Shown: piece after piece, positions 1-62,222 of the stretch
Layout: the number at the start of each line of letters is the position of its first letter
Position numbering within the stretch: position 1 is the first letter of the stretch
Translations under genes and position numbers: made by a program
Notes under the pieces: generated by a model
Told to the model about the DNA's origin: nothing
The model's input: the letters and a program-made list of their open reading frames with translations, nothing else
The model's database searches: none
Assembly: GCA_964505005.1 (NCBI GenBank)
Contig: CAZDFQ010000003.1
Location: 1 to 62,222, forward strand
DNA length: 62,222 bases
Origin: an uncultured Candidatus Saccharibacteria bacterium
Lineage (GTDB): Bacteria > Patescibacteriota > Minisyncoccia > UBA6257 > 2-01-FULL-56-20
Reading direction: 5' to 3'

Positions 1-51
1 TTAAACTCCTCGTTCGTATTTTATAAAACCCCTGATTTTTTTCTAAAAGCA

Positions 52-196
52 GTGGTCAATTTTGGAAAAAGTGCGAACCTACTACGAACAGAACCCCGAC
101 GAAACCTAACCGCTCGGGCGGCGCGGAATTCCCCCCTTGAACCCCCCTTCCGCGCCGCCCTCGCGGGAGTCCAAGCATTTCGCCCGCGAAGCGGGC
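52..196. repeat. Arm A, copy 1 (145 bp; perfect inverted repeat of 2487-2631)
   Basis: Base-by-base reverse-complement identity with 2487-2631; ORFs 21..206 and 2462..2773 share the same peptide. Confidence 0.97.
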
Positions 197-546
197 TAAA
201 TTCCAAATACCCTCAATAATTTTCTAAACCAACCTTCTTGCGTTCTTTCTGTTTGTGTAGAATTTTTGCTTGGCGGAACTGTCGTTGGTATTTTATACTC
301 TGGCGCTGGCTCTGTATACCCTGCACCATTCTTATTTAGATGACTTTTAATTGGTTCTTTGGGCTGTGATAATCCTTTTGATCTATGGCAATGATACTCA
401 CCATACGATAACCCCCAGTTTGGACAGTTAGTGCGACAAGTGTGGCAACCGGAGGCATCCGTTCTTCCAGGATGGGCGAGAGCTGCCGTAGGACCAAAAG
501 AAACAAAAAAGAAAATGATTATAGCTAAATATCTTTTGGATCTCAT
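196..546 (-). CDS. YHYH-domain-like small secreted protein
   Basis: Signal peptide (…ALA|HPG), HPGRTDASGCH…EYHCH motif typical of the YHYH family. Confidence 0.7.
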   Translation of the reverse strand: MRSKRYLAIIIFFFVSFGPTAALAHPGRTDASGCHTCRTNCPNWGLSYGEYHCHRSKGLSQPKEPIKSHLNKNGAGYTEPAPEYKIPTTVPPSKNSTQTERTQEGWFRKLLRVFGI

Positions 547-547
547 T

Positions 548-1681
548 TTATTTAAATAAACCGGAGAAAAAGTTAAATATTTCTTTATACCACGGGATTT
601 TAAGCGTCACAGGATTTTTATTATCTGTATTGGTTGAGGTCGCAACTTTTTCGGCGGGGGTAGTAGATGATGATGCCAATGTTGATGTTTTTACTTTTGG
701 ACTCTCCTTTGACTCTTTAACCGGAAGTTTTTTAGGAACATCCTGAATTATAGGTTCAATCTTTTTTGTTTCTACTATCGGTGGTTTTTGAGCTTCGGTC
801 GTAATATTTTTAACACACTGACTGCCATTCCAATAATAATTGGATATACAATTACAATTTATTTTCCCATTTTCTCCTTTTGTTCCAACAATGTTTACAT
901 CATTATTATTTACAGCCTGACAGCTTTGAGTATAGGTAATGCACTGATTGCTTGTGTTTAAGACAAAGCCCTCTGGACATGAAAGTATCTGAACACATGC
1001 TGATTTTTCTGTATTGGCCGTATATCCTGCATTACAAGTACATTGCCCGTTCACAAGGGAAGAATTTGCCGGACAAGACGGTGTGGTTGGTGGAATATAA
1101 GTAGAGCCACCGCTGTAAAACCCGCCGCCTGAACTGCCTAAATCTTTTGCATCCCAAACTTTACAATCTCTACCCGAATCGAATAGATATATCCGGTCGC
1201 CAATACCATCCAAGAATGACCCACCAATATCAATATCTATCGTTTTTCCCTCATACCGCCACATGCTTAGGCCGCACCCTATGCCGTATTCAACAAGAAA
1301 TCGATCATTATTTTTATCAGTTACGATTATCTTGTCTTCTGAATCAAAAACGTCATCAACATAATATCTTTTAATGTTCACGTCGTCGGAACTCGTAACT
1401 TCGCAAACTGTATTTGAATAGCCTGGGATAATAATTTTATCTCCGTAACTTGGAGAATAAGATGTGTCTATGTAAATTGTCGCTCCGTCGTAAAAATCAC
1501 TACTATAGCAACTGTAGTCATGCTCAATGACATACTCTGAATAACCATCTGTAATTAAAATTTTGTCCGACCCTCCCTTCTCTACCACGAATCCCTTCGC
1601 AGCATAAGCAACTTGAAAATATCCCCCCAGGATAAATGTCGCAAAGATAAAGATTATTGATGGTTTGATAAATTTTTTCAT
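548..1681 (-). CDS. Secreted protein with EGF-like Cys-rich repeats and a Pro/Thr/Lys-rich C-terminal stalk
   Basis: Signal peptide MKKFIKPS…AYA; CPANSSLVNGQCTCNAGY, CPEGFVLNTSNQC and CNCISNYYWNGSQC repeats; start moved to the ATG at 1681. Confidence 0.7.
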   Translation of the reverse strand: MKKFIKPSIIFIFATFILGGYFQVAYAAKGFVVEKGGSDKILITDGYSEYVIEHDYSCYSSDFYDGATIYIDTSYSPSYGDKIIIPGYSNTVCEVTSSDDVNIKRYYVDDVFDSEDKIIVTDKNNDRFLVEYGIGCGLSMWRYEGKTIDIDIGGSFLDGIGDRIYLFDSGRDCKVWDAKDLGSSGGGFYSGGSTYIPPTTPSCPANSSLVNGQCTCNAGYTANTEKSACVQILSCPEGFVLNTSNQCITYTQSCQAVNNNDVNIVGTKGENGKINCNCISNYYWNGSQCVKNITTEAQKPPIVETKKIEPIIQDVPKKLPVKESKESPKVKTSTLASSSTTPAEKVATSTNTDNKNPVTLKIPWYKEIFNFFSGLFK

Positions 1682-1703
1682 GAGATTAAAAACCATCAAA
1701 AAT

Positions 1704-1958
1704 TCACGGCTCAACAGTTTCTAAATTATCTAACGCATAACCCATATCTTCATAAGACGACCAAGCATATCCTTTGGCATCATCAATATTTGAATTAGCT
1801 TGGTCTAAAGCGTCAGAATAGGAATTGACTTTATAGTCCAAGTCAGAAACTTCGTCCTGTAGTGTTTGGACTTGTGCGGTCAATTTATGATGATCTCTCC
1901 AAAACCAAATTGAGAGAATTATTAAAACTATAAAAAGCCATCCGCCTTTTCCTTCCAT
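1704..1958 (-). CDS. Small membrane-anchored coiled-coil protein
   Basis: One N-terminal hydrophobic helix then heptad-like QVQTLQDEVSDL; co-oriented in the operon. Confidence 0.6.
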   Translation of the reverse strand: MEGKGGWLFIVLIILSIWFWRDHHKLTAQVQTLQDEVSDLDYKVNSYSDALDQANSNIDDAKGYAWSSYEDMGYALDNLETVEP

Positions 1959-1965
1959 AAATTGT

Positions 1966-2199
1966 TTACCACTTAAAAGGGTTTACCGTTCCTTTCTTTC
2001 CAGTATAAGGATTATAATTTCCTTTTGTGGAGAAATTATCGAACTTGGAACGGTTCGGGGTGGTTTTGTAATGCGGTGCAACATAGCTACCAGTTGATGG
2101 TTTGTAATATCCCCTTACACGAGTCGTTCGTGCTTCTGCCGAAATCGAAAACGAGAGAACACCAACCAATAGAGCCAACACCAGAAATAATTTTTTCAT
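1966..2199 (-). CDS. Small secreted hypothetical protein
   Basis: Signal peptide (AEA), then VRGYYK…YVAPHYKT…DNFSTKGNYNPYTGKKG, a pattern recognisable from widespread small accessory proteins. Confidence 0.7.
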   Translation of the reverse strand: MKKLFLVLALLVGVLSFSISAEARTTRVRGYYKPSTGSYVAPHYKTTPNRSKFDNFSTKGNYNPYTGKKGTVNPFKW

Positions 2200-2203
2200 A
2201 TTT

Positions 2204-2422
2204 TTATAGAAAATATTTTATATCCTTTCCGTAGATTTTTGCGAACCTTTTTAATTCTACAACGTCAATCCTTTGCTGTCCTGATTCGACGTTGGAGATA
2301 TGCGATTGCGGCCGACCTATTTTTCTCGCAACCTGTACTTGTGTCAACCCTGCCTCTTGTCGAGCTTTTCGTAAACGCTCAACAAAATAAGCATATTCCT
2401 TTGCGTGGATTGACTTAACCAT
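2204..2422 (-). CDS. XRE-family helix-turn-helix transcriptional regulator
   Basis: LRKARQEAGLTQVQVARKIGRPQSHISNVESGQQRI: classic HTH_3 pattern. Confidence 0.9.
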   Translation of the reverse strand: MVKSIHAKEYAYFVERLRKARQEAGLTQVQVARKIGRPQSHISNVESGQQRIDVVELKRFAKIYGKDIKYFL

Positions 2423-2449
2423 ATATTAACAAGATATATCCAAGAAATC

Positions 2450-2470
2450 AATATCCAAACTTTGGATATT
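2450..2470. promoter_or_regulatory. Perfect palindrome AATATCCAAA-C-TTTGGATATT, candidate XRE operator
   Basis: 10-bp arms about 28 bp upstream of the XRE start; overlaps a possible minus-strand -35 (TTGATT, 17 nt, TAATAT). Confidence 0.5.
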
Positions 2471-2486
2471 GTGATAAACTCAAAAT

Positions 2487-2631
2487 GCCCGCTTCGCGGG
2501 CGAAATGCTTGGACTCCCGCGAGGGCGGCGCGGAAGGGGGGTTCAAGGGGGGAATTCCGCGCCGCCCGAGCGGTTAGGTTTCGTCGGGGTTCTGTTCGTA
2601 GTAGGTTCGCACTTTTTCCAAAATTGACCAC
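2487..2631. repeat. Arm A, copy 2 (145 bp; inverted repeat of 52-196)
   Basis: Direct sequence comparison. Confidence 0.97.
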
Positions 2632-2695
2632 ATTTCACGATTTGAGAGGGTTAGCGCCTCGGGGCTTCGCCCCTCGGCGCCCGCTTTCGCCAAGT
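2628..2695. repeat. Arm B, copy 1 (68 bp; perfect inverted repeat of 4202-4269)
   Basis: ccacatttcacgatttgagagggttagcgcc…cgccaagt is the reverse complement of 4202-4269. Confidence 0.97.
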
Positions 2696-2769
2696 CGAGC
2701 CGATTTTTCCGCCGAAGGCGGAGAAGCAAGATTTATAAATTGTCGGCGTAAAACCATTTTGTTGAAAAT

Positions 2770-4344
2770 ATGATCAAATATTTTATCTATTGCAGAAAAT
2801 CTAGCGAGGAAGAGGAACGGCAAATTCTTTCTATCGAGGCGCAGCAAACTGAACTGCGAGAGTATGCCAAACAGAACAATTTGATTGTGATAAAAGAATT
2901 TGCCGAATCGCAAAGCGCTAAAGAGCCGGGCCGCCCTATTTTCAACAAAATGGTTGAAGAAATTGAGAAAGGCAACGCTCAAGGAATTTTAGCGTGGAAT
3001 CCCGACAGATTGGCGAGAAATTCTATTGATGGCGGGAGAATAATTTATCTCGTGGATACTGGAAAAATCCAATCGCTAAAATTCCCGACATTTTGGTTCG
3101 AAGCGACACCGCAAGGGAAGTTCATGTTGAGCGTTGCCTTTGGACAAGCTAAATATTACACCGACAATTTGAGAGAAAACATTTTGCGCGGGATACGTCA
3201 GAAAATCAGGCGCGGCGAACTATCGGCAAAAGCTCCATTGGGATATTTCAATGAACCTCGTTTGAGGACGATTGAGCCAGACCCCAAGAATTTCAAAAAT
3301 GTAAAAACTATTTTGGAAGCTTTTGCCACCGGAGAATATACACTCACCGCCATTCAGTGCAAAATGTTTTCTCTCGGCTTGGTTGGCAAGGACGGAAAAC
3401 CGCCCCACCTCTCCTCGATAGCCCACATACTTGATAATCCGTTCTATTACGGCGTTTGCCGCTATCGAGGAGAGCTGTATCAAGGATCACACAAGCCAAT
3501 GATTACAAAGAAACTTTTTGACCAAATCCAACAGGCGCTTTTGGATCATGGCAAACCCCGCAAAAAGCGAGGAGATAAAGGGTTTAAATTTCTCGGTTTT
3601 GCGACTTGTGGGGAGTGCGGCTATTGCATTACTGCCGAGCGCAAAATCAAAAAGAGCGGCAAGGAATACGTCTATTATCGTTGCACCAAAAAAAGCAAAA
3701 CCCACAAGTGTTCGCAAAACCGCTTTTTGCAGGAGCCGGAGCTTACCAAGCAAGTTATCCAAAATCTTCAAAAAGTTTCTTTGTCTGATGAGTGGCGCGA
3801 GAAGTATCTCGCGAAAGTGAATGAATGGGAAAATGAAAATCGCCACTCATCAGGTCTTTTCGCTCAAAATCTGCGGGCAAAACTGGAAGAAGTGAAAAAG
3901 AAAATTGACCGCCTTTTGGACGCTCACCTTGAGGGCGCGCTTGAACTCTCGGAATATCAGCAAAAGAAGAACGCCCTCGTTGAGCAAAAGGCGGATTTGC
4001 AACAAAAACTTTCCGATTTTGAGCGAAAAGGCAATCATTGGCTCGAACTCGTGCGGAATTGGATTTTAGACGCCAACCAAGCCAAAAATCTTGCTTCCAC
4101 AGAAAATTTTGATGAAATCAAAAATTTTCTGAAAAAAATCGGCTCGAACCAAAAAATCGAGAACCAGTTGCTCTCGATTTTTTGGAAATCCCCTTGGGAT
4201 TACTTGGCGAAAGCGGGCGCCGAGGGGCGAAGCCCCGAGGCGCTAACCCTCTCAAATCGTGAAATGTGGAGATGGGCGGAATCGAACCGCCGTCTAAAGA
4301 TGATATCGGCGAACCTTCTACGAGCGTATCTAGTTAGGAACTAG
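2770..4344 (+). CDS. Large serine recombinase (resolvase + recombinase + zinc ribbon + coiled coil)
   Basis: YCRKS catalytic Ser, DRLARN, APLGY, CGECG…YYRC…C zinc ribbon, C-terminal coiled coil; last 24 codons are antisense to tmRNA. Confidence 0.95.
   Translation: MIKYFIYCRKSSEEEERQILSIEAQQTELREYAKQNNLIVIKEFAESQSAKEPGRPIFNKMVEEIEKGNAQGILAWNPDRLARNSIDGGRIIYLVDTGKIQSLKFPTFWFEATPQGKFMLSVAFGQAKYYTDNLRENILRGIRQKIRRGELSAKAPLGYFNEPRLRTIEPDPKNFKNVKTILEAFATGEYTLTAIQCKMFSLGLVGKDGKPPHLSSIAHILDNPFYYGVCRYRGELYQGSHKPMITKKLFDQIQQALLDHGKPRKKRGDKGFKFLGFATCGECGYCITAERKIKKSGKEYVYYRCTKKSKTHKCSQNRFLQEPELTKQVIQNLQKVSLSDEWREKYLAKVNEWENENRHSSGLFAQNLRAKLEEVKKKIDRLLDAHLEGALELSEYQQKKNALVEQKADLQQKLSDFERKGNHWLELVRNWILDANQAKNLASTENFDEIKNFLKKIGSNQKIENQLLSIFWKSPWDYLAKAGAEGRSPEALTLSNREMWRWAESNRRLKMISANLLRAYLVRN
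4202..4269. repeat. Arm B, copy 2 (68 bp, inside the recombinase 3' end, ending at the tmRNA CCAC)
   Basis: Direct sequence comparison with 2628-2695. Confidence 0.97.
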
Positions 4345-4584
4345 CAAGATGCTCCGTGTTTGATTTCGCCGGAGCGCATAACAGAGCTTATGGGCTCGGC
4401 TACACCTCCTTGTATAAGACCGGTGTTAATCTAAGAGGTTCAGATTAGCCGATCCTCTGGCTTATGCGTAAGCAAATGCCGGAGCTGCAACTTTTTGGTT
4501 GGCAGTTATTTGTTTTGCGAGTTTAACGACATCGCGGTCGACTCGCCGGTTCGCGACTCATCTTTATCGAAGCCGGTCATCCCC
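4266..4584 (-). ncRNA. ssrA: tmRNA
   Basis: 5' GGGGATGACCGGCTTCGA; 3' T-arm GGCGGTTCGATTCCGCC then CATCTCCAC; acceptor stem GGGGATG/CATCTCC with G3.U Ala identity pair; adjacent to smpB; CCA not fully encoded. Confidence 0.95.
4462..4503 (-). other. tmRNA tag reading frame ANQKVAAPAFAYA*
   Basis: Upstream ATAACT then GCC resume codon; Ala/aromatic-rich end; TAA stop. Confidence 0.85.
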
Positions 4585-4679
4585 GATGACGGAAACAAAT
4601 ATATCATAGATTTCACTAAAAATCAAGCTCAATCTTTTTCCGCGGCGACAACATTGAAGCCGAGGAGTTCGCCGGTTAC

Positions 4680-5117
4680 TTAAAGAGCTTTCCTCATTTC
4701 CCTTTCCGCCGCGCGTTTTTTGAGCAATTCCCGTTTGTCCGATTTTTTTCGGCTTTTGGCCAAGCCGAGTTCAAGTTTTATAAACCCCTTTTTGAGATAA
4801 GCCCGGAGCGGAATCAAAGAAAACGATTTCTGCCGGAGCTTGCCCAAGAGAGTTTGGATTTCATTTTTATGGAGAAGCAGACGCCGCGAGCGATTGGGGT
4901 CGTAATTAGTCGGAACATTTTTCGGCTGATACGCTGGAATCGAGGAATTCAAAAGCCAAAATTCGCCGGCTCGGGGCACGGCATAGCTCGCGGACAAATC
5001 GAACCGACCGCTCTTGGCGCTTTTGACTTCTTGGCCAGTCAATTCAATGCCGGCTTCGTATCTGTCGAGAATTTCGTAATCGAATCTGGCGCGTTTGTTT
5101 TCGGCGATAGGTTTCAT
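4680..5117 (-). CDS. smpB: SsrA-binding protein
   Basis: IAENKRARFDYEILDRYEAGIELTGQEVKS; RSRRLLLHKNEI; basic C-terminal tail. Confidence 0.98.
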   Translation of the reverse strand: MKPIAENKRARFDYEILDRYEAGIELTGQEVKSAKSGRFDLSASYAVPRAGEFWLLNSSIPAYQPKNVPTNYDPNRSRRLLLHKNEIQTLLGKLRQKSFSLIPLRAYLKKGFIKLELGLAKSRKKSDKRELLKKRAAEREMRKAL

Positions 5118-5133
5118 TGTTTTAATTCTACCA

Positions 5134-5163
5134 TTGACAAAGTTCGATAGAGAAGTATATAAT
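5134..5163 (+). promoter_or_regulatory. Sigma70-type promoter for the T-box/argS leader
   Basis: TTGACA (5134-5139), 18 nt, TATAAT (5158-5163). Confidence 0.75.
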
Positions 5164-5193
5164 ATACTAAATTGAAAATTGATTGTCTTAACC

Positions 5194-5473
5194 GTTGAAG
5201 GAGATTAGTAAAGAGCGCCGAACTTAAAGCGAGCTGGGGACAGTGAAAGCCCGGCAGCCAACAGCGCTCCTGAACGCGCTCCCGAGGTTACGAACCGAAG
5301 AAAGCTTTATTTATTAGATAAAGCAAGTAGGATTCGACGGCTGGCTCCCGCAGACAAAACGGCCCAATGAGTGCCTCGGAGAAATTTCTCTGAGGAATCA
5401 GGGTGGTACCGCGGGGTTAGAAATCCTCGTCCCGGACAGAATTCATTTCTATTTGGGGCGAGGATTTTTATTT
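5194..5473 (+). ncRNA. T-box riboswitch, Arg specifier (CGC)
   Basis: Stem I motifs (GAAGGAGA, AGCGAG, GTGAAAGC); GAA-CGC specifier at 5272-5277; T-box AATCAGGGTGGTACCGCG at 5396-5413; downstream terminator; argS downstream. Confidence 0.88.
5421..5473 (+). terminator. T-box intrinsic terminator
   Basis: AAATCCTCGTCCC…GGGGCGAGGATTT followed by TTATTT. Confidence 0.8.
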
Positions 5474-5665
5474 CATTATGGGGAATCTCAATAAAAATAC
5501 AGTTACAGTCCGCCGGAGAACCTCAAGGCGCATTGAGGTTGCTTTTCGGCGTTTAAATTTTCTTAAATTTCCGAATCTTAAATACAAAATTTGAACTCGG
5601 ATAAGCGGTCTCAATGGGGATGGCCGCTATTCGAGTACCTTAACAATTTCCGAGGAGAGAGAAAA

Positions 5666-6106
5666 ATGGTAAGAAGAATCGCTGTGTGCAGTGGCTGTCG
5701 GAAGGTTAATGCTGGCAAGCAGTGGGTCCAATTGGAGCGAGAAGTGTTTCTCTATGGATTCGACCATCAAGAAATACTCGGGCATTTCGAATGGGTGGTT
5801 TGCCCAGATTGCCTGAAGTGTCGAGTCTGCAAAGAGCCGCTTAGCCAGCAGCCGCCACCTCAAAATTATTACCGAGCCGCTCTCGAGTCAGTAGGAAATT
5901 TCTCTGGTCCACACGTGCGATGGCAGGGGTATACCACTGCCCACAAACAGGCACTGTGGCAGGCGTTTTGGAGAATGCAATCTCCAAGCCAAGAAGAATT
6001 TCGCTGCTGTTATTGCGGCAGAAGCTATTCGGTAATGGCGGGCTCGCTGGTTTGCGTGAAAGGTCCGCGCGACCCAAATGACCCACTCCGACTTGGGGAC
6101 CTGTAA
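5666..6106 (+). CDS. Hypothetical multi-CxxC (zinc-binding) protein
   Basis: GAGGAG RBS-like sequence before the ATG at 5666; CSGC, CPDC, CRVC and CCYC motifs. Confidence 0.6.
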   Translation: MVRRIAVCSGCRKVNAGKQWVQLEREVFLYGFDHQEILGHFEWVVCPDCLKCRVCKEPLSQQPPPQNYYRAALESVGNFSGPHVRWQGYTTAHKQALWQAFWRMQSPSQEEFRCCYCGRSYSVMAGSLVCVKGPRDPNDPLRLGDL

Positions 6107-6228
6107 CCTGTAAGGCGAGGATTATCCTCAAGGGTTTTCGGCGTTTTCTCCTTAAAAACGCCGATTTCCCAAATAGATTTCAGGCAAAAATTGAATTACA
6201 ATAAATAAAAATGATTTAAGCTAAACAA

Positions 6229-8049
6229 ATGATTAAAGCTAAGATTGAAAATCTTTTGAAAAATACGATTGGCAAAAGCGAGTTTGAAGTTTTTGTCCCC
6301 GAAAAAGAAGTTTTCGGCCATTACTCGACGAATGCGGCTTTGCGAATAGGAAAAGCCGAGAATAAAAACCCTTCGGAAGTTGCGGGCAAGATAGTTGAGA
6401 AATTAGAAAAAACCGTGCCCAAAGGGTTTTTTGAAAAAATCGAAATCGCCAATCCGGGCTTCATCAATTTCTGGCTGTCAGCGGAAGTTTTACAAAACGA
6501 ACTGAAAGAAATTTCAAGACAAGGAGAAAATTACGGGAGGCAAACCCTTCGACGGATTCGACAAGCTCACCGCAGGCAGGCTCAGGGCAAGAAAGTAATG
6601 GTCGAATTCACCGACCCTAATCCTTTCAAGGAATTTCACATCGGTCATCTTTACAGCAACATCGTCGGCGAAACCTTAAGCCGGTTGCTGGAAGCGAGCG
6701 CGGCGAAAGTCAAAAGAGCCAATTATCAGGGCGATGTGGGCTTGCATGTGGCCAAAGCGGTCTGGGGGATGAGGAAAGAAATGGAGCGGCAGAAATTGAG
6801 TTTGAAAAAACTGGAGAGTAAGCCGCTCGATTTTCGGATTAAATTTATGGGTTCGGCTTATGCCAAAGGCAACCGCGCTTATGAAGAAGACACCACAGCC
6901 AAAGTGGATATTATTGAACTTAATAAGAAAATCTTTTCCCTGCCTGCCTTCGCTGAAGCTTCGACGGCCATCAGGGACAAAGAAATTAAAGCCCTGTATC
7001 AGAAAGGCCGGGCCTGGAGCTTGGCTTATTTTGAAAAAATTTATAAGCGACTCGGCACAAAATTCGATTTTTATTATTTCGAGCGCGAAGTCGGCGAAAC
7101 TGGACTGCAACTCGTAAAAGAAAACATCAAAAAAGGGATTTTTGAAGAAAGCGAAGGTGCCATTGTTTTCCCCGGCGAAAAATACGGCCTCCATCGCCGG
7201 GTGTTCATCAACTCTGAAGGCCTGCCCACTTACGAAGCTAAAGAGCTCGGTTTGGAGACGGCTAAATTCAAGGATTTTCCAGCTGATGCCTACATTGTTG
7301 TCACCGGCAACGAAATTATTGATTACTTCAAAGTGGTGCTGGCGGCTTTGAGGCAGATTAATCCCGGCCTGGAAAAGAAGGTTAAGCACATTGCCCACGG
7401 CATGGTCAGATTCGCTTCGGGCAAAATGTCGAGCAGAAGCGGCGAAGTCATAAAAGTAGAAGAATTGCTGGAGGAAATGAAAAAGCGGGTTTTGAAAATT
7501 ATGGCGTCATCGAGCCGAGGGAATAAAGAGATAGCCGAAGCCGTGGCTTTAGGCGCAGTCAAGTATTCATTTCTTAAAACCAACATCGGCCAGGACATTG
7601 TTTTTGATTTTGAAAAATCATTGAGTTTGAAAGGCGACAGCGGGCCGTATCTTCAATATACTTATGCGCGGTTGCGGAGCATTCTCCGCAAAGCGCCCTC
7701 TCGACTTCGCTCTGGGCAGGCAAGAGATAAGGAAATTTTGCCTTCATTGGTTAAAGGGGAGGAGTTGCGGCTTACCAGAAAAATCATTGAATTTCCGGAC
7801 ATTGTCCGGCAGAGCGCCGAGTCGTTTTCGCCGAATTATCTCGCCAAATATCTTTACGAACTGGCTGATTTGGCCAATCATTACTATGAATCAACGCCGA
7901 TTCTATCCGCCAGAGGCGGACCCGCCTTGGGCGGAAAAGATAAAGACATTAACCGGCGCCGGGCGCGACTGATTCTTATTTCAACGGTCAGTTCGGTTCT
8001 CAAATCAGGACTCGGTCTTTCGGGAATTAAGGCGTTGGAAAGAATCTAA
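6229..8049 (+). CDS. argS: Arginine--tRNA ligase
   Basis: FTDPNPFKEFHIGH (HIGH), KMSSRSG, GDSGPYLQYTYAR; four short repeat-derived insertions. Confidence 0.98.
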   Translation: MIKAKIENLLKNTIGKSEFEVFVPEKEVFGHYSTNAALRIGKAENKNPSEVAGKIVEKLEKTVPKGFFEKIEIANPGFINFWLSAEVLQNELKEISRQGENYGRQTLRRIRQAHRRQAQGKKVMVEFTDPNPFKEFHIGHLYSNIVGETLSRLLEASAAKVKRANYQGDVGLHVAKAVWGMRKEMERQKLSLKKLESKPLDFRIKFMGSAYAKGNRAYEEDTTAKVDIIELNKKIFSLPAFAEASTAIRDKEIKALYQKGRAWSLAYFEKIYKRLGTKFDFYYFEREVGETGLQLVKENIKKGIFEESEGAIVFPGEKYGLHRRVFINSEGLPTYEAKELGLETAKFKDFPADAYIVVTGNEIIDYFKVVLAALRQINPGLEKKVKHIAHGMVRFASGKMSSRSGEVIKVEELLEEMKKRVLKIMASSSRGNKEIAEAVALGAVKYSFLKTNIGQDIVFDFEKSLSLKGDSGPYLQYTYARLRSILRKAPSRLRSGQARDKEILPSLVKGEELRLTRKIIEFPDIVRQSAESFSPNYLAKYLYELADLANHYYESTPILSARGGPALGGKDKDINRRRARLILISTVSSVLKSGLGLSGIKALERI

Positions 8050-8050
8050 T

Positions 8051-8512
8051 ATGTTGATTTCTTTCAGAGAACTTAAACGCCTCCGCAGAAGATTAAAAAA
8101 CAAAAGAATAGTTATTGCTTCCGGCGTATTCGATTTATTTCATATTGGCCATCTTAAGTACCTCAAGAAAGCAAAAGCCTTGGGCGACATCCTGTTTGTA
8201 AATGTAATTGCTGATAAAAGGGTAAAATTCATAAAAGGGGAAGAGCGGCCCATTATTACTCAAAAACAGCGCGCGCAACTTATAAATTCATTAAAATTCG
8301 TTGATTATGTCATAGTGAATCCGACTGTTAATAAAAGTTCAGCAGTCAGCGTTATTAGAATATTACAACCAGATATTTTCGCGGTAAGAACAAAAGAAAG
8401 AGAAAAAGAACTATTGAAGGCTTGCCCGACAATGAAAGTTGTTAGAATTCCAGAAACCAAATTTATCTCGACAACAAAGATTATAGAGAAGATAAAAAGC
8501 GTCACGAAGTAG
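8051..8512 (+). CDS. Cytidylyltransferase-like (RfaE2/TagD-type) nucleotidyltransferase
   Basis: GVFDLFHIGH, RPII, SLKFVDYV, ISTTKII motifs. Confidence 0.85.
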   Translation: MLISFRELKRLRRRLKNKRIVIASGVFDLFHIGHLKYLKKAKALGDILFVNVIADKRVKFIKGEERPIITQKQRAQLINSLKFVDYVIVNPTVNKSSAVSVIRILQPDIFAVRTKEREKELLKACPTMKVVRIPETKFISTTKIIEKIKSVTK

Positions 8513-8524
8513 GGAAATAAAATT

Positions 8525-9034
8525 ATGGATGTTAAGTCTTATCTGTCGCCTAAAACAAGAGTAAAGAAAAGCACAATTGAGGGACAAGGATTGTTTGCTG
8601 TAAAACGAATTAAGAAGAGGGAATTAGTCGGCATTAAAGGCGGGCACATTATTGACTGGAAAACATTGGATAGACACAAAGACATTATCGGCGATTCTTA
8701 TTTGCAGATTGACGATGATTTTGTTCTGGCACCGTTGAAAAAGAGCGAGGTTGAGAAAGTGATGATGTTTTTTAACCATTCCTGCGAGCCGAATGTCGGC
8801 GTGCGCGGCGATATTAGTTTTATAGCAATGCGAGATATTCAGCCAGGCGAGGAATTGACCATTGATTACGCGATGATTGACGATGACTATTACCGGATGA
8901 AATGCAATTGCGGCTTAAAAATCTGCCGCAAAACAATAACCGGCAAGGATTGGAAAAGAAAATATTTACAGAGAAAATACAAAGGATTTTTCTCGGCGTT
9001 CATTCAAAAAAAATCAATAGAATCAGATGACTGA
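8525..9034 (+). CDS. SET-domain protein-lysine methyltransferase-like protein
   Basis: GQGLFA, FFNHSCEPN, GEELTIDY and post-SET CNCGLKIC. Confidence 0.92.
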   Translation: MDVKSYLSPKTRVKKSTIEGQGLFAVKRIKKRELVGIKGGHIIDWKTLDRHKDIIGDSYLQIDDDFVLAPLKKSEVEKVMMFFNHSCEPNVGVRGDISFIAMRDIQPGEELTIDYAMIDDDYYRMKCNCGLKICRKTITGKDWKRKYLQRKYKGFFSAFIQKKSIESDD

Positions 9035-9485
9035 AAACTCTCAATTCAAACCAAAATCCGGACAAATTGATTACACCGACCAGGCCGAGGCGCCGGTGAT
9101 GAATTCCATCGTCAAATTCGGCGACAAAATTCTCCTTTTGAAGCGGAGCAAGAAACTGAAATTTTATCCTGACTGCTGGAGCGGCGTTTCCGGGTTTCTT
9201 GATGATTCAAAAAGCGTCGAGGAAAAGGTTAAAGAAGAACTTAAAGAGGAAATCGGCATCGGCGGGAACGATATTCTTTCTATCAAACCAGGAGAAATGT
9301 TCGAAAGGATTGACCCTGATTACAATAAAAAATGGCTGGTTCATCCGGTTTTAGTGGAACTGAAAACTGACAAAATTGTTTTAAACTGGGAAGCCGAGGA
9401 TTACCACTGGGTCGAGTTGAACGAACTCAAAAATTTCGAGCTCATCCCCGGATTTGATTTGCTTTTAGAAAAATTGCTAACATAA
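9027..9485 (+). CDS. NUDIX hydrolase
   Basis: WSGVSGFLDD…KEELKEEIG degenerate Nudix box; ILLLKRS; EAEDYHWV. Confidence 0.85.
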   Translation: MTENSQFKPKSGQIDYTDQAEAPVMNSIVKFGDKILLLKRSKKLKFYPDCWSGVSGFLDDSKSVEEKVKEELKEEIGIGGNDILSIKPGEMFERIDPDYNKKWLVHPVLVELKTDKIVLNWEAEDYHWVELNELKNFELIPGFDLLLEKLLT

Positions 9486-9535
9486 AAATCTATACTATGA
9501 GACAGCGAATCTAAATCTTATGGTTCGATTTCTAC

Positions 9536-9557
9536 CTGTTATGATAGAGCATAACAG
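9536..9557. promoter_or_regulatory. Palindrome CTGTTATG-N6-CATAACAG upstream of ileS
   Basis: Same half-sites and spacing as the three palindromes around the TrpR-like gene (22378-23153). Confidence 0.55.
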
Positions 9558-9576
9558 CGGTTAAAAAATTATCGCC

Positions 9577-12500
9577 ATGGGAAATAATAATGAAGAGAAA
9601 ACAATGAATTCGGACAATAGCCGCTTCGACCCCTCCAAAGAAGAGGAACGAATCCTCGAATTCTGGGAAAAGAACCGGATTTTTGAAAAATCTTTGGAGA
9701 AAACCAAGAACGGCCAGCCGTTCACTTTTTACGACGGCCCGCCGTTCGCCACTGGCCTGCCGCATTACGGCCATATTCTGGCTTCAACAATTAAAGATGT
9801 GATTCCGCGTTATCAGACGATGAAAGGCCGGTTTGTCCGGCGCCGCTGGGGCTGGGACTGCCATGGCCTGCCGATTGAAGAAGTGGTGGAGCGGCACCTC
9901 GGCATTTCCGGCAAAAAAGAGATTGAAAAAATCGGCATCGGAAAATTCAACGCCATCTGCCGCGAGAAAGTTTTGGAATTCGTTGATGAATGGGGCAAAA
10001 TGGTCCGGCGCATTGCCCGCTGGATTGATTTCGACAACTCCTACAAGACCATGGACCGCGATTATATGGAATCGGTCTGGTGGGCATTCAAAAAAATCTA
10101 TGAAAAAGGACTGGTCTATGAAGGCCGCAAGGTTTTGATGTACTGCCCGCGCTGCGAAACCCCGGTGTCCAATTTCGAAGTGGCGATGGACAATTCTTAT
10201 CAGGATGTAACCGAAGATTCGGTAATAGTGAAGTTCAATCTCAAATCTCAAATCTCAAATCTCAAAATTAAAGAATCAACATATTTCTTGGCCTGGACGA
10301 CTACGCCGTGGACTCTTCCCGGAAATGTAGCTTTAGCAGTAGGAAAAGATATTGATTACGTTATGGTTTCTTTGGGTAGCGAAAAATATATTTTGGCCGA
10401 AGCGCTGGCAGAAAAAATTTTCCAAAAAAGGAATTTTAATGTTTTAGAAAAGTTTAAGGGCGAAAAGCTGATTGGCTTAGAATACGAACCGCTCTTCGAA
10501 ATTTCAGCAGTAAAATCAGAAAAAACTTTTAAAGTTTATCCCGGAGATTTTGTCTCTACCGAAGAAGGTACGGGCATAGTTCATACCGCCGTGGTGTACG
10601 GCGAAGAGGATTACGAATTGGGCCAGAAATTCGGCTTGCCGGTGGAGCCGCTTTTGGATGAAAAGGGGGAATTCAATGACAAGGCGCCGAAATTTTTGCA
10701 AAATGTTTATTTCAAAGATGCGGACGCGAAGATTATCGCTGATTTGGAAAAGCGCGGCTCGATTTTCCAGAAAGAAAAAATCACCCACTCCTATCCGTAC
10801 TGCTGGCGGTGTAACGCTCCACTTTTTTACAATGCTATTCCGGCCTGGTTCATTAATATCCAGAAAATTAAGAAAGAATTGATTGATTCCAACAATCGCG
10901 AGATAAACTGGTTTCCGGAACATTTGAAACACGGCCGCTACGAAAAAAGCGTGGAACAAGCGCCGGACTGGAACATTTCCCGCAACCGCTACTGGGGTAA
11001 TCCGATTCCGGTGTGGAAGTGTGAGCAGGGCTGCCCGCCAATCGTGATTGGTAGCATAAAGGAATTGGGCTTGAGCACCAATACTTTTTATTTTGTCCGC
11101 CACGCCGAAGGTCGGCAGAATGTTTTGGGCATAAACTCATCCTGGCCGGAAAAAGAAGTTTATGATTTGACCGAAGCCGGCGTGATGAGGGCGAAAAAAC
11201 TTGCCGAGCGGCTTAAAGAAACGGGCGGCGTAGATTTGATTTTTTCCTCTGACCTTTTACGCACAAAGCACACCGCCGAGATAATCGGCGAAATTTTGAA
11301 AACACCTGTTCAGCTTGATGAGCGGCTGCGGGAATACAATATCGGTGTTTATAATGGAAAATCTGTCGCCGAACTCCAGTCAGCTTTTCCGTCAAAAACA
11401 CGCTGGACCAAGGCGCCCAAAGGCGGAGAAACCTGGACCCAAGTTCAGAAACGGATGGTGGATTTCATCAAAGAAACCGATAAAAAATACCAAAACAAGA
11501 AAATTCTGGTTGTCGGCCACGGCGACCCCTTGTGGCTGGTGCAGAAGTATTACGGTTCAGAACTGGAATATCCGAAATTCGCCGAGCCGTTCAAAATTGA
11601 GGTGGGTATTGACGATTTGCACCGGCCGTCTATCGACGAAATAGTTCTGAAATGCCCGCAATGCGGCGGCCAGGCGCGGCGCGTCAAAGAAATTTTCGAT
11701 TCCTGGCTGGAGGCCGGTTCAATGCCGTTCGCCGAATACCATTATCCTTTTGACCAGAAAGAAATTTTCGAGTCGCGGCTGCCAGCCCAGTTCGTGGCCG
11801 AATACATTGCCCAGACCCGGGCCTGGTTCTATGTGATGCACGTGGTTTCTTTGATTCTTTTTGGCAAGGCGCCGTTTGAAAATGTGGTGACCACCGGCAC
11901 GATTCTGGCCGAAGACGGCAGTAAAATGTCGAAATCCAAAGGCAATTTTCCCGACCCCTGGGAAGTGATTCAAAAATACGGCGTGGACGCTTTGAGATTC
12001 TATCTGATGAATTCAACGGTAATGAAAGCCGACAATCTTAACTTCAGCGTCCGCGATTTGGAAATTATTTACCGGCGGGTGGTGATGATTTTGTGGAATG
12101 TCGGCAAGTATTTCGACATTTACGCGAGGGAAGCAAAATGGCAAAGAGCAAAGCGCGAAAAGCAAGGCGCACCGAATACTTTGGATAAATGGATACTTGC
12201 TCGGACCAAAGAGCTTGTTGCTGGCGTAACTGGGAACTTGGATAGATACGACACAGTGCAGGCCACGCGGCTGATTGCTGAATATATTGATGACTTGTCC
12301 ACCTGGTATGTGCGCCGCAGCCGCGGCCGGAAAGATTCGGATTTTTTCAACACTCTTTATGAGTCGCTCCTTAAAACCAGCCAGATGATTGCGCCGGTGA
12401 TGCCGTATCTCAGTGAAATTTTGTATTTGAACCTTACGCGCAACTTCGGTGCGGCTGAATACGCGGAGTCAGTGCATTTAAGCGACTGGCCCTTCGATGC

Positions 12501-13086
12501 GACTCAGGACGAGCCAAAGACAGAAAAATTAGACAAAGAAGAAAAAATTCTTCTTGAAAAAATGGCGGTTATTCGCGAAGCGGCCAGTTTGGGTATGGCC
12601 ATCCGCAAGACCAAAAACATCCCCGTGCGCCAGCCGTTGCCAGCCCTTTATTTTTCTTTGAAAGAATCAGGCAACCGCCTGATGACTTTTGAACCGGAAT
12701 TGACGCAGCTCCTTTTAGACGAGCTGAATATTAAAAAATTTGACCCGCTGATTGCCGGCGAGAAAAATGAAAATATAATTATGCTGGAAGGGACAGGCAA
12801 AATTGCCAATTTCTATCTAAATGTTTCGGTTTCCGAAGATTTGTATTTGGAAGGCCTAGTGCGGGCCTTGGAACGCGGCATTCAGGAACTCCGTAAAAAG
12901 CAGGGACTCAAAGTCGGCGAATTAGCCGAACTTTTGTGGAACACCGACGATGAGCAGATTAAAAAAGCCCTCGGCTTGATAAACAAAGAAAAAACTTATC
13001 TTCGCTCATTTAAGCAGGATACTTCGGTAGCGGAAATTTTGGAAGTGGACGGAAAGAAAGTGTTTTTGTCTATTGTTAAGAAATAA
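9577..13086 (+). CDS. ileS: Isoleucine--tRNA ligase (type 2) with an inserted histidine-phosphatase domain
   Basis: FYDGPPFATGLPHYGH, GWDCHGLP, WTTTPWTLP, DWNISRNRYWG, KMSKS; RHAE domain at about 11077-11610. Confidence 0.97.
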   Translation: MGNNNEEKTMNSDNSRFDPSKEEERILEFWEKNRIFEKSLEKTKNGQPFTFYDGPPFATGLPHYGHILASTIKDVIPRYQTMKGRFVRRRWGWDCHGLPIEEVVERHLGISGKKEIEKIGIGKFNAICREKVLEFVDEWGKMVRRIARWIDFDNSYKTMDRDYMESVWWAFKKIYEKGLVYEGRKVLMYCPRCETPVSNFEVAMDNSYQDVTEDSVIVKFNLKSQISNLKIKESTYFLAWTTTPWTLPGNVALAVGKDIDYVMVSLGSEKYILAEALAEKIFQKRNFNVLEKFKGEKLIGLEYEPLFEISAVKSEKTFKVYPGDFVSTEEGTGIVHTAVVYGEEDYELGQKFGLPVEPLLDEKGEFNDKAPKFLQNVYFKDADAKIIADLEKRGSIFQKEKITHSYPYCWRCNAPLFYNAIPAWFINIQKIKKELIDSNNREINWFPEHLKHGRYEKSVEQAPDWNISRNRYWGNPIPVWKCEQGCPPIVIGSIKELGLSTNTFYFVRHAEGRQNVLGINSSWPEKEVYDLTEAGVMRAKKLAERLKETGGVDLIFSSDLLRTKHTAEIIGEILKTPVQLDERLREYNIGVYNGKSVAELQSAFPSKTRWTKAPKGGETWTQVQKRMVDFIKETDKKYQNKKILVVGHGDPLWLVQKYYGSELEYPKFAEPFKIEVGIDDLHRPSIDEIVLKCPQCGGQARRVKEIFDSWLEAGSMPFAEYHYPFDQKEIFESRLPAQFVAEYIAQTRAWFYVMHVVSLILFGKAPFENVVTTGTILAEDGSKMSKSKGNFPDPWEVIQKYGVDALRFYLMNSTVMKADNLNFSVRDLEIIYRRVVMILWNVGKYFDIYAREAKWQRAKREKQGAPNTLDKWILARTKELVAGVTGNLDRYDTVQATRLIAEYIDDLSTWYVRRSRGRKDSDFFNTLYESLLKTSQMIAPVMPYLSEILYLNLTRNFGAAEYAESVHLSDWPFDATQDEPKTEKLDKEEKILLEKMAVIREAASLGMAIRKTKNIPVRQPLPALYFSLKESGNRLMTFEPELTQLLLDELNIKKFDPLIAGEKNENIIMLEGTGKIANFYLNVSVSEDLYLEGLVRALERGIQELRKKQGLKVGELAELLWNTDDEQIKKALGLINKEKTYLRSFKQDTSVAEILEVDGKKVFLSIVKK

Positions 13087-13093
13087 ACTTGGC

Positions 13094-14092
13094 TTAAATC
13101 AATCCCACTTTTTTCTTGACTTCGAGAATTTTTTTCTCGGCAACGGCGGCGGCCTGCTCCGAGCCGGAATCTAAAACAGCTTTTAGCTTATAACTTTTAG
13201 CTGTTAACTCTTTCTTTTTCTTTCGGAAATCGGCGAAGTAGTCGGCGATAAGCCCGGCCAGAGATTTTTTGAATCCGGCATAGCCGGAGGCATAGCCCTG
13301 GCCAGCGAATTTCTTTTCGATTTTTGATATTGGTTCATCCGTGAGCGAGGAGTAAATTTCTAGAAGATTGCTGATGCCTGGCTTCCTTTCGGGGTCGTGC
13401 TTGATTTCTGTTCCGGAGTCAGTGGTGGCCCGGCTGATTTTTCTTTTTATATCTTCCGGCCTATCGTCCAGGAAAAGACAACCCTCGGGCTGGGACTTGG
13501 ACATTTTCTTTTGCGGGTCAGCCAAAGACATCACCCGCGGGGTTTTAGTTAGAATCGGTTTTGGTTCAATGAAAGTTTTGCCGAACCGGTTGTTGAATTT
13601 TCTTGCCAAAGTCCGGGTGAGTTCGAGATGTTGCAGCTGGTCCTCGCCGACCGGGACAAACTTGGCGTCATAAAGCAAAATGTCAGCAGCCATAAGAACA
13701 GGATACATTAGAAGCCCGGAATTTGCCTCTTCTTTTTTAACCATTACTTTGTCTTTATATTGCGTCATCCGCCGCAATTCTCCTTCCGGGGTTATCGTCG
13801 TTAGAAGCCACATAAGCTCGGCGTGGGCAGGAATCTGCGATTGAACAAAAATCGTTGATTTTTTCGGTGTTAGTCCGGCAGCCAGATATTCAGTAGCTAA
13901 TTCTAAAATCTGGTCATATTTTTCTTCCGGTTTGAAATCTTCAGTCAAAGAATGAAGGTCGGCAATAAAAAAATAGCATTGGTATTTATCTGAGTTTTGA
14001 ATTCCCACAAAATTTTTTAACGAACCCAAAAAATTGCCGATATGCAACCGGCCTGTTGGCTGGACTCCGGAGATAAGGATTGGTTTAGCCAT
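13094..14092 (-). CDS. trpS: Tryptophan--tRNA ligase
   Basis: SGVQPTGRLHIGN, YPVLMAADIL, VPVGEDQLQH, KMSKS. Confidence 0.98.
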   Translation of the reverse strand: MAKPILISGVQPTGRLHIGNFLGSLKNFVGIQNSDKYQCYFFIADLHSLTEDFKPEEKYDQILELATEYLAAGLTPKKSTIFVQSQIPAHAELMWLLTTITPEGELRRMTQYKDKVMVKKEEANSGLLMYPVLMAADILLYDAKFVPVGEDQLQHLELTRTLARKFNNRFGKTFIEPKPILTKTPRVMSLADPQKKMSKSQPEGCLFLDDRPEDIKRKISRATTDSGTEIKHDPERKPGISNLLEIYSSLTDEPISKIEKKFAGQGYASGYAGFKKSLAGLIADYFADFRKKKKELTAKSYKLKAVLDSGSEQAAAVAEKKILEVKKKVGLI

Positions 14093-14095
14093 AAA

Positions 14096-14458
14096 TTATT
14101 CAATATGCTCTGCGGCAGTCCCTCTTATCAAATCCTGAATTTCGTTGTAGATGGAAACAAATTTTTCCCGAGAGAGCGTGCCGGCTAAAGATAGGCCGTT
14201 GAGATGTTCGATTAACTCATCCAGTTTTTCGACCGCCCTCTCGTTTTGAGCCGTGACCACATCGTCATAAATATTTTGAGAGAATCTCCCTGTGTATTTA
14301 TTTAGAGGTCTCCGTCTGATTGATTCAATCACTGACTCGATGCCTCCACGATTAAATTTTAAAGCTAGTAGAAAGGTTTCGTTCTCAAAATCAGCGCTCA
14401 TTCCGGTTTCCGGAATAATTTGCATCATTTTTCGCTTTGGCGTCAATTCTTTTTCCAT
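14096..14458 (-). CDS. Hypothetical protein
   Basis: 120-aa ORF filling the gap between rnj and trpS on the same strand. Confidence 0.6.
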   Translation of the reverse strand: MEKELTPKRKMMQIIPETGMSADFENETFLLALKFNRGGIESVIESIRRRPLNKYTGRFSQNIYDDVVTAQNERAVEKLDELIEHLNGLSLAGTLSREKFVSIYNEIQDLIRGTAAEHIE

Positions 14459-14488
14459 TATAACTTTATATCCCGGGTAAGTTGACCT

Positions 14489-16249
14489 CTATACCTCTAT
14501 AACGACCGGCAATATCATCGGCCTTCTCTTGGTTTTATTATACACGAACTGGCCGATTTGGTCCCGAATCAGGGTTTTGAGATAATCGATTTCCACTTTT
14601 TGGTAGCTCGGAATCCGAGCCACCAGGCCGCGCAGCCGCTTGCGGATTTCTTCGAGAATCTCTTTGTTTTCGCGGAGATAAATGAAACCGCGGGAAATCA
14701 CATCCGGGCTTTTGAGCAGCCGGCCGCTGGAACGATTAAGGGTCATAATGATGACCAGCATTCCTTCCTGGGCCAGGGCCCGGCGGTCCCTGAGAACAAC
14801 CTCCTCCACATCGCCAACGCCCAAGCCGTCAACCATCACATAATTGGCCGCCACTTGTTCATCGGTCACCCGAACCGAATCTCGACGGAATTCCACCACC
14901 TGGCCGTTGTCGGTTATCACGGCTTCCTCGGGTTTCAGGCCAAGGGCTTCCTGGGCCAATTTGGCGTTTCGCAAGCGCATAAAGTAGTAGCCGTGGATAG
15001 GCAGGAAAAAGCGCGGCTTGACAAGATTCATCACGGCTTTCAATTCTTCCTGGGGAGCGTGGCCGCTCGAATGGATATCGAGCATTTTGTAGTGGTAGAT
15101 GGTCGGCCCTTGTCTGGCCAGATTGTCTTTGAGGGCTTGGACGCTTCTTTCGTTGCCCGGCACCACCGAGGAAGAAAGTACAATGGTGTCGTTCGGCTTG
15201 ATTCTAATCTGGCGGTGCTCGCCGGTGGCCAGCCGCATTAAGGTGGCGTTGGGTTCGCCCTGAGCGCCAGTAACCAGAATCAATAATTTTTCGTCTTTGT
15301 ATTTGCCGATGTCTTCCAGCGAAATGAGCGTTCCTTTTTTGATTTTCATATAGCCGAGGTTCTGGGCGATTTGGATATTGGTTTTCATCGAGAAGCCGCT
15401 GACCGCGACTTTCCGCTCCAGTTTTTCGGCGATTTTTATTATTTCGCCAATGCGGTCAAGAAGCGAAGAAAAAGTAGCCACCAGAATCCGGCCCGGCGCG
15501 TCGCGGAAAATTTTTTCCAGTTCTTTCTCCACCACCCGTTCGGAAACCGAGAAGCCGGGGACTTCGGCACCGGTGGAATCGAGAAAAAGCGTGTGAATTC
15601 CCTGTTCGCCGACCCCTTTCCACAAATCCAGGTCTCGCGGATTGCCCTCGTGGTCGTAATCGAATTTGAATTCGCCGGGGTGGACGATTTTGCCGATAGG
15701 GGTATGGAGAATTATTCCGACGCCTTCGGGGATGTTGTGAACCACGCCGAAGAACTCGGCGGTAAAATGTTCCGAGAGCCGGCGTTTTTCGCCGCTTTTG
15801 ACGATTTCAAAAACTGGTTTTGGAGCGTTCGGGAAATCCTCTTGCCGGCGCATAATGATTTCTTTAGTGATTTGAGTGGTGTAAATTGGCGGATTACCCA
15901 ATTTTTCAAGAATATAAGGCAGGGCGCCGATGTGGTCGTAGTGGCCGTGAGTAATGATGAGGCCCCTGATGTTTTCTTTTTTGGATTCAAGATAGCTGAT
16001 GTTGGGAATGATGTAGTCAATGCCGGGCGTTTCTTCCTCGGGAAATTGCAGGCCGGCGTCGATAATCACGATTTCATTCTGATATTCGAAAAACATCATA
16101 TTGCGGCCGATTTCTTCCAAGCCGCCGAGCGCCACAAAGCGCACCACTTCCTTGGACGGCTCGCCGAGAGTCGTTTTGGCCCGCTGCTGTTCCCCGGGCT
16201 TGCGGCGGACGCCAGCAGGGCGTCTCATATTTCCTTGATGTCGTATCAT
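14489..16249 (-). CDS. rnj: Ribonuclease J
   Basis: ALGGLEEIGRNM, ITHGHYDHIG, HSSGHA, PIHG, RRPMILPV. Confidence 0.97.
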   Translation of the reverse strand: MIRHQGNMRRPAGVRRKPGEQQRAKTTLGEPSKEVVRFVALGGLEEIGRNMMFFEYQNEIVIIDAGLQFPEEETPGIDYIIPNISYLESKKENIRGLIITHGHYDHIGALPYILEKLGNPPIYTTQITKEIIMRRQEDFPNAPKPVFEIVKSGEKRRLSEHFTAEFFGVVHNIPEGVGIILHTPIGKIVHPGEFKFDYDHEGNPRDLDLWKGVGEQGIHTLFLDSTGAEVPGFSVSERVVEKELEKIFRDAPGRILVATFSSLLDRIGEIIKIAEKLERKVAVSGFSMKTNIQIAQNLGYMKIKKGTLISLEDIGKYKDEKLLILVTGAQGEPNATLMRLATGEHRQIRIKPNDTIVLSSSVVPGNERSVQALKDNLARQGPTIYHYKMLDIHSSGHAPQEELKAVMNLVKPRFFLPIHGYYFMRLRNAKLAQEALGLKPEEAVITDNGQVVEFRRDSVRVTDEQVAANYVMVDGLGVGDVEEVVLRDRRALAQEGMLVIIMTLNRSSGRLLKSPDVISRGFIYLRENKEILEEIRKRLRGLVARIPSYQKVEIDYLKTLIRDQIGQFVYNKTKRRPMILPVVIEV

Positions 16250-16250
16250 T

Positions 16251-16997
16251 TTATTTTTTGGTTGAGTTGGTTTGCTCTATTTTTTCTGATTTTCGTCCTA
16301 CGCCCCAGAAGTATAGGTCCAAGTTTTTCATTGGAGGATAGAGAAGGTTATCTTTATGCGTGCGAAAACTTATATCGCTTTTTTCAAATTCGTTGCTGTT
16401 TTCTTGGTAAAACCGCACTAATTCTTTAAACGAATCGTAATTGAATGTGCGATTTTTTATTTTCGGTTTTTGATGTTTGCGCAGGCCTTTTAGAAAATAG
16501 TCATCGTAAGCAGGGACGCATCCCATTGTTCCCATTAGTATTTTTGTTATCAGGGTATTTGTTGGTTGAGTTGTTTTCTTTCCTGATTTTTCTGCTTCTT
16601 CTTTTGCCAGCGGGGAGAGGTGGTTGTAAATTCCATCACTTACTTTTTCGATTTTCTTCCAAATTTCATTTTGTCTGTCATTAAGATTTTTGATGGTTTT
16701 TCTTTCAAAATTCCAAAGTTCGCGATAATCCTCGTTCATGATTTCTTCTATAACCGGCTCAAAAATAAAACATGATTTTTGCAGTAGAAAACTTGAACCG
16801 CGATACATTCCCCAGCTTGCAAGATAGAAGGCGAGGTGAAGTTGCGCTGAATACATCCATTCGTTTCCGCCTCTAGGCCGCCTAAAGAACTCGTAACATA
16901 TTTCCCACGACCTTCCGCGATTTTTTTCATCAATAGTTTCTTCATTAAAACCTCTTAAGACCCGCAAGATTTGATTATTATCTTTCGTCGTTGTCAT
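16251..16997 (-). CDS. Conserved hypothetical protein, possibly a HhH-like DNA-processing fold
   Basis: LHLAFYLASWGMYRGSSFLLQK and TLITKILMGTMGCVPAYD motifs; AT-rich; starts 9 bp after tRNA-Leu. Confidence 0.7.
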   Translation of the reverse strand: MTTTKDNNQILRVLRGFNEETIDEKNRGRSWEICYEFFRRPRGGNEWMYSAQLHLAFYLASWGMYRGSSFLLQKSCFIFEPVIEEIMNEDYRELWNFERKTIKNLNDRQNEIWKKIEKVSDGIYNHLSPLAKEEAEKSGKKTTQPTNTLITKILMGTMGCVPAYDDYFLKGLRKHQKPKIKNRTFNYDSFKELVRFYQENSNEFEKSDISFRTHKDNLLYPPMKNLDLYFWGVGRKSEKIEQTNSTKK

Positions 16998-17005
16998 CGG
17001 AAATT

Positions 17006-17092
17006 TGGTGGGCGAGAGAGGATTTGAACCTCCACAGGATTGCTCCTACACGCCCCTGAAGCGTGCGCGTCTGCCAGTTCCGCCACTCGCCC
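17006..17092 (-). tRNA. tRNA-Leu(CAG)
   Basis: GGGCGAG acceptor, anticodon stem CACGC/GCGTG with loop TT-CAG-GG, long variable arm, GGTTCAAATCC, encoded CCA. Confidence 0.96.
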
Positions 17093-17111
17093 GAGCGACT
17101 CGGGTTAACAC

Positions 17112-18164
17112 TCATTTCATCAATTTTTTCAGTTTAGCGATGATTTCGGTTTTGGCCGGGTCAAAGCGATTTAGTTTTGCCAGGAAATAAGTCGTCCAGT
17201 CCGCCAGAATCAAGGCGTTCCAAATTTTCTCCAATTTACTCGAGCCGATGAGCGCCAGTTTCAAAGTAAGCACACCTTTTTCTTTCAAAAGTTTTTCAGT
17301 TAGAGCGAAACGTTTTCTAATTCTAAAATTGGCAGCATCGTTCAGGAAAATGGCGGCAAATTTCCCGCCGGCTTTTTCAAAGCCGACAATTTCGTTATGA
17401 TTCATTTCCGGCAGAACATTATTGAACGCCGGCGTTTTGGCGGTTTCGTTGAATTTTATTTTCCAAATATAACCGAGCTGATAGTTTTTTTGGTCAGTGT
17501 AAATTAAGACAAATCGATTTTTTAATTTTCGGGCCAGTAGTCCCCCGGGCACTTCGAATTTAGTCGGCTGGAGGCCCGTAAATTCCTTAACTTTCAGGCG
17601 AAAACCGGCAGCTTCAAGAATTTTTACAAGTCCGTAAAACATTCTACCAACGGCCTGGCGAGGCGTCAAGTCGGCCGCCGGAAACAAGATTAGAGGCAGC
17701 CGATTCTGGAGCACTATTTTTTTGAGTTCACCGCCGCTGGTTATCGCGGCTAAATTAGCTTTTACCTGCCCGCCGAGGTCTCGGCGGAGGCGGGGCTTTG
17801 AGCTTTGAGCTTTTAGCAATGATTTTATTCCGGAAAGCGTTTCTTCAGTGGCGCCGGAAAAAGAAACGAAAATATGGAGCGGATTTTTGAAGGGAGAATC
17901 AGGCCTTTCGGCTCGGCTCCCGCCTCCGTCAAGGCTTCGGCAGGCAGGCAGGCCGTAATCTTTCCAAATTATAATCGGCAACTTCAAACCAATTTCTTCT
18001 TTAACTGATTTGAGAATTTCGCCGGCCAAGCCCGAACCGCCCATCCCATAAATTATTAGGCCATCGAAGCGGCGATTTTTCAGTTTTTCCAGATTATAAC
18101 CTCCCAAGCCAGAGCGGCCGAGCTGGTGGTTGAATTGAAGAATGTTTTTACGGAAAGAATCCAT
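17112..18164 (-). CDS. Bifunctional phosphoglucose/phosphomannose isomerase (SIS domain)
   Basis: GMGGSG, SFSGATEET, WKIKFNETAK, PEMNHNE; two repeat-derived insertions. Confidence 0.9.
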   Translation of the reverse strand: MDSFRKNILQFNHQLGRSGLGGYNLEKLKNRRFDGLIIYGMGGSGLAGEILKSVKEEIGLKLPIIIWKDYGLPACRSLDGGGSRAERPDSPFKNPLHIFVSFSGATEETLSGIKSLLKAQSSKPRLRRDLGGQVKANLAAITSGGELKKIVLQNRLPLILFPAADLTPRQAVGRMFYGLVKILEAAGFRLKVKEFTGLQPTKFEVPGGLLARKLKNRFVLIYTDQKNYQLGYIWKIKFNETAKTPAFNNVLPEMNHNEIVGFEKAGGKFAAIFLNDAANFRIRKRFALTEKLLKEKGVLTLKLALIGSSKLEKIWNALILADWTTYFLAKLNRFDPAKTEIIAKLKKLMK

Positions 18165-18167
18165 AAT

Positions 18168-18246
18168 GTATCGATGCGAATATACTAATCTACTAATGAT
18201 ACTAATATTCGTATAATTAGTATTATTTGCATATTGGTATCGATAC
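18168..18246. repeat. Fold-back intergenic spacer (CGAAT/ATTCG family)
   Basis: GTATCGAT…ATCGATAC ends; internal tactaat repeats mirrored by attagta. Confidence 0.7.
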
Positions 18247-18249
18247 TTT

Positions 18250-19920
18250 TTATTTTAGCACTCTGGCGGTTTTAAGATACCACTCCGCCACCTTCTGGAA
18301 ACGGTCGGCTGGTTCATTGATTAATCTTGGGCTGACTCCGCGCAGGTCTTTTCTAGTGAGATAGAGATAATCAGGAGAATAAAGGAAGATTGCCGGATAA
18401 TCTTCGACGATTATGTTTTGGAGCTCAGCAAGTTCTTTCTGGCGAACAGCGTCATCGGCATTTTTGCGGATGTCGGCAATCAGGCGGTCGGCCTGACTGT
18501 TATTGTAGATTGACAGATTAAGCCCGGGATAAAATCCTTGCGAAGAATTCCAGAAAGCAAAAAGGTCATCAGGTGGATTTAAGACATTACCGAAAAGAAT
18601 CGCCTGATAATCTCTATTTTTGATGATGTCAACTGCTATTTCTTCAGGCGAAACAATTGATAGATTCACTTTGGCTCCGATTGCCTGCCATTCTTTTTGA
18701 AGCTCTTTGGCGGTGTCCCTAATGAACGGAACCTGCGGGACAGTCAGCGTGAATTCAAGGTCAATATTACTGTTTTTGATTTTTTTCTGACGAACAGAAC
18801 TCGAAGCATTAAGAAGCCAACCGGCTTTTTTAAGAATTTCATCGGCAGACCCCGAGGAAGAGACATTGCTCGATGTTATTAATTCCAAATCCAATAGAGG
18901 GCCTCTGACTATTTTCCCTTTGCCAGTCGGGCCAGCCTGGAGAACAGCTTGCCGGTCAACAGCAGCCTCCAGGGCTTGGCGGACTTTTTTATCCTGAAGC
19001 GCCAGATTTTGATTTTGATTGAAGAAGACGGCATAATAGCTCGGTAAACTAAAAGCATATTCTTCATAAGAGCGCTCGAGGGTTGATAAATCTTTTGGCT
19101 CTAAGCCGCCAAAGCCGTCAATCTGACCGGCATTAAACGCCTTGATGGCTTCATCGACATTGGGGAAAAATTTCAAACTAAAATCATTAATCAGAGGCTT
19201 GCCAGCAAAATAATATTTATTGGTTCTCAAGCGATAGTTAGTGATAAATCCGTCGGGCCGGATCTCGTAGGAATCAAAGGCGTAGGGGCCGCTGCCAACT
19301 GGTTCTAAATTATAACGGGACAGCCGCCAGTTAGTCACCGGAGTTTCGGCGAAAATATGCTTGGGAACGATGTAAAGACTTTTTAAATTTTCCGGGAAAA
19401 AAACATAAGGATTGGCTAGCCTAATTTTTATTTCTAATTCGCTTATTCTTTGAGGCATTACTCCCTCGAAGCTTTTAAAAAGAGGCGAGCTATTATCTGA
19501 CTCTTTGATGCTTTGAAGAGTGAAAATGACATCGTCGCTGGTAAGCTTCTCGCCGTCAGACCAAAAGAGATTTTCTTTTAAGCGAATATCCCAGACAAGA
19601 CCATCCTCTTGAAGAGTGATTTTGTCAGCCAAGCTTGAGAGATTGCTAAAAAGAAGCCGCACCAGGCTTATATCTGTTTCATTGGCAGCCAAGACCGGAT
19701 TGACATAGGTTGGTTGACCGACGAAACCCTCAACATAATCGCCACCACCGGTCGGCACCGCAATAGTATCAGATTGGATGAATAGTGCGGCTGCCTCGAC
19801 TAAACTGGCGACAACTAAAAAGGCGGCAACGATAAATATAAGGCGTTCGGTTTTCGAAAACGCCCCAAAAATTTTTTTAAAGATAGCTAACACGGATGAA
19901 TGGCCTCTAGCATATAGCAT
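18250..19920 (-). CDS. Peptide/nickel ABC transporter substrate-binding protein (family 5)
   Basis: N-terminal TM helix; EGFVGQPTYVNP, DGEKLTSDDVIFT, PVGSGPY; start codon uncertain. Confidence 0.9.
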   Translation of the reverse strand: MLYARGHSSVLAIFKKIFGAFSKTERLIFIVAAFLVVASLVEAAALFIQSDTIAVPTGGGDYVEGFVGQPTYVNPVLAANETDISLVRLLFSNLSSLADKITLQEDGLVWDIRLKENLFWSDGEKLTSDDVIFTLQSIKESDNSSPLFKSFEGVMPQRISELEIKIRLANPYVFFPENLKSLYIVPKHIFAETPVTNWRLSRYNLEPVGSGPYAFDSYEIRPDGFITNYRLRTNKYYFAGKPLINDFSLKFFPNVDEAIKAFNAGQIDGFGGLEPKDLSTLERSYEEYAFSLPSYYAVFFNQNQNLALQDKKVRQALEAAVDRQAVLQAGPTGKGKIVRGPLLDLELITSSNVSSSGSADEILKKAGWLLNASSSVRQKKIKNSNIDLEFTLTVPQVPFIRDTAKELQKEWQAIGAKVNLSIVSPEEIAVDIIKNRDYQAILFGNVLNPPDDLFAFWNSSQGFYPGLNLSIYNNSQADRLIADIRKNADDAVRQKELAELQNIIVEDYPAIFLYSPDYLYLTRKDLRGVSPRLINEPADRFQKVAEWYLKTARVLK

Positions 19921-19961
19921 TTAGTTTATGGCTATAGGCCTTTTGCTGTTTGCTTATGCCT

Positions 19962-20171
19962 CTAAAACATCAACTGGGCTAGTGCCAGAACGACGAAGAT
20001 GGCGGCAAAAACAATGGTGCTGATGAAAATTATTTTCTCGGCGCCTCTTCTGGTTTGATAAAAGGCGCCGCCTTCGCCGCCGAATAAGCCGGAGAGACCA
20101 GCCGAGCGTTCTTGAAGGAGAACCAGAACGATTAGAATCAGCGAGACGATGATTTGGCTAATGGCAACCAT
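19962..20171 (-). CDS. secG: Preprotein translocase subunit SecG
   Basis: LVLLQERSAGLSGLFGG…RRGAEK; two TM helices; start moved to the ATG at 20171. Confidence 0.9.
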   Translation of the reverse strand: MVAISQIIVSLILIVLVLLQERSAGLSGLFGGEGGAFYQTRRGAEKIIFISTIVFAAIFVVLALAQLMF

Positions 20172-20300
20172 AAATTTTAATTTCCAAATCCTAATTTCTA
20201 AACAATCCGCCAGGTGACGGACAAATGACCAAAAATCAAAATCCAAAACCGTTTAGAATTTAGAGATAATGAAATTTCGTTTCCTCAATAATTAGTTCGC

Positions 20301-20376
20301 CCCGCCCGCCTGAGTTGCTCTCCCTGCCCGCCCCGCGTTGCGGAGCAAGGCAGGCGGGAGGCAAGTCGGGCGCGGT
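20301..20376. repeat. 38-bp palindromic repeat carrying a 38-bp nested insert (filled copy)
   Basis: Removing 20321-20358 gives exactly 59981-60018. Confidence 0.9.
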
Positions 20377-20381
20377 CGGCT

Positions 20382-20735
20382 TTATTCCTTGGTGGCTAAA
20401 TGGAAGATGAAATTGATGGCGCCGATAATCAATGACGAATAAATCAGCGCCGGCACGGTTTCAATAGTAAGATTCGGCGACAGGATGTCAAGAAGATAGA
20501 GGATTATGACATTGACGAGAATTAAGCCGAGGCCGAGAGTCAAGATTATTATTGGACCGAGAAAGAGTTTGATAACCGGTTTTAGGATGAAATTAAGCAG
20601 CGCGAGAACGGCACTCAGGAGCAACAAGTCGCTGATAGTGATTTTCAAATGGAAGTCGGGGATAAAATAAGCAGCGGCCAAAAGGCCGATGGCATTGGCA
20701 ATTAAAGCAACGATTATTTTGGCGATTGTCTTCAT
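20382..20735 (-). CDS. Phage-holin-family (YvlD-like) 4-TM membrane protein
   Basis: LNFILKPVIKL…PIIILTLGL pattern; four hydrophobic segments. Confidence 0.8.
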   Translation of the reverse strand: MKTIAKIIVALIANAIGLLAAAYFIPDFHLKITISDLLLLSAVLALLNFILKPVIKLFLGPIIILTLGLGLILVNVIILYLLDILSPNLTIETVPALIYSSLIIGAINFIFHLATKE

Positions 20736-20768
20736 AAAATCATTTTAGGATTTTATATTCAGCGCTAG

Positions 20769-20963
20769 GCCAGCAGGATTTCTCGGAACCGGCCGTCGTT
20801 CGCTCCAGCGGCGAACTGCGGCCTGCCCTCTCGGCGAAAAACTTTGGCTTCGCCAAAGACCAAGCTTTTTCGCCTCCGAGAGCTTCCTTAAAATCCTGCT
20901 GGCCCTCCAGCCAATCGAGGTTCTATTCATGGCTCAGCTGGCGATTTTCTTGGCGAATTGCTG
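20769..20963. mobile_element. MITE-like structured repeat, short copy
   Basis: 13-bp IR GCCAGCAGGATTT/AAATCCTGCTGGC (20769-20781/20891-20903); colinear homology with 47246-47615. Confidence 0.7.
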
Positions 20964-21022
20964 ATGAAATTTATGAATTTAAATTCAAGCACCTTAAATT
21001 TCTTTGTTCTATTTTACCATAT

Positions 21023-22312
21023 TCAAACGAAACCTAAAAAGCTTTTCCGGCGGCGTTGGCGATGGAAACTAATCGTAAAACGATGGGTCTCGAAAATGAC
21101 AGCGGGAATTATCTTCTGGAGTTCAGCTGGCGCTTGGCTGAGTTTTTTTGGATTTTTTCCAAGCCCGTAAACGAGTTTTCCCGGTTTGGCAAAGGAGATT
21201 ATTTTAGCTTTTAGCTTACCGCGCCCGCTTTCGTCTTGCGAAAGCAAGGCGGGCGGGTAGCTTTTTCCGCCCGAGGCGGATCCGCTTTTGGCGGAAGCGT
21301 TTAGAAAGGTTCTTTGAGCGGCTTTGAATTGCGTTAAACCACCATCGATAATGATTAAATCTGGATACGGCCATTCCGGATGATTCAGGCGCCGGTTTAG
21401 CGCTTCCGCGATAGCCGCCGGGTCGTCGGCTGACTTGGCGGTTCGGATAATGAATTTCCGCCAGAATTTTTTTCGCGGTTTCAAGGCCTGGCCATCGAAG
21501 TACCAAGCCGTCAGGCCAGCAGCGGTTTCTTTGCCGGACAGATGAGAAACATCATAGCCCTCAATTAGATAGCTGGGTTTCTGGGTAACTGGGGAACTGG
21601 GTTGGTCAAAATTTTCGAGGAATTCCCGGTGGGCGAGGATTTTTTCCAGCGCTGTTTTTTCCTCCAGCTTTAGATTTTTTTGGATGCTCTTTAAGGGTTT
21701 CCCAAGAAGAAAATTTCTAATCAAGCAGATGTTTTTAAGATAATTTTTTGTTTCGGTCGCGGTCGGCCGGCTGTTTTTTCGGCAGCAGAATCCCGGACAG
21801 TTGCCGATTTGAGAATTGAGACAAAGGCGGAAATGGGGTTTGGGGCAGGTGCAGTAGGGGAAAGAGCGGCGCAGCATTCTCAGAACCAGGCGCAGGGCCC
21901 GACCCTCGGTGAAGGGACCGATAAGAATGGGGTTTAGGGTATAGGGTTTAGGGTGAGGGGTTTTTGATTTATGAACAACGAAGAGGCGGGGAAATTTATC
22001 TTTTGTGATTATCGCGTAAAAGTAGCTTTTGTCGTCTCGCCAGAGAACATTATAAAGAGGATTTAGTTTTTTAATCAGCTTGGACTCTTCAAGCAGCGCC
22101 TCGATTTCCGAGCGGAGCGGAATCAATTTCAGGCTGGTCGCATTTTCCCGTAGCCGCTCGCTTTTAAAATCGTCAGCCCTTAGATACGACTGCAGCCGGC
22201 TCCTAAGATTCGATGCTTTACCAATGTAAAGCGGCTGGTGTTTTTTATAGAAAATATAGACACCCGGCGTTTTCGGCGCTTTATCGATTTTTTCTCGAAT
22301 TATCTGCTCCAC
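21023..22312 (-). CDS. uvrC: Short UvrC-like excinuclease (GIY-YIG + RNase H-like domain)
   Basis: PGVYIF…LYIGKASNLRSRLQSY, EALLEESKLIK, GYDVSHLSG, PDLIIIDGG; no C-terminal HhH recognisable. Confidence 0.8.
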   Translation of the reverse strand: MEQIIREKIDKAPKTPGVYIFYKKHQPLYIGKASNLRSRLQSYLRADDFKSERLRENATSLKLIPLRSEIEALLEESKLIKKLNPLYNVLWRDDKSYFYAIITKDKFPRLFVVHKSKTPHPKPYTLNPILIGPFTEGRALRLVLRMLRRSFPYCTCPKPHFRLCLNSQIGNCPGFCCRKNSRPTATETKNYLKNICLIRNFLLGKPLKSIQKNLKLEEKTALEKILAHREFLENFDQPSSPVTQKPSYLIEGYDVSHLSGKETAAGLTAWYFDGQALKPRKKFWRKFIIRTAKSADDPAAIAEALNRRLNHPEWPYPDLIIIDGGLTQFKAAQRTFLNASAKSGSASGGKSYPPALLSQDESGRGKLKAKIISFAKPGKLVYGLGKNPKKLSQAPAELQKIIPAVIFETHRFTISFHRQRRRKSFLGFV

Positions 22313-22377
22313 AACGATTTTTTATCGCCGAATGGCTTATTTTAAATAGTTGATGTTGCTTTTAAGGCATTACAACA

Positions 22378-22399
22378 GTGTTATGCCCAGGCATAACAC
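22378..22399. repeat. Palindrome GTGTTATGCC-CA-GGCATAACAC
   Basis: 10-bp perfect arms; copy 1 of 3 in this region. Confidence 0.9.
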
Positions 22400-22409
22400 C
22401 AGCAGAAGG

Positions 22410-22805
22410 TCAATCGGGTATATGAACCAGTCCGTACTTCGTGCGAACCGGTCGGCCGCGATATTTTCTTCCTTTTAGTAGGATAAGACTGGGGCTGTAT
22501 TTTCTCTTTTTTCGTTCCGTTTTATTCCGATCTTTGTAGCTCCGATAGTTATTTTCTTTTAAGGCCTTCTTAAGGCCGCTTATAGTTTGAAGCGAAAGCC
22601 ATAAATCCTTGCTGATGTTCCGGTAGCTTTTGCCGGAGATTATACTATCCAGCGCCACAACACGCTTCACCAAATTATGCCGTTCGTTGGGAGTAATAAC
22701 CAATTGCAACAGTTCTTTCGAGTCTAATATCTTAAGCCAACAGGCCCCCTCCCATTGTTTACGAGAGGGATAATCTTTGAGCGACGGCAAGGCGATTATT
22801 TTCAT
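22410..22805 (-). CDS. TrpR-like (YerC/YecD family) helix-turn-helix protein
   Basis: VITPNERHNLVKRVVAL…GKSYRNISKDLWLSLQTIS resembles the TrpR HTH; start moved to the ATG at 22805. Confidence 0.75.
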   Translation of the reverse strand: MKIIALPSLKDYPSRKQWEGACWLKILDSKELLQLVITPNERHNLVKRVVALDSIISGKSYRNISKDLWLSLQTISGLKKALKENNYRSYKDRNKTERKKRKYSPSLILLKGRKYRGRPVRTKYGLVHIPD

Positions 22806-22830
22806 ATTGTTAATTTTATAACACAACTGA

Positions 22831-22852
22831 CTGTTATGCCAAGGCATAACAG
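22831..22852. repeat. Palindrome CTGTTATGCC-AA-GGCATAACAG
   Basis: 10-bp perfect arms; copy 2. Confidence 0.9.
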
Positions 22853-23133
22853 GGAGACGGGAGTTTAGGGAAACGGCACCTTACACCCCCTCGAATATTC
22901 AAAGCGTATTTAAAAGATAAAGGATTTTAACGGCTGTTACGCCCGCACACAACACTCTTCTAGTAAGCAACTATTATTGAAACCCTCTATTGAAGTTCAA
23001 CTTCCATAATCCTCTCGCTTCTATAACTCTTCACTCCCACAACCTTTTCAAAATCGGCGATATTCGCATCTCCAAATAGGTTTTATCAGCAGTCGAGATA
23101 GCCGGCTATTTATAACGCGACGGAATAATCAAG

Positions 23134-23153
23134 TGTTATGCCCAGGCATAACA
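23134..23153. repeat. Palindrome TGTTATGCC-CA-GGCATAACA
   Basis: 9-bp perfect arms; copy 3. Confidence 0.9.
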
Positions 23154-23157
23154 GGGT

Positions 23158-23250
23158 TTACTTCGTGGCATTGTAAATGGCCGCGATTTCAGCGGCCGAG
23201 AGGGCGCGGTTGTAGATGCGGACATCCTCGAGGGGGCCGGTAAAAAAGCA
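23158..23250 (-). pseudogene. Orphan C-terminal fragment of a LamG/concanavalin-A-like domain
   Basis: Translates CFFTGPLEDVRIYNRALSAAEIAAIYNATK*, a typical LamG C-terminus; in-frame stop at 23317-23319 upstream. Confidence 0.7.
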
Positions 23251-23371
23251 ATTACAGGATTCCCCTTTCTGGTATCGCACCTGTGCCGACCTGATTAGCA
23301 GTTGTAGCAGTAAACATTAGCCCGAAAGGGAAAACGGTTTTGGAGCTGCTGAAAGGCGCTCATAACAAAAA

Positions 23372-24913
23372 TCAAATCAGGCTTTTCAGCAAACTTTTAC
23401 CGGTCATTTCTTGGGGCTGGGGAATGCCTATCAGTTCAAGGATTGTTGGAGCCACATCCGAGAGGACGCCGGTTACTTCAAGCGAGAGATTCCGCCAGTT
23501 GACGAATTTCCGACCCCTGAATTCCGGCGCCACGAGGTAAAAAGGCACGGGATTAGGATCGTGCTGGGTTTCCAGGCGGCCAGTGGCCGGGCTCAACATT
23601 TCTTCAAGGTTGCCGTGGTCAGAAGTGATTATAATTATCGTTTCTTCATTCAGGCCGGCTTTAAGAAGACGGCTGATTTCTTTATCGATGACTTTGACCG
23701 TCTGGCAGCCGGCGGCAAAATCGCCGGTGTGGCCGATGGTATCCGGATTGGCATAATTGACCAAGATAAAGTCGAAGGAACGATTTTCAATTGATTGAAT
23801 CAGCCGGTCAGTAACGGCCGTGGCCATCAGCTCCGGATGTTCCTCAGCATGAGGGATGTTTAACGAAGGGATTAAAACTCGATATTCATTTTTGTAAGCC
23901 GGCTCGCGATAGCCATTAAAAAAATAGGTGATGTGAGCGTATTTGTAGGTCTCAGCTAGGCGAAGCTGGGTTTTGCCAGACCCGCTTAAAATCTTGCCTA
24001 AAGCGTTGTCCACTTGCTCCGGCGGATAGGCGACTGGCACTGAAAATTTCTCTTCGTATCGAGTCAGGGTCGTTAGGTAAAGATTATTGAATTTTTTGGG
24101 CGAGAACTTGTTGAAGTCATTCAGAATGAACGACTCGGCCAGTTCGCGGATGGAGTCCTCGCGGAAGTTGAAAAATATCACGGCGTCATTATCTTCGATT
24201 GGTTTGGCTGAAGCCAGTCGGAGCGGCGGCAGAAATTCCTCGGTGAGGCCGTCGTCATAATTTTTCTTGATGATTTTTGTCAATTCTTCCAGGCTCGAAA
24301 CAACTTGGCCGCCTTGACCCGTCAGACACTCGTAAGTTCTTTGAATCAGATGCCAGTTTTGGGTTCGGTCCAGGGCATAATAGCGGCCCGTGAGCGTCGC
24401 CAGTTTTCCCTGAGGAATTTTCTGGAGAAATTTTTCAAGCGTTTTCGGCGGACTGTCTTTGCCGTCGCTGAAAAGATGGAGTTTTACGTTATCCACTTTT
24501 TCATTTTCCGCGAACTGGATGAGCGCTTGAAGATGTTCGAGCGAAGCGTGGATATTGGCTTCGGTCAGGAGGCCGATTAGATTAACAGCCGAGTTGTTTT
24601 TTTTGGCATGGCCAAAAGCATCTTTCAGTGCCTTATTTTCAAAAAAACTTTTGTCTTGGATGGCCATGATGATTCTGGGGAAGTATTGATAGATGACTTT
24701 GCCGGCGCCAATGGTCAGATGGCCGACTTCGCTGTTGCCGACTTCTCCCCAGGGGAGACCAACGGCGATACCCGAGGCCTGCAAGCTGCCGACCGGAAAA
24801 TTCTCTTCAAGCATCCGGAAATTCTCCGGTTTGACCACATAAATCGGATTTGATTCGTCGTTCCGGCCGATGCCCCAGCCGTCCAAGATTATTAAAACTA
24901 CGCTTTTTTTCAT
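23372..24913 (-). CDS. gpmI: 2,3-bisphosphoglycerate-independent phosphoglycerate mutase
   Basis: LIILDGWG, GNSEVGH, ETYKYAH, NYANPDTIGHTG, TSDHGN. Confidence 0.97.
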   Translation of the reverse strand: MKKSVVLIILDGWGIGRNDESNPIYVVKPENFRMLEENFPVGSLQASGIAVGLPWGEVGNSEVGHLTIGAGKVIYQYFPRIIMAIQDKSFFENKALKDAFGHAKKNNSAVNLIGLLTEANIHASLEHLQALIQFAENEKVDNVKLHLFSDGKDSPPKTLEKFLQKIPQGKLATLTGRYYALDRTQNWHLIQRTYECLTGQGGQVVSSLEELTKIIKKNYDDGLTEEFLPPLRLASAKPIEDNDAVIFFNFREDSIRELAESFILNDFNKFSPKKFNNLYLTTLTRYEEKFSVPVAYPPEQVDNALGKILSGSGKTQLRLAETYKYAHITYFFNGYREPAYKNEYRVLIPSLNIPHAEEHPELMATAVTDRLIQSIENRSFDFILVNYANPDTIGHTGDFAAGCQTVKVIDKEISRLLKAGLNEETIIIITSDHGNLEEMLSPATGRLETQHDPNPVPFYLVAPEFRGRKFVNWRNLSLEVTGVLSDVAPTILELIGIPQPQEMTGKSLLKSLI

Positions 24914-24953
24914 AATTTTGGGGTTTAGGAGATTTTAGACGATTTTCGGAGTA

Positions 24954-24981
24954 TTGACTAATAATATCGACTTGTTAAAAT
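24954..24981 (+). promoter_or_regulatory. Putative sigma70 promoter of rny
   Basis: TTGACT, 16 nt, extended TGn TAAAAT. Confidence 0.45.
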
Positions 24982-25030
24982 AAAAAAATTAAAGAGTCAC
25001 TTAAAATTTTTTCCTAAAAAATTCACAATA

Positions 25031-25122
25031 GCGACCCGAATAACCCGAATTTCACTCGAATGACCCGAATGTCTAATTAAAAATTATTCGTATCATTCGG
25101 ATGCATTCGTAGATTCGGATTG
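25031..25122. repeat. Fold-back spacer (ACCCGAAT x3 / ATTCGG-ATTCGT x4)
   Basis: Degenerate ~9-10 nt direct repeats mirrored by their reverse complements. Confidence 0.7.
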
Positions 25123-25157
25123 CAATTAAAAGATGAAGAATTTAGGGACAAATAATT

Positions 25158-26681
25158 ATGAACATTTCGTTCCCGGCGCTGGTCAGCGGCCTAATTTTAG
25201 GTTTGATTCTCGGCTACTGGGTGCGGCATTTTTGGGCGGCTCGCCAGGCCGAATCAGTTGAAAGAAAAAGCAAGGAGCGGCTTGACGAAGCTGAATCCCG
25301 AGCCCGGAAAATAATTTTAGAAGCCGAAGAAAAAGCGGCGGCAGTTTCGGCCGACTTAAAAACCGAAGAAAAGAAGCGGCAACAGGAACTCCGGCAACTG
25401 GAAGGAAGATTATTCCAGCGCGAAGAACTGCTCGATAAAAAATTTTCTTCTTTAAGCGAAGAGGAAAGCCGGCTCAAGAGACGCGAGGAAGAATTTAAAA
25501 ACAGGGAAAAAGAAATCGTCGAAATTAGAAATCGGCTTCAAATTGAATTCGAAAAAATAAGCGGTCTGTCGAGAGAAGAAGCTAGACAAGAACTTTTTCG
25601 GCAGATTAAGGAAGATGAGCGTCGGGAATTAGCCGAGGCCTTACAGAAATTAGACCGGGAACGCGAGGAAGAAATTGAGAGGAGGTCGCTTGATGTTTTG
25701 ACCACCGTTATCCAGCGTTATGCCCGCTCTCATGTTTCCGAATTGACCACGACGGTTTTCCCCTTGGCTGACGAAGAATTAAAAGGGAAAATCATCGGTC
25801 GGGAAGGCCGCAACATTCGGGCTTTGGAACGCGCCACCGGTGTCGAGTTGGTCATTGACGAGACGCCGGACAGCATCGTTATCTCCTCCTTCGACCCTTT
25901 CCGGAGAGAAGTAGCCCGCCTGGCTTTGACCAAGTTAATCAGAGACGGTCGAATCCAACCGGCTAAAATCGAAGAAAAAGTTGAAGAAGCTAAGCAGGAA
26001 TTGAACAAGCGGGTGCTGGAAATCGGCGAAGAAGCCGCCGCCGAAGTCGGCATTTATGATTTACCCAAAGAGGTTTTGCAGCTTTTTGGTCGGCTTCATT
26101 TCCGGACCAGTTTTGGACAGAATGTTTTAGCTCATTCTATTGAGATGGCGCATCTCGCCGGAATGCTCGCGGCTGAGTTGGGCTTGAATGTGGCCGTGGC
26201 TAAAAAGGCCGCCCTAGTTCATGATATCGGCAAAGCCATTGACCACGAAGTTGAAGGAACGCATGTGGAAATCGGCATAAAGATTTTGAAGAAATACGGC
26301 CTTGACGAAAAGGTGATTCAGGCGATGCAGTCGCACCACGAAGATTACCCTTTTGCCATCCCCGAAGCTTATGTGGTGACCGCAGCCGATGTTTTGTCAG
26401 CGGCCCGGCCCGGCGCCCGGCGGGGCACCCTCGAAAATTACATCAAGCGACTGACCGACTTGGAGCGCCTGGCCAATGAATTTCCGGGCGTTAAAAATGC
26501 TTACGCCATTTCCGCTGGTCGGGAACTCCGGGTTTTCGTCGTCCCGGAAAAAATAGATGATTTTGGCGCCCTGGATTTGGCGCGGCAAATTGCCAACCGC
26601 ATCCAGTCCGAGTTAAAATATCCTGGCGAGATAAAAGTCAATGTCATCCGCGAGGTGAGAGCCGTCGAATACGCAAAGTGA
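25158..26681 (+). CDS. rny: Ribonuclease Y
   Basis: N-terminal TM + coiled coil, KH domain (KGKIIGREGRNIR), HD domain (LVHDIGK), AISAGRE. Confidence 0.98.
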   Translation: MNISFPALVSGLILGLILGYWVRHFWAARQAESVERKSKERLDEAESRARKIILEAEEKAAAVSADLKTEEKKRQQELRQLEGRLFQREELLDKKFSSLSEEESRLKRREEEFKNREKEIVEIRNRLQIEFEKISGLSREEARQELFRQIKEDERRELAEALQKLDREREEEIERRSLDVLTTVIQRYARSHVSELTTTVFPLADEELKGKIIGREGRNIRALERATGVELVIDETPDSIVISSFDPFRREVARLALTKLIRDGRIQPAKIEEKVEEAKQELNKRVLEIGEEAAAEVGIYDLPKEVLQLFGRLHFRTSFGQNVLAHSIEMAHLAGMLAAELGLNVAVAKKAALVHDIGKAIDHEVEGTHVEIGIKILKKYGLDEKVIQAMQSHHEDYPFAIPEAYVVTAADVLSAARPGARRGTLENYIKRLTDLERLANEFPGVKNAYAISAGRELRVFVVPEKIDDFGALDLARQIANRIQSELKYPGEIKVNVIREVRAVEYAK

Positions 26682-26689
26682 AAATCAAA

Positions 26690-26791
26690 TTATCAGCATC
26701 AATCCGCTAAAATCAGCATTAATCAGCGCTTGGAAATAATGCTCAAGTTCTAACGCTGATTTATGCTGACGACGGCTGATTAATGCCGATA
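26690..26791. repeat. Fold-back spacer (ATCAGC/GCTGAT family)
   Basis: atcagc repeats on the left, gctgat repeats on the right; same family as 60812-60912. Confidence 0.7.
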
Positions 26792-26796
26792 CTTGC

Positions 26797-28188
26797 ATGC
26801 TATTAAAGCTTTCTAAATTTTTCCTCTACGTCTCGGTTTTCAGCGTTTTGATTGTTTTGAACTGGACATTTTTTCCGTTTATTGGCGGCAAGGATTATTT
26901 TTTTCGAACCAGCGTTGAATGGGCGCTGATTTTTTTTATTTTGGGGTTGGGGTTTGAGGCCAGGAAGGGAGAGGGGCTCGCCCGCTTGAAGAAATTGTTC
27001 AAGCAGCCGCTTTTTCTGGCCGTGTCCATTTTCGTTCTGGCGTTTATGTTAGCCACGATTTTTGCCTCTGATTCCCGGGCGGCTTTCTGGTCTAATTACG
27101 AGCGCGGCGAAGGTGGCTTCCAAATGCTTCATTATTATGCCTTTTTCTTTCTTCTGGTTTTTCTTTTTAAAGAAAAGAAGGACTGGCAGCGGCTGTTTTG
27201 GCTGGCGCTGACCGCGGCCGCGGGAATGATTCTTTATGGTATGGGAGCGGCGGCTTTCACCGCTAATCCTCTAACCGGAGAGCTCGCCAATCCTTTTGGG
27301 TTTGTCGGCCCTTATTTTTCTAACGGCAAGTTGAGTAATCCGACGTTCTTGGGCCGATTATTCGTCGGGCCGCGATTTCAAGGGTCGCTTGGCAATCCGG
27401 CTTATGTGGCGCCTTACCTGATGTTCTCGCTTTTTTATATTTTCTGGCTATGGTTGTCCGAGTCCGGCTCGAAACTTTTAAAAAACATTTTATACGGAGC
27501 GGCGGCCGCCTTTTTGACAGTCTTCTTTATTGCTTCTCAAACGCGCGGGGCTTTTGTGGGCTTGGTTGCCGCTACTTTTGTTTTCTTAGCGGTGTTGGTT
27601 ATTGAGAATCAGGCCCGGCGGAAACAATTGCTGGTTCTAATCGCGGTTTTGGTAATTTTGCTGACTGTTCTTATTTATTACCGCAACACGGCTTTCGTTA
27701 GACAATTGCCGAGCGGCCGGCTCTTCGACCTTGCTTTCTCCGACCGGACTTTTCAGACGCGGCTCTGGACTTGGAATTCGGCCTGGCAGGGCTTTAAAGA
27801 GAGGCCGATTCTCGGCTGGGGACCGGAGAATTTTTCCGCGGTGTTCGATAAATATTTTGACCCCCGGCATTATGTTCCTGGCCAGAACTCCGAAACCTGG
27901 TTTGATTATGCTCACAGCCTTGTTTTTGATTATTTAGCCGAGACAGGGATTCTGGGACTCCTGAGTTTTTTGGGGATATTTCTGGTATTTTATCGCGAGT
28001 GGTGGAAAAGGAATTCTGATTTTGACAAGCCGGCTAAAAAGGCCTTGCTGGCGGCCATGCCAGCCGGTTACTTGGTTCAAGGGTTGGCGCTCTTCAATGT
28101 TTTCCCGATTTATCTAAATGTGTTTTTAGTTTTTGCCTTTGCGTGCTATTTATTCTACGGAGCTGAGAAATCAGAAATGAGAAATTAG
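26797..28188 (+). CDS. O-antigen ligase (Wzy_C) family membrane protein
   Basis: About 12 TM helices; GSLGNPAY, SQTRGA, RPILGWGPENF, AHS motifs. Confidence 0.9.
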   Translation: MLLKLSKFFLYVSVFSVLIVLNWTFFPFIGGKDYFFRTSVEWALIFFILGLGFEARKGEGLARLKKLFKQPLFLAVSIFVLAFMLATIFASDSRAAFWSNYERGEGGFQMLHYYAFFFLLVFLFKEKKDWQRLFWLALTAAAGMILYGMGAAAFTANPLTGELANPFGFVGPYFSNGKLSNPTFLGRLFVGPRFQGSLGNPAYVAPYLMFSLFYIFWLWLSESGSKLLKNILYGAAAAFLTVFFIASQTRGAFVGLVAATFVFLAVLVIENQARRKQLLVLIAVLVILLTVLIYYRNTAFVRQLPSGRLFDLAFSDRTFQTRLWTWNSAWQGFKERPILGWGPENFSAVFDKYFDPRHYVPGQNSETWFDYAHSLVFDYLAETGILGLLSFLGIFLVFYREWWKRNSDFDKPAKKALLAAMPAGYLVQGLALFNVFPIYLNVFLVFAFACYLFYGAEKSEMRN

Positions 28189-28252
28189 GTATTTTGTGGC
28201 TGAATATAATTTCGTATATTCGTAAATAATTCGTATTTCGTAGCCTAAAATT

Positions 28253-28852
28253 ATGAGCCCCGTAATCAAAAAAGCCATTGCCATAGCCGTTGTCGTTTTC
28301 ATTATCGCTATTGACTATTACGGTTCTTATCTGCCCTGGCGAAAGTCAACTCTTTTTATCGAGGCCATGCAAAGCACTTCGGCAATAAGAACAATCAGCG
28401 ACTTTGAACGGATATTTTCTATCCCTCTTGACTATTCCTCGCCAATCGGTCAGGAAGAACTGGTGCGCAGCGTTGCTAATAGTATTATTAATAGCTTGAA
28501 TTCCATCCCCCAGTCCCAGGGGATTAAAGAAATGATAAGGTACGTTGAAAATTATTACGAACCGATTATTAATCGCGGCCGGGGAATGAGTTTTGGCCAG
28601 AATCTTTATCTTTTGGGGGCTTTGAACGAGAGCGCCTATTTAAAAACCCGCGAAATCAGCTATCTTAATAGCGCTGAGAAGTATTTCAAAAAAGCCCAGG
28701 AATTAGGACCAAAACGGCCCCAGCCGCTTTACGGTCTTTTCGATGTTTACCGGCTGAAAGGCGACAAGGCCGCGGCCGAAGCCATCGGTCGGCAAATTAT
28801 CAGTCAGTGGCCTGATGATGAAAAAATTCTAGCGGCTTTCAAAAGTTTATGA
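28253..28852 (+). CDS. TPR-like protein with an N-terminal TM helix (possibly the split C-terminus of the ligase)
   Basis: AEKYFKKAQELGPKRPQ TPR-like helix pair. Confidence 0.7.
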   Translation: MSPVIKKAIAIAVVVFIIAIDYYGSYLPWRKSTLFIEAMQSTSAIRTISDFERIFSIPLDYSSPIGQEELVRSVANSIINSLNSIPQSQGIKEMIRYVENYYEPIINRGRGMSFGQNLYLLGALNESAYLKTREISYLNSAEKYFKKAQELGPKRPQPLYGLFDVYRLKGDKAAAEAIGRQIISQWPDDEKILAAFKSL

Positions 28853-28871
28853 AACTTCGTTTCCTCAATCG

Positions 28872-28899
28872 GTTCCCTGTCTGCCGGCAGGCAGGGAAC
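28872..28899. repeat. Near-perfect palindrome GTTCCCTGTCTGCCGGCAGGCAGGGAAC
   Basis: Self-complementary except for one G.T position. Confidence 0.8.
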
Positions 28900-29085
28900 G
28901 GCAATCGTCCGCCTCGGGCGGATGTTGCCTCGCTGCCGATTGGAGAAGTTAGCGGTTCTTCGACCTCGGCATTTTAGCGTGTTTACTGTTTAGGCGGGCA
29001 GCTTAATTCTTGTCAGATAGAAAATTGGCGGCTTAAGCTTCCTGCTTAATTTACAAGATGGTAGTTAATTGCTATATTCTTATGG

Positions 29086-29595
29086 ATGAAGCCTTGGATT
29101 GACAGAAAAACAGAAGTTAGAAAATTCAAAAAAGAAGAGGCCAGCTGGTTAGCCGGCGTTATTGATGGAGAGGGGTCAATTGGTTTATATAATTATGGCA
29201 GAGAGGGCAGGAGGGTATGTATTCAGCTGGCTAATACGAACAAGGAGTTTGTTTGTAAGGTTAGAAGGATTGTGGGCTGCGGGTCTCAAATTAACAGAAC
29301 TGGCTGGCATAAAAGCCACAAAGGGAGGAAAGCATTATACCTATACAGCTTGAAAGGTTCAAACAGATGTTATCGGGCTTTAAAGCAGATTGTGCCGTAT
29401 CTGATTATAAAGAGAAAGAAAGCAATAGATATTTTGAAAGAACTCGAAGAAAAACCGTTTGGAAGATGGTTGAACGCCCTTCCAGAATACAGAAAGATGC
29501 ATTCGGATAGATTAAAAAAGCAATGGCAAAATCCGATAATAAGGCAAAAAATGATTGAGGGGATAAAAAGATATTATGAATCAAGAAAGAAGTAA
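29086..29595 (+). CDS. Free-standing single-motif LAGLIDADG homing endonuclease
   Basis: [14 protein letters not shown]; IQLANT; YLIIKRKKA; overlaps the gmd start by 20 bp. Confidence 0.88.
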
Positions 29596-31777
29596 AAAAA
29601 TTGCTTTAGTTTTCGGAGCGACGGGACAAGATGGCTCATATTTGATTGAGCTTCTGCTTGGTAAAGATTACGAAGTCCACGGCGTTATTCGTCGCGCCTC
29701 AACATTCAACACCAGTCGCATTGACCATCTTTACCAAGACCCGCACGTGAACGGCGTAAAGATGTTTCTTCACTACGGCGATTTGGCTGATGCCAACACC
29801 ATCCGCAAACTCATTTATAGAATTAAGCCGGACGAGATTTACAATCTTGGCGCCCAGTCGCATGTCCGGGTAAGTTTTGACATCCCGGAATACACCGCCA
29901 ACATCACGGCTTTGGGAGCCCTGCGCGTGCTCGAAGCCATTAAGGATTACGAAGAATACACCGGCAAAAAAGTCAAATTTTACCAAGCTTCGAGTTCAGA
30001 GATGTTCGGAGCCGCGCCGCCGCCGCAGAATGAGAACACGCCTTTCCAGCCCCGCAGCCCCTACGGCATTTCCAAGGTTTTCGCTTTTTACACCACCAAG
30101 AACTACCGCGAGGCCTACGGGATTTTTGCGGTCAACGGCATACTGTTCAATCACGAAACAGTAGCCTCATTTATGCCGATGTTTTGTAAAAAGAAAGACG
30201 AAAAGGAATTTGATATAAGGCCAATCAGTGAAATAGTAGAATTTGACGAAAGCGTGCATCGTTATCAATCAAAACAGGTCTCCGGCATTCAGGTATGGGG
30301 GGAAGATGGTTGGGTGGATGCGACTCATGCTTCTGCCTATCCTCATGATATTGAAAATGACAATAAGAAGCCGCGTTTCATAAATGCACGTATCGGAGCG
30401 TATCTGGCAACTTCGAGCCATATTGCTTTTATGGACGGCAAAGAAGAGAAAAAAACAGCAGAAATTTCAATCGGCGATAGAATGGAGATGATAGACCTCC
30501 CGGATTCTCCGCAAAAGAATTGCATTTCAGAGGAGGAGGCGGAACTTATGGGTATGATGGTGGGCGACGGTTCATATAGCCACGCCAAACGCGGAATTGG
30601 AGTGTACGGAAAGTTTACTAATTCATCGCCAGCGGTAAGGGAGTATTTTGATTTATTGTGGCGCAAAGTTACGAGAGGAAGTACGCGTTACCATCCTACT
30701 CGTTCCGGATTTAAGCCAGAGAAGGTAGTTGGGCAGCTTATTTTGAATGGCAATAATGAGTGGCTGCGGAAACTTGATATGTATAACCGCGATAGAACGA
30801 AACGGGCGCCTAAAGTCATTCTGAATGCTCCGAAACATATCATGACGGCTTTTCTCCGCGGCTACAATGCTACCGATGGATTAAAATCCAATCCTTGCGT
30901 ATATGAATTCAGAAATTTTAAGACCAATTCAGCAACCTTGGCGATGGGGCTATGGTATCTCATTGACCAGACAACAGAGCAGGATATTAATCTTACCGTA
31001 GAAACTAAAGACGACGGAAGAATATTTTATTCTTTGAACATCCTTTCTACAGTTGATAACAAAGAGAAAGAAGAAACAGTAAGGGAGCTTATTGTTGCTG
31101 GGGTTTCGCAACGCGGAATGAATCGGATGAGTGGTATATCCCGGACATTTATCAGGAAGATTCAGCGCGGCGGCTCTTGCGAACCCATTCATCACTTGCG
31201 CAAAGATTCTCTGGAGGTGAAAAAGATTGTTGAATTACCTCGCTATCAAGGCTGGTTTTATGATTTGGAAACATCATCTGGAGAATTTCACTGCGGAATT
31301 GGGAAAATTCATGTCCATAATAGTCCGCGGCGCGGCGAGACATTCGTTACCAAGAAGGTTACTCGCGGCATTGCGCGGATTCTGGCCGGTCTGGACAAAA
31401 AAATTTATTTGGGCAACCTGGAAGCCAAACGGGACTGGGGTTATGCGCCGGAATACATGGAAGCGGCCTGGTTGATGATGCAGCAGCCGGCAGCGGACGA
31501 CTATGTGGTCGGCACCGGCGAAAATCACTCGGTTAAAGAATTTGTGGAAAAATCTTTCGGGCTGGTTGGAATTTCTGACTGGCAAAAGCACATTGATATT
31601 GACCCGCGCTACTACCGGCCAACCGAAGTCGGAAACTTGGTGGCCGACGCCCGGAAAGCCAAAGAGAAACTCGGCTGGCAGCCAAAAATCAGATTCGATG
31701 ATTTAGTCAAAATTATGCTGAAGCACGACTTGGAAAAACACGGACTTAAGGACTACGCCGAGAAAATTCAGTTATAA
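29576..31777 (+). CDS. gmd: GDP-mannose 4,6-dehydratase with a 388-aa intein (345-aa extein)
   Basis: [38 protein letters not shown]|[16 protein letters not shown]. Confidence 0.97.
30158..31321 (+). mobile_element. Intein with a LAGLIDADG endonuclease; first residue Thr
   Basis: Interrupts FNHE/SPRRG; block B ATSSH; blocks [12 protein letters not shown] and [10 protein letters not shown]; block F FYDLET; block G IHVHN followed by Ser+1. Confidence 0.93.
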
Positions 31778-31797
31778 GAGGTCCGCCGCGAGAGTTT

Positions 31798-33659
<1,862 letters not shown>

Positions 33660-33730
33660 TTCAACGGTTTCTGTTTCGGCAACCAGAGATTTGCGGCTGT
33701 AAATTGATTTTTTGATTTCTTAGACATAGA

Positions 33731-34366
33731 ATGATGACCATGAATCAGGTCGCTAAGAAAGCGGTTCTTTTTGACCTCGACGGCGTTTTGCTCGAAGCCA
33801 GGGATTGGCACTACGAAGCCCTTAATAAAGCCCTCGGCCTTTTTGGTTTTACGATTAGCCGCGAGGAACACGACGGTTTTTACAACGGCCTGCCGACCAG
33901 AAAGAAACTGGCCAAGCTCAGCGAAGAAAAAGGGCTGTCGCCGGCTCTTCACGATTTCATTTCGGAGATGAAACAGAGACACACGACCGATTATATTTAT
34001 AATTTCGCCAGACCCTCCTTCGATAAACAACTTCTTTTAAGACGACTTAAAGAAAAAGGATTCAAGCTCGGCGTCTGCTCCAACGCTATCCGGACGACAG
34101 TGGAGATGATGCTGGAGAAAATGATGTTGGAAAATTATTTCGATGTTGTTTTGAGCAATCAGGATGTCGAGAACAATAAGCCGCATCCGGAAATATATCT
34201 AATGGCTATGGAACGGCTGGGCGTCACAGCTGAGGAAACCCTTATTGTTGAGGATGCCCCGCCCGGCATCGAGGCGGCTAAAGCCAGCGGCGCCACGGTT
34301 GTTGTCGTCAGCGGGCCGGCCGAGGTAAACTTAAGATTACTCTCCCGTCATTTAGAGGACCTCTAA
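33731..34366 (+). CDS. HAD-superfamily hydrolase (IA)
   Basis: FDLDGVL, CSN, KPHPEIY, VEDAPPG. Confidence 0.9.
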   Translation: MMTMNQVAKKAVLFDLDGVLLEARDWHYEALNKALGLFGFTISREEHDGFYNGLPTRKKLAKLSEEKGLSPALHDFISEMKQRHTTDYIYNFARPSFDKQLLLRRLKEKGFKLGVCSNAIRTTVEMMLEKMMLENYFDVVLSNQDVENNKPHPEIYLMAMERLGVTAEETLIVEDAPPGIEAAKASGATVVVVSGPAEVNLRLLSRHLEDL

Positions 34367-34403
34367 AAAATGTCCCGGCGCGAACCAAATGTAGAATAAC
34401 AAC

Positions 34404-35141
34404 ATGTTGAATATCGTCATCCCCTTAGCTGGTTTAGGAAAAAGATTCCAGGAGAAAGGCTATTCTTTCCCTAAGCCGCTTATCGAAATAAAAGGAAAAC
34501 CAATGGTTCAATGGGTAGCGCAAAATTTGTGTCCCAGAATCGACCACCGGTTTATATTCATTTGCCGCCGAGAACATTACAACAAATATAATTTAGGCGG
34601 CTTGTTAAATCTTATTGCGCCGGATTCGCCAATCGTTGTTGTCGATGGTTTGACGGCCGGCGCCGCCTGCACCGTGCTTCTGGCCAAGGAATATATTAAT
34701 AATGATGAGCCCTTGATGATTGCCAATTCTGACCAATATGTCGATATCTCGATAGACGATTTTATTTCAGCAGCTAAAAATGATGATGTCGACGGCCTGA
34801 TTATGACTTTTAAAGCCACTCATCCCAAGTGGTCGTTTGCCAAAGTGGGCAAAGACGGCTTTGTTGATGAAGTGGCTGAAAAAAACCCGATTAGCGATAA
34901 CGCCACGGTCGGGATTTATTATTACAAACACGGCAAGTATTTCGTGGAGGCGGCTGAAGATATGATAAGAAAAGACATCAGGACAAACAATGAATTTTAT
35001 GTCTGCCCGACTTACAACGAAATGATTTTGCGAGATAAAAAGATAAAAATTTATGAAATTCCCGGAGAAAAAATGTTTGGCTGGGGGACGCCGGAGGATT
35101 TGGAATATTTTCTGACCACTCCTTTTTACAAGGCCTTATGA
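34404..35141 (+). CDS. Sugar-nucleotidyltransferase-like GT-A protein
   Basis: IPLAGLGKRF…PKPLI, GAACTVL, ANSDQ, ATVGIYY, EFYVCP, GTPEDL. Confidence 0.85.
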   Translation: MLNIVIPLAGLGKRFQEKGYSFPKPLIEIKGKPMVQWVAQNLCPRIDHRFIFICRREHYNKYNLGGLLNLIAPDSPIVVVDGLTAGAACTVLLAKEYINNDEPLMIANSDQYVDISIDDFISAAKNDDVDGLIMTFKATHPKWSFAKVGKDGFVDEVAEKNPISDNATVGIYYYKHGKYFVEAAEDMIRKDIRTNNEFYVCPTYNEMILRDKKIKIYEIPGEKMFGWGTPEDLEYFLTTPFYKAL

Positions 35142-35818
35142 TGGAAATTCTTTCTCACCGCGGCCTTGGCTTTGGCAAGCCGGAGAACACCCTGGAAGCT
35201 TTTCGGGCAGCCCAGGAGGCTGATTGCGGGCTGGAAACCGATATCCGAATCGGTTTAAATGGCGAGGTGGTCATTTCTCATGAGCCACCGGTTTTTCCAG
35301 AACTGCTCCAGGCAGAAGCTGCCATCCCGCTCTTCAAGACCTTTAGTCATCCTGTGGCTGTTCATCTTAAAGATGAGGCGCCTGAACTTGGGAATCAGGC
35401 CGGCAAGTTGTTTGAGGGGATAGAATCAGTTTTTCTTTTCGACCCGACCATCGAAACTGCCAGAAAAATCAGAAAAACTTTTCCCAATATCCAGATAGGT
35501 TTCTCGGTTGGCGAAGGGCATTTTTTAAAAACCATTTACTTTTTGGAAGAGGTGTTGGGGCTACTGGAGGGCGACATCATCTGGTGGGACGAATGGACCA
35601 AACTCGGCGCTGTTTATAATGAAGAGCAGATTAAAGCCATTCGGCTAGCCGGGAAAAAGGTCTACGCGATTTCGCCGGAGCTTCATCGAGCAACGGAGCC
35701 GCGCCATGAATTGGCCGCCAATCCGGAGAAATCCTGGGAAAAATTGGTTAGCTTGGCTGTAGACGGAATTTGCACTGATTTTCCACTGGAGTTAAAGGAA
35801 TTTTTGAGGAGAGAATGA
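35138..35818 (+). CDS. Glycerophosphodiester phosphodiesterase-like protein
   Basis: SHRG, ENTLEAF, LETDIR, ISHE, GICTDFP. Confidence 0.8.
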   Translation: MMEILSHRGLGFGKPENTLEAFRAAQEADCGLETDIRIGLNGEVVISHEPPVFPELLQAEAAIPLFKTFSHPVAVHLKDEAPELGNQAGKLFEGIESVFLFDPTIETARKIRKTFPNIQIGFSVGEGHFLKTIYFLEEVLGLLEGDIIWWDEWTKLGAVYNEEQIKAIRLAGKKVYAISPELHRATEPRHELAANPEKSWEKLVSLAVDGICTDFPLELKEFLRRE

Positions 35819-36702
35819 AGCTGGCCCGCCTGATAATTACTTTCCGGGAAGATTTGATTGAGGAGCTCCGTCGCTTTTACTTAGACGAAAAGCGAACGGC
35901 TTTTCTGGTTCTGGCCTGCAACAAGGAGAGCATCGACATTTCCAAATTTAAAGAGAAAGATAATTTTCATTTGGTTTACTATTTCGGGCCAGGACCGCGG
36001 GGCAGCATCTCCGGGCTTCAATATCATGTCTGGCTTGATGTTTTGAAACAATTCGCCGGTTTTGATGGCTGGGTTATTCATGATTACGATTTGGTTTGCC
36101 AGCCGACCGACCAGGAGATTTTTTCGAGGCTAAAAGCCGACGAATACGGAATGATCGGCCGGGCCTTTCCGGTCTGGCAGCCAGGAATGGGCAGAACCGA
36201 CATTGACACCTACCCGTTTCCTCAAGGGCATGATTACTGGTGCGTTGACCGCCGGGGCGGCCAAGCCAACAGCTCCCGAGAAGACCAGGTGAGAAAACTG
36301 CTGCTGGATAAATTTCCTACCTATTTCAAAAATACCAAGACGTTTTTTGGGGGTTATGGTGATTTCTTGGCAGCCACCACGGACAAATTAAAACTTTTGG
36401 AAATTCCCGAAATTCGGGCGATAAAAAACGGCGGCGTTGAACAGATTGTTCACAGCGTTTTGGCCGCCCATAATTTTTCAGCGGTGGACATGCGGCGATT
36501 TTACAAAATGAAAATTAAGCTGGACGGCCGTTATCTTGCTCCAAAACTGCTTTTCAGCGATTATGAACTTCTCCACCCCTTGAAATTCTGGCCGAACGCT
36601 GGCAGACAACCGACCTTCCGTGATAGTATTCAGAATAAGAAGCGGATTTTAAAGACATTTATTAAAAGAATTATTGGCTACGAAGGCTGGCATGAGTGGT
36701 GA
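35815..36702 (+). CDS. Hypothetical protein, possibly glycosyltransferase-like
   Basis: VIHDYD (DxD-like) motif; translationally coupled in the cluster. Confidence 0.6.
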   Translation: MKLARLIITFREDLIEELRRFYLDEKRTAFLVLACNKESIDISKFKEKDNFHLVYYFGPGPRGSISGLQYHVWLDVLKQFAGFDGWVIHDYDLVCQPTDQEIFSRLKADEYGMIGRAFPVWQPGMGRTDIDTYPFPQGHDYWCVDRRGGQANSSREDQVRKLLLDKFPTYFKNTKTFFGGYGDFLAATTDKLKLLEIPEIRAIKNGGVEQIVHSVLAAHNFSAVDMRRFYKMKIKLDGRYLAPKLLFSDYELLHPLKFWPNAGRQPTFRDSIQNKKRILKTFIKRIIGYEGWHEW

Positions 36703-37663
36703 TTTCTCCTATTATAAAAACAGAAAAATTGCGGTTCCGGGCGGCGGCGGTTTTCTGGGCTCGCGGATTGCCAGGCGGCTTAAAGACGCCGGCGCGGAAG
36801 TTTTCGTGCCGCGGACCAGCGAAGGCATTGATTTTCGAGACGAAAAAATCTGCCACGATTATTTAGGAAAAATCCAGCCGGACATCGTCATAAACTGCGC
36901 GGCTTTTCAGGGTGGCATCGGCTTTCATAAGGGCCGAGAAGCGGAGATTTTTTTGGACAATGTGAAGATGGGGCTTTTCTTGATGGCAGCTAGCCAGCGG
37001 GCCGGCGTTAAAAAATTCGTGAACGTGGTGGCCGGCTGCTCCTACCCCGGCTACGAGAACGAAGACGAACTTAAGGAAGAAAATTATTGGAACGGCCAAA
37101 TTCACGAATCGGTTTTCAGCTATGGTTTTGCTCGCAAGGCCTCAGTGGCCTACGGCGCCGCCTTGAAGCGGCAATACAACTGGAATTCCCTTCATCTCAT
37201 TCTGGCGAATATGTACGGACCAGGCGAGCATTTTAACCCCGCTCAATCCAAAGCCCTGGCCGCTCTGCTTTTGAAAATTTATGACGCCAAGAAGAATAAT
37301 TTGCCGACAGTGGAAATCTGGGGAACCGGCAAGCCGGTTCGCGACTGGCTCTATGTCGAGGACGGCGCGGAAGGCATTTTGCGGGCTGCTGAGGTTTACG
37401 AAGACAGCGAGCCGCTTAATATTGCCAGCGGCGTCGGCATTTCGATAAAAGATTTGGCGGAGCTTATCAAAAAAATAATCGGCTGGAACGGCGAATTCAT
37501 TTATAACACTTCTCGGCCGGACGGCGCGCTTAAAAAAACTTTCAACGTGGCGAAAATGAAAGAAAAATTAAGCGGCTGGCTGCCGCCCACGCCCCTCGAA
37601 AAAGGCATTAAGGAAACCCTGGCCTGGCTGGAAAAAAACTACGACTATGCCATTAAACATTAG
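36692..37663 (+). CDS. fcl: GDP-L-fucose synthase-like SDR (paralog 3)
   Basis: PGGGGFLG, AAFQGGI, YGFARK, NMYGPGE, WGTGKPVRDWLYVED; start at the ATG at 36692. Confidence 0.75.
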   Translation: MSGDFSYYKNRKIAVPGGGGFLGSRIARRLKDAGAEVFVPRTSEGIDFRDEKICHDYLGKIQPDIVINCAAFQGGIGFHKGREAEIFLDNVKMGLFLMAASQRAGVKKFVNVVAGCSYPGYENEDELKEENYWNGQIHESVFSYGFARKASVAYGAALKRQYNWNSLHLILANMYGPGEHFNPAQSKALAALLLKIYDAKKNNLPTVEIWGTGKPVRDWLYVEDGAEGILRAAEVYEDSEPLNIASGVGISIKDLAELIKKIIGWNGEFIYNTSRPDGALKKTFNVAKMKEKLSGWLPPTPLEKGIKETLAWLEKNYDYAIKH

Positions 37664-37698
37664 ATTATGGGTTTTGGTATAGGCGCCGGTATTTTATT

Positions 37699-38130
37699 AT
37701 GGAAATAAGAAAAGCGATTCATAATTTTACAGATTTAGATGTATATCAAGACAGCTACCAAGCTGGTGTTAGAGTGCACAAGGGACTACTTCCGAAATTG
37801 CCGAGAGAGGAAAAGTTTGATTTGCGGGACCAGTTATCCAGATCAACCAAGGCTATCCCGCGGCTGATTGCCGAGGGATACGACAAAAAACACCAAAAGC
37901 TCGGTTTCCAGAAATACCTTGACGATGCAATGGCAGAATGCAATGAAACGGTTGTTGGCATCTCGCAATGCAGAGATATCTACAATGTTGACCCGACACT
38001 TTGTAACGAGTTAGTAGAGATATACGATGTAACTGCGCGACGGATTTTCCGCTTAGCGGAAACTTGGGACAAATTCGTCCTCCGTTATAGGGATAAAAGG
38101 ACTGGCATCCAAAACCAAACCTATGACTAA
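37699..38130 (+). CDS. Four-helix-bundle protein (23S rRNA IVP-like family)
   Basis: FTDLDVYQ, LPREEKFDLRDQLSRS…IPRLIAEG, FQKYL…AECNET. Confidence 0.9.
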   Translation: MEIRKAIHNFTDLDVYQDSYQAGVRVHKGLLPKLPREEKFDLRDQLSRSTKAIPRLIAEGYDKKHQKLGFQKYLDDAMAECNETVVGISQCRDIYNVDPTLCNELVEIYDVTARRIFRLAETWDKFVLRYRDKRTGIQNQTYD

Positions 38131-38902
38131 AACTATAGCAGTGCTCGGCGGCCGCGGCATGCTCGGCAGCGACCTGGTCCGCTTTTTAGCCAAAAAATTT
38201 CCCCTTGAAGCGATTGATTTGGATAATTATGAAAACTGCTGCGGCCAAGAATTCGATGTTTTGGTAAATGCCAATGGCAACAGCCGCCGCTTCTGGGCCA
38301 ACACCCATCCTTTGGAGGATTTCGAGGCGTCAACAGTTTCAGTTTATCGAAGTGTCTTGGATTTCAAATTCAAAAAGTACGTTTATATTTCTTCGAGCGA
38401 TGTCTATCCGGAACACGGAAAGCCAGCCACCACCAAAGAAACCCAAGTTATCGATTATTCAAAACTTCCGCCTTATGGCTTGCACAAATATTTGAGCGAG
38501 GAGCTCGTCCGCAATCGCGGCCGCGATTTTTTGATTTTACGCTTAGCACTTATTTTGGGGCGAAGTTTAAAAAAGGGACCGATTTATGATATTCTGGTCG
38601 GGCAGCCGCTTTTTATTACCAAAGATTCGCGTTTGCAAATTATTACCACCCGAGCCATCGCCGAAATCATAGAAAAACTGGTTGCCGAAAATATTTCTAA
38701 CGAGGTGTTTAATCTGGGCGGCCGCGGAACTTTCTCCTTTAAAAAAGCCGAAGAAGTTTTCCAAAAGACGATAGCGGTTTCTCCAGAAGCCCAGCTCCAG
38801 GAATACGAGATGGAGGTGACAAAACTCGGAAAAATATACGCTCTGAAAACTTCCGAAGATTATTTAAAAGAATTCCTTGATTCTTATGGGAAAGGATTTT
38901 AA
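38123..38902 (+). CDS. NAD-dependent epimerase/dehydratase family protein
   Basis: LGGRGMLG, YISSSDVY, YGLHK. Confidence 0.85.
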   Translation: MTKTIAVLGGRGMLGSDLVRFLAKKFPLEAIDLDNYENCCGQEFDVLVNANGNSRRFWANTHPLEDFEASTVSVYRSVLDFKFKKYVYISSSDVYPEHGKPATTKETQVIDYSKLPPYGLHKYLSEELVRNRGRDFLILRLALILGRSLKKGPIYDILVGQPLFITKDSRLQIITTRAIAEIIEKLVAENISNEVFNLGGRGTFSFKKAEEVFQKTIAVSPEAQLQEYEMEVTKLGKIYALKTSEDYLKEFLDSYGKGF

Positions 38903-39830
38903 AAAAATTTTAATCACGGGCGGCGCTGGTTATGTCGGCACCGTGCTCACGGATTTTTTACTGAAAGACGGTTATGAAGTGCGGGCTTTGGACATTTTGC
39001 GGTTCGGCGGCAATCCCATTCTCCCTTTCTTATCGGATAAAAATTACGAATTCAGCCGCGGCGACATCCGCGATAAAGAAGCGGTTGAGAAAGCGGTTGA
39101 AGGAATCGACATTATAATCCATCTGGCGGCCATTGTCGGTTTTCCAGCTTGCCGGAAAGACCCGGTTCTTTCGCGCGACATCAATGTGAACGGCACCAGG
39201 GTTCTGGTCGAGGCCGCCGCTGGCAGGATTCCCGTTCTTTTTGCTTCGACCAACAGCACTTACGGGAAAATTATTGAAAAATATTGTAGCGAGACCACGC
39301 CCTTGAATCCTTTGAGCGATTACGGCAAACAAAAAGCCGAAGCCGAAGAAATCGTCAAAAATAACGGCGAGTTCGTCGTTTACCGCTTTGCCACAGCTTT
39401 CGGCGTTTCGCTGCGTATGCGTTTGGATGTTTTGCCTAATGATTTTACTTATCGGGCGGTTCGCGAGAAAACCCTTATTGTTTATGAGCGGAATTTCACG
39501 AGGAGTTTTATCCATGTCAGCGACATGGCCCGGGCGTTCATTTTCGCCCTTAAAAATTATCCGAAGATGAAAGGAGAAATTTACAATGTCGGCGACAACA
39601 ACCTGCAGCTTTCCAAAGAACAAATTTGTAACCTCATTAAAGAAAAAGTTGACTTCTATCTTCACTTTGCCGATGTTTCCAAAGACATTGAGCAGCGGGA
39701 TTTTGTTACTTCTTTTGAAAAAATCAATTCCCTCGGGTTCAAGACAGTTGTTTCTATGAACGAAGGGCTGGCTGAGCTTATAAAAGCCGCCCGGGTCTTG
39801 GATTTGCCGCCGTCGCCGTATTTTGAGTAA
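38886..39830 (+). CDS. NAD-dependent epimerase/dehydratase family protein
   Basis: ITGGAGYVG, HLAAIVG, YGKQK, RFATAFG. Confidence 0.9.
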   Translation: MGKDFKKILITGGAGYVGTVLTDFLLKDGYEVRALDILRFGGNPILPFLSDKNYEFSRGDIRDKEAVEKAVEGIDIIIHLAAIVGFPACRKDPVLSRDINVNGTRVLVEAAAGRIPVLFASTNSTYGKIIEKYCSETTPLNPLSDYGKQKAEAEEIVKNNGEFVVYRFATAFGVSLRMRLDVLPNDFTYRAVREKTLIVYERNFTRSFIHVSDMARAFIFALKNYPKMKGEIYNVGDNNLQLSKEQICNLIKEKVDFYLHFADVSKDIEQRDFVTSFEKINSLGFKTVVSMNEGLAELIKAARVLDLPPSPYFE

Positions 39831-39844
39831 GCCGAGGAGGAAAT

Positions 39845-40870
39845 TTATTTAAGGAGTTGTTGGTTATCGTTTAACCATTCATAAAGCATCCTAATGCCTT
39901 TTTCTTTATTTATCTTGGGAGTCCAGCCGAAATCCTGTTCCGACCGAGAAGTATCAGCGATAAAAATTTTTTGATCTCCTTCGCGCCAATCAGCAAATTT
40001 ATATTGCGTTTTGCTGCCGCTTACTTCATTTAAAAAATCTATCAATTCAAGCAGAGAAATCGAGTTAGGGACCCCGCCGCCCAGGTTGTAAGCGCGACCA
40101 GCGGTCTTGTCGATGTTTTTTATTGCCTGTTCGTAGGCAGCAATTAAGTCGTCAATGAAAAGTATATCTCTTACCTGCTTGCCGGTGCCGTAAATAGTTA
40201 TAAGCCTTTTGAAGAGCGACTGAATGGCGAACCAGGCAACCCAGCCTTGGTCTTCGAGGCCGATTTGGCGGTAACCGTAAATGCAGGACTGCCTGAAGAC
40301 GATGGTCTTAAGTCCATAAAGGCGTGAGTAATCAATAACATATTGATCAGCTGCTCCCTTCGAGCAACCGTAAGGCGAATGGAAATTCAAATTTCTATTT
40401 TCTGATACCCCTTTCTCATAGTTTTTATCTTTGAAAAAATAGCGTTTTTCTGACTCTATTATTTCTATGTCCGATAAATTGCCATAAACTTTATTGGTCG
40501 ACGAATAGATTAATATTGCCGCTGGCGTAAAATTCCGCATTGCCTCCAGAATATTAAAAGTACCCAGCGCATTAACCTCAAAATCTTCTCTCGGATTTTT
40601 AATCGATGTAGTTACTGCCACTTGACCGGCTTGATGATAGACAATGTTAATATTTTTATTATTGCGAAAGACATTCATTATTTTTTCTGGGCGGCGGACA
40701 TCTTCCTTGATAAATTCAAAATCGTCATTCGCTTTAAGCCAATTGAGGTTGCGTTCTACGCCTGGACGAGAAAGATTATCGAGGACGATAACCTCGTCAT
40801 TTTTATCCATATGATATTTAGTTAAATTGGAGCCGATAAAACCAGCCCCGCCAGTTATTAATATTTTCAT
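39845..40870 (-). CDS. rfbE: CDP-paratose 2-epimerase-like SDR
   Basis: ITGGAGFIG, HQAGQVAVTTS, YSSTNKVYG, SPYGCSK, EDQGWVAWF, GKQVRDIL. Confidence 0.75.
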   Translation of the reverse strand: MKILITGGAGFIGSNLTKYHMDKNDEVIVLDNLSRPGVERNLNWLKANDDFEFIKEDVRRPEKIMNVFRNNKNINIVYHQAGQVAVTTSIKNPREDFEVNALGTFNILEAMRNFTPAAILIYSSTNKVYGNLSDIEIIESEKRYFFKDKNYEKGVSENRNLNFHSPYGCSKGAADQYVIDYSRLYGLKTIVFRQSCIYGYRQIGLEDQGWVAWFAIQSLFKRLITIYGTGKQVRDILFIDDLIAAYEQAIKNIDKTAGRAYNLGGGVPNSISLLELIDFLNEVSGSKTQYKFADWREGDQKIFIADTSRSEQDFGWTPKINKEKGIRMLYEWLNDNQQLLK

Positions 40871-40878
40871 CTATAGAT

Positions 40879-41808
40879 TTATTTTAGCGACCTTCCAGCC
40901 ATTTTGAAATGTTTACTAAGATAGAACGGTTTTAGCTCGCGGATTGATTTTTGTAGCCCTATCTTTAAAGAAATTCTTGGTTGCCACTCTAGCACTTTAT
41001 CGGCTTTAGCAAAAGAACCGAAGAATCCTTGTTGGTCATAGTGGCGCGGCGGAAGATGAACGATTTTACTTTTGCTCTTAGTGAATCGTCGAATGCTTTT
41101 CGCTAGGTCTTCAAGCGATACTGGGTTTTCGGCTACCAAATTTATAGCATCGTAAAATCCACTCCGTCTTTTAGAAATATAGGAGACGGCTTTTTCTATG
41201 CCATTAATAACATCATCGATGTAGACATAATCTCCTAATTGTTTACCACTGCCTTCAATTGTAATGTTTTCATCGCGTAAGGCCTGACCTATAAAGCGCG
41301 GAACTACCCGATCTAAAATGTCATTTTTGCCCGTATAAACCCCACAGAAACGCAAAGTAAGGCATCTTAAGCCGTAATTTTTGGCGTACTGTTCGAGTAA
41401 GTCTTCGCCGCTTTTCTTAGAGACGCCGTAGGCATTCAAAGGGTGCCGTGGTGATTCTTCTTTGGCTGGTAGTTTTCGAAGATTGCCAAAAACTTCTCGG
41501 GAGGAAGCAAAAATTATCCAGGCGGCTGGATTCATCTGTCGGACCGCTTCTAAGACATTAAAAGTTCCGTTTATGTTCGTGGTTAGACAAAGACGGGGAT
41601 CTTGAAATCCCCACTTCGGCCTGGAGATGGCAGCAAAGTGGAGAATGCCATTTATATCGACAACCGCTTTTTTTACGCTGGGAAAGCTACGAATGTCATG
41701 TTTAGTATCGTTTTTGATGTCGAAATTAATAAAAGAAAAACGACGGCCGAGGCGTTTTCTGGTCTCCGAACCGAGGTAGCCGGAGCCGCCAGTAATAAGT
41801 ATCTTCAT
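40879..41808 (-). CDS. NAD-dependent epimerase/dehydratase family protein
   Basis: MKILITGGSGYLG, FASSREV, YGVSK; start moved to the ATG at 41808. Confidence 0.88.
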   Translation of the reverse strand: MKILITGGSGYLGSETRKRLGRRFSFINFDIKNDTKHDIRSFPSVKKAVVDINGILHFAAISRPKWGFQDPRLCLTTNINGTFNVLEAVRQMNPAAWIIFASSREVFGNLRKLPAKEESPRHPLNAYGVSKKSGEDLLEQYAKNYGLRCLTLRFCGVYTGKNDILDRVVPRFIGQALRDENITIEGSGKQLGDYVYIDDVINGIEKAVSYISKRRSGFYDAINLVAENPVSLEDLAKSIRRFTKSKSKIVHLPPRHYDQQGFFGSFAKADKVLEWQPRISLKIGLQKSIRELKPFYLSKHFKMAGRSLK

Positions 41809-41815
41809 TTTGGGA

Positions 41816-42727
41816 TTAGGGGTTTTGAATTTTGTTCCGGAGCCATTCATGGTCATGCACCCAGACGTCTTCTATAGCGATGCCTTGTTCATTAAGAAGT
41901 TCTTTATTAAATTTCCAGTCGGCAGCGAGGAGATCGGCGCAACGATGAAGTTTAAGCTGTTTACAATACGCTATCAGGGCCTTCATGTCTTTGGGGAAAC
42001 AATATCCGCCGAAGCCGCGATAACCGCCGTGGTTTATATCAAGATGCGACTGGCCGATTCTTTTATCAGCTGCCAGCCCTTGACGGACGTTTTCATAGTC
42101 AGCGTTTAATTTCTTGGTAATGTCAGCGATAGCATTGGCAAAAACAATGCGCCTAGCAAGATAAACATTGCCAGCGTATTTTACAAGCTCAGCTTCGGTG
42201 GCGGTGAGATTATATTGTTTGGCTGGCGACCTAAAAGGGGCAGAGGGGAGTAAATTGAGGATTCCCCGGGCCAAAGGACGGCTTTTTTTCGTGAAGCCGA
42301 CAATCTGTCTATCGGGATTTACAAAATTATTCCAGGCCTGTTTTTCGGTAAGAAATTCTGGATTGAAGAGGAGTTTCAGAAGCGGATATTTTTTTTGAAA
42401 ATACTCGGTGGTCCCGGGAGGAACGGTTGATTTAATAACGGCGATTTTCCCGGGCTTAAGGCGTCGGAGGGAGTTTTCGACATACGAGATGTTAGCCGAG
42501 CCATCGGCGTAATTCGGCGAAGGAACGGCAACAAAGATAACATCGGCTTTATTCGGGTCGTCATCTAGTCCTTTTCGGGAATCAGTATCAAACAAAAAAA
42601 GATTGCGACCGCGAACATACTTTCTTTTCTCCTTAAAGTAGCGGGCAACCTGTCTCCCTACCATACCAACACCAATAACAGCCACCCTGGAGGGCTCTCG
42701 CTTATTTTTTCTTTTTGCTGATTTCAT
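41816..42727 (-). CDS. UDP-glucose/GDP-mannose dehydrogenase family protein, short form
   Basis: IGVGMVG, IKSTVPPG, FNPEFL, AELVKY, GFGGYCFPKD; only 303 aa. Confidence 0.85.
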   Translation of the reverse strand: MKSAKRKNKREPSRVAVIGVGMVGRQVARYFKEKRKYVRGRNLFLFDTDSRKGLDDDPNKADVIFVAVPSPNYADGSANISYVENSLRRLKPGKIAVIKSTVPPGTTEYFQKKYPLLKLLFNPEFLTEKQAWNNFVNPDRQIVGFTKKSRPLARGILNLLPSAPFRSPAKQYNLTATEAELVKYAGNVYLARRIVFANAIADITKKLNADYENVRQGLAADKRIGQSHLDINHGGYRGFGGYCFPKDMKALIAYCKQLKLHRCADLLAADWKFNKELLNEQGIAIEDVWVHDHEWLRNKIQNP

Positions 42728-42838
42728 AAACCCGAAGCAATCGGCAATGAGCGCGTTAATTATTTAGGAAACTATATATCACAGCGATGGTCTTGGCAAA
42801 TAAAAGGTAGAGCCGCATAATAAGTATTAAGTTAAACA

Positions 42839-43885
42839 ATGCGCATTCATCTCACTTCTACAGCTTGGCATGGCAACTATCACGGCTTTTTAAGTGAGGC
42901 TTTGCAGGTTTTGGGCCACGAAGTTATTTTTTTCGACGAAGGCGGTTCCCGATTCGACAAACTCTGTCGTAAAATAGCGGTGCGCCTTCCACGGCTTCAA
43001 TATGCTGCGGATGATTTCATCAGAGGCCGCCTCAGCGCGGAGTGGGTACATTCCATTCTCCAGGTAGACCCTGACGTTGTGATTCTTTTAGATTATACCT
43101 GGAATATTCTGCCTTCAATGGCGAGAGAAATAAAAGATAGAGGCTATCAGGTGATTTATTGGGTGACTTCGCCGCCGACCCAGGGAGGCGGGAAAGATAC
43201 TTTGGCCAGCATGAAGTTTAGCAGCGGAGTTTTTACAATTGACCCGGCCTGGATGACTCTCCTATTTGAGAAGTCGGAGTTCGAATTTCTGCCGCTCGCC
43301 GGTTCCCCAGACATTTTCCAGCCGTTACCCGGGGCGAAGAGAGAATATGATGTAGCCTTCGTCGGTAGCCTGGCGCCGCAAAGCTGGGACGGTTTTATCC
43401 GGGCTTCAGCCATTGCCAGTATCCCGGAAAAGTATAAGGTGGCCGTTTTCGGCAAAGGAGTTGATTATTGGTACAGATATTTTCCCGTTCTTGAATCACG
43501 GACCCGGTCAGTTAACAATCTTTCTTTCAAGGATACGAACGAGATTTACAACAAATCTCGGATTATGCTGAACTTGCACTCAGCTTCGCATACCACTTCC
43601 TTCTCGGCCCGAACTTTTGAGATAGCCCTGGCCGGCGCTTTTCAGATTGTGGATAATGTTTCTTGGCGACATGAAGCCAAGCAACTTTTCCCGGGCGATA
43701 TCCTCCAAAGCTTCGGGAGTTTACGGGAGATGAATCAACTGATTGATTACTGGCTGCCGCGGGAAAAAGAGCGGCGGGCCATAGCCGAAAAAACGAGAAA
43801 AATTGTTTTAGCCAGACACACCTGGAAACATCGGGCCGAATCGCTGTTGACAGAAGTATTTAAAAATAAAGCGCAAGAGAATTAA
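42839..43885 (+). CDS. Glycosyltransferase (CgeB/Glyco_trans_1_2-like)
   Basis: YDVAFVG, IYNKSRIMLN, RTFEIALAGAFQ, HTWKHR. Confidence 0.85.
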   Translation: MRIHLTSTAWHGNYHGFLSEALQVLGHEVIFFDEGGSRFDKLCRKIAVRLPRLQYAADDFIRGRLSAEWVHSILQVDPDVVILLDYTWNILPSMAREIKDRGYQVIYWVTSPPTQGGGKDTLASMKFSSGVFTIDPAWMTLLFEKSEFEFLPLAGSPDIFQPLPGAKREYDVAFVGSLAPQSWDGFIRASAIASIPEKYKVAVFGKGVDYWYRYFPVLESRTRSVNNLSFKDTNEIYNKSRIMLNLHSASHTTSFSARTFEIALAGAFQIVDNVSWRHEAKQLFPGDILQSFGSLREMNQLIDYWLPREKERRAIAEKTRKIVLARHTWKHRAESLLTEVFKNKAQEN

Positions 43886-43913
43886 GCTTTTTTTAAAACT
43901 CATTAATCAGATT

Positions 43914-44915
43914 ATGCCCAAACCATTGGTCAGTATAATAATTCCCACTTATAACCGGTCGCGTCTTCTTCTCGAGCGGGCTCTGCCGAGCGCCCTGAAT
44001 CAGACCTATTATAAAACTGAAATCATAATTGTTGACGACGGTTCGACTGATGATACTGCTGATGTCTTGGAACCCTATGTTAAAGGAGGGACAGTTAAGT
44101 ATTTATTTCAGGAACACCAGGGTCCCTCGGCCAGCCGCAATCTTGGCGTGAGGGCCAGCCGCGGGGAAATTATTGTGTTTCTGGATGACGATGACGAATT
44201 TTTGCCTGACGGGGCGCGGCTGGTCGTTGAAAAAGCGGCGTTGTTCCCGCCGTTGGTGGCCGCTTTTGCCTGTAGCATGGAGCTCAGAGACGAGTATGGG
44301 AACAGGTCGTATTTTGAGCCAACCCAAGTTTTTTGGGAAAACGCCATCAGTGGCTGCTGGGCTTTGCGGCGAAAGGTTTTTTTCGACCAGGGTATTTGGT
44401 TCGATGAAGCCATCAGGCGTTTGGAAGATGTTGATTTTATGATGCGGTTTCACAAGCAGTTCCAGTATATGGTAATTCATCAGCCGATTTTCAGGCATTA
44501 CATCAAGATAGCGAAGCCGGATTTGCGCCGCCAGTCCGAGGACAAGATATATTTTGAAAATGGCGCCAAAGACATTGCCAAGGTCGCGGCTCTCTATGAG
44601 AATGTTTACCGCGAAGCCGGCGACGACGCGCTGGCTTGGTTCAGGCGCTTCCAAGGCATTATTTTCTGCCGGGTCGGCAATATGCCCGAAGGCCGGGCGG
44701 CTTTGTCAGCTTCATTTTCAGCCAAGCCTTCAGTTCATTCTCTTTATTTATGGTTAGCGTCGTTATTGGGGCAGGAGACCTTTTTGTTCTTCTGCGGTTT
44801 CCGAACCAGGGTTAAAAGCGTTTTAAGAAGCAGCATCCGGAATTTTTTCGGAAAATTTTCCAATGGAAAGCGCGGCTCCGGCGCCAGTCCCCAGGACAAA
44901 CCAGACGTGCCTTAA
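43914..44915 (+). CDS. Glycosyltransferase family 2
   Basis: VSIIIPTYNR, VDDGSTD, GPSASRNLG, FLDDDD. Confidence 0.93.
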   Translation: MPKPLVSIIIPTYNRSRLLLERALPSALNQTYYKTEIIIVDDGSTDDTADVLEPYVKGGTVKYLFQEHQGPSASRNLGVRASRGEIIVFLDDDDEFLPDGARLVVEKAALFPPLVAAFACSMELRDEYGNRSYFEPTQVFWENAISGCWALRRKVFFDQGIWFDEAIRRLEDVDFMMRFHKQFQYMVIHQPIFRHYIKIAKPDLRRQSEDKIYFENGAKDIAKVAALYENVYREAGDDALAWFRRFQGIIFCRVGNMPEGRAALSASFSAKPSVHSLYLWLASLLGQETFLFFCGFRTRVKSVLRSSIRNFFGKFSNGKRGSGASPQDKPDVP

Positions 44916-46109
44916 AAGAAAGCCGTCGGTAAAAAACACATCGATTACCACGGCCGGAACGGCAATAAACCAAGCCAGCGTCAAAGAAGAAAAATCTCTT
45001 TCGGCTATTCGCGCCAGAGCCCTTTTAATATCCCGGCCCAGCTTTAGGAAAAAAAAGATAATCGCCGCCAGCGCGCCCAGGCCGCCGTCAAGAGCGGTTT
45101 CGATAAAGAAATTATTGGCCGAATGAGGAAGGTTTATGTCTTCAGTGGTCTTGATTTTGCCCAGGTAAGCAGTAAGGTAATCGCCGAAACCGAAACCAAG
45201 GCCAGCCGCCGGGCCAATTAGCTGCCAGGAGGCAAGCCGCCAGGCCTTGGTGCGCGATTGTTCCTTGGAAGGTTGGGTTAGGAAGTTAACCGCTCGTTCA
45301 GCCACAACATTTTTGATATTGAGATTCAAGATTTCGATTTTGGGCAGGAGAAAGTAGCCGATGGAGAAAGTAAAGAGAACGATGAAAAAGACAGCCGCTG
45401 CTTTTTTGAAGTTTTTTAGATAGAAAAGATAGAACAAGAGCCAGAAAAGGATAGCGGCGCTGAGGCTGAGCCAGGAAGCGCGCGAGGCGGCCCAAAGGAT
45501 AAAATTAGCGACAATCACGAGCCAGCCGAGGAGCAGTATTTTTGTGAATTTTCTTTTGGCGTCGAGGATAATTCCCAGTCCTATCAAATAGACGACCGCC
45601 ATCCACAAGCCGAAGATAATCGGCGACTGCACGAACCCGGTGAGGCGGCCGCCGCTGAGATAAATTATTCTTCCAGTCGGCCAAAACACAGGAATTGTCC
45701 AGAAAGGCGAAATTAGGACGCCGTAGCTCAGAAAGCGCAAGGCCCTTTTTTCATAAATGACGAGAAAAGCCAAGAAGAGAAATAAGAGAAAATTAAAAAT
45801 CACCCTGGCATAGTTCAAAATTACGGCGCTATTCAGCGAAGTATTATAGCCGCGGAAATAGCTGGTGATTTGGGCAATGATAATAAAGAAAACGATAAAG
45901 GCGAAACTTAAGGCATAGGGCCGGAGTTTTGGCCAGAACATTTTAATTGCCTGCCGGGCCTTGGCGCTGGCGAAAAGTGTCAATCCGGCTGCGGCAAAAA
46001 TAACATCAGCTAATTTCAAAGGATAGCCGCGCCAATTCATCAAAAGAATGGTGGCTGCGCCAATGAGGCCGAGGGTAATAAATCTGGCGTCGATTTTTTG
46101 ATTAATCAT
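44823..46109 (-). CDS. O-antigen ligase family membrane protein
   Basis: Multiple TM helices; RLTG…PIIFG, ASRASW, GLGFG, ANNFFIE; start uncertain (46109, 46169 or 46199). Confidence 0.8.
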   Translation of the reverse strand: MINQKIDARFITLGLIGAATILLMNWRGYPLKLADVIFAAAGLTLFASAKARQAIKMFWPKLRPYALSFAFIVFFIIIAQITSYFRGYNTSLNSAVILNYARVIFNFLLFLFLAFLVIYEKRALRFLSYGVLISPFWTIPVFWPTGRIIYLSGGRLTGFVQSPIIFGLWMAVVYLIGLGIILDAKRKFTKILLLGWLVIVANFILWAASRASWLSLSAAILFWLLFYLFYLKNFKKAAAVFFIVLFTFSIGYFLLPKIEILNLNIKNVVAERAVNFLTQPSKEQSRTKAWRLASWQLIGPAAGLGFGFGDYLTAYLGKIKTTEDINLPHSANNFFIETALDGGLGALAAIIFFFLKLGRDIKRALARIAERDFSSLTLAWFIAVPAVVIDVFFTDGFLLRHVWFVLGTGAGAALSIGKFSEKIPDAAS

Positions 46110-46257
46110 AAAGATTCGGTGGCGCTTGTTTTCGGTAGAACGATTTTTTTGACTGCAATGGTTATTCATAAATATAATATAAAGCAGACAATCCACCAAC
46201 CACCCACCTTAACGTTTAAAAAATGTCACGGCGTATAACATTTTTTCATTTGGTTCG

Positions 46258-46333
46258 CCCCGCCCCCCTGAGTTCGCTCAGGCGACCCGCCCGCTTCGCC
46301 TTGCGAAGCAAGGCGGGCGGGAGTCGGGCGTGG
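46258..46333. repeat. Palindromic repeat with a nested insert (second filled variant)
   Basis: cccgcccccctgagttcgctcaggc…agtcgggcgtggt host with insert 46284-46321. Confidence 0.75.
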
Positions 46334-46430
46334 TCGCCGCAAATAAAACTTCGTTTTCCTTGCGGACTCGCTGCCAAATGGATGAAATTTAATTTCATTA
46401 TTTGGTTCGCTCGGCCAAAATGAAAATAAA

Positions 46431-47222
46431 ATGATTTTCACTTTGCTCTTCGTTGCCAAATGTAATAAGTTCTGGCGAAGAATATGTTTAGTCGGCCGCG
46501 GCCTCTATTTGTTCAAGGATTGGCCGACTTGGCTGGGCTACCGATTCGGAATTTTTAAAAAGAGCGGTCGTGGCGTTTTCCGGTTAAGAAACGGCGTTGT
46601 TTTCCAAGTTGATTTTTCAGCCGGCGGCCCAGGAGTTTTCCAGGAGGTCTGGCTGATGGACCTTTATGAAAAGCATTATCGGATAAAACCCGGGGATGTT
46701 ATTCTGGACATTGGCGCTCATATCGGCGCTTTCTCGGTGCTGGCCGCCCGGAAAGGCGCCAAGGTTTTTGCTTACGAGCCCACCCCCCGTTCATTCCGGC
46801 TTCTTTTGGAAAATATAAAAGACTACGATGTTTCGGCTTTTAATCTGGCTGTTTCTTCGAAAGCCGGGGAGATAAAAATACTCAGGCGCCCAGGAGGAGA
46901 AGAGGGGAATAGGCCCCTTGAGCTGGGCAGCAAGAGCAGCGAGTATTTTATCGCTTCCTCAACAACCCTCGCTGACATTTTTCGTCAAAATAACATTGAA
47001 TATTGTAATCTTTTGAAGCTTGACTGCGAAGGCGCGGAGACAACAATCCTTTCAGCCGCGCCAAAAGAATTATTCCAGCGGATAGAAAATATTTCCTTGG
47101 AGTACCATCAGAACTTTGACGAAGTAGTTAAAATTATTAAATCCAAAGGTCACAAAATTGTGGGCTCGAGCGGCCAGAAGTATGGTTATCTTTATTCTAA
47201 AAAAGCAAAATTGGTATCATAA
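46431..47222 (+). CDS. FkbM-family methyltransferase
   Basis: LDIGAHIG, YEP, LKLDCEGAE. Confidence 0.92.
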   Translation: MIFTLLFVAKCNKFWRRICLVGRGLYLFKDWPTWLGYRFGIFKKSGRGVFRLRNGVVFQVDFSAGGPGVFQEVWLMDLYEKHYRIKPGDVILDIGAHIGAFSVLAARKGAKVFAYEPTPRSFRLLLENIKDYDVSAFNLAVSSKAGEIKILRRPGGEEGNRPLELGSKSSEYFIASSTTLADIFRQNNIEYCNLLKLDCEGAETTILSAAPKELFQRIENISLEYHQNFDEVVKIIKSKGHKIVGSSGQKYGYLYSKKAKLVS

Positions 47223-47245
47223 ATTTTAAGAATTGTTAGTGTTAA

Positions 47246-47615
47246 GCCAGCAGGTTTCTCGGAACCGCGGTCAGCTCGCTCCAGCGGCTCGCTGCCGCTG
47301 CCTCTCGGCGAAAAACTTTGGCTTCGCCAAAGACCGAGCTTTTTCGCCTCCGAGAGCTTCCTCAACTCTCCGCGAGCCCAGAAGGCGAGCGGTAAGAGTT
47401 GGCGCGATCCCGCTTATCTCCGAATGAGATTAATGTATTGCTTCTATCGCGGAGAGTACGGTATCCTCGCCCATCTAACCCCAAAACTTCGTTTTTTGGA
47501 GATGGGCGGGACTTCTTCAAAATCCTGCCGGCTGGGTACCCTTCCTACCTGTCCCGTAGTGAATCGAAGTTCTACTTCGGCACTCGAGCGGAGCGGTTTT
47601 CTTGGCGAATTGCTG
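47246..47615. mobile_element. MITE-like structured repeat, long copy with internal hairpin inserts
   Basis: Colinear with 20769-20963 plus a ~155-bp insert after GAGCTTCCT. Confidence 0.7.
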
Positions 47616-47660
47616 GTAGAATTAGGTAAACAACATTAGATTTTTCATACCTAAATTTTG

Positions 47661-48761
47661 ATGGAAGAATTTCCTTTAAAAAGAATTTTTTTTGTACCCC
47701 CGGGACCGAATATGCTTCAAGGGAAATTATTTCTGGCTGGTTCGGCTTGGAGCGGCTCTTTCAGGAAATTTTTTGAAAGCCGCGGCATAGAATTAAAAAC
47801 CATTGACCAGTGGAATGGGAAAACGCCCGAATCTCACGAGGCTTTGGTGGTTTGGAATCATCCCGATGACTACTGGTGGGTAAGATTTTTTTATTGGCTT
47901 AGAAATAAATTAATTGGCCGACAGAAATTTCCGGTTAGCCATTCGACCCTGAAGAAAGCTTTGAGGTCATTCCCGCGGAAAATTCTTTTTCAATGGGAGC
48001 CGCCGATTGTTATGCCTTATCCTTATAAACGCCTTGGAAAATTGAAGAAAAGGTATGACAAAGTTTTCACCACGGTTCGTCTTGGCAGTGACGAAATTGG
48101 TTATTTTTTGGGGCCGTACGATTTTGAGGAATTTGCCGAGAGGATGTTTCAAGAATATTTCAATATCCCCAAAACAAAGTTCTTGACGCTGATAAATTCC
48201 AACGCCCGGGTTCATGGGTTCCGGAAGCACGAACTTTACACCGAGCGGCTGCGGGCTATCAGATATTTTTCAAAACGTTTTGACTTCGACCTCTACGGCG
48301 AGCGCTGGGACAAATTGCCCCGCTTCCCGAACTGGCTTTATCGGTCTTATGTCAAGAAAAGCTGGCGCGGCCGGATTCCTGGCCCGAAATACCCGGTCCT
48401 GGCCCAGTATAAATTCACCATTCTTTTTGAGAACAGCACTTTTCCCGGCTATGTTGATGTTAAGTTTTTGGATTGTTTTGTCTGCGGCGTGGTGCCGGTT
48501 TATCTCGGCGCGCCTGATGTTTTGGATTATGTGCCACCAGAGTGCTTCATCGATATGAGAAAATTTTCCTTCCAGGGAGATTTGACCGCCGGCGGGCAAA
48601 AATACGACTACGAGGAACTGGAAAAATATTTAAGGGCTTTTTCCGCCAGCGAGCTGGAAAAATACCGGCTGGCAATGGAGGATTACATTCATTCCAAAAA
48701 GTTTCGCGAGATGTTTTCCTTCGAGCGTTTGGCAAAAAAAATCCTTGAATCCTTAAAATAG
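47661..48761 (+). CDS. Glycosyltransferase family 10 (alpha-1,3-fucosyltransferase-like)
   Basis: FQWEPP, YKFTILFENS…GYVDVKFLDCFVCGVVPVYLGAP matches the GT10 alpha-1,3 motif. Confidence 0.85.
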   Translation: MEEFPLKRIFFVPPGPNMLQGKLFLAGSAWSGSFRKFFESRGIELKTIDQWNGKTPESHEALVVWNHPDDYWWVRFFYWLRNKLIGRQKFPVSHSTLKKALRSFPRKILFQWEPPIVMPYPYKRLGKLKKRYDKVFTTVRLGSDEIGYFLGPYDFEEFAERMFQEYFNIPKTKFLTLINSNARVHGFRKHELYTERLRAIRYFSKRFDFDLYGERWDKLPRFPNWLYRSYVKKSWRGRIPGPKYPVLAQYKFTILFENSTFPGYVDVKFLDCFVCGVVPVYLGAPDVLDYVPPECFIDMRKFSFQGDLTAGGQKYDYEELEKYLRAFSASELEKYRLAMEDYIHSKKFREMFSFERLAKKILESLK

Positions 48762-48802
48762 TGGATAGCTATTCGCTGCTCGCCCCCCGGGAAAGACTTC
48801 TT

Positions 48803-48830
48803 TTGTCAGCCGAGATCGGCGTGCTACAAT
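48803..48830 (+). promoter_or_regulatory. Putative sigma70 promoter
   Basis: TTGTCA, 16 nt, extended TGc TACAAT. Confidence 0.4.
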
Positions 48831-48844
48831 AATTTAAAATAAAC

Positions 48845-49402
48845 ATGATTTTTACAGAGGTAAAGATGAAAGGAGTATGGATTATTGAGCTTGAGCCGCG
48901 AGTCGACGAGCGCGGTTTTTTTGCAAGGAATTTTGCCAAAGAAGAATTTCTTAAAAACGGCATTGAATTTAATATTATCCATGTTAATCGTTCTTTTAAT
49001 AAAGTAAAGGGAACCTTGCGAGGATTTCATTACCAACAAGCGCCGAAAGCCGAAGGGAAGGTATTACAATGCCTGCGGGGGAGGGCTTACGATGTCATTT
49101 TGGATTTAAGGAAGAATTCAAAAACCTATGGGCAGTGGGTGGCCATTGAATTGAGCGCCGAGAAAAAGAATATGATTTTCTGCCCCAAGGGCTGCGCCAA
49201 TGCCATCCAGATTATGGAGAACGACTCAGAACTTCAATATTTCGTGGACGAATATTATTCTCCTGAACACGAACACGGCATCCGCTGGAATGACCCGTAC
49301 TTCAAAGTGGAATGGCCGTTTGCTGAACCGACCGTTATTTCAGAGAAAGATGCTAACTGGCCACTCGTTGAGGCGAGCAACCCGCCGGTGGCGGAGTTGT
49401 AG
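48845..49402 (+). CDS. rfbC: dTDP-4-dehydrorhamnose 3,5-epimerase family
   Basis: DERGFFAR, GTLRGFHYQ, LDLRKNS, GIRWNDP, ISEKD. Confidence 0.9.
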   Translation: MIFTEVKMKGVWIIELEPRVDERGFFARNFAKEEFLKNGIEFNIIHVNRSFNKVKGTLRGFHYQQAPKAEGKVLQCLRGRAYDVILDLRKNSKTYGQWVAIELSAEKKNMIFCPKGCANAIQIMENDSELQYFVDEYYSPEHEHGIRWNDPYFKVEWPFAEPTVISEKDANWPLVEASNPPVAEL

Positions 49403-49489
49403 ATAGATGAAGATAACCGCGGCGAATTCAGGTGTTGATTTTAACGACGGAAGAAGCGGGAAGACGAAATCTAAAGAGTCAGGCCAACT

Positions 49490-49519
49490 TTGACTGAGTT
49501 TCCCTAAGGATGGTATGAT
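49490..49519 (+). promoter_or_regulatory. Putative sigma70 promoter
   Basis: TTGACT, 18 nt, extended TGg TATGAT. Confidence 0.4.
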
Positions 49520-49530
49520 TTTTCCGTTCG

Positions 49531-50562
49531 ATGAAAATTCTTCTTACTGGGAATAAGGGCTATATTGGTTCGGTGCTGGGAGAAATTCTTCTCTCCCGCG
49601 GCCACGAGGTCATCGGCTATGACATTGATTATTACGGCGACGGCGATCTATTGCCCCTTGAACATCAACTGGTTCAAATCAAAAAAGATATCAGGGACGC
49701 AACTGCGGAAGACCTAAAAGGAATCGAGGCCGTTATCCATCTGGCAGCGCTTTCGAACGACCCTTTAGGCGAACTTACTCCCAATCTTACCGAAGAAATA
49801 AACTTAGTCGCCACCGTCCGCCTGGCGCAATTAGCAAAAGGAAGCGGAGTAAAAAGATTCGTTTTCGCTTCCTCGCAGAGCATGTACGGCGCCGCGGCTA
49901 CCAGCCACGAACTTGGCGAAGACGACGCTGGTCCTTACGGTGTAACAGCTTATGCCAGAACCAAATGGGAGGCCGAAGGAGAACTCAAAAAACTCTGTTC
50001 AGATGATTTTGTGGTGGTTTGTCTAAGGCCTTCGACGGTCTTCGGCGCCAGCCCGAACTTCCGGAGCGATATTGTTTTTAACAATCTGGTGGCTTCGGGC
50101 TATACAACCAGTCGGATTGAAGTCAAAAGTGACGGCACTCCTTGGCGGCCAGTGGTCCACATTCGCGATACTTCGCAAGCGTTTATTGCCGGAGTGGAAG
50201 CGCCGGCCGAACTCGTTGGTTGCCAATCTTTCAATGTCGGCATTCCTAATGGCAATTTTACCGTGAAACAGCTGGCCGAAGCTGCTCAACGAGCGGTGCC
50301 CGGAAGCGAAATTGTTTTTACCGGCGAACACGGGCGAGATAGCCGCACTTACCGCATAAGTTTCCAAAAAATTCTTACTGTTCTTAAGGACTATTACCAG
50401 CCAGAGTACGACTTAGATAAAGGCGGTCAAGAGCTGGTGAATTTTTTCAAAAAAGTGAATTTTAGCGAAGAGGATTTTCGCGGCCGGCGCACCAACCGTC
50501 TGAAGCAGATAAAATATCTCCTTGTCAAAGGCGAGCTCGACCCCTGCTTACGCCGATTATAA
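49531..50562 (+). CDS. NAD-dependent epimerase/dehydratase family protein
   Basis: LTGNKGYIG, HLAALSND, YARTK, DGTPWRP. Confidence 0.9.
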   Translation: MKILLTGNKGYIGSVLGEILLSRGHEVIGYDIDYYGDGDLLPLEHQLVQIKKDIRDATAEDLKGIEAVIHLAALSNDPLGELTPNLTEEINLVATVRLAQLAKGSGVKRFVFASSQSMYGAAATSHELGEDDAGPYGVTAYARTKWEAEGELKKLCSDDFVVVCLRPSTVFGASPNFRSDIVFNNLVASGYTTSRIEVKSDGTPWRPVVHIRDTSQAFIAGVEAPAELVGCQSFNVGIPNGNFTVKQLAEAAQRAVPGSEIVFTGEHGRDSRTYRISFQKILTVLKDYYQPEYDLDKGGQELVNFFKKVNFSEEDFRGRRTNRLKQIKYLLVKGELDPCLRRL

Positions 50563-50578
50563 GCTATAGTTATTAATT

Positions 50579-51760
50579 ATGTTAAATCAGGCAGTAATTT
50601 TAGCCGGCGGGCCGGGCTTGCGCCTCCGGCCGTTTACGGCCGACAGACCGAAACCAATGGTTTTAGTGGCTGGCAAGCCCTTCATTGATTATCTACTGGA
50701 ATTTCTGAAGAGAAACGGCATTACCGAAGTTGTTTTACTCCTGGGTTATTTGCCGGAGAAAATCACTGATTATGTCGGCGATGGCTCGAAATTCGACTTG
50801 AAAGCGAGGTATTCGATTACGCCATTGGAAGACGGCACTGGCACCAGAATCAAAAAAGCCAGAAATTTAATTGCCAAAGAGTTTTTGCTGATGTACTGCG
50901 ACAACCTGCTTGATTTCCGAGTGAAGGACCTTTATGACTTTCACAAATCAAAAAATGTTTTAGGGACAGTAACGGTTTATACGAATAAGCACGGCCTGAC
51001 GAAGAATAACATCTTTGTTGATGAAAATGGGTTGGTAACAAAATATGATAAGTCGCGCCAGGACCCTCATTTGAACGGCGTGGATATGGGATTTTTCATC
51101 CTTAATAAAGAGGTCATTGACTTGATACCAGAAGAACAAACCGCTTTTTTCGAGACCACGGCCATGCCGAAGCTGATTGAGAGAAGGCAACTGGCTGGTT
51201 TTACCGTGGACCGGCCCTATTACAGCATCGGCTCGCCGGCCCGGCGAGAGATGACCGAAAAATTTTTGACGCCGAAAAAAGTCATCTTTCTTGACCGCGA
51301 CGGCGTGATAAACAAAAAAATGCCCCCCGGCGATTATGTAAAAAAATGGGAGGAGTTTGAATTTCTGCCAGGAGCGATTGAGGCCTTGAAGCTTCTCACC
51401 GAAAATGGCTATCAGATTTTCATAATTTCCAATCAAGCAGGAGTGGCTCGCGGGAAGATGACCCCGGACAATCTATGGGAAATCGAGCATAAGATGGAGG
51501 AAGGAATTGGCAGGGTTGGGGCAAAGGTAAGCGGGTTTTACTACTGCCTTCACGGCTGGGACGAGGGCTGCGAATGTCGGAAACCAAAGCCCGGCCTTCT
51601 ATTCCAGGCAGCGCTGGACCACTTCATTCACTTGCCAGACGCTGTATTTGTCGGCGACGATCCAAAGGACCGGGAAGCTGGAGATGTGGCGGGGGCGAAA
51701 ACAATGCTTGTGACTCCGGAGAAGAATTTACTTGATATAGTTAAAGAATTGGCGCAATGA
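50579..51760 (+). CDS. Fusion of sugar-phosphate nucleotidyltransferase and GmhB-like D,D-heptose-1,7-bisphosphate phosphatase
   Basis: N: ILAGGPGLRLRP…PKPM; C: FLDRDGVIN, SNQAG, CxH…CECRKPKPG, VGD. Confidence 0.9.
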   Translation: MLNQAVILAGGPGLRLRPFTADRPKPMVLVAGKPFIDYLLEFLKRNGITEVVLLLGYLPEKITDYVGDGSKFDLKARYSITPLEDGTGTRIKKARNLIAKEFLLMYCDNLLDFRVKDLYDFHKSKNVLGTVTVYTNKHGLTKNNIFVDENGLVTKYDKSRQDPHLNGVDMGFFILNKEVIDLIPEEQTAFFETTAMPKLIERRQLAGFTVDRPYYSIGSPARREMTEKFLTPKKVIFLDRDGVINKKMPPGDYVKKWEEFEFLPGAIEALKLLTENGYQIFIISNQAGVARGKMTPDNLWEIEHKMEEGIGRVGAKVSGFYYCLHGWDEGCECRKPKPGLLFQAALDHFIHLPDAVFVGDDPKDREAGDVAGAKTMLVTPEKNLLDIVKELAQ

Positions 51761-52629
51761 AGATATTTATCACTGGCGGCACGGGTTTTATAGGGCGATA
51801 TGTTGTGCGGCGCCTGCTCCAGGCAAGACACAAAGTGTTTCTCCTTGTCCGCGACCTCAAGCGCGCGGAGGAGATTTTCGGCAGGACGAGAAGATTAGAG
51901 CTGATGCGCGGTGAGCTTAAAGATCTAGCGAAGCTTGAGCAGAAGATAAAAAGATTAAAACCCGAAGCTTGTGTGCATTTGGCGTGGGAAGGAATTCCCG
52001 ATTATGGCGTTGAAATGAGTTTGAAGAATCTACAGTACGGCCTTGATTTGATAAGGACGCTTACGCGAGTCGGTTGCAGAAAAATGATTGTAAGCGGCAG
52101 TTGTTGGGAGTACGGCGCAACAAGCGGCGAAGTCAGCGAGGAGGCAAAACTCAACCCCCGGAATCCTTTTGCGGCAGCAAAGGTAGCTCTTTATTTTTTG
52201 GGGAGGGTGATTGTCGAGGCGAACAAAGCCGATTTCGTCTGGCTCAGATTTTTCTACGTTTATGGGCCAGGCCAGAAAAAAGCCTCGCTTATTCCTTATC
52301 TTCTACAAAGGAAAGAACGTGGTTTGTTGCCGCATCTCGAGAATCGCCGAGGGGGTAATGATTTTGTTTATGTCGATGACGTTGCGCAAGCTGTGGCTCA
52401 GGCGCTTTTCCTACGTAGGGGAGGTGTTTACAACATCGGCTCGGGAAAAGTTGCGGGCGTGGCGGAGATCGCTAATCTAGTCTATGGGAAGAAAATCATT
52501 CGAACAGCGCGCCCCAAAGGGTTTTACGCTGATATTTCTCGTGCCAGAAAGATTTTGGGGTGGAGGCCAAAAACTTCAATAAAGGCCGGTGTTTTACAAA
52601 CGTTGCGTAAGCAGGTCTTAGGATATTAA
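51757..52629 (+). CDS. NAD-dependent epimerase/reductase (CDP-dideoxyhexose synthase-like)
   Basis: ITGGTGFIG, HLAWEG, GSCWEYG, FAAAK, RFFYVYGP. Confidence 0.85.
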   Translation: MKIFITGGTGFIGRYVVRRLLQARHKVFLLVRDLKRAEEIFGRTRRLELMRGELKDLAKLEQKIKRLKPEACVHLAWEGIPDYGVEMSLKNLQYGLDLIRTLTRVGCRKMIVSGSCWEYGATSGEVSEEAKLNPRNPFAAAKVALYFLGRVIVEANKADFVWLRFFYVYGPGQKKASLIPYLLQRKERGLLPHLENRRGGNDFVYVDDVAQAVAQALFLRRGGVYNIGSGKVAGVAEIANLVYGKKIIRTARPKGFYADISRARKILGWRPKTSIKAGVLQTLRKQVLGY

Positions 52630-52633
52630 AAAG

Positions 52634-53749
52634 ATGAGATGCCCCGTTTGCTACAAAAGGAACCTAGAATTCGTTTATAGATTTACCGACGTGCCTGTCC
52701 TCAACCACGTTTTTTTTCGCACCCCGGTGGCGGCAAGAAAAGCGAAAAAGAGTGTTATCAGCCTTTACGGCTGTAGAGAGTGTGGTTTTGTATTTAATGC
52801 GTCTTTTGACGAAAAACTTATTCGCTACATGACGCTCTACGATAATACGCAAAGTTTCTCGCCGTATTTTTTCTCTTATATCAGAAACCTTGCGCGGCAT
52901 CTATTCCGGAAATACAGACTGCGCGACAAGAGGATTGTCGAAGTTGGTTGTGGTAAGGGGCAGTTTCTTGAAATGCTCTACGATATGGGAGCAAAGCGTG
53001 CTCGAGGATTTGACCCAGCTTATGTTAGCTACAATCCCAAAATCGACAAATTAGTTGTCAGAAAATATTTCAACAGAAAAAATATTGGCAAGAAAGTCGA
53101 TTTTATAATTTGCCGGCACACACTGGAGCATATTCCGCGGCCAAGAGAATTTGTGGAGTCGGTCTCCCGCTGCCTTACTCGTGAAGGGGTTATGTACTTC
53201 GAGGTCCCCGATCTTTCTTGGATTATTAAGAATAAAACTTTTTTCGACTTTACTTATGAGCACTGCAATTATTTTACGCCGCGTTCACTCTACAATCTTT
53301 TTGCTCAGTTTGGCTTCCTACACATTGTTTTTAGAAGCGGTCTTGGCGGCCAATATATCCAGGCGGAAATAAGTCGGGGTATTCCCAGCGGCCGGGGCCT
53401 CCATCTTGTAGATTTTGCTAAGATAGGAAAGTTTATCGGCTCAAGTATGAGCCGCACAAAGATGCTTCTCTGTCGGATCGGCAAGTTTGTTGTTTGGGGT
53501 GCTGGCGGCAAGGGAGTCCTTTTTTTGAACCGTCTGCGCATCAAGCCAAAAGTGTCGCCTTATATCATTGATCTAAACCCCAATAAACAGGGCAAATATG
53601 TTCCTGGCACGGCGCAGAAGGTTGTCGCGCCGGATGCATTGCACCGGGGAAAAGTAAAGACAATCATTATTATGAATCCCGTCTATGAAAAAGAGATTAG
53701 AAAGCGCGTTAAAAGGTCGGGTTTTAACGGGAAATTTATCGTTTTATGA
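52634..53749 (+). CDS. SAM-dependent NDP-sugar C-methyltransferase-like protein
   Basis: N-terminal CPVC…CRECG zinc site; VEVGCGKG, HTLEH, YEHCNYF, WGAGGKG. Confidence 0.85.
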   Translation: MRCPVCYKRNLEFVYRFTDVPVLNHVFFRTPVAARKAKKSVISLYGCRECGFVFNASFDEKLIRYMTLYDNTQSFSPYFFSYIRNLARHLFRKYRLRDKRIVEVGCGKGQFLEMLYDMGAKRARGFDPAYVSYNPKIDKLVVRKYFNRKNIGKKVDFIICRHTLEHIPRPREFVESVSRCLTREGVMYFEVPDLSWIIKNKTFFDFTYEHCNYFTPRSLYNLFAQFGFLHIVFRSGLGGQYIQAEISRGIPSGRGLHLVDFAKIGKFIGSSMSRTKMLLCRIGKFVVWGAGGKGVLFLNRLRIKPKVSPYIIDLNPNKQGKYVPGTAQKVVAPDALHRGKVKTIIIMNPVYEKEIRKRVKRSGFNGKFIVL

Positions 53750-54480
53750 GCGTGGATTTGCGATTTGAGCGGGAGCGGAAGCAGAGCGCCGGGCGTCAGG
53801 GGAAAGATAAAGTTCTTAAGGCGCTCGCCCGTCATTTTATGATTGAATCGGTCCGCAGCCGCTATTCTTATAATTTCGACTGGCTTGGTAGTCCGATTAT
53901 TCAATATCCGCAAGATGTCGTGGCTATGCAGGAACTTATTTGGAGGGTGAAACCGGATTTAATTATCGAGTGTGGAATCGCTCGCGGCGGGTCCATTATT
54001 TTTTACGCATCGATGCTGGAACTTCTTGGCGGTAAAAGAAGGGTGGTCGGTGTGGATATTGATATCAGGAAACATAATCGCGAGGAAATTGAAAAACATA
54101 AGTTTTTCCGTCGGATCACTTTAATCGAGGGATCGTCTGTTGATCCAAGGGTGGTGCGCCGCGTGCAAGGCATTGCTAAGAAATACAAGAAGGTGTTGGT
54201 TGTACTTGACTCAAGCCATAGTCATGAACACGTGCTCCGTGAGCTCGAGGCGTACGCGCCACTTGTGAGTAAGGGGAGCTACTGCGTAGTTTTCGATACC
54301 ATTATTGCTGTAATCCCCGAGAAATTTTACGAGCCGCGGCCCTGGAATCGCAGGAGAAATCCGGCCACGGCGGCGAGAGTTTTTCTTAAGCAAAATAAGA
54401 ATTTTCGGCCGGATACCACCGTTGATGATAGACTCCTAATTAGCGTAACCCCCCGAGGCTATTTAAAGCGAATCAGATAA
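53746..54480 (+). CDS. Cephalosporin hydroxylase (CmcI)-family O-methyltransferase
   Basis: YSYNFDWLGSPIIQYPQD, IIECGIARGGS, VLDSSHSHEHVL. Confidence 0.9.
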   Translation: MSVDLRFERERKQSAGRQGKDKVLKALARHFMIESVRSRYSYNFDWLGSPIIQYPQDVVAMQELIWRVKPDLIIECGIARGGSIIFYASMLELLGGKRRVVGVDIDIRKHNREEIEKHKFFRRITLIEGSSVDPRVVRRVQGIAKKYKKVLVVLDSSHSHEHVLRELEAYAPLVSKGSYCVVFDTIIAVIPEKFYEPRPWNRRRNPATAARVFLKQNKNFRPDTTVDDRLLISVTPRGYLKRIR

Positions 54481-55368
54481 ATGACCGAAAAGCGACCAGT
54501 GGTGAGTATTGGACTTGCGACTCGCAACGGAGCCCGCTATATCCGCGAGGCACTCGATTCCTTGCTGGAGCAGACTTACGGGGATTTTGAGTTGATTGTG
54601 TCCGATAATGCTTCAAGTGACGAGACTCCAAAAATCTGCCGAGAATACGCTGCTCGCGACAGAAGGATTAGATATTTCCGTCAGTCGGAGAACATCGGCG
54701 CCCTTTTAAATTACAATTTTGTTCTTAAAGAGGCGCGCGGCAATTATTTTATGTGGGCCTCGGACGATGACATTTGGAAACCAACATTCATTGAAAGATG
54801 TGTTGGTATTTTGGGAAAAGAGCCGGATGTGATTGTTGCTTTTAGTGCCTTCGAAGACTTTGATGATTACGGCAATGTCCGCGAGAGGGACCCGAAGCGG
54901 GCAATCACAACGAAGAAGGATTGTTACGGTCGGCTGAAGGAATTTTTGCTGTTTGATTGGGATGATGACAAAGCAGATGTTCTTTACGGCCTCTGGCGAC
55001 TAGACAGGATCAAAAATCGCCCCCTCGTAGGATGGGGGCCGAGGCACGAGATGGTGGGCTGGGGATTTGAAATTTTATGGATTTTTAAATGGTTTACAGA
55101 GAGCGCATGCGATTATGCTTGGGAGGTGCTGTTCCGTAAACGGGCAAAGGGCGTCGATTTTTCCGGCCGACGCCTGCTACGGCCAAAACGCAGTACGGCT
55201 GCAAGGATTATAAGGAGCCTTGTTGAACGGGCGAGAAAAATCCCGTTTTTTTGGAAACTCACCGCTTTCGTTGCTGGCTGTAAAAGATTAACTCCGTCGG
55301 AGAAGTTGCGTCTTCTTTTTTGGACATTTTTTGCCATGAGCCGTCTTTTTTGGCGGAGGAAAATGTAG
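54481..55368 (+). CDS. Glycosyltransferase family 2
   Basis: VSIGLATRNG, SDNASSD, WASDDD. Confidence 0.9.
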   Translation: MTEKRPVVSIGLATRNGARYIREALDSLLEQTYGDFELIVSDNASSDETPKICREYAARDRRIRYFRQSENIGALLNYNFVLKEARGNYFMWASDDDIWKPTFIERCVGILGKEPDVIVAFSAFEDFDDYGNVRERDPKRAITTKKDCYGRLKEFLLFDWDDDKADVLYGLWRLDRIKNRPLVGWGPRHEMVGWGFEILWIFKWFTESACDYAWEVLFRKRAKGVDFSGRRLLRPKRSTAARIIRSLVERARKIPFFWKLTAFVAGCKRLTPSEKLRLLFWTFFAMSRLFWRRKM

Positions 55369-55381
55369 ACATTTTGGAGGT

Positions 55382-55477
55382 ATGAAAATCGCCATTATCT
55401 GTTTTAACCTTGGCTGGCAGCTCCATCTTATTTATTCAGAAATGCAGGCGTTAAGGAAATTATCTGCGCTAATTTAA
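55382..55477 (+). pseudogene. Truncated GT4-like N-terminal relic (31 aa)
   Basis: GGAGG RBS; MKIAIICFNLGWQ resembles the starts of the GT4s at 56407 (MKIAIASFNL) and 57645. Confidence 0.5.
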
Positions 55478-55526
55478 TGTTTGGGAATGCGCACTAAAAC
55501 GTAAGAAATTAAAACTTCTTTACAAT

Positions 55527-56384
55527 ATGGTCAATCATTTTCTTATTTTTATAAATGACCTGCATTGTATTTTTATGCAACGGCGCGGCCTCAAGAAGCC
55601 GCTTCGATTGTTATTTACACATATCAAAATAAAATTTAAGCAGAAATCTTGCGAGATTTTTAAAATTCGCTGCAGGCGAGAGAAAGTTATCGGTTTGGAA
55701 ATAACATTTCCCGACTACGGCTGGTTTTCCCATTTATGGAGGGAGATTTTCATACAAGAAAATTACTATTTTGAAAGCGAGAACGATCAACCTCGTATTG
55801 TAGATGTTGGCAGTAATATTGGCGTTAGTGTTTGCTATTTTAAAATTTTATACCCCAACTCTGAGATTTTATGTTTCGAGCCAGACCCGCAGGCTTTTCA
55901 GTGGTTGGCAGAGAATGTAAAACGTAACAATCTCCGTGGCGTTTATTTATATAATGCGGCTGCAGGCACTAGAGATGGTAAGGTTAAGTTTTATCAGGAT
56001 TCTAAGCTCGAAGCGAGCGGCATTAATACAACTAATTCGGAAATGGTAGGCGGGCAAATGTCTGGGATAGAAGTTGAATCTAAAAAGATTTCATCGTTCT
56101 TAAACAAGGAAATAAGCTTGTTGAAAATCGACGCGGAAGGAGCAGAATATGATATTTTTCAAGATATAAATAGTTCTTTATCAAAGGTGCGACGAATTTT
56201 TCTTGAGGTTCATCAAAGCAGTGGTTCCGGAAACAACAAAGTCTCTTTTATTTTGGATATCTTAGAGAACAATGGTTTTCATTACGCAATTACAAAGTCA
56301 TTTTTATCGCACCATGAGTTTATTGCCGACCCCCTACGCTCATCTGTGGTTATGATCGATGCCACGCGAGTTCCGGCTAAGTAA
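55527..56384 (+). CDS. FkbM-family methyltransferase
   Basis: IVDVGSNIG, FEPDP, LKIDAEGAE; AT-rich. Confidence 0.9.
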   Translation: MVNHFLIFINDLHCIFMQRRGLKKPLRLLFTHIKIKFKQKSCEIFKIRCRREKVIGLEITFPDYGWFSHLWREIFIQENYYFESENDQPRIVDVGSNIGVSVCYFKILYPNSEILCFEPDPQAFQWLAENVKRNNLRGVYLYNAAAGTRDGKVKFYQDSKLEASGINTTNSEMVGGQMSGIEVESKKISSFLNKEISLLKIDAEGAEYDIFQDINSSLSKVRRIFLEVHQSSGSGNNKVSFILDILENNGFHYAITKSFLSHHEFIADPLRSSVVMIDATRVPAK

Positions 56385-56406
56385 GTAAATAACCGTAGCT
56401 GATACA

Positions 56407-57639
56407 ATGAAAATAGCTATTGCATCATTCAATTTAGAAGTTCCCGCCGGCGGGAATGTTCTACTTTTCTCTATGGCACAAGTTTTGCAACGGCTGGGCC
56501 ATAAGGTTTCAATTTTTGCTCCGCTGGTCGATAGAAGCATTTTTCCAGAATTACAGAAAGATTTGGATATAAGGCAAGTTGCATGTAAACGGGGCCTTGA
56601 TTGGGGAGTAAATCCACCCGGCCTTTTAGCAAGAGTTAGACGGAAAATTAATCAAGAGCGGCTTCAAGTCGAAACGGCCAGAAAGATGGCTGCTGTTTTG
56701 CGAAGTACAAAATTAGATGTTTTGATTCTCGGAGATTTTGCTTACCGGGTTTGCCGTTTTTATAAAAAAAATGCCAGAAGCAGTGATATCGCCAGGGTCT
56801 TATGGATTATGAATGAGCCGCCGTATCAATATCTTCCAAAAGAAAGTCTTTTTTATGACTTTGCAAGCCATTTATACAACATTTGGAAAGATTTGAGCGC
56901 GAGAAAATATTTCTATTCTATAGACGGCGTTGCTGTTCTGGTCAACCGTTACAAAGCGTGGGCAGATGAGCGCGGTCTGCGAGCAACAGTTATAAGGAGC
57001 GGTTTGGATTTTAAAAAATTTTATTCTCCACTGAGAGATATACGCAATAAAAAAAAGTTTGAAATTTTGAGCATCGGCGCACTCAACCGCTATAGACGTT
57101 TTGAGGACACTGTGCGGGCTGCGAAAATTTTACGCGGAAAGGGGGTTGACACGCGTGTGCGGATTATTGCTAAAAATATTTGGCGGGAGAATGAATATCA
57201 GAAAGAACTTACTGATTTCGTGAATCAGGAAAAGATGAGCGATTTTGTCGAGTTGAATTTTGAAGGCGTCTCCGAAACAGAGCTGCCCAAAACTTATTCA
57301 GCCGCTGATTTTTTCGTTCTGCCGATGCATCTGCCAGCGCCCCGGAGCGGCTACGGCTGGCAAATGGTCGGTTTTGAAGCCATGGCCGCTGGCCGGCCGA
57401 CAATTATTTGTCGGACGCTTGATGTCAGCGAGGTACTGGTGGACGGCGAAACCGCCGCGCTGGTCGACCCGGGAAAGCCGGAGCAAATCGCCGCCGCGAT
57501 TGAGAAAATGATGTCCAGCCCGGATTTCTATGTTAGAATTGCCGAGAAAGGGCAGAAATTCGTCCGGGAAAACCTGTCTTGGGATAAATACGCCCAGGAA
57601 CTCCTTTCTTTTTCAGACGAAATTGGCTCTAAAAAATAA
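56407..57639 (+). CDS. Glycosyltransferase family 4
   Basis: MKIAI N-terminus; EAMAAGRP ExxxxG motif; GETAALVDP. Confidence 0.92.
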   Translation: MKIAIASFNLEVPAGGNVLLFSMAQVLQRLGHKVSIFAPLVDRSIFPELQKDLDIRQVACKRGLDWGVNPPGLLARVRRKINQERLQVETARKMAAVLRSTKLDVLILGDFAYRVCRFYKKNARSSDIARVLWIMNEPPYQYLPKESLFYDFASHLYNIWKDLSARKYFYSIDGVAVLVNRYKAWADERGLRATVIRSGLDFKKFYSPLRDIRNKKKFEILSIGALNRYRRFEDTVRAAKILRGKGVDTRVRIIAKNIWRENEYQKELTDFVNQEKMSDFVELNFEGVSETELPKTYSAADFFVLPMHLPAPRSGYGWQMVGFEAMAAGRPTIICRTLDVSEVLVDGETAALVDPGKPEQIAAAIEKMMSSPDFYVRIAEKGQKFVRENLSWDKYAQELLSFSDEIGSKK

Positions 57640-57644
57640 GTTGC

Positions 57645-58862
57645 ATGAAAATTGCGATGATTCGTCTGGACCTGACTTTGGAAAACGGCGACAACCGGAT
57701 GTTCTTTTCCCTTGCTCAAACAATCCGGAAATTAGGACATCAGGTTTCAGTGTACACGGCTCAGTTCGACCAAGATTGTTTTCTTGAATTGAACAAGGGC
57801 TTGGCTATCCGCGTTATTACGCCGAAAAAAAAGTTAGAGCCAATAGTCGAAATATCTTCAGTCAACCCCTTCTTGTTATTGGTTAAAATTTGGGCGCGGC
57901 TGAGAAATAATGCTTTATATGCTGACGCGGCCCAGCGGATAGGACGGCTGATGGAAAAAAATTTCGAGGTGGTACTGGCTCAAAATGACCATTCGTATCA
58001 GCTCGGCCCTGCTTACAAAAAATTTTCTCCGCAGTCGCGCTTTGTCTGGATTATGAACAATGCGCCTTTTTATCATCTGCCGAAAGATAATCTCCTAATT
58101 GATTTTTTAAGCCAAGTTTGGGCTTTTTTTCGAAAGCAAACCGTCAAAAAATACGCGGCCGGCCTTGATTTGATTGTCGTCAATGACCAGGGTCGCCAGG
58201 AAATAGTCCGGAAAGTTTTGGGCCGGCCGGTCAAGCTCTTGAGGATTGCCGTTGATTTCCAAAGTTTTTTTCAGAAAGTCAAAGAAAGGAAGGCCGGCGA
58301 TAAAAAAGTAGTCCTTTTGGGAATGGGGTCTTTGAGCCCAGAGCGGCGGTTCGAAGACATTATAAAAGCCGCCGGCAACCTTCGCCGAGAGGGCTACGAA
58401 GCGCGAGTGGTTTTGGTTTGCAAAGATTTAGCTGGCCAGGGAAATTACCAGAAGATTTTAGTTAAGCTGGCCGAACAGGAAGGCCTGGCTGGTTTTACCG
58501 ATTTCCGTTTTGAAGGCGCGACCGAGGAGGAATTGAGGCAGCTTCAGCAGCGGAGCGACATTTTCATTTTTCCCAGCCGCATTGACATCTGGGGCATGGC
58601 CGCTTTTGAAGCCATGGCCGCCGGTTTGCCGCTCATTGCTTCCCGGGTCACCAGCGTTGCCGAGGTGCTTAAAGAAGGAGAAGAAGCGCTTTTTGTCGAA
58701 CCGGCCCAGCCGGCGGCGCTGGCCGAAAAAATCAAGGAACTCATCAATCAGCCGAAGTTCTATAAAAAAATCGCTTTGGCTGGCCAGGAGTTTGTCAAAG
58801 TTAATTTAAGCTGGGAGAAATACGCCAGGGAACTTCTTTCGGCCGTTGAAAAACTCCAATGA
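57645..58862 (+). CDS. Glycosyltransferase family 4
   Basis: FIFPS…WGMAAFEAMAAGLP. Confidence 0.92.
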   Translation: MKIAMIRLDLTLENGDNRMFFSLAQTIRKLGHQVSVYTAQFDQDCFLELNKGLAIRVITPKKKLEPIVEISSVNPFLLLVKIWARLRNNALYADAAQRIGRLMEKNFEVVLAQNDHSYQLGPAYKKFSPQSRFVWIMNNAPFYHLPKDNLLIDFLSQVWAFFRKQTVKKYAAGLDLIVVNDQGRQEIVRKVLGRPVKLLRIAVDFQSFFQKVKERKAGDKKVVLLGMGSLSPERRFEDIIKAAGNLRREGYEARVVLVCKDLAGQGNYQKILVKLAEQEGLAGFTDFRFEGATEEELRQLQQRSDIFIFPSRIDIWGMAAFEAMAAGLPLIASRVTSVAEVLKEGEEALFVEPAQPAALAEKIKELINQPKFYKKIALAGQEFVKVNLSWEKYARELLSAVEKLQ

Positions 58863-59899
58863 AAATAATTTATTCAGGCCTCCGGGCCGAAAATTATAAT
58901 CCCCAGCGCCAGCCGAGCTTTGAATACAGTAATTTCTACTTGACTCTGAAAGATAGACCCGGGATGGAGGTGATTGAATTTCCTTATGACCAGATTGTCA
59001 AAATCGGCAGGAAAAAATTTAACGAAGAATTGTTAGGTCTGGTTAAGAAAGAAAAACCAGATTTGTTTTTTGCTTTTATGTTCACCGACGAGCTGGATTT
59101 CTGGACGCTTGAGGAGATTAAAAGAATAACCACCAGCTTGGCTTGGTTCGCTGATGACCACTGGCGGCTATGGAATTACTCGCGCCATTATTTGCCGCAT
59201 TTTTCTTGGAGTATAACCACTTGGTCGAAAGCACCGGGAATTTACGCCCGCTATGGAATAAGAAATATTATTCGTTCGCAGTGGGCCTGCAATCCCAAAT
59301 TGTGGAAACCGGTTCCAGTAGAACAAGACATCGATGTTTCCTTTGTCGGACAGCGGAATTCCGCTCGGCAAAAAATCGTTGATGGACTACGACAAAAAGG
59401 AATTGATGTCTGGGTCCATGGCTGGGGCTGGCCCAGGGGGCGGCTTTCCCGGGAAGAAGTGGTCGAAACCTTATCAAGGAGCAAAATTAACCTTAATTTC
59501 AATACTCCACTGCCGCTTTTTTCTAAAAATAGCCTAGGAAGAATTTTATTCAGGCGCTCAGTAAATCGCCTTGTTCTGGATTTTCGCTTGATAGATAATT
59601 TCCATTCTTGGCTCGGGATGCGGACGCCGCAGATTAAGGCGCGGCCCTTCGAGATTATCGGCTGCCGGACTTTTCTGATTTCCGGTTACGCCGATGACAT
59701 GAAAAGATACTATGAAGACGGCAAAGAAATCGTTTATTATGACGGGACAATTGACGATTTGGCGGAAAAAATAAAGTACTATTTATCGGCCAGAGAAGAA
59801 AGAGAACGTTTGGCTCAAGCCGGTTACAAGCGGACTCTGGCCGAGCACACCTACGAAAAAAGGTTCGATGAGATTTTCAGAAAAATTGGAATCAGCTGA
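58859..59899 (+). CDS. Glycosyltransferase (CgeB/Glyco_trans_1_2-like)
   Basis: IDVSFVG, SKINLN, IKARPFE, EHTYEKR. Confidence 0.85.
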   Translation: MKIIYSGLRAENYNPQRQPSFEYSNFYLTLKDRPGMEVIEFPYDQIVKIGRKKFNEELLGLVKKEKPDLFFAFMFTDELDFWTLEEIKRITTSLAWFADDHWRLWNYSRHYLPHFSWSITTWSKAPGIYARYGIRNIIRSQWACNPKLWKPVPVEQDIDVSFVGQRNSARQKIVDGLRQKGIDVWVHGWGWPRGRLSREEVVETLSRSKINLNFNTPLPLFSKNSLGRILFRRSVNRLVLDFRLIDNFHSWLGMRTPQIKARPFEIIGCRTFLISGYADDMKRYYEDGKEIVYYDGTIDDLAEKIKYYLSAREERERLAQAGYKRTLAEHTYEKRFDEIFRKIGIS

Positions 59900-59980
59900 A
59901 AGTCATCTAATAAATTTTACAGATTCGCATCATTAGTATAATTCGTAGATTTGCATCGCTACCAAGCCGCCTTGTATCGA

Positions 59981-60018
59981 CCCGCCCGCCTGAGTTGCTC
60001 AGGCAAGTCGGGCGCGGT
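59981..60018. repeat. 38-bp palindromic repeat (empty copy)
   Basis: cccgcccgcctgagttgctcaggcaagtcgggcgcggt; equals 20301-20376 without its insert. Confidence 0.9.
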
Positions 60019-60074
60019 GCCAATATACAAATGATGCTAATTATACGAATGACCGGTTAATAAGATAACTCTCT

Positions 60075-60794
60075 ATGACTATTTTCCCGGAAATTTACAA
60101 ATCAATCTCGAAGCTCTATCGTTACGACACCGTCAAACGTCTGAAGTCGAAATTGAGACCCCTAAAGCACGCTCTTTTCGGCAAAAGCGGAATTTACCAG
60201 GCCCTTGATATTGTAAAAGACCTGAAAGCTAAAGAAGGCGGGCAGGTGCTGACGGTTTTCGATGTCGGCGCGGCGGTTGGCGATACCACTGAGACTTTTT
60301 TAATCTCCTTCCCTCAAGCGACGGTTTATTGTTTTGAGCCTCTGCCTTCTTCTTATGCCAGGCTTTTGAAACGCTTATCCCGCTACGGGAGCCGCGTTAA
60401 GAGCTTTAATTTTGCTTTGTTTAATAAAAATAGCGAGGAGGAATTTTATGAAGAGACCGATGCTGACGGTAGTTCTTTTAGTCCGCCATTGAACGATTCT
60501 TCTAATCAGAAGAAAGTCATCAAAGTAACCAGTCGGACTTTGGACAGCGTGGTCAAAGATTTGGGAATAACAAAAATAGATTTTATGAAAATAGACGTCG
60601 AGGGCGCGGAAAAAGAAGTTTTACAAGGAGGTAAAAACACGCTTAAAATCACGGCTAATGTTTTTGTGGAAATTTTGCCCTTGCGCCGTGGGCCTTATTC
60701 CCGAACTTACTTAGACACCCTGGAAATTCTCCACGAGGCCGGTTTTTCCTGGTTAGGTGTTTACGGCGATTTCTTTTTTACAAAACTTTTATGA
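60075..60794 (+). CDS. FkbM-family methyltransferase
   Basis: FDVGAAVG, FEP, MKIDVEGAE. Confidence 0.92.
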   Translation: MTIFPEIYKSISKLYRYDTVKRLKSKLRPLKHALFGKSGIYQALDIVKDLKAKEGGQVLTVFDVGAAVGDTTETFLISFPQATVYCFEPLPSSYARLLKRLSRYGSRVKSFNFALFNKNSEEEFYEETDADGSSFSPPLNDSSNQKKVIKVTSRTLDSVVKDLGITKIDFMKIDVEGAEKEVLQGGKNTLKITANVFVEILPLRRGPYSRTYLDTLEILHEAGFSWLGVYGDFFFTKLL

Positions 60795-60811
60795 AAATAT
60801 ATCTTAGCTTC

Positions 60812-60912
60812 TATCGGTATAAATCAGCTAAAATTAGCATTTATCAGCGTTCTTACTGAGTTCATCGGTTCTTGACGCTGATTTATACTGATACTACTGA
60901 TTTATGCTGATG
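60812..60912. repeat. Fold-back spacer (ATCAGC/GCTGAT family)
   Basis: aaatcagc/tatcagcgt mirrored by acgctgatt/gctgat; same family as 26690-26791. Confidence 0.7.
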
Positions 60913-60915
60913 ACT

Positions 60916-61872
60916 ATGAATAAAAAATCGAAGGTTTCCGTGATTATTCCGGCCTATAACGCCGACCGGTTTGTAAAAGAAGCCGTGGCTTCGGCTTTGG
61001 CGCAAACTTATAAGAAAATAGAGGTCATTGTTATAGACGACGGTTCAACGGATAATACGCGCGCCATTCTGCAGCCGTACCTTGAGACCGATAAGATTAA
61101 ATATATTCATCAAAGTAACAAAGGTTTGGCCGCGGCGCGCAATACCGGCATCAAAAATTCCAGCGGCGAATACATCGCGCTTTTGGACGCTGACGACATT
61201 TTTTTGCCGCTGAAAATAGAAAAACAAATTGATTATTTTGAGAAGCATCCGGAGTGCGATATTTGTTACTGCGATTTATACCACTTTTGGGATGATGAGC
61301 CGGAAAAGCTTTTTAAACTGAACTACCGCTATTATTCCGGGGACGAAGTTTTGCCCAATTTGCTCAAAAAAGATTTTATCGCGCCGCTGACAATGGTCAT
61401 CAGGAAATCCGTTTTTGAAAAGTTCGGCGGTTTTGATGAGAATTTCCGGCGTTCGGAGGACTTGGAATTTTTATTTCGGGTTTTAAGCGCCGGCGTCAAA
61501 ATTTGTTTTTTAAACGATATTTTGGCGAAATTGCGGCTGCGCCGGACAGATAATCTCCAGAGTTTTCAAAGCCAGCCAGAAGTAAAAAGAACGGTCTTGG
61601 CTACCCTAGAGAGATTAGAGAGCCGGCTCAGCCAGGAAGAAATTAAAAAACTGCAGATGGAAAAATATCTAACAATTCAGCGTTTAAAAATCGGTCTGGC
61701 TTATCTGGAAAATGGAAATAAAAAGGAGGCAAGAGAATTTATCCCCGGCGGTCAGCCTCGGGGGTATATTTTGTGGTTTTTAGCCCTTATCCTTCCAGCC
61801 CCTTTATTAGCCAAGCTGATTAGGTATTATCATTTAAGAAAGCAGAAAAGTAATTTGATTCCGGTAAAATAA
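60916..61872 (+). CDS. Glycosyltransferase family 2
   Basis: VSVIIPAYN, IDDGSTD, GLAAARNTG, LLDADD; start moved to the ATG at 60916. Confidence 0.93.
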   Translation: MNKKSKVSVIIPAYNADRFVKEAVASALAQTYKKIEVIVIDDGSTDNTRAILQPYLETDKIKYIHQSNKGLAAARNTGIKNSSGEYIALLDADDIFLPLKIEKQIDYFEKHPECDICYCDLYHFWDDEPEKLFKLNYRYYSGDEVLPNLLKKDFIAPLTMVIRKSVFEKFGGFDENFRRSEDLEFLFRVLSAGVKICFLNDILAKLRLRRTDNLQSFQSQPEVKRTVLATLERLESRLSQEEIKKLQMEKYLTIQRLKIGLAYLENGNKKEAREFIPGGQPRGYILWFLALILPAPLLAKLIRYYHLRKQKSNLIPVK

Positions 61873-61892
61873 GCCCCGTAGGGAACTGCGAG

Positions 61893-62112
61893 CCCCGTAG
61901 GAAATCCGAACAAATGATATTTGAATAAGTTGGTGATTATCTACACGGGAAAGCAGTTTTATGAAGAAGGCGGCGCCAGCTAGGATTTCCTAACGGAGCG
62001 AGAAAATATAAGTATTTTCGAGCTAAAACCAAATCATCTAAACATGAAATTATCTCTAAATATCGCTAAGTCGTTCCGAATATCAACGGAAAATACTTTA
62101 TTTCCTACGGGG
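61893..62112. repeat. 220-bp segment bounded by a 13-bp inverted repeat CCCCGTAGGAAAT/ATTTCCTACGGGG
   Basis: Perfect terminal IR; extra GCCCCGTAGG copy at 61873. Confidence 0.65.
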
Positions 62113-62120
62113 TAAACAAG

Positions 62121-62222
62121 ATGAAAGAAAAAATTTTAATTACTGGCGGCGCGGGCTTCATTGGTAGTCATACTGCTGATGCCTTGGCCAGGCGGGGTTA
62201 CCGAATCCGGATTTTGGATAAT
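62121..62222 (+). CDS. NAD-dependent epimerase/dehydratase (5' partial, cut by the window edge)
   Basis: MKEKILITGGAGFIGSHTADALARRGYRIRILDN. Confidence 0.9.
   Translation, partial: MKEKILITGGAGFIGSHTADALARRGYRIRILDN

What the first reader, a model, noticed from the sequence alone, without database searches (positions are those of the whole stretch)
6545..7935. Four different palindromic repeats inserted in frame in ArgRS
Seen: cccttcgac[…ttcgacaagctcacc…]gctcaggg (6545-6587, nested); ccctgcctgccttcgctgaagcttcgacggccatcaggg (6938-6976, 39 nt); ccctctcgacttcgctctgggcaggcaagag (7696-7726); tccgccagaggcgga-cccgccttgggcgga (7906-7935, 30 nt). These encode odd peptides (RRIRQAHRRQAQG, LPAFAEASTAIR, PSRLRSGQAR, SARGGPALGG). 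Established: Rickettsia palindromic elements insert into coding loops. Inference: several distinct mobile mini-palindrome families are tolerated in surface loops of an essential enzyme and generate new protein sequence.
Basis: partly seen in the sequence, partly recalled or inferred. Interest (0 to 1): 0.65.

Follow-up and report, generated by a model that had tools for sequence, protein, structure and literature searches.

The report
Mini GC-rich repeat inserts in ArgRS
The arginyl-tRNA synthetase gene of this candidate-phyla-radiation bacterium carries three or four short GC-rich repeat elements inserted in frame and read as surface loops, one of which is a 30-base double hairpin that is inserted the same way into many essential genes across related uncultured bacteria.

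Summary
The gene is ArgRS (6229-8049) of a Patescibacteria (CPR) genome.

- **Insertions:** three segments are clean and private among 118 orthologs (45/30 nt net, 33 nt, 30 nt). The fourth lies in a length-variable linker and cannot be called.
- **Palindromes:** only the fourth (7906-7935) is a strong one. The second is weak. The first and third are not palindromic.
- **Families:** the four are mosaics of at least five short repeat families that also occur in other CPR genomes.
- **Structure:** all four fall in low-confidence loops of an otherwise confident AlphaFold model.

The 30-nt double hairpin (TCCGCCnnnGGCGGA twice) occurs in at least 118 distinct contexts in metagenomes.
- 81% of copies in long ORFs sit in one reading frame (SAxGGSAxGG).
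- It inserts cleanly between T-N and N-A with no target duplication.
- It hit the same codon boundary independently in ArgRS (three clades) and in AlaRS.

The best reading is selfish, non-autonomous mini-elements mobilised in trans and filtered by selection for harmless in-frame loops. They resemble Rickettsia RPEs and mitochondrial GC clusters. No mobilising enzyme was found. I found no description of this in CPR.

The parts
6229..8049 (+). Arginyl-tRNA synthetase CDS (606 aa), host of the inserts
   Evidence: Pfam PF03485/PF00750/PF05746 on the identical protein, and 62-63% identity to Candidatus Liptonbacteria ArgRS. Synteny SmpB-ArgRS-NUDIX-IleRS-TrpRS-RNase J with L001.
6545..6589 (+). 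Insert 1: 45-nt non-palindromic repeat element. It is a composite: an outer 'R' motif CTTCGACGG...GCTCAGGGCAAG with a nested 'D' motif TTCGACAAGCTCACCGCAGGCAGG. Read as TLRRIRQAHRRQAQG.
   Evidence: Net +10 aa against all orthologs. 93% identical over 45 nt to L009 11482-11526, inside a GSDH-like ORF of another CPR genome. The short, un-nested form occurs in L012 within a class II aaRS. Depth rises from 19.6 to 91 in the source metagenome. Fold z = 0.
6943..6975 (+). Insert 2: 33-nt insertion (PAFAEASTAIR). The imperfect palindrome spans 6938-6976. Its arms resemble the 'P' palindrome CCTGCCTGCC|GGCAGGCAGG, and its core is the 'F' motif CTTCGCTGAAGCTTCG.
   Evidence: Private 11-aa insertion. 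Fold z = -2.1. The P and F families are enriched in other CPR loci: 15 hits against 0 in shuffles, and 12 against 1. No near-identical copy in the source metagenome even at 80% likeness.
7696..7725 (+). Segment 3 (PSRLRSGQAR): GC-rich and not palindromic, in the length-variable linker before the anticodon-binding domain. Possibly an old, decayed repeat copy.
   Evidence: Linker length varies among orthologs. Fold z = +1.2. 18 of 19 nt match L010 2018-2036 in the same reading frame (RLRSG). No extra depth in the metagenome.
7906..7935 (.). Insert 4: 30-nt double-hairpin (DH) element, TCCGCCAGAGGCGGA + CCCGCCTTGGGCGGA, read as SARGGPALGG.
   Evidence: Private 10-aa insertion. Fold z = -4.2. Depth rises from 19.6 to 271, and Logan contigs break here. 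Same architecture at the same codon boundary in L049 and L050. At least 120 metagenome contigs carry the family.
21218..21301 (-). Composite in-frame insert in the UvrC-like gene (21023..22312): DH element 21266-21295 plus a 'G'-family hairpin at about 21220-21262. Read as SAKSGSASGGKSYPPALLSQDESGRG.
   Evidence: Private insertion of at least 20 aa among 120 orthologs. Fold z = -3.5. Depth rises from 16 to 66 over the DH. The hairpin aligns with intergenic copies.
17895..17945 (-). In-frame GC-rich insert in the PGI/PMI gene (17112..18164), carrying the GGCAGGCAGGCAGG motif. Read as ACRSLDGGGSRAERPDS.
   Evidence: About 12 aa are absent from 15 orthologs (alignment A2). Motif hits.
17763..17810 (-). 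Second in-frame hairpin insert in the PGI/PMI gene. Read as AQSSKPRLRRDLGGQV.
   Evidence: About 14 aa are absent from orthologs. Fold z = -2.5.
28872..28922 (.). Intergenic copies: P-family palindrome TTCCCTGTCTGCCGGCAGGCAGGGAA, followed by a single hairpin unit TCCGCCTCGGGCGGA.
   Evidence: Fold z = -4.7.
2708..2722 (.). Single 15-nt hairpin unit TCCGCCGAAGGCGGA, non-coding.
20290..20390 (.). Intergenic 'G'-family GC-rich hairpin cluster. Related copies lie at 46246-46350 and 59955-60030.
   Evidence: Alignment A3. GC islands.

Best explanation
The ArgRS segments are copies, some nested in one another, of ultra-short (15-45 nt) GC-rich, non-autonomous repeat elements that circulate in Patescibacteria genomes.

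Proposed mechanism (inferred): the elements are copied into new sites as DNA by an activity supplied in trans. That activity has not been identified.

Shown for the best-defined family, the 30-nt double hairpin:
- Insertion is exact and blunt. It lands between T-N and N-A, with no target duplication and no loss of host bases.
- The same codon boundary is hit repeatedly in different lineages.

Inferred:
- The enzyme recognises the hairpin or cruciform rather than the sequence. Subfamilies with different stems keep the same TC-4bp-3nt-4bp-GA x2 architecture.
- Selection then removes copies that break a gene. The survivors in coding DNA have a length divisible by three, contain no stop codon, sit mostly in the one frame that gives a small flexible peptide (SAxGGSAxGG), and lie in surface loops.
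- After insertion the copies decay and merge, which gives mosaics such as inserts 1 and 2 and probably segment 3.

The inserts are translated and tolerated. They are not needed for ArgRS function.
For: Insertions:
- Three private insertions among 118 ArgRS orthologs.
- Two in PGI and one composite in UvrC in the same window.
- The reverse case also exists: the IleRS of L001 carries an insert that the window lacks.

Loops: AlphaFold2 mean pLDDT is 87.6, with dips at residues 101-120, 241-250, 491-500 and 561-571. The PDB alignment places inserts 1 and 4 in gaps.

Multi-copy and cross-genome:
- Insert 1 is 93% identical to a copy in an unrelated gene of L009.
- Depth spikes at inserts 1 and 4 and at the UvrC double hairpin, from contigs with different flanks.
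- Families P, F, R and D give 15, 12, 3 and 3 hits against 0, 1, 0 and 0 in shuffles.

Double-hairpin census:
- 75 of 93 copies in ORFs of at least 150 codons are in frame 0. That compares with 51% expected from target preference alone (p = 2e-9) and with one third (p = 9e-21).
- T at position -2 in 101 of 120 and A at +2 in 100 of 120, also in non-coding copies.
- Hosts include DnaE, FtsK, RecG, GyrB, MutL, AlaRS and DnaK.

Clean filled/empty pairs, each differing by exactly 30 nt:
- AlaRS L140 against L174.
- ArgRS L050 against L175.

Independent hits on the same site:
- Three ArgRS clades carry the element, while the relatives of P0027 at 81-82% identity lack it.
- 7 of 120 AlaRS carry the element or decayed forms of it after 'FF'.

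Compensatory stems: TCCGCC, TCCCGC, TCTCGC and TCTGGC are each paired perfectly.
Against: - No transposase or other candidate mobilising enzyme was found in the window. A crude HUH motif scan of 4405 ORFs in the fetched loci found none.
- No filled/empty polymorphism was seen within one population. Only assembled contigs were available.
- Inserts 1 and 3 are not palindromes, so hairpin recognition cannot explain every family.
- Inserts 2 and 3 have no near-identical copy in the source metagenome.
- The constant arms of the double hairpin across many lineages could reflect a function rather than selfish spread.
- Translation of the inserts is inferred from frame and length statistics. It was not observed, because no RNA run was available.
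Confidence: 0.6

Rival explanations
1. The double hairpin, and perhaps other families, is a functional DNA or RNA signal kept by selection. Candidates are a DNA-uptake or recombination signal for these competence-dependent bacteria, a binding site for a dimeric protein, or an mRNA hairpin that controls stability. It would spread by recombination, and the peptide would be a tolerated by-product.
For: - The consensus has strict two-fold symmetry, with constant arms in at least 118 contexts.
- Compensatory stem variants keep the fold.
- One reading frame is strongly preferred, as is known for uptake sequences in Haemophilus (own knowledge).
Against: - Copies arise as clean 30-nt insertions, not by point mutation.
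- Copies decay after insertion: SSKGGFASGG, SAKGGSTSGG, SSKGGSG.
- Placement is scattered over unrelated genes and positions.
- The closest relatives do without the element.
Confidence: 0.13
2. The inserts are made de novo by replication or repair errors: fold-back priming, template switching at hairpins, or slipped-strand duplication. Their likeness to one another would be convergent.
For: - The double hairpin is a unit plus its reverse complement, which is what fold-back synthesis would give.
- The window's TrpRS shows an ordinary small tandem duplication.
- Tandem expansions such as HSTGSGQA x8 exist in a CPR UvrC.
Against: - The inserted sequences are unrelated to their flanks.
- The same 23 fixed bases recur in at least 118 unrelated contexts.
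- A 45-nt non-palindromic element is 93% identical between two genomes and two different genes.
Confidence: 0.08
3. The inserts are not part of the protein. Either ribosomes bypass them, as with the 27-55-nt 'byps' of Magnusiomyces mitochondria or T4 gene 60, or they are removed from the mRNA.
For: - Size range and GC-rich hairpin character resemble the byps.
Against: - All clean inserts are 30, 33 or 45 nt, all divisible by three, and contain no stop codon.
- 81% of double hairpins in ORFs are in one frame, and loop triplets that would be stop codons appear only in non-coding copies.
- Neither would be expected if the sequence were skipped.
Confidence: 0.03
4. This is ordinary lineage-specific loop variation with no repeat element involved. 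It applies mainly to segment 3.
For: - The linker at aa 488-500 varies in length among orthologs.
- Segment 3 has no hairpin and no extra copies in the metagenome.
Against: - It is a GC island of at least 70% in a 46% GC gene.
- 18 of 19 nt match a copy in another gene and genome in the same frame.
- It shares TCGAC...GCAGGCAAG motifs with insert 1.
- For inserts 1, 2 and 4 this reading is excluded.
Confidence: 0.1

Closest known systems
Rickettsia palindromic elements (RPE)
   Same: Several families of non-autonomous repeats inserted in frame into unrelated housekeeping genes. They are translated as extra peptide segments compatible with the fold, and no transposase is known (PMC10969869).
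   Different: - RPEs are about 100-150 bp and occur in Rickettsia.
- These elements are 15-45 nt, GC-rich, in Patescibacteria, and unrelated in sequence.
- Some are not palindromic.
- The double hairpin has a defined blunt TN|NA insertion site.
Mitochondrial GC clusters, double-hairpin elements (Allomyces, Schizosaccharomyces) and repetitive hairpin-forming elements
   Same: - Ultra-short GC-rich hairpin or double-hairpin elements in AT-richer genomes, distributed sporadically.
- Identical copies occur across species.
- Clusters merge and shuffle into composites.
- Copies occasionally lie inside genes, for example a 48-nt cluster in var1.
- The mechanism is unknown (PMC4478555; PMC10085805).
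   Different: - Those are organellar and mostly intergenic or in rRNA.
- Yeast clusters are flanked by AG or ACT direct repeats.
- Here the genome is bacterial, most copies are in coding DNA in one frame, and there is no flanking duplication.
REP / REPIN elements with RAYT transposases, including intragenic REPs
   Same: - 20-40-nt GC-rich stem-loops, often as inverted doublets.
- Some lie inside replication and repair genes, and in Xanthomonas recB at about the same site (PMC3733652).
   Different: - REPs carry a terminal GTAG or CGTC tag, are mainly extragenic, and are linked to RAYT genes.
- The double hairpin begins TCCG and ends CGGA.
- 93 of 122 copies counted lie in ORFs of at least 150 codons.
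- No RAYT was found.
Programmed translational bypassing elements (byps) of Magnusiomyces capitatus mitochondria
   Same: 27-55-nt inserts related to GC clusters that sit in essential protein genes, up to 12 per gene.
   Different: Byps disrupt the frame and are skipped by the ribosome. These inserts keep the frame and appear to be translated.
MITEs (Correia/NEMIS, ERIC, RUP, Nezha)
   Same: Non-autonomous and multi-copy. They sometimes give in-frame fusions.
   Different: MITEs are 70-300 bp with terminal inverted repeats and target-site duplications. Neither feature holds here.

Membership tests
Rickettsia palindromic elements | Length about 100-150 bp | tested here: not met
   The elements are 30, 33 and 45 nt.
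Rickettsia palindromic elements | In-frame insertion into ORFs, with the peptide in a tolerated surface position | tested here: met
   Private in-frame insertions. They fall in low-pLDDT loops of a confident model.
Rickettsia palindromic elements | Sequence relatedness to RPE consensus sequences | not tested
   No RPE sequences were on hand. Rfam has no match in the window other than tmRNA.
REP/REPIN-RAYT | Short imperfect GC-rich palindrome, often as an inverted doublet | tested here: met
   This holds for insert 4 and weakly for insert 2. The double hairpin is a unit plus its near reverse complement. It does not hold for inserts 1 and 3.
REP/REPIN-RAYT | GTAG or CGTC tetranucleotide at one end | tested here: not met
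   The double-hairpin ends are TCCG...CGGA in all 120 copies.
REP/REPIN-RAYT | Predominantly extragenic location | tested here: not met
   93 of the 122 copies counted lie in ORFs of at least 150 codons.
REP/REPIN-RAYT | A RAYT (IS200/IS605-like HUH Y1) gene in the genome | tested here: inconclusive
   None was found in the 62-kb window among the ORFs scanned. A crude motif scan of 1.57 Mb of loci also found none. The rest of the genome was not available.
MITE | Target-site duplication and terminal inverted repeats, 70-300 bp | tested here: not met
   The filled/empty pairs differ by exactly 30 nt with no duplicated host bases.
Mitochondrial GC clusters / double-hairpin elements | GC-rich element able to form one or two hairpins, dispersed, with merged composites | tested here: met
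   Folds. Dispersed copies. Nested composites in inserts 1 and 2 and in the UvrC insert.
Mitochondrial GC clusters / double-hairpin elements | Resides in a mitochondrial genome; yeast clusters are flanked by AG or ACT repeats | tested here: not met
   The genome is bacterial (CPR). No flanking direct repeat is present.
Translational bypass elements (byps, T4 gene 60) | The insert disrupts the reading frame and must be skipped | tested here: not met
   Lengths are divisible by three, the frame stays open, and 81% of copies are in one frame. Translation itself was not observed.
DNA uptake signal sequences | Accumulate by substitution and biased uptake, not by insertion | tested here: not met
   Clean 30-nt insertions. 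Uptake bias cannot be tested with these tools.
IS200/IS605-derived palindrome-associated elements | Insertion 3' of a specific tetra- or pentanucleotide, asymmetric ends, TnpA in the genome | tested here: inconclusive
   The absence of a target duplication fits. However, the flank signal is symmetric (T at -2 and A at +2 in the same copies), and no TnpA was found.

The most novel reading that the evidence does not exclude
The 30-nt double hairpin is the type member of an undescribed class of ultra-short mobile palindromes in Patescibacteria, and possibly beyond. A structure-specific enzyme still to be found would insert it bluntly at TN|NA sites without target duplication. It repeatedly hits the same codon boundaries of essential genes in separate lineages, so unrelated enzymes gain the same SAxGGSAxGG loop. 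This would make it a bacterial counterpart of mitochondrial GC clusters and a steady source of new loop sequence in reduced genomes.
Probability: 0.45. Interest if true: 0.78.

Novelty: new variant of a known kind. Interest (0 to 1): 0.62.

Why it matters
If this is right, candidate-phyla-radiation bacteria are seeded with the shortest known in-frame insertion elements. These bacteria have tiny genomes in which almost every gene is thought to be essential.

Consequences:
- It would explain many odd, low-complexity loops in their predicted proteins, with peptides such as SAKGGSASGG, LPAGRQ, xFAKASxG and LRRGSGQA.
- It would affect alignment, phylogeny and structure prediction for these lineages. 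It would also break short-read assemblies, as seen at 7909-7935.
- The double hairpin offers a tractable model, with a defined insertion site and clean filled/empty pairs, for asking how hairpin mini-elements move. That question has been open for decades for RPEs and for mitochondrial GC clusters.
- The independent hits on one site give natural experiments on which loops of aminoacyl-tRNA synthetases tolerate insertions.

Tried and rejected
- **Rfam:** at gathering threshold only tmRNA was found.
- **k-mer counts** (k = 9 to 12) in the window were dominated by AT-rich words and were not informative.
- **Literature:** searches for the peptides and motifs and for CPR palindromic or in-frame elements found nothing relevant.
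- **The window's own contig** could not be fetched, and its species is not in the genome collection.
- **RNA:** no RNA run holds the gene.
- **PDB sequence alignments** of PGI and UvrC were too remote or too partial to place the inserts.
- **ORF 548..1714** lies between 145-nt perfect inverted repeats and was considered as a possible transposase. It is a secreted Cys-rich protein with no transposase signature.
- **The large serine recombinase** (2770..4344) belongs to an element next to tmRNA. Its ends are unrelated to the mini-elements.
- **The hairpin TCTCCCCAGGGGAGA** in the iPGM gene (24744) lies in conserved coding sequence. I judged it a chance match.
- **Assembly artefact** was rejected. 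The elements occur in frame in independent assemblies from JGI, ENA, NCBI and Logan.
Full report
**What is there**

The window is a 46% GC stretch of a Patescibacteria (CPR) genome. The ORF 6229..8049 (+) encodes a 606-aa arginyl-tRNA synthetase. Its closest relatives (62-63% identity) are from Candidatus Liptonbacteria and Wolfebacteria and are mostly 560-597 aa long. The neighbourhood SmpB-ArgRS-NUDIX-IleRS-TrpRS-RNase J is syntenic with a Liptonbacteria contig.

**Are they insertions?**

In an alignment with 23 orthologs, and then with 117, three segments are private to this protein:
- aa 105-114, a net gain of 10 aa
- aa 239-249, 11 aa or 33 nt
- aa 560-569, 10 aa or 30 nt

The third quoted segment (aa 490-499) sits in the linker before the anticodon-binding domain. 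That linker varies in length among orthologs, so an insertion cannot be demonstrated there.

An AlphaFold2 model built on the alignment is confident overall (mean pLDDT 87.6, pTM 0.89). Its only low-confidence stretches are residues 101-120, 241-250, 491-500 and 561-571, which are the four segments, each lying between helices. Against the Pyrococcus ArgRS structure 2zue, inserts 1 and 4 fall in alignment gaps.

**Are they palindromes?**

Only partly. Folded as single-stranded DNA against 200 shuffles:
- 7903-7938: z = -4.2, none of the shuffles as stable
- 6934-6980: z = -2.1
- 6541-6590: z = 0.0
- 7690-7730: z = +1.2

One strong palindrome, one weak one, and two that are not palindromes.

**Are they repeats?**

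Yes, but not four tidy families.

*Insert 4* is two 15-nt hairpin units (TCCGCC nnn GGCGGA). Such units occur 7 times in the window against 0.26 expected. One of these is a second tandem pair inside the UvrC-like gene.

*Insert 1* is a 45-nt element (6545-6589).
- It is 93% identical to a copy inside a GSDH-like ORF of another CPR genome, L009.
- It is itself nested. Its outer part (CTTCGACGG...GCTCAGGGCAAG) occurs without the inner 24 nt in a class II aaRS of L012 and in the IleRS of L001.

*Insert 2* has arms resembling the palindrome CCTGCCTGCC|GGCAGGCAGG.
- That palindrome has 15 copies in 13 fetched loci against none in shuffles.
- The arms surround a core, CTTCGCTGAAGCTTCG, with 12 copies against 1. 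The core usually reads xFAKAS/TxG.

*Segment 3* shares 18 of 19 nt, in the same reading frame, with a copy in L010.

In the source mine-drainage metagenome, contig depth jumps from 19.6 to 91 over insert 1 and to 271 over insert 4. The extra depth comes from contigs whose flanks differ from one another, and the assembly graph breaks at 7909-7935. Inserts 2 and 3 show no extra depth even at 80% likeness.

**The same thing in other genes**

In the window:
- The PGI/PMI gene has two private GC-rich inserts.
- The UvrC-like gene has a private insert of at least 20 aa, made of a double hairpin plus a hairpin that also occurs in three intergenic clusters.

In relatives:
- The Liptonbacteria IleRS carries an insert (LSAEAGESALRHGSG) that the window's IleRS lacks.
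- CPR UvrC-like proteins are full of short private inserts with recurring peptides: LRRGSGQA, HSTGSGQA in tandem, LPAG, IARRSVSAKES, PPHN..WG.

**The double hairpin as a family**

These represent 118 distinct flank contexts, with a median contig GC of 43%.

- *Reading frame.* Of 93 copies inside ORFs of at least 150 codons, 75 are in the frame that reads SA[KRGEQ]GGSA[FSL]GG.
- *Hosts.* They include DnaE, FtsK, RecG, GyrB, MutL, AlaRS and DnaK. The AlaRS host is CPR by its relatives (Paceibacterota, Moranbacteria, Portnoybacteria).
- *Flanks.* T stands at -2 in 101 of 120 copies and A at +2 in 100 of 120, in non-coding copies as well. In orthologs with an empty site those bases are already present (..TT|AA.., TTG|CAG), so they belong to the target and not to the element.
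- *Filled/empty pairs.* Two pairs from close relatives differ by exactly the 30 nt, with no duplication or loss of host bases. They are AlaRS L140 against L174, and ArgRS L050 against L175.
- *Why one frame?* TN|NA junctions favour codon boundaries, but this gives only about 51% in that frame. The observed 81% exceeds it (p = 2e-9). Both target preference and selection on the peptide therefore seem to act. The flank model was built mostly from coding copies, so this expectation is, if anything, generous.

**Independent hits on one site**

The boundary after P-[IV]-L in ArgRS carries a 30-nt double hairpin in three clades.
- The carriers are 47-54% identical to one another.
- Their own closest relatives lack the element. 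For P0027 this includes relatives at 81-82% identity.

In AlaRS the boundary after 'FF' carries the element or decayed versions of it (SSKGGFASGG, SAKGGSTSGG, SSKGGSG) in 7 of 120 relatives. The 84-88% relatives of the carrier P0391 lack it.

The Wildermuthbacteria copies use different stems, TCCCGC/GCGGGA with TCTCGC/GCGAGA or TCTGGC/GCCAGA. They keep the same TC-4-3-4-GA x2 architecture.

**Mechanism**

Shown:
- clean in-frame insertions
- many copies at unrelated loci and in different genomes
- a defined insertion site with no target duplication
- recurrence at the same sites
- nesting of one element in another
- decay after insertion
- loop location in the protein

Inferred:
- The elements are selfish and non-autonomous.
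- They are mobilised in trans by an enzyme that reads hairpin or cruciform structure.
- Selection filters the copies for frame and for harmless peptides.

I put this reading at 0.6.

Its main weakness is that no enzyme was found.
- Every window ORF I scanned is a housekeeping gene, a glycan-synthesis gene, a serine recombinase of an unrelated element, or a protein of unknown function with no transposase signature.
- A crude HUH motif scan of 4405 ORFs in the fetched loci found nothing.

Rival readings, each scored lower for the reasons given in its entry:
- a selected DNA or RNA signal
- de novo hairpin synthesis
- translational bypass
- plain loop variation, for segment 3 only

**Comparison with known systems**

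The behaviour matches Rickettsia RPEs: in-frame, translated, several families, no transposase. It also matches mitochondrial GC clusters and double-hairpin elements: ultra-short GC hairpins, composites that merge and shuffle, and identical copies across species. Intragenic REPs in repair genes, sometimes at the same site, are a further parallel.

Membership fails for each family on a defining feature:
- RPE: length
- REP: the GTAG or CGTC tag, and extragenic location
- MITE: target duplication and size
- Mitochondrial GC clusters: organellar location and flanking repeats
- byps: frame disruption

I found no paper describing such elements in CPR bacteria in the library searched. That is not proof that none exists.

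**Verdict**

The feature is real, and it is a new variant of a known kind. Its most interesting part is the 30-nt double hairpin, with its blunt TN|NA insertion and its recurrent hits on the same sites in essential genes.

Noticed in passing
window 4264-4584 (-): tmRNA gene (Rfam RF00023, 122.8 bits), just downstream of smpB (4680..5117 -).
   Followed up: partly
window 2628-4269: A large serine recombinase (2770..4344; Resolvase + Recombinase + Zn_ribbon_recom; PHROG integrase) lies between 68-nt inverted repeats that are 100% complementary (2628-2695 and 4202-4269). The right arm touches the 3' end of the tmRNA gene. This is probably an integrated or invertible element.
   Followed up: partly
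window 52-2631: 145-nt inverted repeats, 100% complementary (52-196 and 2487-2631), enclose ORF 548..1714 (-). The ORF encodes a 388-aa protein with a signal or TM segment and a Cys-rich EGF-like region, with no family match. It could be an invertible segment, a mobile cassette or an assembly artefact. This was not resolved.
   Followed up: partly
window 29576-31777 (+) and 29086-29595 (+): The GDP-mannose 4,6-dehydratase is 733 aa. The host sequence ...GILFNHE | SPRRGETF... is split by an insertion of about 385 aa that ends HVHN|S and carries LAGLIDADG motifs ([22 protein letters not shown]), so it is probably an intein. The upstream ORF matches an HNH endonuclease PHROG and, weakly, LAGLIDADG_3.
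   Followed up: partly
window 20781-20839 and 47257-47314: A 58-nt GC-rich sequence (TCTCGGAACCG...CTCTCGGCGAAA) occurs twice. Each copy lies a few hundred bases downstream of a G-family hairpin cluster (20290-20390 and 46246-46350). The second pair brackets an FkbM-type methyltransferase gene (46431..47222).
   Followed up: no
window 13274-13307 (TrpRS 13094..14092 -): A 4-aa tandem duplication (GYASGYAG) relative to the Liptonbacteria ortholog. This is an ordinary slippage-type indel, unlike the repeat inserts.
   Followed up: partly
L001 6883-6935 (IleRS of GCA_016204335.1): The related genome's IleRS has its own 15-aa insert. It is built from a P-like hairpin plus the R motif (CCTGTCTGCCGAGGCAGGC...CTTCGACACGGCTCAGGGCAAGG), and it is absent from the window's IleRS.
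   Followed up: yes
P0203 (CPR UvrC-like protein), P0146, P0123: Short insert units occur in tandem arrays inside UvrC-like proteins: HSTGSGQA about 8 times, and IARRSxxAKEx once or twice. Some families therefore also expand locally.
   Followed up: no
L002 10141-10173 (ArgRS P0003): Another private insert, KPPHQKLWYGD, is encoded by a CCCCCACA...TATGGGG hairpin. Similar peptides (NPPHNRVMWG, DPPHNGVMLGV) recur at several sites in UvrC-like proteins. This is a further family that I did not analyse.
   Followed up: no
L066 (FtsK-like host of a double hairpin): The same protein also carries GTPPxxGG and PLLNKEGVEGGV-type segments. These look like other GC-rich repeat families common in these genomes.
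   Followed up: no

What the first reader, a model, noticed from the sequence alone, without database searches (positions are those of the whole stretch)
20301..20376. Filled versus empty alleles show palindromes inserting into palindromes
Seen: 59981-60018 is the 38-bp host alone. 20301-20376 is the same host with a 38-bp GC hairpin inserted after GTTGCTC. 46258-46333 is a variant host with a related ~38-bp hairpin inserted after CAGGC. The reverse complement of that insert is also in frame in uvrC (21218-21257). Inference: an active Russian-doll repeat system in which one family targets another.
Basis: seen in the sequence. Interest (0 to 1): 0.62.

Follow-up and report, generated by a model that had tools for sequence, protein, structure and literature searches.

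The report
Tiny mobile hairpins nested inside hairpins
An ultra-small groundwater bacterium (Patescibacteria) carries 36-39-base GC-rich hairpin repeats that have been pasted, letter-perfect and without any target duplication, into the loops of other hairpins, giving up to four nested layers; one of them recurs almost unchanged in dozens of unrelated sites across this phylum, so these are among the smallest mobile DNA elements seen and no known enzyme for moving them is in the genome.

Summary
Window 20301-20376 is the 38-base palindrome of 59981-60018 with exactly 38 extra bases after base 20. Nothing is duplicated or lost.

The same 76-base composite lies on another contig. A third, diverged copy carries a further 29-base insert.

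"Host" (D) and "insert" (E) are one superfamily: CCCGCCCGC, a covarying inner helix, then GCAAG(G/T)CGGGCGGG. At 46258-46333 a 36-base E sits in a D, which itself sits in a ~130-base AT-rich hairpin repeat. uvrC carries two in-frame palindromes that relatives lack.

A metagenome scan found the E 36-mer in 54 independent contexts:
- 17 lie exactly between in-phase units of tandem heptamer arrays;
- about 10 lie inside other GC palindromes, usually at an unpaired base;
- others lie within long open reading frames.

E also occurs in other classes of the phylum. The genome has no Y1/RAYT transposase, TnpB or reverse transcriptase.

Best reading: non-autonomous hairpin elements pasted precisely, probably as single strands, into exposed loops. 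The enzyme is unknown. "One family targets another" is too narrow.

The parts
20301..20320 (+). 5' part of host palindrome D (CCCGCCCGCCTGAGTTGCTC)
   Evidence: Identical to 59981-60000.
20321..20358 (+). ins1, a 38-nt E-type hairpin (outer stem, CCGC/GCGG inner helix, AGCAAG bulge). It sits in the middle of the TCAG loop of D's predicted TTGC/GCAA helix.
   Evidence: The identical insert lies at C2:112119-112156.
20359..20376 (+). 3' part of host palindrome D (AGGCAAGTCGGGCGCGGT)
   Evidence: Identical to 60001-60018.
20269..20300 (+). 5' half of an AT-rich R-type repeat (ATGAAATTTCGTTTCCTCAATAATTAGTTCGC). D sits at R's usual insertion point, TTCGC^.
   Evidence: Compared with R copies. The whole spacer 20178-20379 is absent from the same-genus genome G001.
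59981..60018 (+). Empty copy of host palindrome D
   Evidence: Five further empty copies lie elsewhere in the genome.
46247..46380 (+). R-type AT-rich hairpin repeat (closing helix CATTTGG...CCAAATG) that contains D' and E2, giving a three-layer nest
   Evidence: (row C3:46256).
46258..46285 (+). 5' part of variant host D' (CCCCGCCCCCCTGAGTTCGCTCAGGCGA)
46286..46321 (+). E2, the 36-nt element CCCGCCCGCTTCGCCTTGCGAAGCAAGGCGGGCGGG, inserted at GGCGA^AG
   Evidence: The identical 36-mer occurs in many metagenome contexts and in G136, which belongs to another class.
46322..46333 (+). 3' part of variant host D' (AGTCGGGCGTGG)
21219..21257 (+). 39-nt E-type hairpin inside uvrC, in frame (13 codons). 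Its inner helix is changed on both sides (TTTCG/CGAAA).
21265..21296 (.). B-type palindrome (TTCCGCCCGAGGCGGATCCGCTTTTGGCGGAA) inside uvrC. With the 7-nt spacer it adds 13 more codons.
21023..22312 (-). uvrC-like gene (429 aa) that carries the two palindromes in a variable linker

Best explanation
D (the 'host') and E (the 'insert') are members of one superfamily of ultra-small (36-39 nt), non-autonomous mobile hairpin elements.

Architecture: an 8-10-bp GC outer stem (CCCGCCCGC...GCGGGCGGG), an inner helix whose sequence is free but whose pairing is kept, a conserved TTGC, and a conserved GCAAG bulge on the 3' side.

Insertion: a copy is pasted into a new site to the exact base, with no target duplication and nothing lost. 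In the nested cases the preferred site is an unpaired position of another hairpin (an apical loop or the foot of a mini-hairpin). In AT-rich spacers it is the junction ...TT(G/A)^G... between units of tandem heptamer arrays.

Nesting: the nests are successive insertions, R then D then E then a third element. A finished composite can then be copied as a unit, which gives the two identical 76-nt copies. Because the units are 36 or 39 nt long and E has no stop codon in any frame, they also survive in frame inside genes such as uvrC.

Inferred, not shown: the elements move as folded single strands by a cut-and-ligate chemistry like that of HUH/Y1 enzymes (IS200/IS605, RAYT). That would explain the missing duplication, the loop preference, the co-orientation of inner and outer elements, and the strand bias. 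The enzyme would act in trans and is not identified.
For: Exact filled and empty pairs without duplication:
- D+ins1, ins1+third, D'+E2, F+E, A+20 nt, C+33 nt, R+D in at least 3 R subtypes, and R+A.

One superfamily:
- Searches show shared ends and the GCAAG motif.
- 15 variants have 9 different inner-helix arm sequences. The helix pairs fully in 12 of 15 and has one mismatch in the other 3 (two of them G-T).

Independence from the host and mobility:
- the E 36-mer was found in 107 metagenome stretches. The 80 loci returned fall into 54 independent flank contexts.
- 17 of these lie exactly between in-phase heptamer units.
- about 10 are nested in other GC palindromes. Four of those sit at the same structural spot of four different B-type hairpins, and GGCGA^ recurs four times.
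- base -1 is a purine in 49 of 54 contexts and base -2 is T in 39 of 54.

Loop preference:
- ins1 lies in the centre of D's TCAG loop, and the composite folds as one extended hairpin.
- the junction touches an unpaired base in 12 of 15 nests, against 5.7 expected.

Lineage and spread:
- D/E has 10 pattern hits here, 0 in the same-genus genome, and hits in 5 of 100 relatives. The E1 copy is identical in three other genera.
- E with at most 1 mismatch occurs in three genomes of other classes.

Empty orthologous sites:
- the spacer is absent from G001.
- uvrC relatives lack the insert.

Orientation:
- the GCAAG strand is the G-rich strand at 11 of 13 loci, and inner and outer elements are always co-oriented.
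Against: - No Y1/RAYT, no TnpB and no reverse transcriptase is found in this 98.9%-complete genome.
- Y1 genes exist in 26 of 101 relatives, but in none of the 5 relatives that carry D/E. The hairpins flanking those Y1 genes are unrelated.
- No gene family recurs next to E in the 54 contexts.
- E was not found in viral contigs.
- Copy number is low (1-3 E per genome) and the 36-mer is nearly invariant across classes. That is unusual for a purely selfish repeat and may mean selection for a function.
- No strain-level polymorphism or excision was observed.
- The three D+ins1 composites may descend from a single event.
- The loop statistic rests on predicted folds and 15 events. One boundary was chosen within its 2-nt ambiguity.
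- The metagenome search was for exact matches, so the invariance is partly ascertainment.
Confidence: 0.72

Rival explanations
1. Transposase-free templated insertion. Hairpins stall replication or are cut at their tips, and repair or template switching copies another GC hairpin from elsewhere into the break, using the shared CCCGCC/GGGCGG ends as microhomology.
For: No candidate transposase was found in the genome. Insertions concentrate at hairpin loops and exact palindrome centres, for example the A family split at its exact centre and the C family at its loop. All families share C-rich and G-rich ends.
Against: Junctions show no microhomology (CTC^TCCC and GGG^AGG at 20320/20321 and 20358/20359). 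E also lands in AT-rich heptamer arrays that have neither a hairpin nor GC homology, always as the complete 36-nt unit and in phase. The unit boundaries are identical in 54 contexts, which fits end recognition better than copy-choice.
Confidence: 0.13
2. The hairpins are functional modules, for example protein-binding sites, mRNA 3' stabilisers or terminators, or RNA-processing stems. They would be kept by selection and spread by recombination or gene conversion between repeats, not by transposition. On this view the nests are tolerated stem extensions.
For: The 36-mer is near-invariant across classes at only 1-3 copies per genome. The inner helix covaries, as in a structure under selection. 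D sits immediately after a stop codon at 20376-20382. A tRNA gene is bracketed by D/E-like arms. The composite folds into one longer hairpin.
Against: Function does not explain how the same unit arrives in 54 unrelated contexts, including in-phase interruptions of heptamer arrays and long open reading frames. Both orientations relative to neighbouring genes occur: the GCAAG strand is antisense to secG and uvrC here. There is no Rfam match. A function and mobility are not mutually exclusive.
Confidence: 0.1
3. Polarity is reversed. The long composites are ancestral, and the 'empty' hosts arose by precise excision or slippage deletion of the inner hairpin.
For: Hairpins are deletion-prone. A cut-and-paste mechanism would also create empty sites.
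Against: No direct repeats flank the inner unit to support slippage. There are 6 empty D copies against 3 filled ones. E occurs alone in many contexts. The inner unit is itself a complete member of the family.
Confidence: 0.04
4. Assembly artefact at a palindrome in a metagenome-assembled genome.
For: Palindromes and short repeats can mislead assemblers. One metagenome contig (L129) joins the flanks of two different E contexts.
Against: The identical 76-nt composite lies on two contigs with different flanks, and there is a diverged third copy. The same kind of nest appears in independent assemblies and in genomes of other genera.
Confidence: 0.01

Closest known systems
Cyanobacterial small dispersed repeats (SDR4-6; Elhai et al. 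[quoted passage not shown]
   Same: Both are very small hairpin repeats with no encoded protein. Both insert precisely inside another palindrome, and the mobilising enzyme is unknown in both. From my own memory of that paper, not checked here: association with tandem heptamer repeats and nesting.
   Different: SDRs are 21-27 nt and restricted to cyanobacteria. The elements here are 36-39 nt, GC-rich in a 46% GC genome, have a conserved GCAAG bulge, occur in Patescibacteria, and also sit in frame inside genes. The original paper is not in the held library, so no sequence comparison was made.
REP elements / REPINs mobilised by RAYT (Y1 HUH) transposases; GTAG/CGTC-tagged REP superfamilies (PMC3733652)
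   Same: Both are 20-40-nt imperfect GC-rich palindromes with an asymmetry that defines a strand. Both are repeated in spacers, lack a target duplication, and are probably handled as single-strand hairpins.
   Different: There is no RAYT here, nor in the D/E-bearing relatives. The copies are singletons, not inverted doublets. The 5' end carries no GTAG/CGTC tag. Copy number is low. They are also found inside coding sequence.
IS200/IS605 'peel-and-paste' single-strand transposition and its protein-less derivatives (PATEs)
   Same: There is no target duplication. The left end abuts a short target (…TTG/TTA^), as with TTAC^ for IS608. Hairpin ends are recognised, and there is a strand/orientation bias (11 of 13 loci).
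   Different: Those elements have two different subterminal hairpins and are at least 100 nt long. Here the whole element is a single 36-nt hairpin. No TnpA is present.
Yeast mitochondrial GC clusters (PMC4478555)
   Same: Both are GC-rich palindromic mobile elements in AT-rich spacers. [quoted passage not shown]
   Different: Those insert at an AG target that the paper counts as two sets flanking the element (a duplication). They are organellar, and an RNA intermediate has been proposed. Here there is no duplication and no reverse transcriptase.
Rickettsia palindromic elements (RPE)
   Same: Both are palindromic repeats that survive in frame inside housekeeping genes such as uvrC here.
   Different: RPEs are 100-150 bp, are not GC hairpins of 36 nt, and belong to a different lineage. 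Nesting in hairpin loops has not been described for them, to my knowledge.

Membership tests
REP/REPIN-RAYT system | Short (20-40 nt) imperfect palindromes repeated in the genome | tested here: met
   D and E are 36-39 nt, with about 19 copies. DNA folds give z-scores of -3.3 to -3.6.
REP/REPIN-RAYT system | A RAYT (Y1 HUH transposase, PF01797) gene in the same genome | tested here: not met
   no match in the 98.9%-complete genome, while the controls gave positive matches; 0 of the 5 relatives with D/E have one, against 26 of 101 overall.
REP/REPIN-RAYT system | Conserved GTAG or CGTC tetranucleotide at the 5' end of the palindrome | tested here: not met
   E and D start with CCCGCC or CCTGCC after variable flanks. 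Only the D2 subfamily ends ...GGGCAGGTAG, and that is on the 3' side.
REP/REPIN-RAYT system | Extragenic location; mobile unit is an inverted doublet (REPIN) | tested here: not met
   One copy lies in frame in uvrC and others lie in long ORFs. Only 1 of 54 contexts has a second superfamily motif within 4 kb.
IS200/IS605-type single-strand transposition (mechanism, non-autonomous derivative) | No target-site duplication; precise junctions | tested here: met
IS200/IS605-type single-strand transposition (mechanism, non-autonomous derivative) | Insertion 3' of a specific tetra/pentanucleotide | tested here: inconclusive
   Base -1 is a purine in 49 of 54 contexts, -2 is T in 39 of 54, and -3 is T in 32 of 54. 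The nested sites, however, use GGCGA^, CCGGA^ and GCCA^.
IS200/IS605-type single-strand transposition (mechanism, non-autonomous derivative) | Orientation bias with respect to the replication strand | tested here: inconclusive
   11 of 13 loci have GCAAG on the G-rich strand. The genome is a draft in 12 contigs and the skew is weak on some of them.
IS200/IS605-type single-strand transposition (mechanism, non-autonomous derivative) | TnpA (Y1) available in the cell | tested here: not met
Classical MITE | Terminal inverted repeats plus target-site duplication from a DDE transposase | tested here: not met
   The whole element is one hairpin, and no duplication is seen at any of more than 60 junction pairs.
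Cyanobacterial SDR | 21-27-nt hairpin repeats, precise insertion into other repeats (HIP1), cyanobacterial | tested here: inconclusive
   Precise insertion into other palindromes is met. Size and taxon are not met. Sequence relatedness was not testable because the paper is not held.
Yeast mitochondrial GC clusters | AG target present on both sides of the element | tested here: not met
   The right flank is often AG or GA, but the left flank shows no repeat of it. The feature is taken from PMC4478555.
Known structured RNA families (Rfam 15) | Match to a curated covariance model | tested here: not met
   One search finds only tmRNA in the window. One search gives only a chance-level miRNA hit (E 0.82).

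The most novel reading that the evidence does not exclude
The D/E hairpins may be a new class of mobile DNA. On this reading a single 36-nt hairpin is the whole element. It would be mobilised by a conserved host, or horizontally visiting, single-strand DNA enzyme that is not a Y1/RAYT transposase. It would home to unpaired nucleotides in extruded hairpins and to heptamer-array junctions, and it would spread horizontally across classes of Patescibacteria while staying identical to the base. Successive homing would then be a general way in which these reduced genomes build longer structured spacers, and insert peptide loops into essential proteins.
Probability: 0.2. Interest if true: 0.85.

Novelty: new variant of a known kind. 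Interest (0 to 1): 0.62.

Why it matters
Nested filled and empty pairs give base-exact ends and target sites for a repeat that otherwise looks like just another GC hairpin. That makes the question "how do protein-less mini-palindromes move?" testable in Patescibacteria.

Four points stand out:
- The unit is defined: 36 nt, CCC...GGG, no duplication, with a conserved TTGC and a GCAAG bulge.
- The target rule is simple: loops or feet of hairpins, and ...TTR^G in heptamer arrays.
- The same 36-mer spans several classes.
- No Y1/RAYT transposase, TnpB or reverse transcriptase is found in the genome.

The elements also explain part of the spacer growth and the extra in-frame loops in housekeeping proteins of these tiny genomes. 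They warn annotators that such GC hairpins are insertions, not riboswitches or terminators by default.

Tried and rejected
- Look-up of independent contigs encoding the neighbouring 117-aa protein: none on record.
- Exact host D in 100 relatives: none.
- E and D in viral contigs: none.
- Y1/RAYT, reverse transcriptase and TnpB in the genome: none.
- Hairpins next to Y1 genes of relatives: ordinary IS200-type ends, unrelated to D/E.
- Recurrent neighbour gene of E in 54 contexts: none.
- Rfam at gathering and E-value thresholds: nothing relevant.
- Simple perfect-stem hairpin count: 109 against 24-37 in Markov controls. It misses the bulged D/E members, so it was not used as a catalogue.
- Loose end-motif pairing: too permissive (608 against 375 in the control order), so dropped.
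- Crude ORF map to class copies as coding or intergenic: unreliable, because stop-free GC hairpins extend spurious ORFs. Not used.
- A universal target motif for all families: rejected. Junctions differ (CTC^, GGCGA^, TTCGC^, TTG^).
- Slippage deletion as the source of empty sites: rejected, because no flanking direct repeats exist.
- Literature: no paper in the held library joins CPR/Parcubacteria with palindromic or miniature inverted-repeat elements. Elhai 2008 is not held.

Full report
**Where we are**

The window is C3:1-62222 of an 810-kb, 12-contig, 98.9%-complete genome. The uvrC-like protein places it in Patescibacteria (Paceibacteria/Parcubacteria). Its best relatives are labelled Candidatus Liptonbacteria, Wolfebacteria and Harrisonbacteria, with a top identity of 62%. 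The same-genus genome G001 shares a contig length with the Liptonbacteria record JACQKU01.

**The observation**

The claim holds to the letter.
- 59981-60018 is a 38-nt imperfect palindrome, which I call D.
- 20301-20376 is D with 38 extra bases (ins1, 20321-20358) after its 20th base.
- The junctions cannot be slid, so nothing is duplicated and nothing is lost.
- The identical 76-nt composite also lies at C2:112099-112174 in an unrelated spacer.
- A diverged composite at C3:80040-80108 has a further 29-nt insert inside ins1, with 2 nt of positional ambiguity. One placement is GTTG^C.
- Six empty D copies exist.
- At 46258-46333 I re-place the insert. It is the 36-nt unit CCCGCCCGCTTCGCCTTGCGAAGCAAGGCGGGCGGG (E2, 46286-46321), and it follows CAGGCGA.
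- The same E unit, with one mismatch, sits at the same short target (GGCGA^AG) inside a different palindrome at C1:11441.

**The uvrC copy**

The uvrC copy (21219-21257, 39 nt) is in frame. Seven bases further on lies a second, B-type palindrome (21265-21296). Together they add 26 codons in a linker where the closest relatives have about 20-24 fewer residues.

**Host and insert are one superfamily**

All D and E variants share four features:
- a 5' CCCGCCCGC(C);
- a conserved TTGC;
- a 3' GCAAG(G/T)CGGGCGGG;
- an inner helix whose sequence varies but whose pairing is kept.

Across 15 variants from this genome and six others there are 9 different arm sequences. The helix pairs fully in 12 variants and has one mismatch in the other three, two of them G-T. 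Folded as DNA, every member is more stable than its shuffles, with z-scores of -2.2 to -4.0.

**More layers**

D itself sits inside an AT-rich double-hairpin repeat of about 60 nt when empty, which I call R. R has about 45 copies, and its closing helix covaries (CAATCGG/CCGATTG, CAATTGG/CCAATTG, CATTTGG/CCAAATG).
- Empty R copies read GGTTCGCTCGGCG.
- D is inserted at TTCGC^TCGG in at least three R subtypes.
- A different palindrome (A, CCTGCCTGCCGGCAGGCAGG) is inserted one or two bases away in six copies.

So 46247-46380 is R > D' > E2. The deepest chain seen in the genome is R-type context > D > ins1 > third element.

A generic search for pairs of loci that share 11+11-nt flanks but differ by an insertion found further nests. 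Palindrome A is split at its exact centre by 20 nt, and palindrome C is split at its loop by 33 nt. Many GC palindromes also interrupt AT-rich tandem repeats.

**Where in the host?**

In D's minimum-energy DNA fold the inner helix is TTGC/GCAA with loop TCAG. ins1 lies exactly between TC and AG, and the composite folds as one continuous, longer hairpin.

I scored 15 nested events from this genome and from metagenomes. The junction touches an unpaired base of the predicted host fold in 12 of them, against 5.7 expected from all internal positions. My own binomial estimate is about 0.001, or about 0.005 with the less favourable choice for the one ambiguous boundary.

**Is the insert independent of the host?**

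Yes, for the family. E1 (CCTGCCCGCTTCGCGTTGCGAAGCAAGGCGGGCGGG) stands alone at C1:66400. It is 100% identical in three other genera of the family.

A metagenome scan for E1/E2 gave 107 stretches. The 80 returned loci fall into 54 independent flank contexts.
- In 17, E lies exactly between two in-phase units of a tandem heptamer array, for example GAAATTG GAAATTG ^ GAAATTG, with nothing duplicated.
- About 10 are nested in other GC palindromes. Four of these are at the 3' edge of the triloop of the first mini-hairpin of four different B-type palindromes. GGCGA^ recurs four times when the two copies in this genome are counted.
- Others lie within long open frames.
- The base before the element is a purine in 49 of 54 contexts, and the one before that is T in 39 of 54.

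E with at most 1 mismatch also occurs in three genomes of other classes of the phylum. By contrast, the exact ins1 variant is seen only inside D, at one position. Its three copies therefore probably descend from a single insertion, after which the composite was copied.

**Lineage**

The D/E pattern gives 10 hits here, none in the same-genus genome, and hits in only 5 of 100 relatives. In G001 the secG-like gene and the membrane-protein gene abut. The whole 200-bp spacer that holds the heptamer-like repeats, the R half and D+ins1 is missing there. This fits a recent, lineage-specific expansion.

**Machinery**

- No Y1/RAYT (PF01797), TnpB (PF07282) or reverse transcriptase (PF00078) is detectable in the genome.
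- Y1 genes exist in 26 of 101 relatives, but in none of the five with D/E. Their flanking hairpins are unrelated.
- No gene family recurs beside E.
- E and D are absent from the viral contig collection.

**Orientation**

The GCAAG strand is the G-rich (presumed leading) strand at 11 of 13 independent loci. Inner and outer elements are co-oriented in every nest.

**Interpretation**

Shown:
- base-exact, duplication-free insertion of complete hairpin units into many unrelated sites;
- repeated nesting;
- copying of composites;
- a single superfamily with structural covariation;
- sparse but wide distribution with near-identity.

Inferred: the elements move as folded single strands through a cut-and-ligate (HUH-like) reaction that attacks exposed, unpaired nucleotides. 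This would explain why hairpin loops, and hence other palindromes, are frequent targets, why no duplication arises, and why orientation is biased.

The missing enzyme is the main weakness. Three rivals remain open: templated repair at broken hairpin tips, a selected function (which need not exclude mobility), and excision polarity. An assembly artefact is very unlikely.

**Comparison with known systems**

The behaviour is closest to cyanobacterial SDR elements. PMC4390886 cites Elhai 2008 for the precise insertion of SDR5 inside the HIP1 palindrome. It is also close to REP/RAYT and IS200/IS605 chemistry, and it resembles yeast mitochondrial GC clusters, which 'merge and shuffle' (PMC4478555), and Rickettsia RPEs, which are in-frame gene inserts.

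It fails defining tests for several of these:
- REP/RAYT: no RAYT, no 5' tag, not extragenic, singletons.
- Classical MITEs and yeast GC clusters: no duplication.
- Rfam families: no match.

I found no description of such elements in CPR bacteria in the held literature. Earlier notes of this scan on the same genome describe other GC hairpins inside MurA, an oxidase gene and mnmA. The present nests add exact unit boundaries and a target rule.

**Limits**

- There was no read-level test.
- This is a draft genome.
- The folds are predictions.
- The metagenome search was for exact matches, so invariance is partly ascertainment.
- The family catalogue is incomplete.

Noticed in passing
window 46247-46380, 46400-46470 and 28860-28950; about 45 copies genome-wide: R is an AT-rich double-hairpin repeat: a small hairpin ATGAAGCTTCGCTTCAT, then CAATYGG-TTCGCTCGGCG...CTCGCTGCC-RATTG. 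Its closing helix and small hairpin covary. It has several subtypes, and the site GGTTC(GC)^ is a hot spot hit by at least 4 palindrome families. It is not in Rfam.
   Followed up: partly
genome contig C6:47035-47190 (outside the window): A tRNA-Ile(tat) gene is bracketed by the two arms of a D/E-like palindrome (CCCGCCCGCCTTGACTTCGCC ... GGCGAAGTCGGGCGCG). The whole block lies inside a second tRNA-like sequence that is split at its anticodon loop. ARAGORN calls only the inner tRNA.
   Followed up: partly
window 20178-20260 and many spacers; metagenome loci L125, L161, L167, L183: Tandem heptamer arrays (CTAAATC/CTAATTT here; GAAATTG, GGAATTT and GATATTG elsewhere) fill spacers in this clade and are the commonest landing place of E. 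In some loci the array plus E lies inside very long open frames, for example 1558 aa in L125.
   Followed up: partly
window 21265-21296; about 22 copies genome-wide: The B family is a 32-nt perfect palindrome, TTCCGCCCAAGGCGGATCCGCCTTGGGCGGAA, that can fold as one long hairpin or as two mini-hairpins around GATC. One copy lies in frame in uvrC next to the E copy.
   Followed up: partly
genome C1:8573-8672, C1:41623-41732, C1:94232-94338, C1:217007-217107 (outside the window): These are 100-110-nt MITE-like elements with ends CCCGCCTGCCAAAGCC...GGCAATGGCGGGCAGGTA. They share the GC end motif with the small palindromes but have an AT-rich interior.
   Followed up: no
metagenome locus L129 compared with the L107 and L131 groups: One contig joins the left flank of one E context to the right flank of another. 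This is either recombination at the 36-nt element or an assembly chimera.
   Followed up: no
relatives G011, G015, G018, G061, G074, G077, G090, G098, G100 and others: Many relatives have open frames of 226-271 aa that match only the C-terminal two thirds of the Y1_Tnp model (E 1e-8 to 1e-12). This may be a clade-specific Y1-like family.
   Followed up: no
window 13870-13908-equivalent on C1 (C1:13870-13908, outside the window): A D-like 39-nt palindrome interrupts an ATGCGAAT-type repeat, apparently inside a coding region (RtcB-like by my reading of the surrounding sequence, not checked).
   Followed up: no

Follow-up and report, generated by a model that had tools for sequence, protein, structure and literature searches.

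Introduction

The closest described relatives of the element analysed here are the Ser1/Ser+1(Thr+1) 'cysteine-less' class 1 inteins (among them Tli Pol-2, Psp-GBD Pol and PI-PkoII/TkoII, which sit in archaeal PolB, as well as Mja TFIIB and PolB16 OarG), which carry oxygen nucleophiles at both junctions. A histidine upstream of block B, in the NX motif, is conserved only in Ser1/Ser+1(Thr+1) inteins, is required for their splicing and always follows an Arg or Lys residue (Pasch et al. 2023, PMC10189870). Perler's definition of class 1 admits Cys, Ser or Thr as residue 1 (PMC5222942), and a natural Thr1 has been treated as unobserved (PMC2807308; PMC7664689; PMC13014065): it was called so in 2010, and position 1 is still given as cysteine or serine in the 2026 literature. 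PMC2807308 cites an S1T mutant of the Tli pol-2 intein that splices. In the papers and preprints that we searched, with most subscription journals outside reach, we found no report of a natural Thr1 intein, nor of an intein in GDP-mannose 4,6-dehydratase (GMD). Threonine is a sterically hindered, weaker nucleophile, and its absence from earlier catalogues could mean that it is generally disfavoured at this position.

Three further groups bear on the comparison. Class 3 inteins (MP-Be DnaB, MchDnaB1) likewise combine an unusual residue 1 with Ser or Thr at +1, but they need a non-nucleophilic residue 1 and a Trp(B:12)/Cys(F:4)/Thr(G:5) triplet. TliVMA (PDB 7qss/7qsu) and PI-SceI join a HINT domain to a two-motif LAGLIDADG endonuclease; they start with Cys and reside in V-ATPase subunit A. 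Finally, the archaeal inteins of UDP-glucose/GDP-mannose dehydrogenase in the list of Novikova et al. 2016 sit in a nucleotide-sugar metabolic host, outside the bias of inteins towards replication and repair proteins.

Results

We analysed an insert in the gmd gene of a 62,222-nt window (the whole stretch of DNA under study). The features, all on the + strand, are as follows.

29576..31777, +, gmd ORF, GMD with insert, 733 aa
29576..30157, +, gmd N-extein, aa 1-194, ending GILFNHE; first TIGR01472 and PF16363 stretch, aa 8-195
30158..31321, +, intein, 388 aa, 1164 nt: HINT splicing domain, LAGLIDADG endonuclease and helix-turn-helix (HTH) insert
30158..30160, +, Thr1 codon ACA, proposed N-terminal nucleophile; Thr at the aligned position in 43 distinct homologs
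30158..30196, +, block A; Pro7 invariant
30338..30346, +, Tyr61-Pro62-His63, NX-like motif 5' of block B
30410..30421, +, block B, Thr85-Ser-Ser-His88 (TxxH)
30536..30577, +, LAGLIDADG motif 1, GDG, catalytic Asp137; weak PF14528 match
30842..30886, +, LAGLIDADG motif 2, TDG, catalytic Asp240
31049..31192, +, HTH insert of ~45 aa; three predicted helices
31250..31297, +, block F; Asp369 at F:4; Phe367 and Cys379 specific to the Thr1 clade
31298..31324, +, block G, IGKIHVHN with His387 and Asn388, then the Ser+1 codon
31322-31324, +, Ser+1 codon AGT, read from the sequence
31322..31777, +, gmd C-extein, SPRRGETF to the stop codon; second TIGR01472 and PF16363 stretch
31798..32721 and 32718..33659, +, two tandem GDP-L-fucose-synthase-like (Fcl-like) genes directly 3' of gmd
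DNA across the insertion point (/) of an intein-less gmd site: ...TTCAATCACGAA/AGTCCGCGG...

Firstly, we established the limits of the insert. The 733-aa precursor scores 496 bits against the TIGR01472 gmd equivalog model (cut-off 415) in two stretches around the insert, the break between them falling at residue 195. Removal of the insert leaves a 345-aa GMD with an uninterrupted FNHESPRRG. The database proteins that match it best, at 74-82% identity, come from Parcubacteria and Liptonbacteria, and each is a GMD of ~340 aa that lacks an intein. The boundaries are unambiguous, because excision restores a normal GMD like its intein-free relatives. This bears out the original prediction of an intein that splits this motif between FNHE and SPRRG, the substrate-binding motif of GMD, that starts with threonine and that ends in VHN (last codons CAT AAT, His-Asn) just before Ser+1. 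Starts at Ser4 or Cys10 were considered and excluded, both by FNHESPRRG in intein-free GMDs and by the Ser1 and Cys1 homologs, which align residue by residue with the Thr1 members.

Secondly, we assessed the nature of the insert. No Pfam or NCBIfam intein model matches it; the searches returned a match to LAGLIDADG_3 (PF14528) that falls just short of the threshold, and low-scoring matches to models of DnaB, VMA and IF2 that include inteins. Its identity as an intein therefore rests on homologs, blocks and fold. An AF2 model of the intein (pLDDT 91, pTM 0.88) has as its top Foldseek matches in the PDB endonuclease-containing inteins (7qss, E=1.9e-20, then 2cw7, 1dq3 and 1vde), among them TliVMA, PI-PkoII, PI-PfuI and PI-SceI, and a profile search against PDB sequences agrees with these intein matches. 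The model also matches the mini-inteins VidaL, NrdJ-1 and gp41-1, as a HINT fold would, and I-SceI and I-DmoI, as a two-motif LAGLIDADG endonuclease would. The HTH-like segment that had been noticed ahead of block F is indeed there: the model places three helices at intein residues ~300-340, and the equivalent segment of a homolog (P0016) exceeds the Pfam HTH_3 and HTH_7 cut-offs. It is carried by 40 of the 43 Thr1 inteins, by 2 of 78 Ser1 and by 9 of 65 Cys1 members, and probably gives the endonuclease an additional DNA-binding module. An upstream LAGLIDADG ORF was considered as a relative of the intein endonuclease and set aside, no BLASTP similarity being found between them.

The insert is in frame, begins with a nucleophilic residue and contains blocks B, F and G in a HINT fold, as class 1 inteins do. 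Thr85 (B:7) is found in 184 of 186 family members, with Ser in the other two, and is invariant in the Thr clade; His88 (B:10) is present in all 186. Within the Thr1 clade Asp369 (F:4) is kept in 42 of 43, and His387 and Asn388 are invariant. Where block F usually has a His, the alignment shows Glu or a gap; the same holds for PI-PkoII. The triplet of class 3 is replaced by Ala90, Asp369 and Val386, alongside Thr1, and the Ala1 of class 2 by Thr, with Ser at +1. On all these points (block B TxxH and block F Asp present, block F His and class 3 Trp/Cys signature absent) the original reading of the letters is confirmed, and the signatures are those of class 1, not of class 2 or 3.

Thirdly, we asked whether Thr1 is real. 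The ACA codon is one base away from TCA (Ser), as a sequencing or assembly error might produce. However, the identical 733-aa protein is encoded on contigs of at least two other sequencing runs (SRR5161805 and SRR5161795), which answers the codon check that had been proposed, and Thr stands at residue 1 in 29 other species-level genomes from several bacterial phyla and DPANN archaea, encoded by ACA, ACG, ACC or ACT, so that all four Thr codons occur across loci. Thr1 is therefore not a sequencing error, an explanation to which we assign a negligible probability; it is genuine and genetically encoded.

Homologous inteins occupy the same GMD site in at least 80 species-level genomes; the family's hosts are Patescibacteria, Omnitrophota, Bacteroidota, Planctomycetota, Eremiobacterota, Chloroflexota, Cyanobacteria and DPANN archaea. 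Tabulation of residue 1 in gmd-intein homologs, also called for at the outset, showed that, of 186 distinct same-site sequences, 78 start with Ser, 65 with Cys and 43 with Thr. One clade has Thr1 as its conserved state: 42 of its 45 sequences, representing at least 29 species-level genomes, keep it while identity to the window's intein falls to 31-45%, and at least one further Thr1 lineage lies outside this main clade. Such conservation rules out error and argues for long-term selection for Thr, which is thus probably functional. The description of this intein as a rare natural Thr1 case stands in part: it is natural and of a kind that the literature treats as unobserved, but it is a clade-wide state and not a lone rarity. 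Thr1 being already common in the family had been set down as a ground against the prediction; it is common, and we read this instead as evidence against an error and for selection.

Residue 1 has changed repeatedly at this site. Fitch parsimony on a neighbour-joining (NJ) tree counts at least 15 changes, an approximate figure, since the trees were built without support values. Ser1 members are nested in the Thr clade, one of them (P0007) with the codon TCG, a single step from ACG. Judged from this pattern, Thr is interchangeable with the known nucleophiles Ser and Cys. The junction-parsing pattern demanded Ser, Cys or Thr at +1, and all parsed junctions have Ser+1.

We then compared positions around the active site with the identity of residue 1. 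Tyr61 is present in 43 of 43 Thr1 and 76 of 78 Ser1 inteins and in none of the 65 Cys1 inteins; about five independent Ser-to-Cys switches replaced it with Asn or Met. His63 is found in 41 of 43 Thr1 and 68 of 78 Ser1 inteins and is mostly absent from Cys1 members, except for recent Ser-to-Cys switchers. From this sequence pattern and covariation, Tyr61 and His63 form an NX-like pair, the likely equivalent of the published motif: the conserved His upstream of block B appears to be present as His63, and the Arg or Lys that should precede it is Pro62 here. Pro is found there in 40 of 43 Thr1 inteins, and Arg or Lys in 56 of 78 Ser1 GMD inteins. By the covariation of Tyr61 and the retained NX-type His63, Thr1 belongs among the class 1 inteins that use an oxygen nucleophile (oxyester). 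Met6, Pro62, Phe367, Cys379 and His385 are substitutions specific to the Thr1 clade (Thr takes the place of Met6 in Ser1 and Cys1 members) and could mean that the mechanism itself is altered, beyond the exchange of one nucleophile for another.

These same substitutions are what an intein with a non-nucleophilic Thr1 might display, in which Ser+1 attacks the Glu(-1)-Thr1 peptide bond directly, as in class 2, or an internal Cys such as Cys379 acts as a relay, as in class 3. Cys379 occurs in 35 of 43 Thr1 inteins, whereas almost every Ser1 or Cys1 homolog has Ala there, several more clade-specific changes surround the active-site blocks, and Thr1 is, according to the literature, unobserved among characterised inteins. 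We nevertheless consider this distinctly unlikely. Cys379 is missing from 8 of the 43; the class 3 triplet is absent; +1 is always Ser here, whereas known class 2 inteins use Cys+1; an unused side chain would leave the deep and strict conservation of Thr1, through synonymous codon changes, unexplained; and the presence of Tyr61 and His63 goes together with an oxygen nucleophile as residue 1.

Finally, we analysed selection and mobility. The evidence favours a functional intein over a decaying, non-splicing remnant in a gmd pseudogene. Two long-read Eremiobacterota MAGs (L050 and L071) do carry frameshifts inside their inteins, and the failure of Pfam intein models to match the window's insert could be taken as a sign of decay. 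Against this, the ORF is intact here and no stop codon was found in ~75 parsed homologous inteins; dN/dS in the intein is 0.06-0.12 at unsaturated dS, similar to the exteins (dS is saturated for most pairs, so that usable intein values come from four pairs only); the catalytic residues are conserved throughout; the predicted structure has high confidence; and the window has no other gmd than this one, which the Fcl-like genes follow. Decay is thus very improbable.

The pattern is that of an ordinary mobile intein, because the endonuclease residues are conserved (LAGLIDADG catalytic acids Asp137 in 42 of 43 and Asp240 in 43 of 43 of the Thr1 clade), GC3 is low (42% in the intein, 59-62% in the exteins) and inteins are more alike than exteins, with several cross-phylum pairs showing a lower dN in the intein. 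The GC3 and dN values give indirect support to a putative site-specific cleavage of intein-less alleles.

The two Fcl-like genes score 218 and 300 bits against NF047922, under its 500-bit cut-off, and also match PF01370; they are the pathway context that requires active GMD. No second gmd copy was found within the 62,222-nt window and the Fcl-like genes follow directly, so splicing would be needed. Could slow or conditional splicing then gate GDP-fucose or glycan synthesis, making the intein a regulatory device, as originally suggested? It lies within a glycan-synthesis gene cluster, its insertion in an active-site motif should render the precursor inactive, and conditional splicing is known for some inteins (for example PMC6195587). 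However, neither junction has a redox-sensitive Cys, the closest GMDs do without the intein, and the conserved endonuclease, the composition and the dN pattern fit a selfish mobile element. We therefore regard gating as unlikely and retain a mobile intein on whose splicing GMD function depends.

Discussion

The insert is probably a mobile class 1 intein with a LAGLIDADG endonuclease and an HTH, in which Thr1 plays the role of Ser1 or Cys1. From its sequence we infer that it self-splices, along the following route. The HINT domain of the 733-aa precursor would fold from blocks A and B (first ~110 aa) and F and G (last ~35 aa). The Thr1 hydroxyl would attack the carbonyl of Glu(-1), and this N-O acyl shift, aided by Thr85 and His88 of block B and by the NX-like pair Tyr61/His63, would give a linear oxyester. 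Transesterification by Ser+1, with Asp369 of block F, would produce the branched intermediate, cyclisation of Asn388, assisted by His387, would release the intein, and an O-N shift would leave a native Glu-Ser bond in an active 345-aa GMD. The freed intein could then cut intein-less gmd alleles and home into them.

A fuller reading is that this is the first documented natural Thr1 clade, in which Thr is a working nucleophile with its own tuning (Met6, Pro62, Phe367, Cys379, His385) laid upon the Tyr61/His63 pair shared by oxygen-nucleophile members, at a site where Cys, Ser and Thr have replaced one another in repeated switches. We hold this, taken as a whole, to be evenly balanced between right and wrong.

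The GMD intein resembles the cysteine-less Ser1 inteins in its oxygen nucleophiles at both junctions, block B TxxH, block F Asp, terminal His-Asn and upstream NX-type His. PI-PkoII and Mja TFIIB are among its best solved-structure matches, and its nearest relatives in other host proteins, at PolB YGD/S...HN/TDS sites and elsewhere, are all Ser1. It differs from them in its natural Thr1, in the Pro (not Lys or Arg) before the NX His, in the extra HTH module and in its host, a sugar-nucleotide enzyme and not a replication protein. TliVMA and PI-SceI, its best Foldseek and profile matches, share the HINT and endonuclease architecture at 10-17% identity, without the Tyr61/His63 pair. The archaeal dehydrogenase inteins have a similar metabolic setting, but their host is a COG1004 dehydrogenase, whereas GMD is an SDR-type 4,6-dehydratase.

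Reviews have class 1 inteins start with Cys or Ser. Thr1 was chemically allowed, but the literature had it as unobserved; a deep, conserved Thr1 clade would fill this gap. Cys-to-Ser swaps usually kill engineered inteins, and inteins that work independently of cysteine, of which there are few, are in demand for ligating proteins in an oxidising environment. Ser1, Cys1 and Thr1 versions at one site, with Tyr61 tracking the oxygen nucleophiles, lead to testable design rules, and such a same-site series could explain why the swaps fail. If the fuller reading is true, it offers a ready-made series for the requirements of each nucleophile and a source of cysteine-independent splicing tools.

GMD inteins constitute an abundant family in a metabolic enzyme, and in public annotation their genes are often shortened or wrongly named. 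Matches to C-terminal 'GMD' proteins of ~305-330 aa on long contigs had suggested split or broken genes, which we rejected: at one such locus (L003) the 719-aa ORF is intact and the annotation alone is truncated.

A threonine-initiated intein in GDP-mannose 4,6-dehydratase

The gene for GDP-mannose 4,6-dehydratase (GMD, gmd) is interrupted by an in-frame insert:

29576..31777, + strand, GMD open reading frame, 733 aa, matching TIGR01472 and PF16363 at both ends
30158..31321, + strand, intein within gmd

The 733-aa product scores 496 bits against TIGR01472 (cut-off 415) and E=9e-129 against PF16363, each match falling into two stretches broken at residue 195. The DNA reads AAT CAC GAA / ACA GTA GCC TCA TTT ATG CCG at the N-terminal junction, with the intein starting at 30158, and CAT GTC CAT AAT / AGT CCG CGG CGC GGC at the C-terminal junction, with the break at 31321/31322; the insert is therefore 388 aa long, running from TVASFMPMF to HVHN and followed by Ser. 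Excision in silico leaves a 345-aa GMD in which the motif FNHESPRRG is contiguous, and the best 120 database matches of this spliced protein are all intein-free enzymes of ~340 aa (74-82% identity) from Parcubacteria, Liptonbacteria and other Patescibacteria. The boundaries are unambiguous, and the organism carrying the gene is very probably a CPR bacterium of Parcubacteria type. The exact 733-aa protein is also found on contigs assembled from two other runs, SRR5161805 and SRR5161795, which argues against the ACA codon of residue 1 (Thr1) being a sequencing error.

No curated intein HMM matched the insert. In a single-sequence search its C-terminus aligns with blocks F and G of PI-PkoII, and a family-profile search of solved structures matched the TliVMA intein, PI-PkoII and the Mja TFIIB mini-intein. 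With a 58-sequence alignment as input, AlphaFold2 gave a model (mean pLDDT 91, pTM 0.88) whose top PDB matches are endonuclease-containing inteins (7qss, 1.9e-20, then 2cw7, 1dq3 and 1vde), with LAGLIDADG endonucleases and mini-inteins below them. The splicing blocks read Thr85-x-x-His88 (B), Asp369 (F) and His387-Asn388 (G), and where block F would normally have its His the alignment shows Glu or a gap, likewise in PI-PkoII. The class 3 Trp/Cys/Thr triplet is absent, its positions holding Ala90, Asp369 and Val386. Perler-type definitions of class 1 admit Ser1, Thr1 or Cys1 (PMC5222942), and the insert is by definition a class 1 intein. A three-helix segment before block F is a helix-turn-helix (HTH); the equivalent segment of the homologous intein P0016 passes the HTH_3 and HTH_7 cut-offs, and the segment occurs in 40/43 Thr1, 2/78 Ser1 and 9/65 Cys1 inteins. 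The original prediction was thus accurate in all its descriptive statements: the GMD site, Thr1 encoded by ACA, VHN before Ser+1, TxxH in block B, Asp in block F, the HTH-like segment before that block, and the absence of both the block F His and the class 3 signature.

In public annotations, GMD genes with an intein are shortened to the C-terminal stretch of ~305-330 aa (homologs P0013, P0018, P0022, P0041, P0043 and P0090), and two of these, P0043 and P0090, are annotated as 'XRE family transcriptional regulator', presumably owing to the intein HTH. We considered whether such short 'GMD' entries are broken genes and rejected this; they are truncated annotations of intact intein-containing frames, as seen at the one locus checked, that of P0013 (L003, 2813..4972), where the underlying frame is intact.

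Conservation of Thr1 among homologs

Searching proteins with the intein alone as query gave 105 matches, nearly all of them GMDs interrupted at the same site; residue 1 is mostly Ser and sometimes Cys among them, and Thr in the closest relatives. When one genome per GTDB species was scanned, 86 loci emerged and 80 were retained.

Residue 1 and its codons, automatic tally
Thr1: 31 loci; ACA 13, ACG 12, ACC 4, ACT 2
Cys1: 23 loci; TGT 12, TGC 11
Ser1: 23 loci; AGC 11, TCG 8, TCC 3, TCA 1

The 31 Thr1 loci comprise 27 new genomes plus the window's own gene and the Liptonbacteria locus, each counted in two copies; two further Thr1 loci outside the automatic tally (L028 and L061) bring the total to 29 other genomes. 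These are labelled Liptonbacteria, Saccharibacteria, Peribacteria, other Patescibacteria, Omnitrophota, Planctomycetia and Pirellulales, Saprospiraceae and other Bacteroidota, Cellvibrionaceae and a deltaproteobacterium, together with two DPANN archaea, one Nanoarchaeota and one Woesearchaeota. Thr1 is retained through synonymous codon changes as intein identity drops to 31-45%, the pattern expected under selection on the Thr side chain. The intein dN/dS is 0.06-0.12 where dS is unsaturated, with similar values for the exteins, and no stop codon interrupts any parsed intein. Two long-read Eremiobacterota MAGs (L050 and L071) have their N- and C-terminal splice junctions out of frame with each other, through either a frameshift in the intein or an indel error of long-read sequencing.

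Neighbour-joining trees of 134, then 186, distinct GMD-site inteins place 42 Thr1 and 3 nested Ser1 sequences in a main clade of 45. The partial sequence P0007 is also a member; it begins SVASFMPMF, and its Ser1 codon, TCG, is a single step from ACG. P0317 (TNTAETP) and P0330 (TNTPETP) form a separate Thr1 lineage surrounded by Cys1 and Ser1 sequences. Ser1 is the state of the Eremiobacterota clade, within which about five Cys1 groups are nested; a Chloroflexota/Cyanobacteria clade and several deep lineages have Cys1. Fitch parsimony gives at least 15 changes of residue 1, an approximate count since the trees carry no support values. Among 1.84 billion representative proteins searched, relatives hosted by proteins other than GMD begin without exception with Ser1, including those at the classic PolB site YGD/S...HN/TDS, and no Thr1 was seen outside the GMD site.

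Two side observations concern the other nucleophiles. Among Eremiobacterota/Vulcanimicrobiota GMD inteins (L036-L063), Ser1 is encoded by AGC in 11 loci and by TCN in 12, with nested TGC Cys1 variants, which resembles a switch between the serine codon families by way of a functional Cys; Thr (ACN) is the other possible one-step intermediate. Deep Cys1 GMD inteins (L034, L035, L037; P0097-P0101 and related representatives) end in Ala/Gly/Ser/Lys-Asn and lack both the penultimate His and His378.

In the literature searched, a natural Thr1 counts as not yet observed (Tori et al.). Beyer et al. 2020 write that the first residue 'can be cysteine or serine', and a March 2026 paper states that position 1 'is a catalytic cysteine or serine'. 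Searches of papers and preprints, few subscription journals among them, found no report of a natural Thr1 intein and no mention of a GMD intein. The original interpretation holds in part: Thr1 is real and unusual against the literature, but clade-wide and not unique. Within the literature searched, the novelty lies in a natural and conserved Thr1 version of oxyester class 1 inteins, together with a host protein and an insertion site that are new as well.

Thr1 inteins carry residues that accompany an oxygen nucleophile

According to Pasch et al. (2023), an 'NX' motif, [K/R]-His, is located upstream of block B; its conservation is confined to Ser1/Ser+1(Thr+1) inteins, it sits close enough to Ser1 for a hydrogen bond, and three inteins need it for splicing (PMC10189870). 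The GMD family shows, at sequence level, the pattern of this motif. Tyr61 (30338..30340) is found in 43/43 Thr1, 76/78 Ser1 and 0/65 Cys1 inteins, and His63 in 41/43, 68/78 and 12/65, respectively; 9 of these 12 Cys1 inteins are recent Ser-to-Cys switchers. In the Eremiobacterota clade, Tyr61 was lost (to Asn or Met) in all of the nested, independent Ser-to-Cys switches, about five in number. This distribution indicates that the Thr1 inteins bear the signature accompanying an oxygen nucleophile at position 1. Fitting this reading, blocks B, F and G are conserved in the Thr1 clade (Asp369 in 42/43), and the Tli Pol-2 intein splices when it carries the S1T mutation, as cited in PMC2807308.

The best-supported explanation is that splicing would follow the canonical four-step class 1 pathway, initiated by an N-O acyl shift on Thr1, and the element is probably a splicing-competent class 1 intein with Thr1 as its nucleophile. 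Specific to the Thr1 clade are Met6 (Thr in others), Pro62 (Lys or Arg there in the NX motif), Phe367 (Leu or Val in others), Cys379 (in 35/43; Ala in others) and His385 (in 35/43; Val, Ile or Trp in others). We speculate that these five residues may accommodate the extra methyl group of Thr. Cys379 could instead act in a class-3-like relay; this is unlikely because 8/43 Thr1 inteins lack it and the WCT triplet is absent.

Probable mobility of the intein

GC3 is 42% in the intein, compared with 59-62% in the exteins and 57-61% in two downstream genes. In several pairs the inteins have diverged less than the exteins:

Saccharibacteria L007 vs Omnitrophota L014: intein dN 0.19, extein dN 0.41-0.51
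Window vs Nanoarchaeota L016: intein dN 0.26, extein dN 0.38-0.43

The closest GMDs to the window's lack an intein, and the LAGLIDADG acids are conserved in the Thr1 clade (Asp137 in 42/43, Asp240 in 43/43). Taken together, these four features indicate that the element is probably actively homing, moving between phyla and between domains. The DPANN inteins (L016, and L020 from Woesearchaeota) are 64-66% identical to the window's bacterial one, which suggests cross-domain transfer in groundwater communities, the dN basis being the window-L016 comparison, the one such pair tested. A free-standing endonuclease frame directly precedes gmd, with a 20-nt overlap at the gmd start:

29086..29595, + strand, single-motif LAGLIDADG endonuclease, 169 aa, low GC (38%)

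It is unrelated to the intein endonuclease and absent from the syntenic Liptonbacteria locus L003, and thus constitutes a second, independent homing-endonuclease-type element at gmd.

Gene neighbourhood

gmd lies in a glycan cluster, with a Wzy_C-like gene upstream and two Fcl-like genes, a HAD phosphatase, a nucleotidyltransferase and glycosyltransferases downstream. Since no second gmd is present within the window, splicing is presumably required for synthesis of a GDP-fucose-type sugar. The suggestion that conditional splicing gates fucose/glycan synthesis found no support; there is no sign of conditionality.

31798..32721, + strand, GDP-L-fucose-synthase-like paralog, following gmd
32718..33659, + strand, tandem GDP-L-fucose-synthase-like paralog, 4-nt overlap with the preceding one
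9577..13086, + strand, isoleucyl-tRNA synthetase (TIGR00392, E=4e-251)
2770..4344, + strand, large serine recombinase with Resolvase, Recombinase and Zn-ribbon domains

Because both paralogs score under the NCBIfam Fcl cut-off (218 and 300 vs 500 bits), the cluster product may be a GDP-6-deoxyhexose other than, or besides, fucose. The Wzy_C (O-antigen-ligase-like) gene (26797..28188) and a 199-aa frame (28253..28852) are separate in the window; their counterparts in Liptonbacteria L003 (755..2800) are fused into a single 681-aa frame. The serine recombinase possibly marks an integrated mobile element. Between its two halves, at about aa 503-657, the isoleucyl-tRNA synthetase carries a ~155-aa histidine-phosphatase/phosphoglycerate-mutase-like domain (PF00300, E=2e-34), an unusual insertion.
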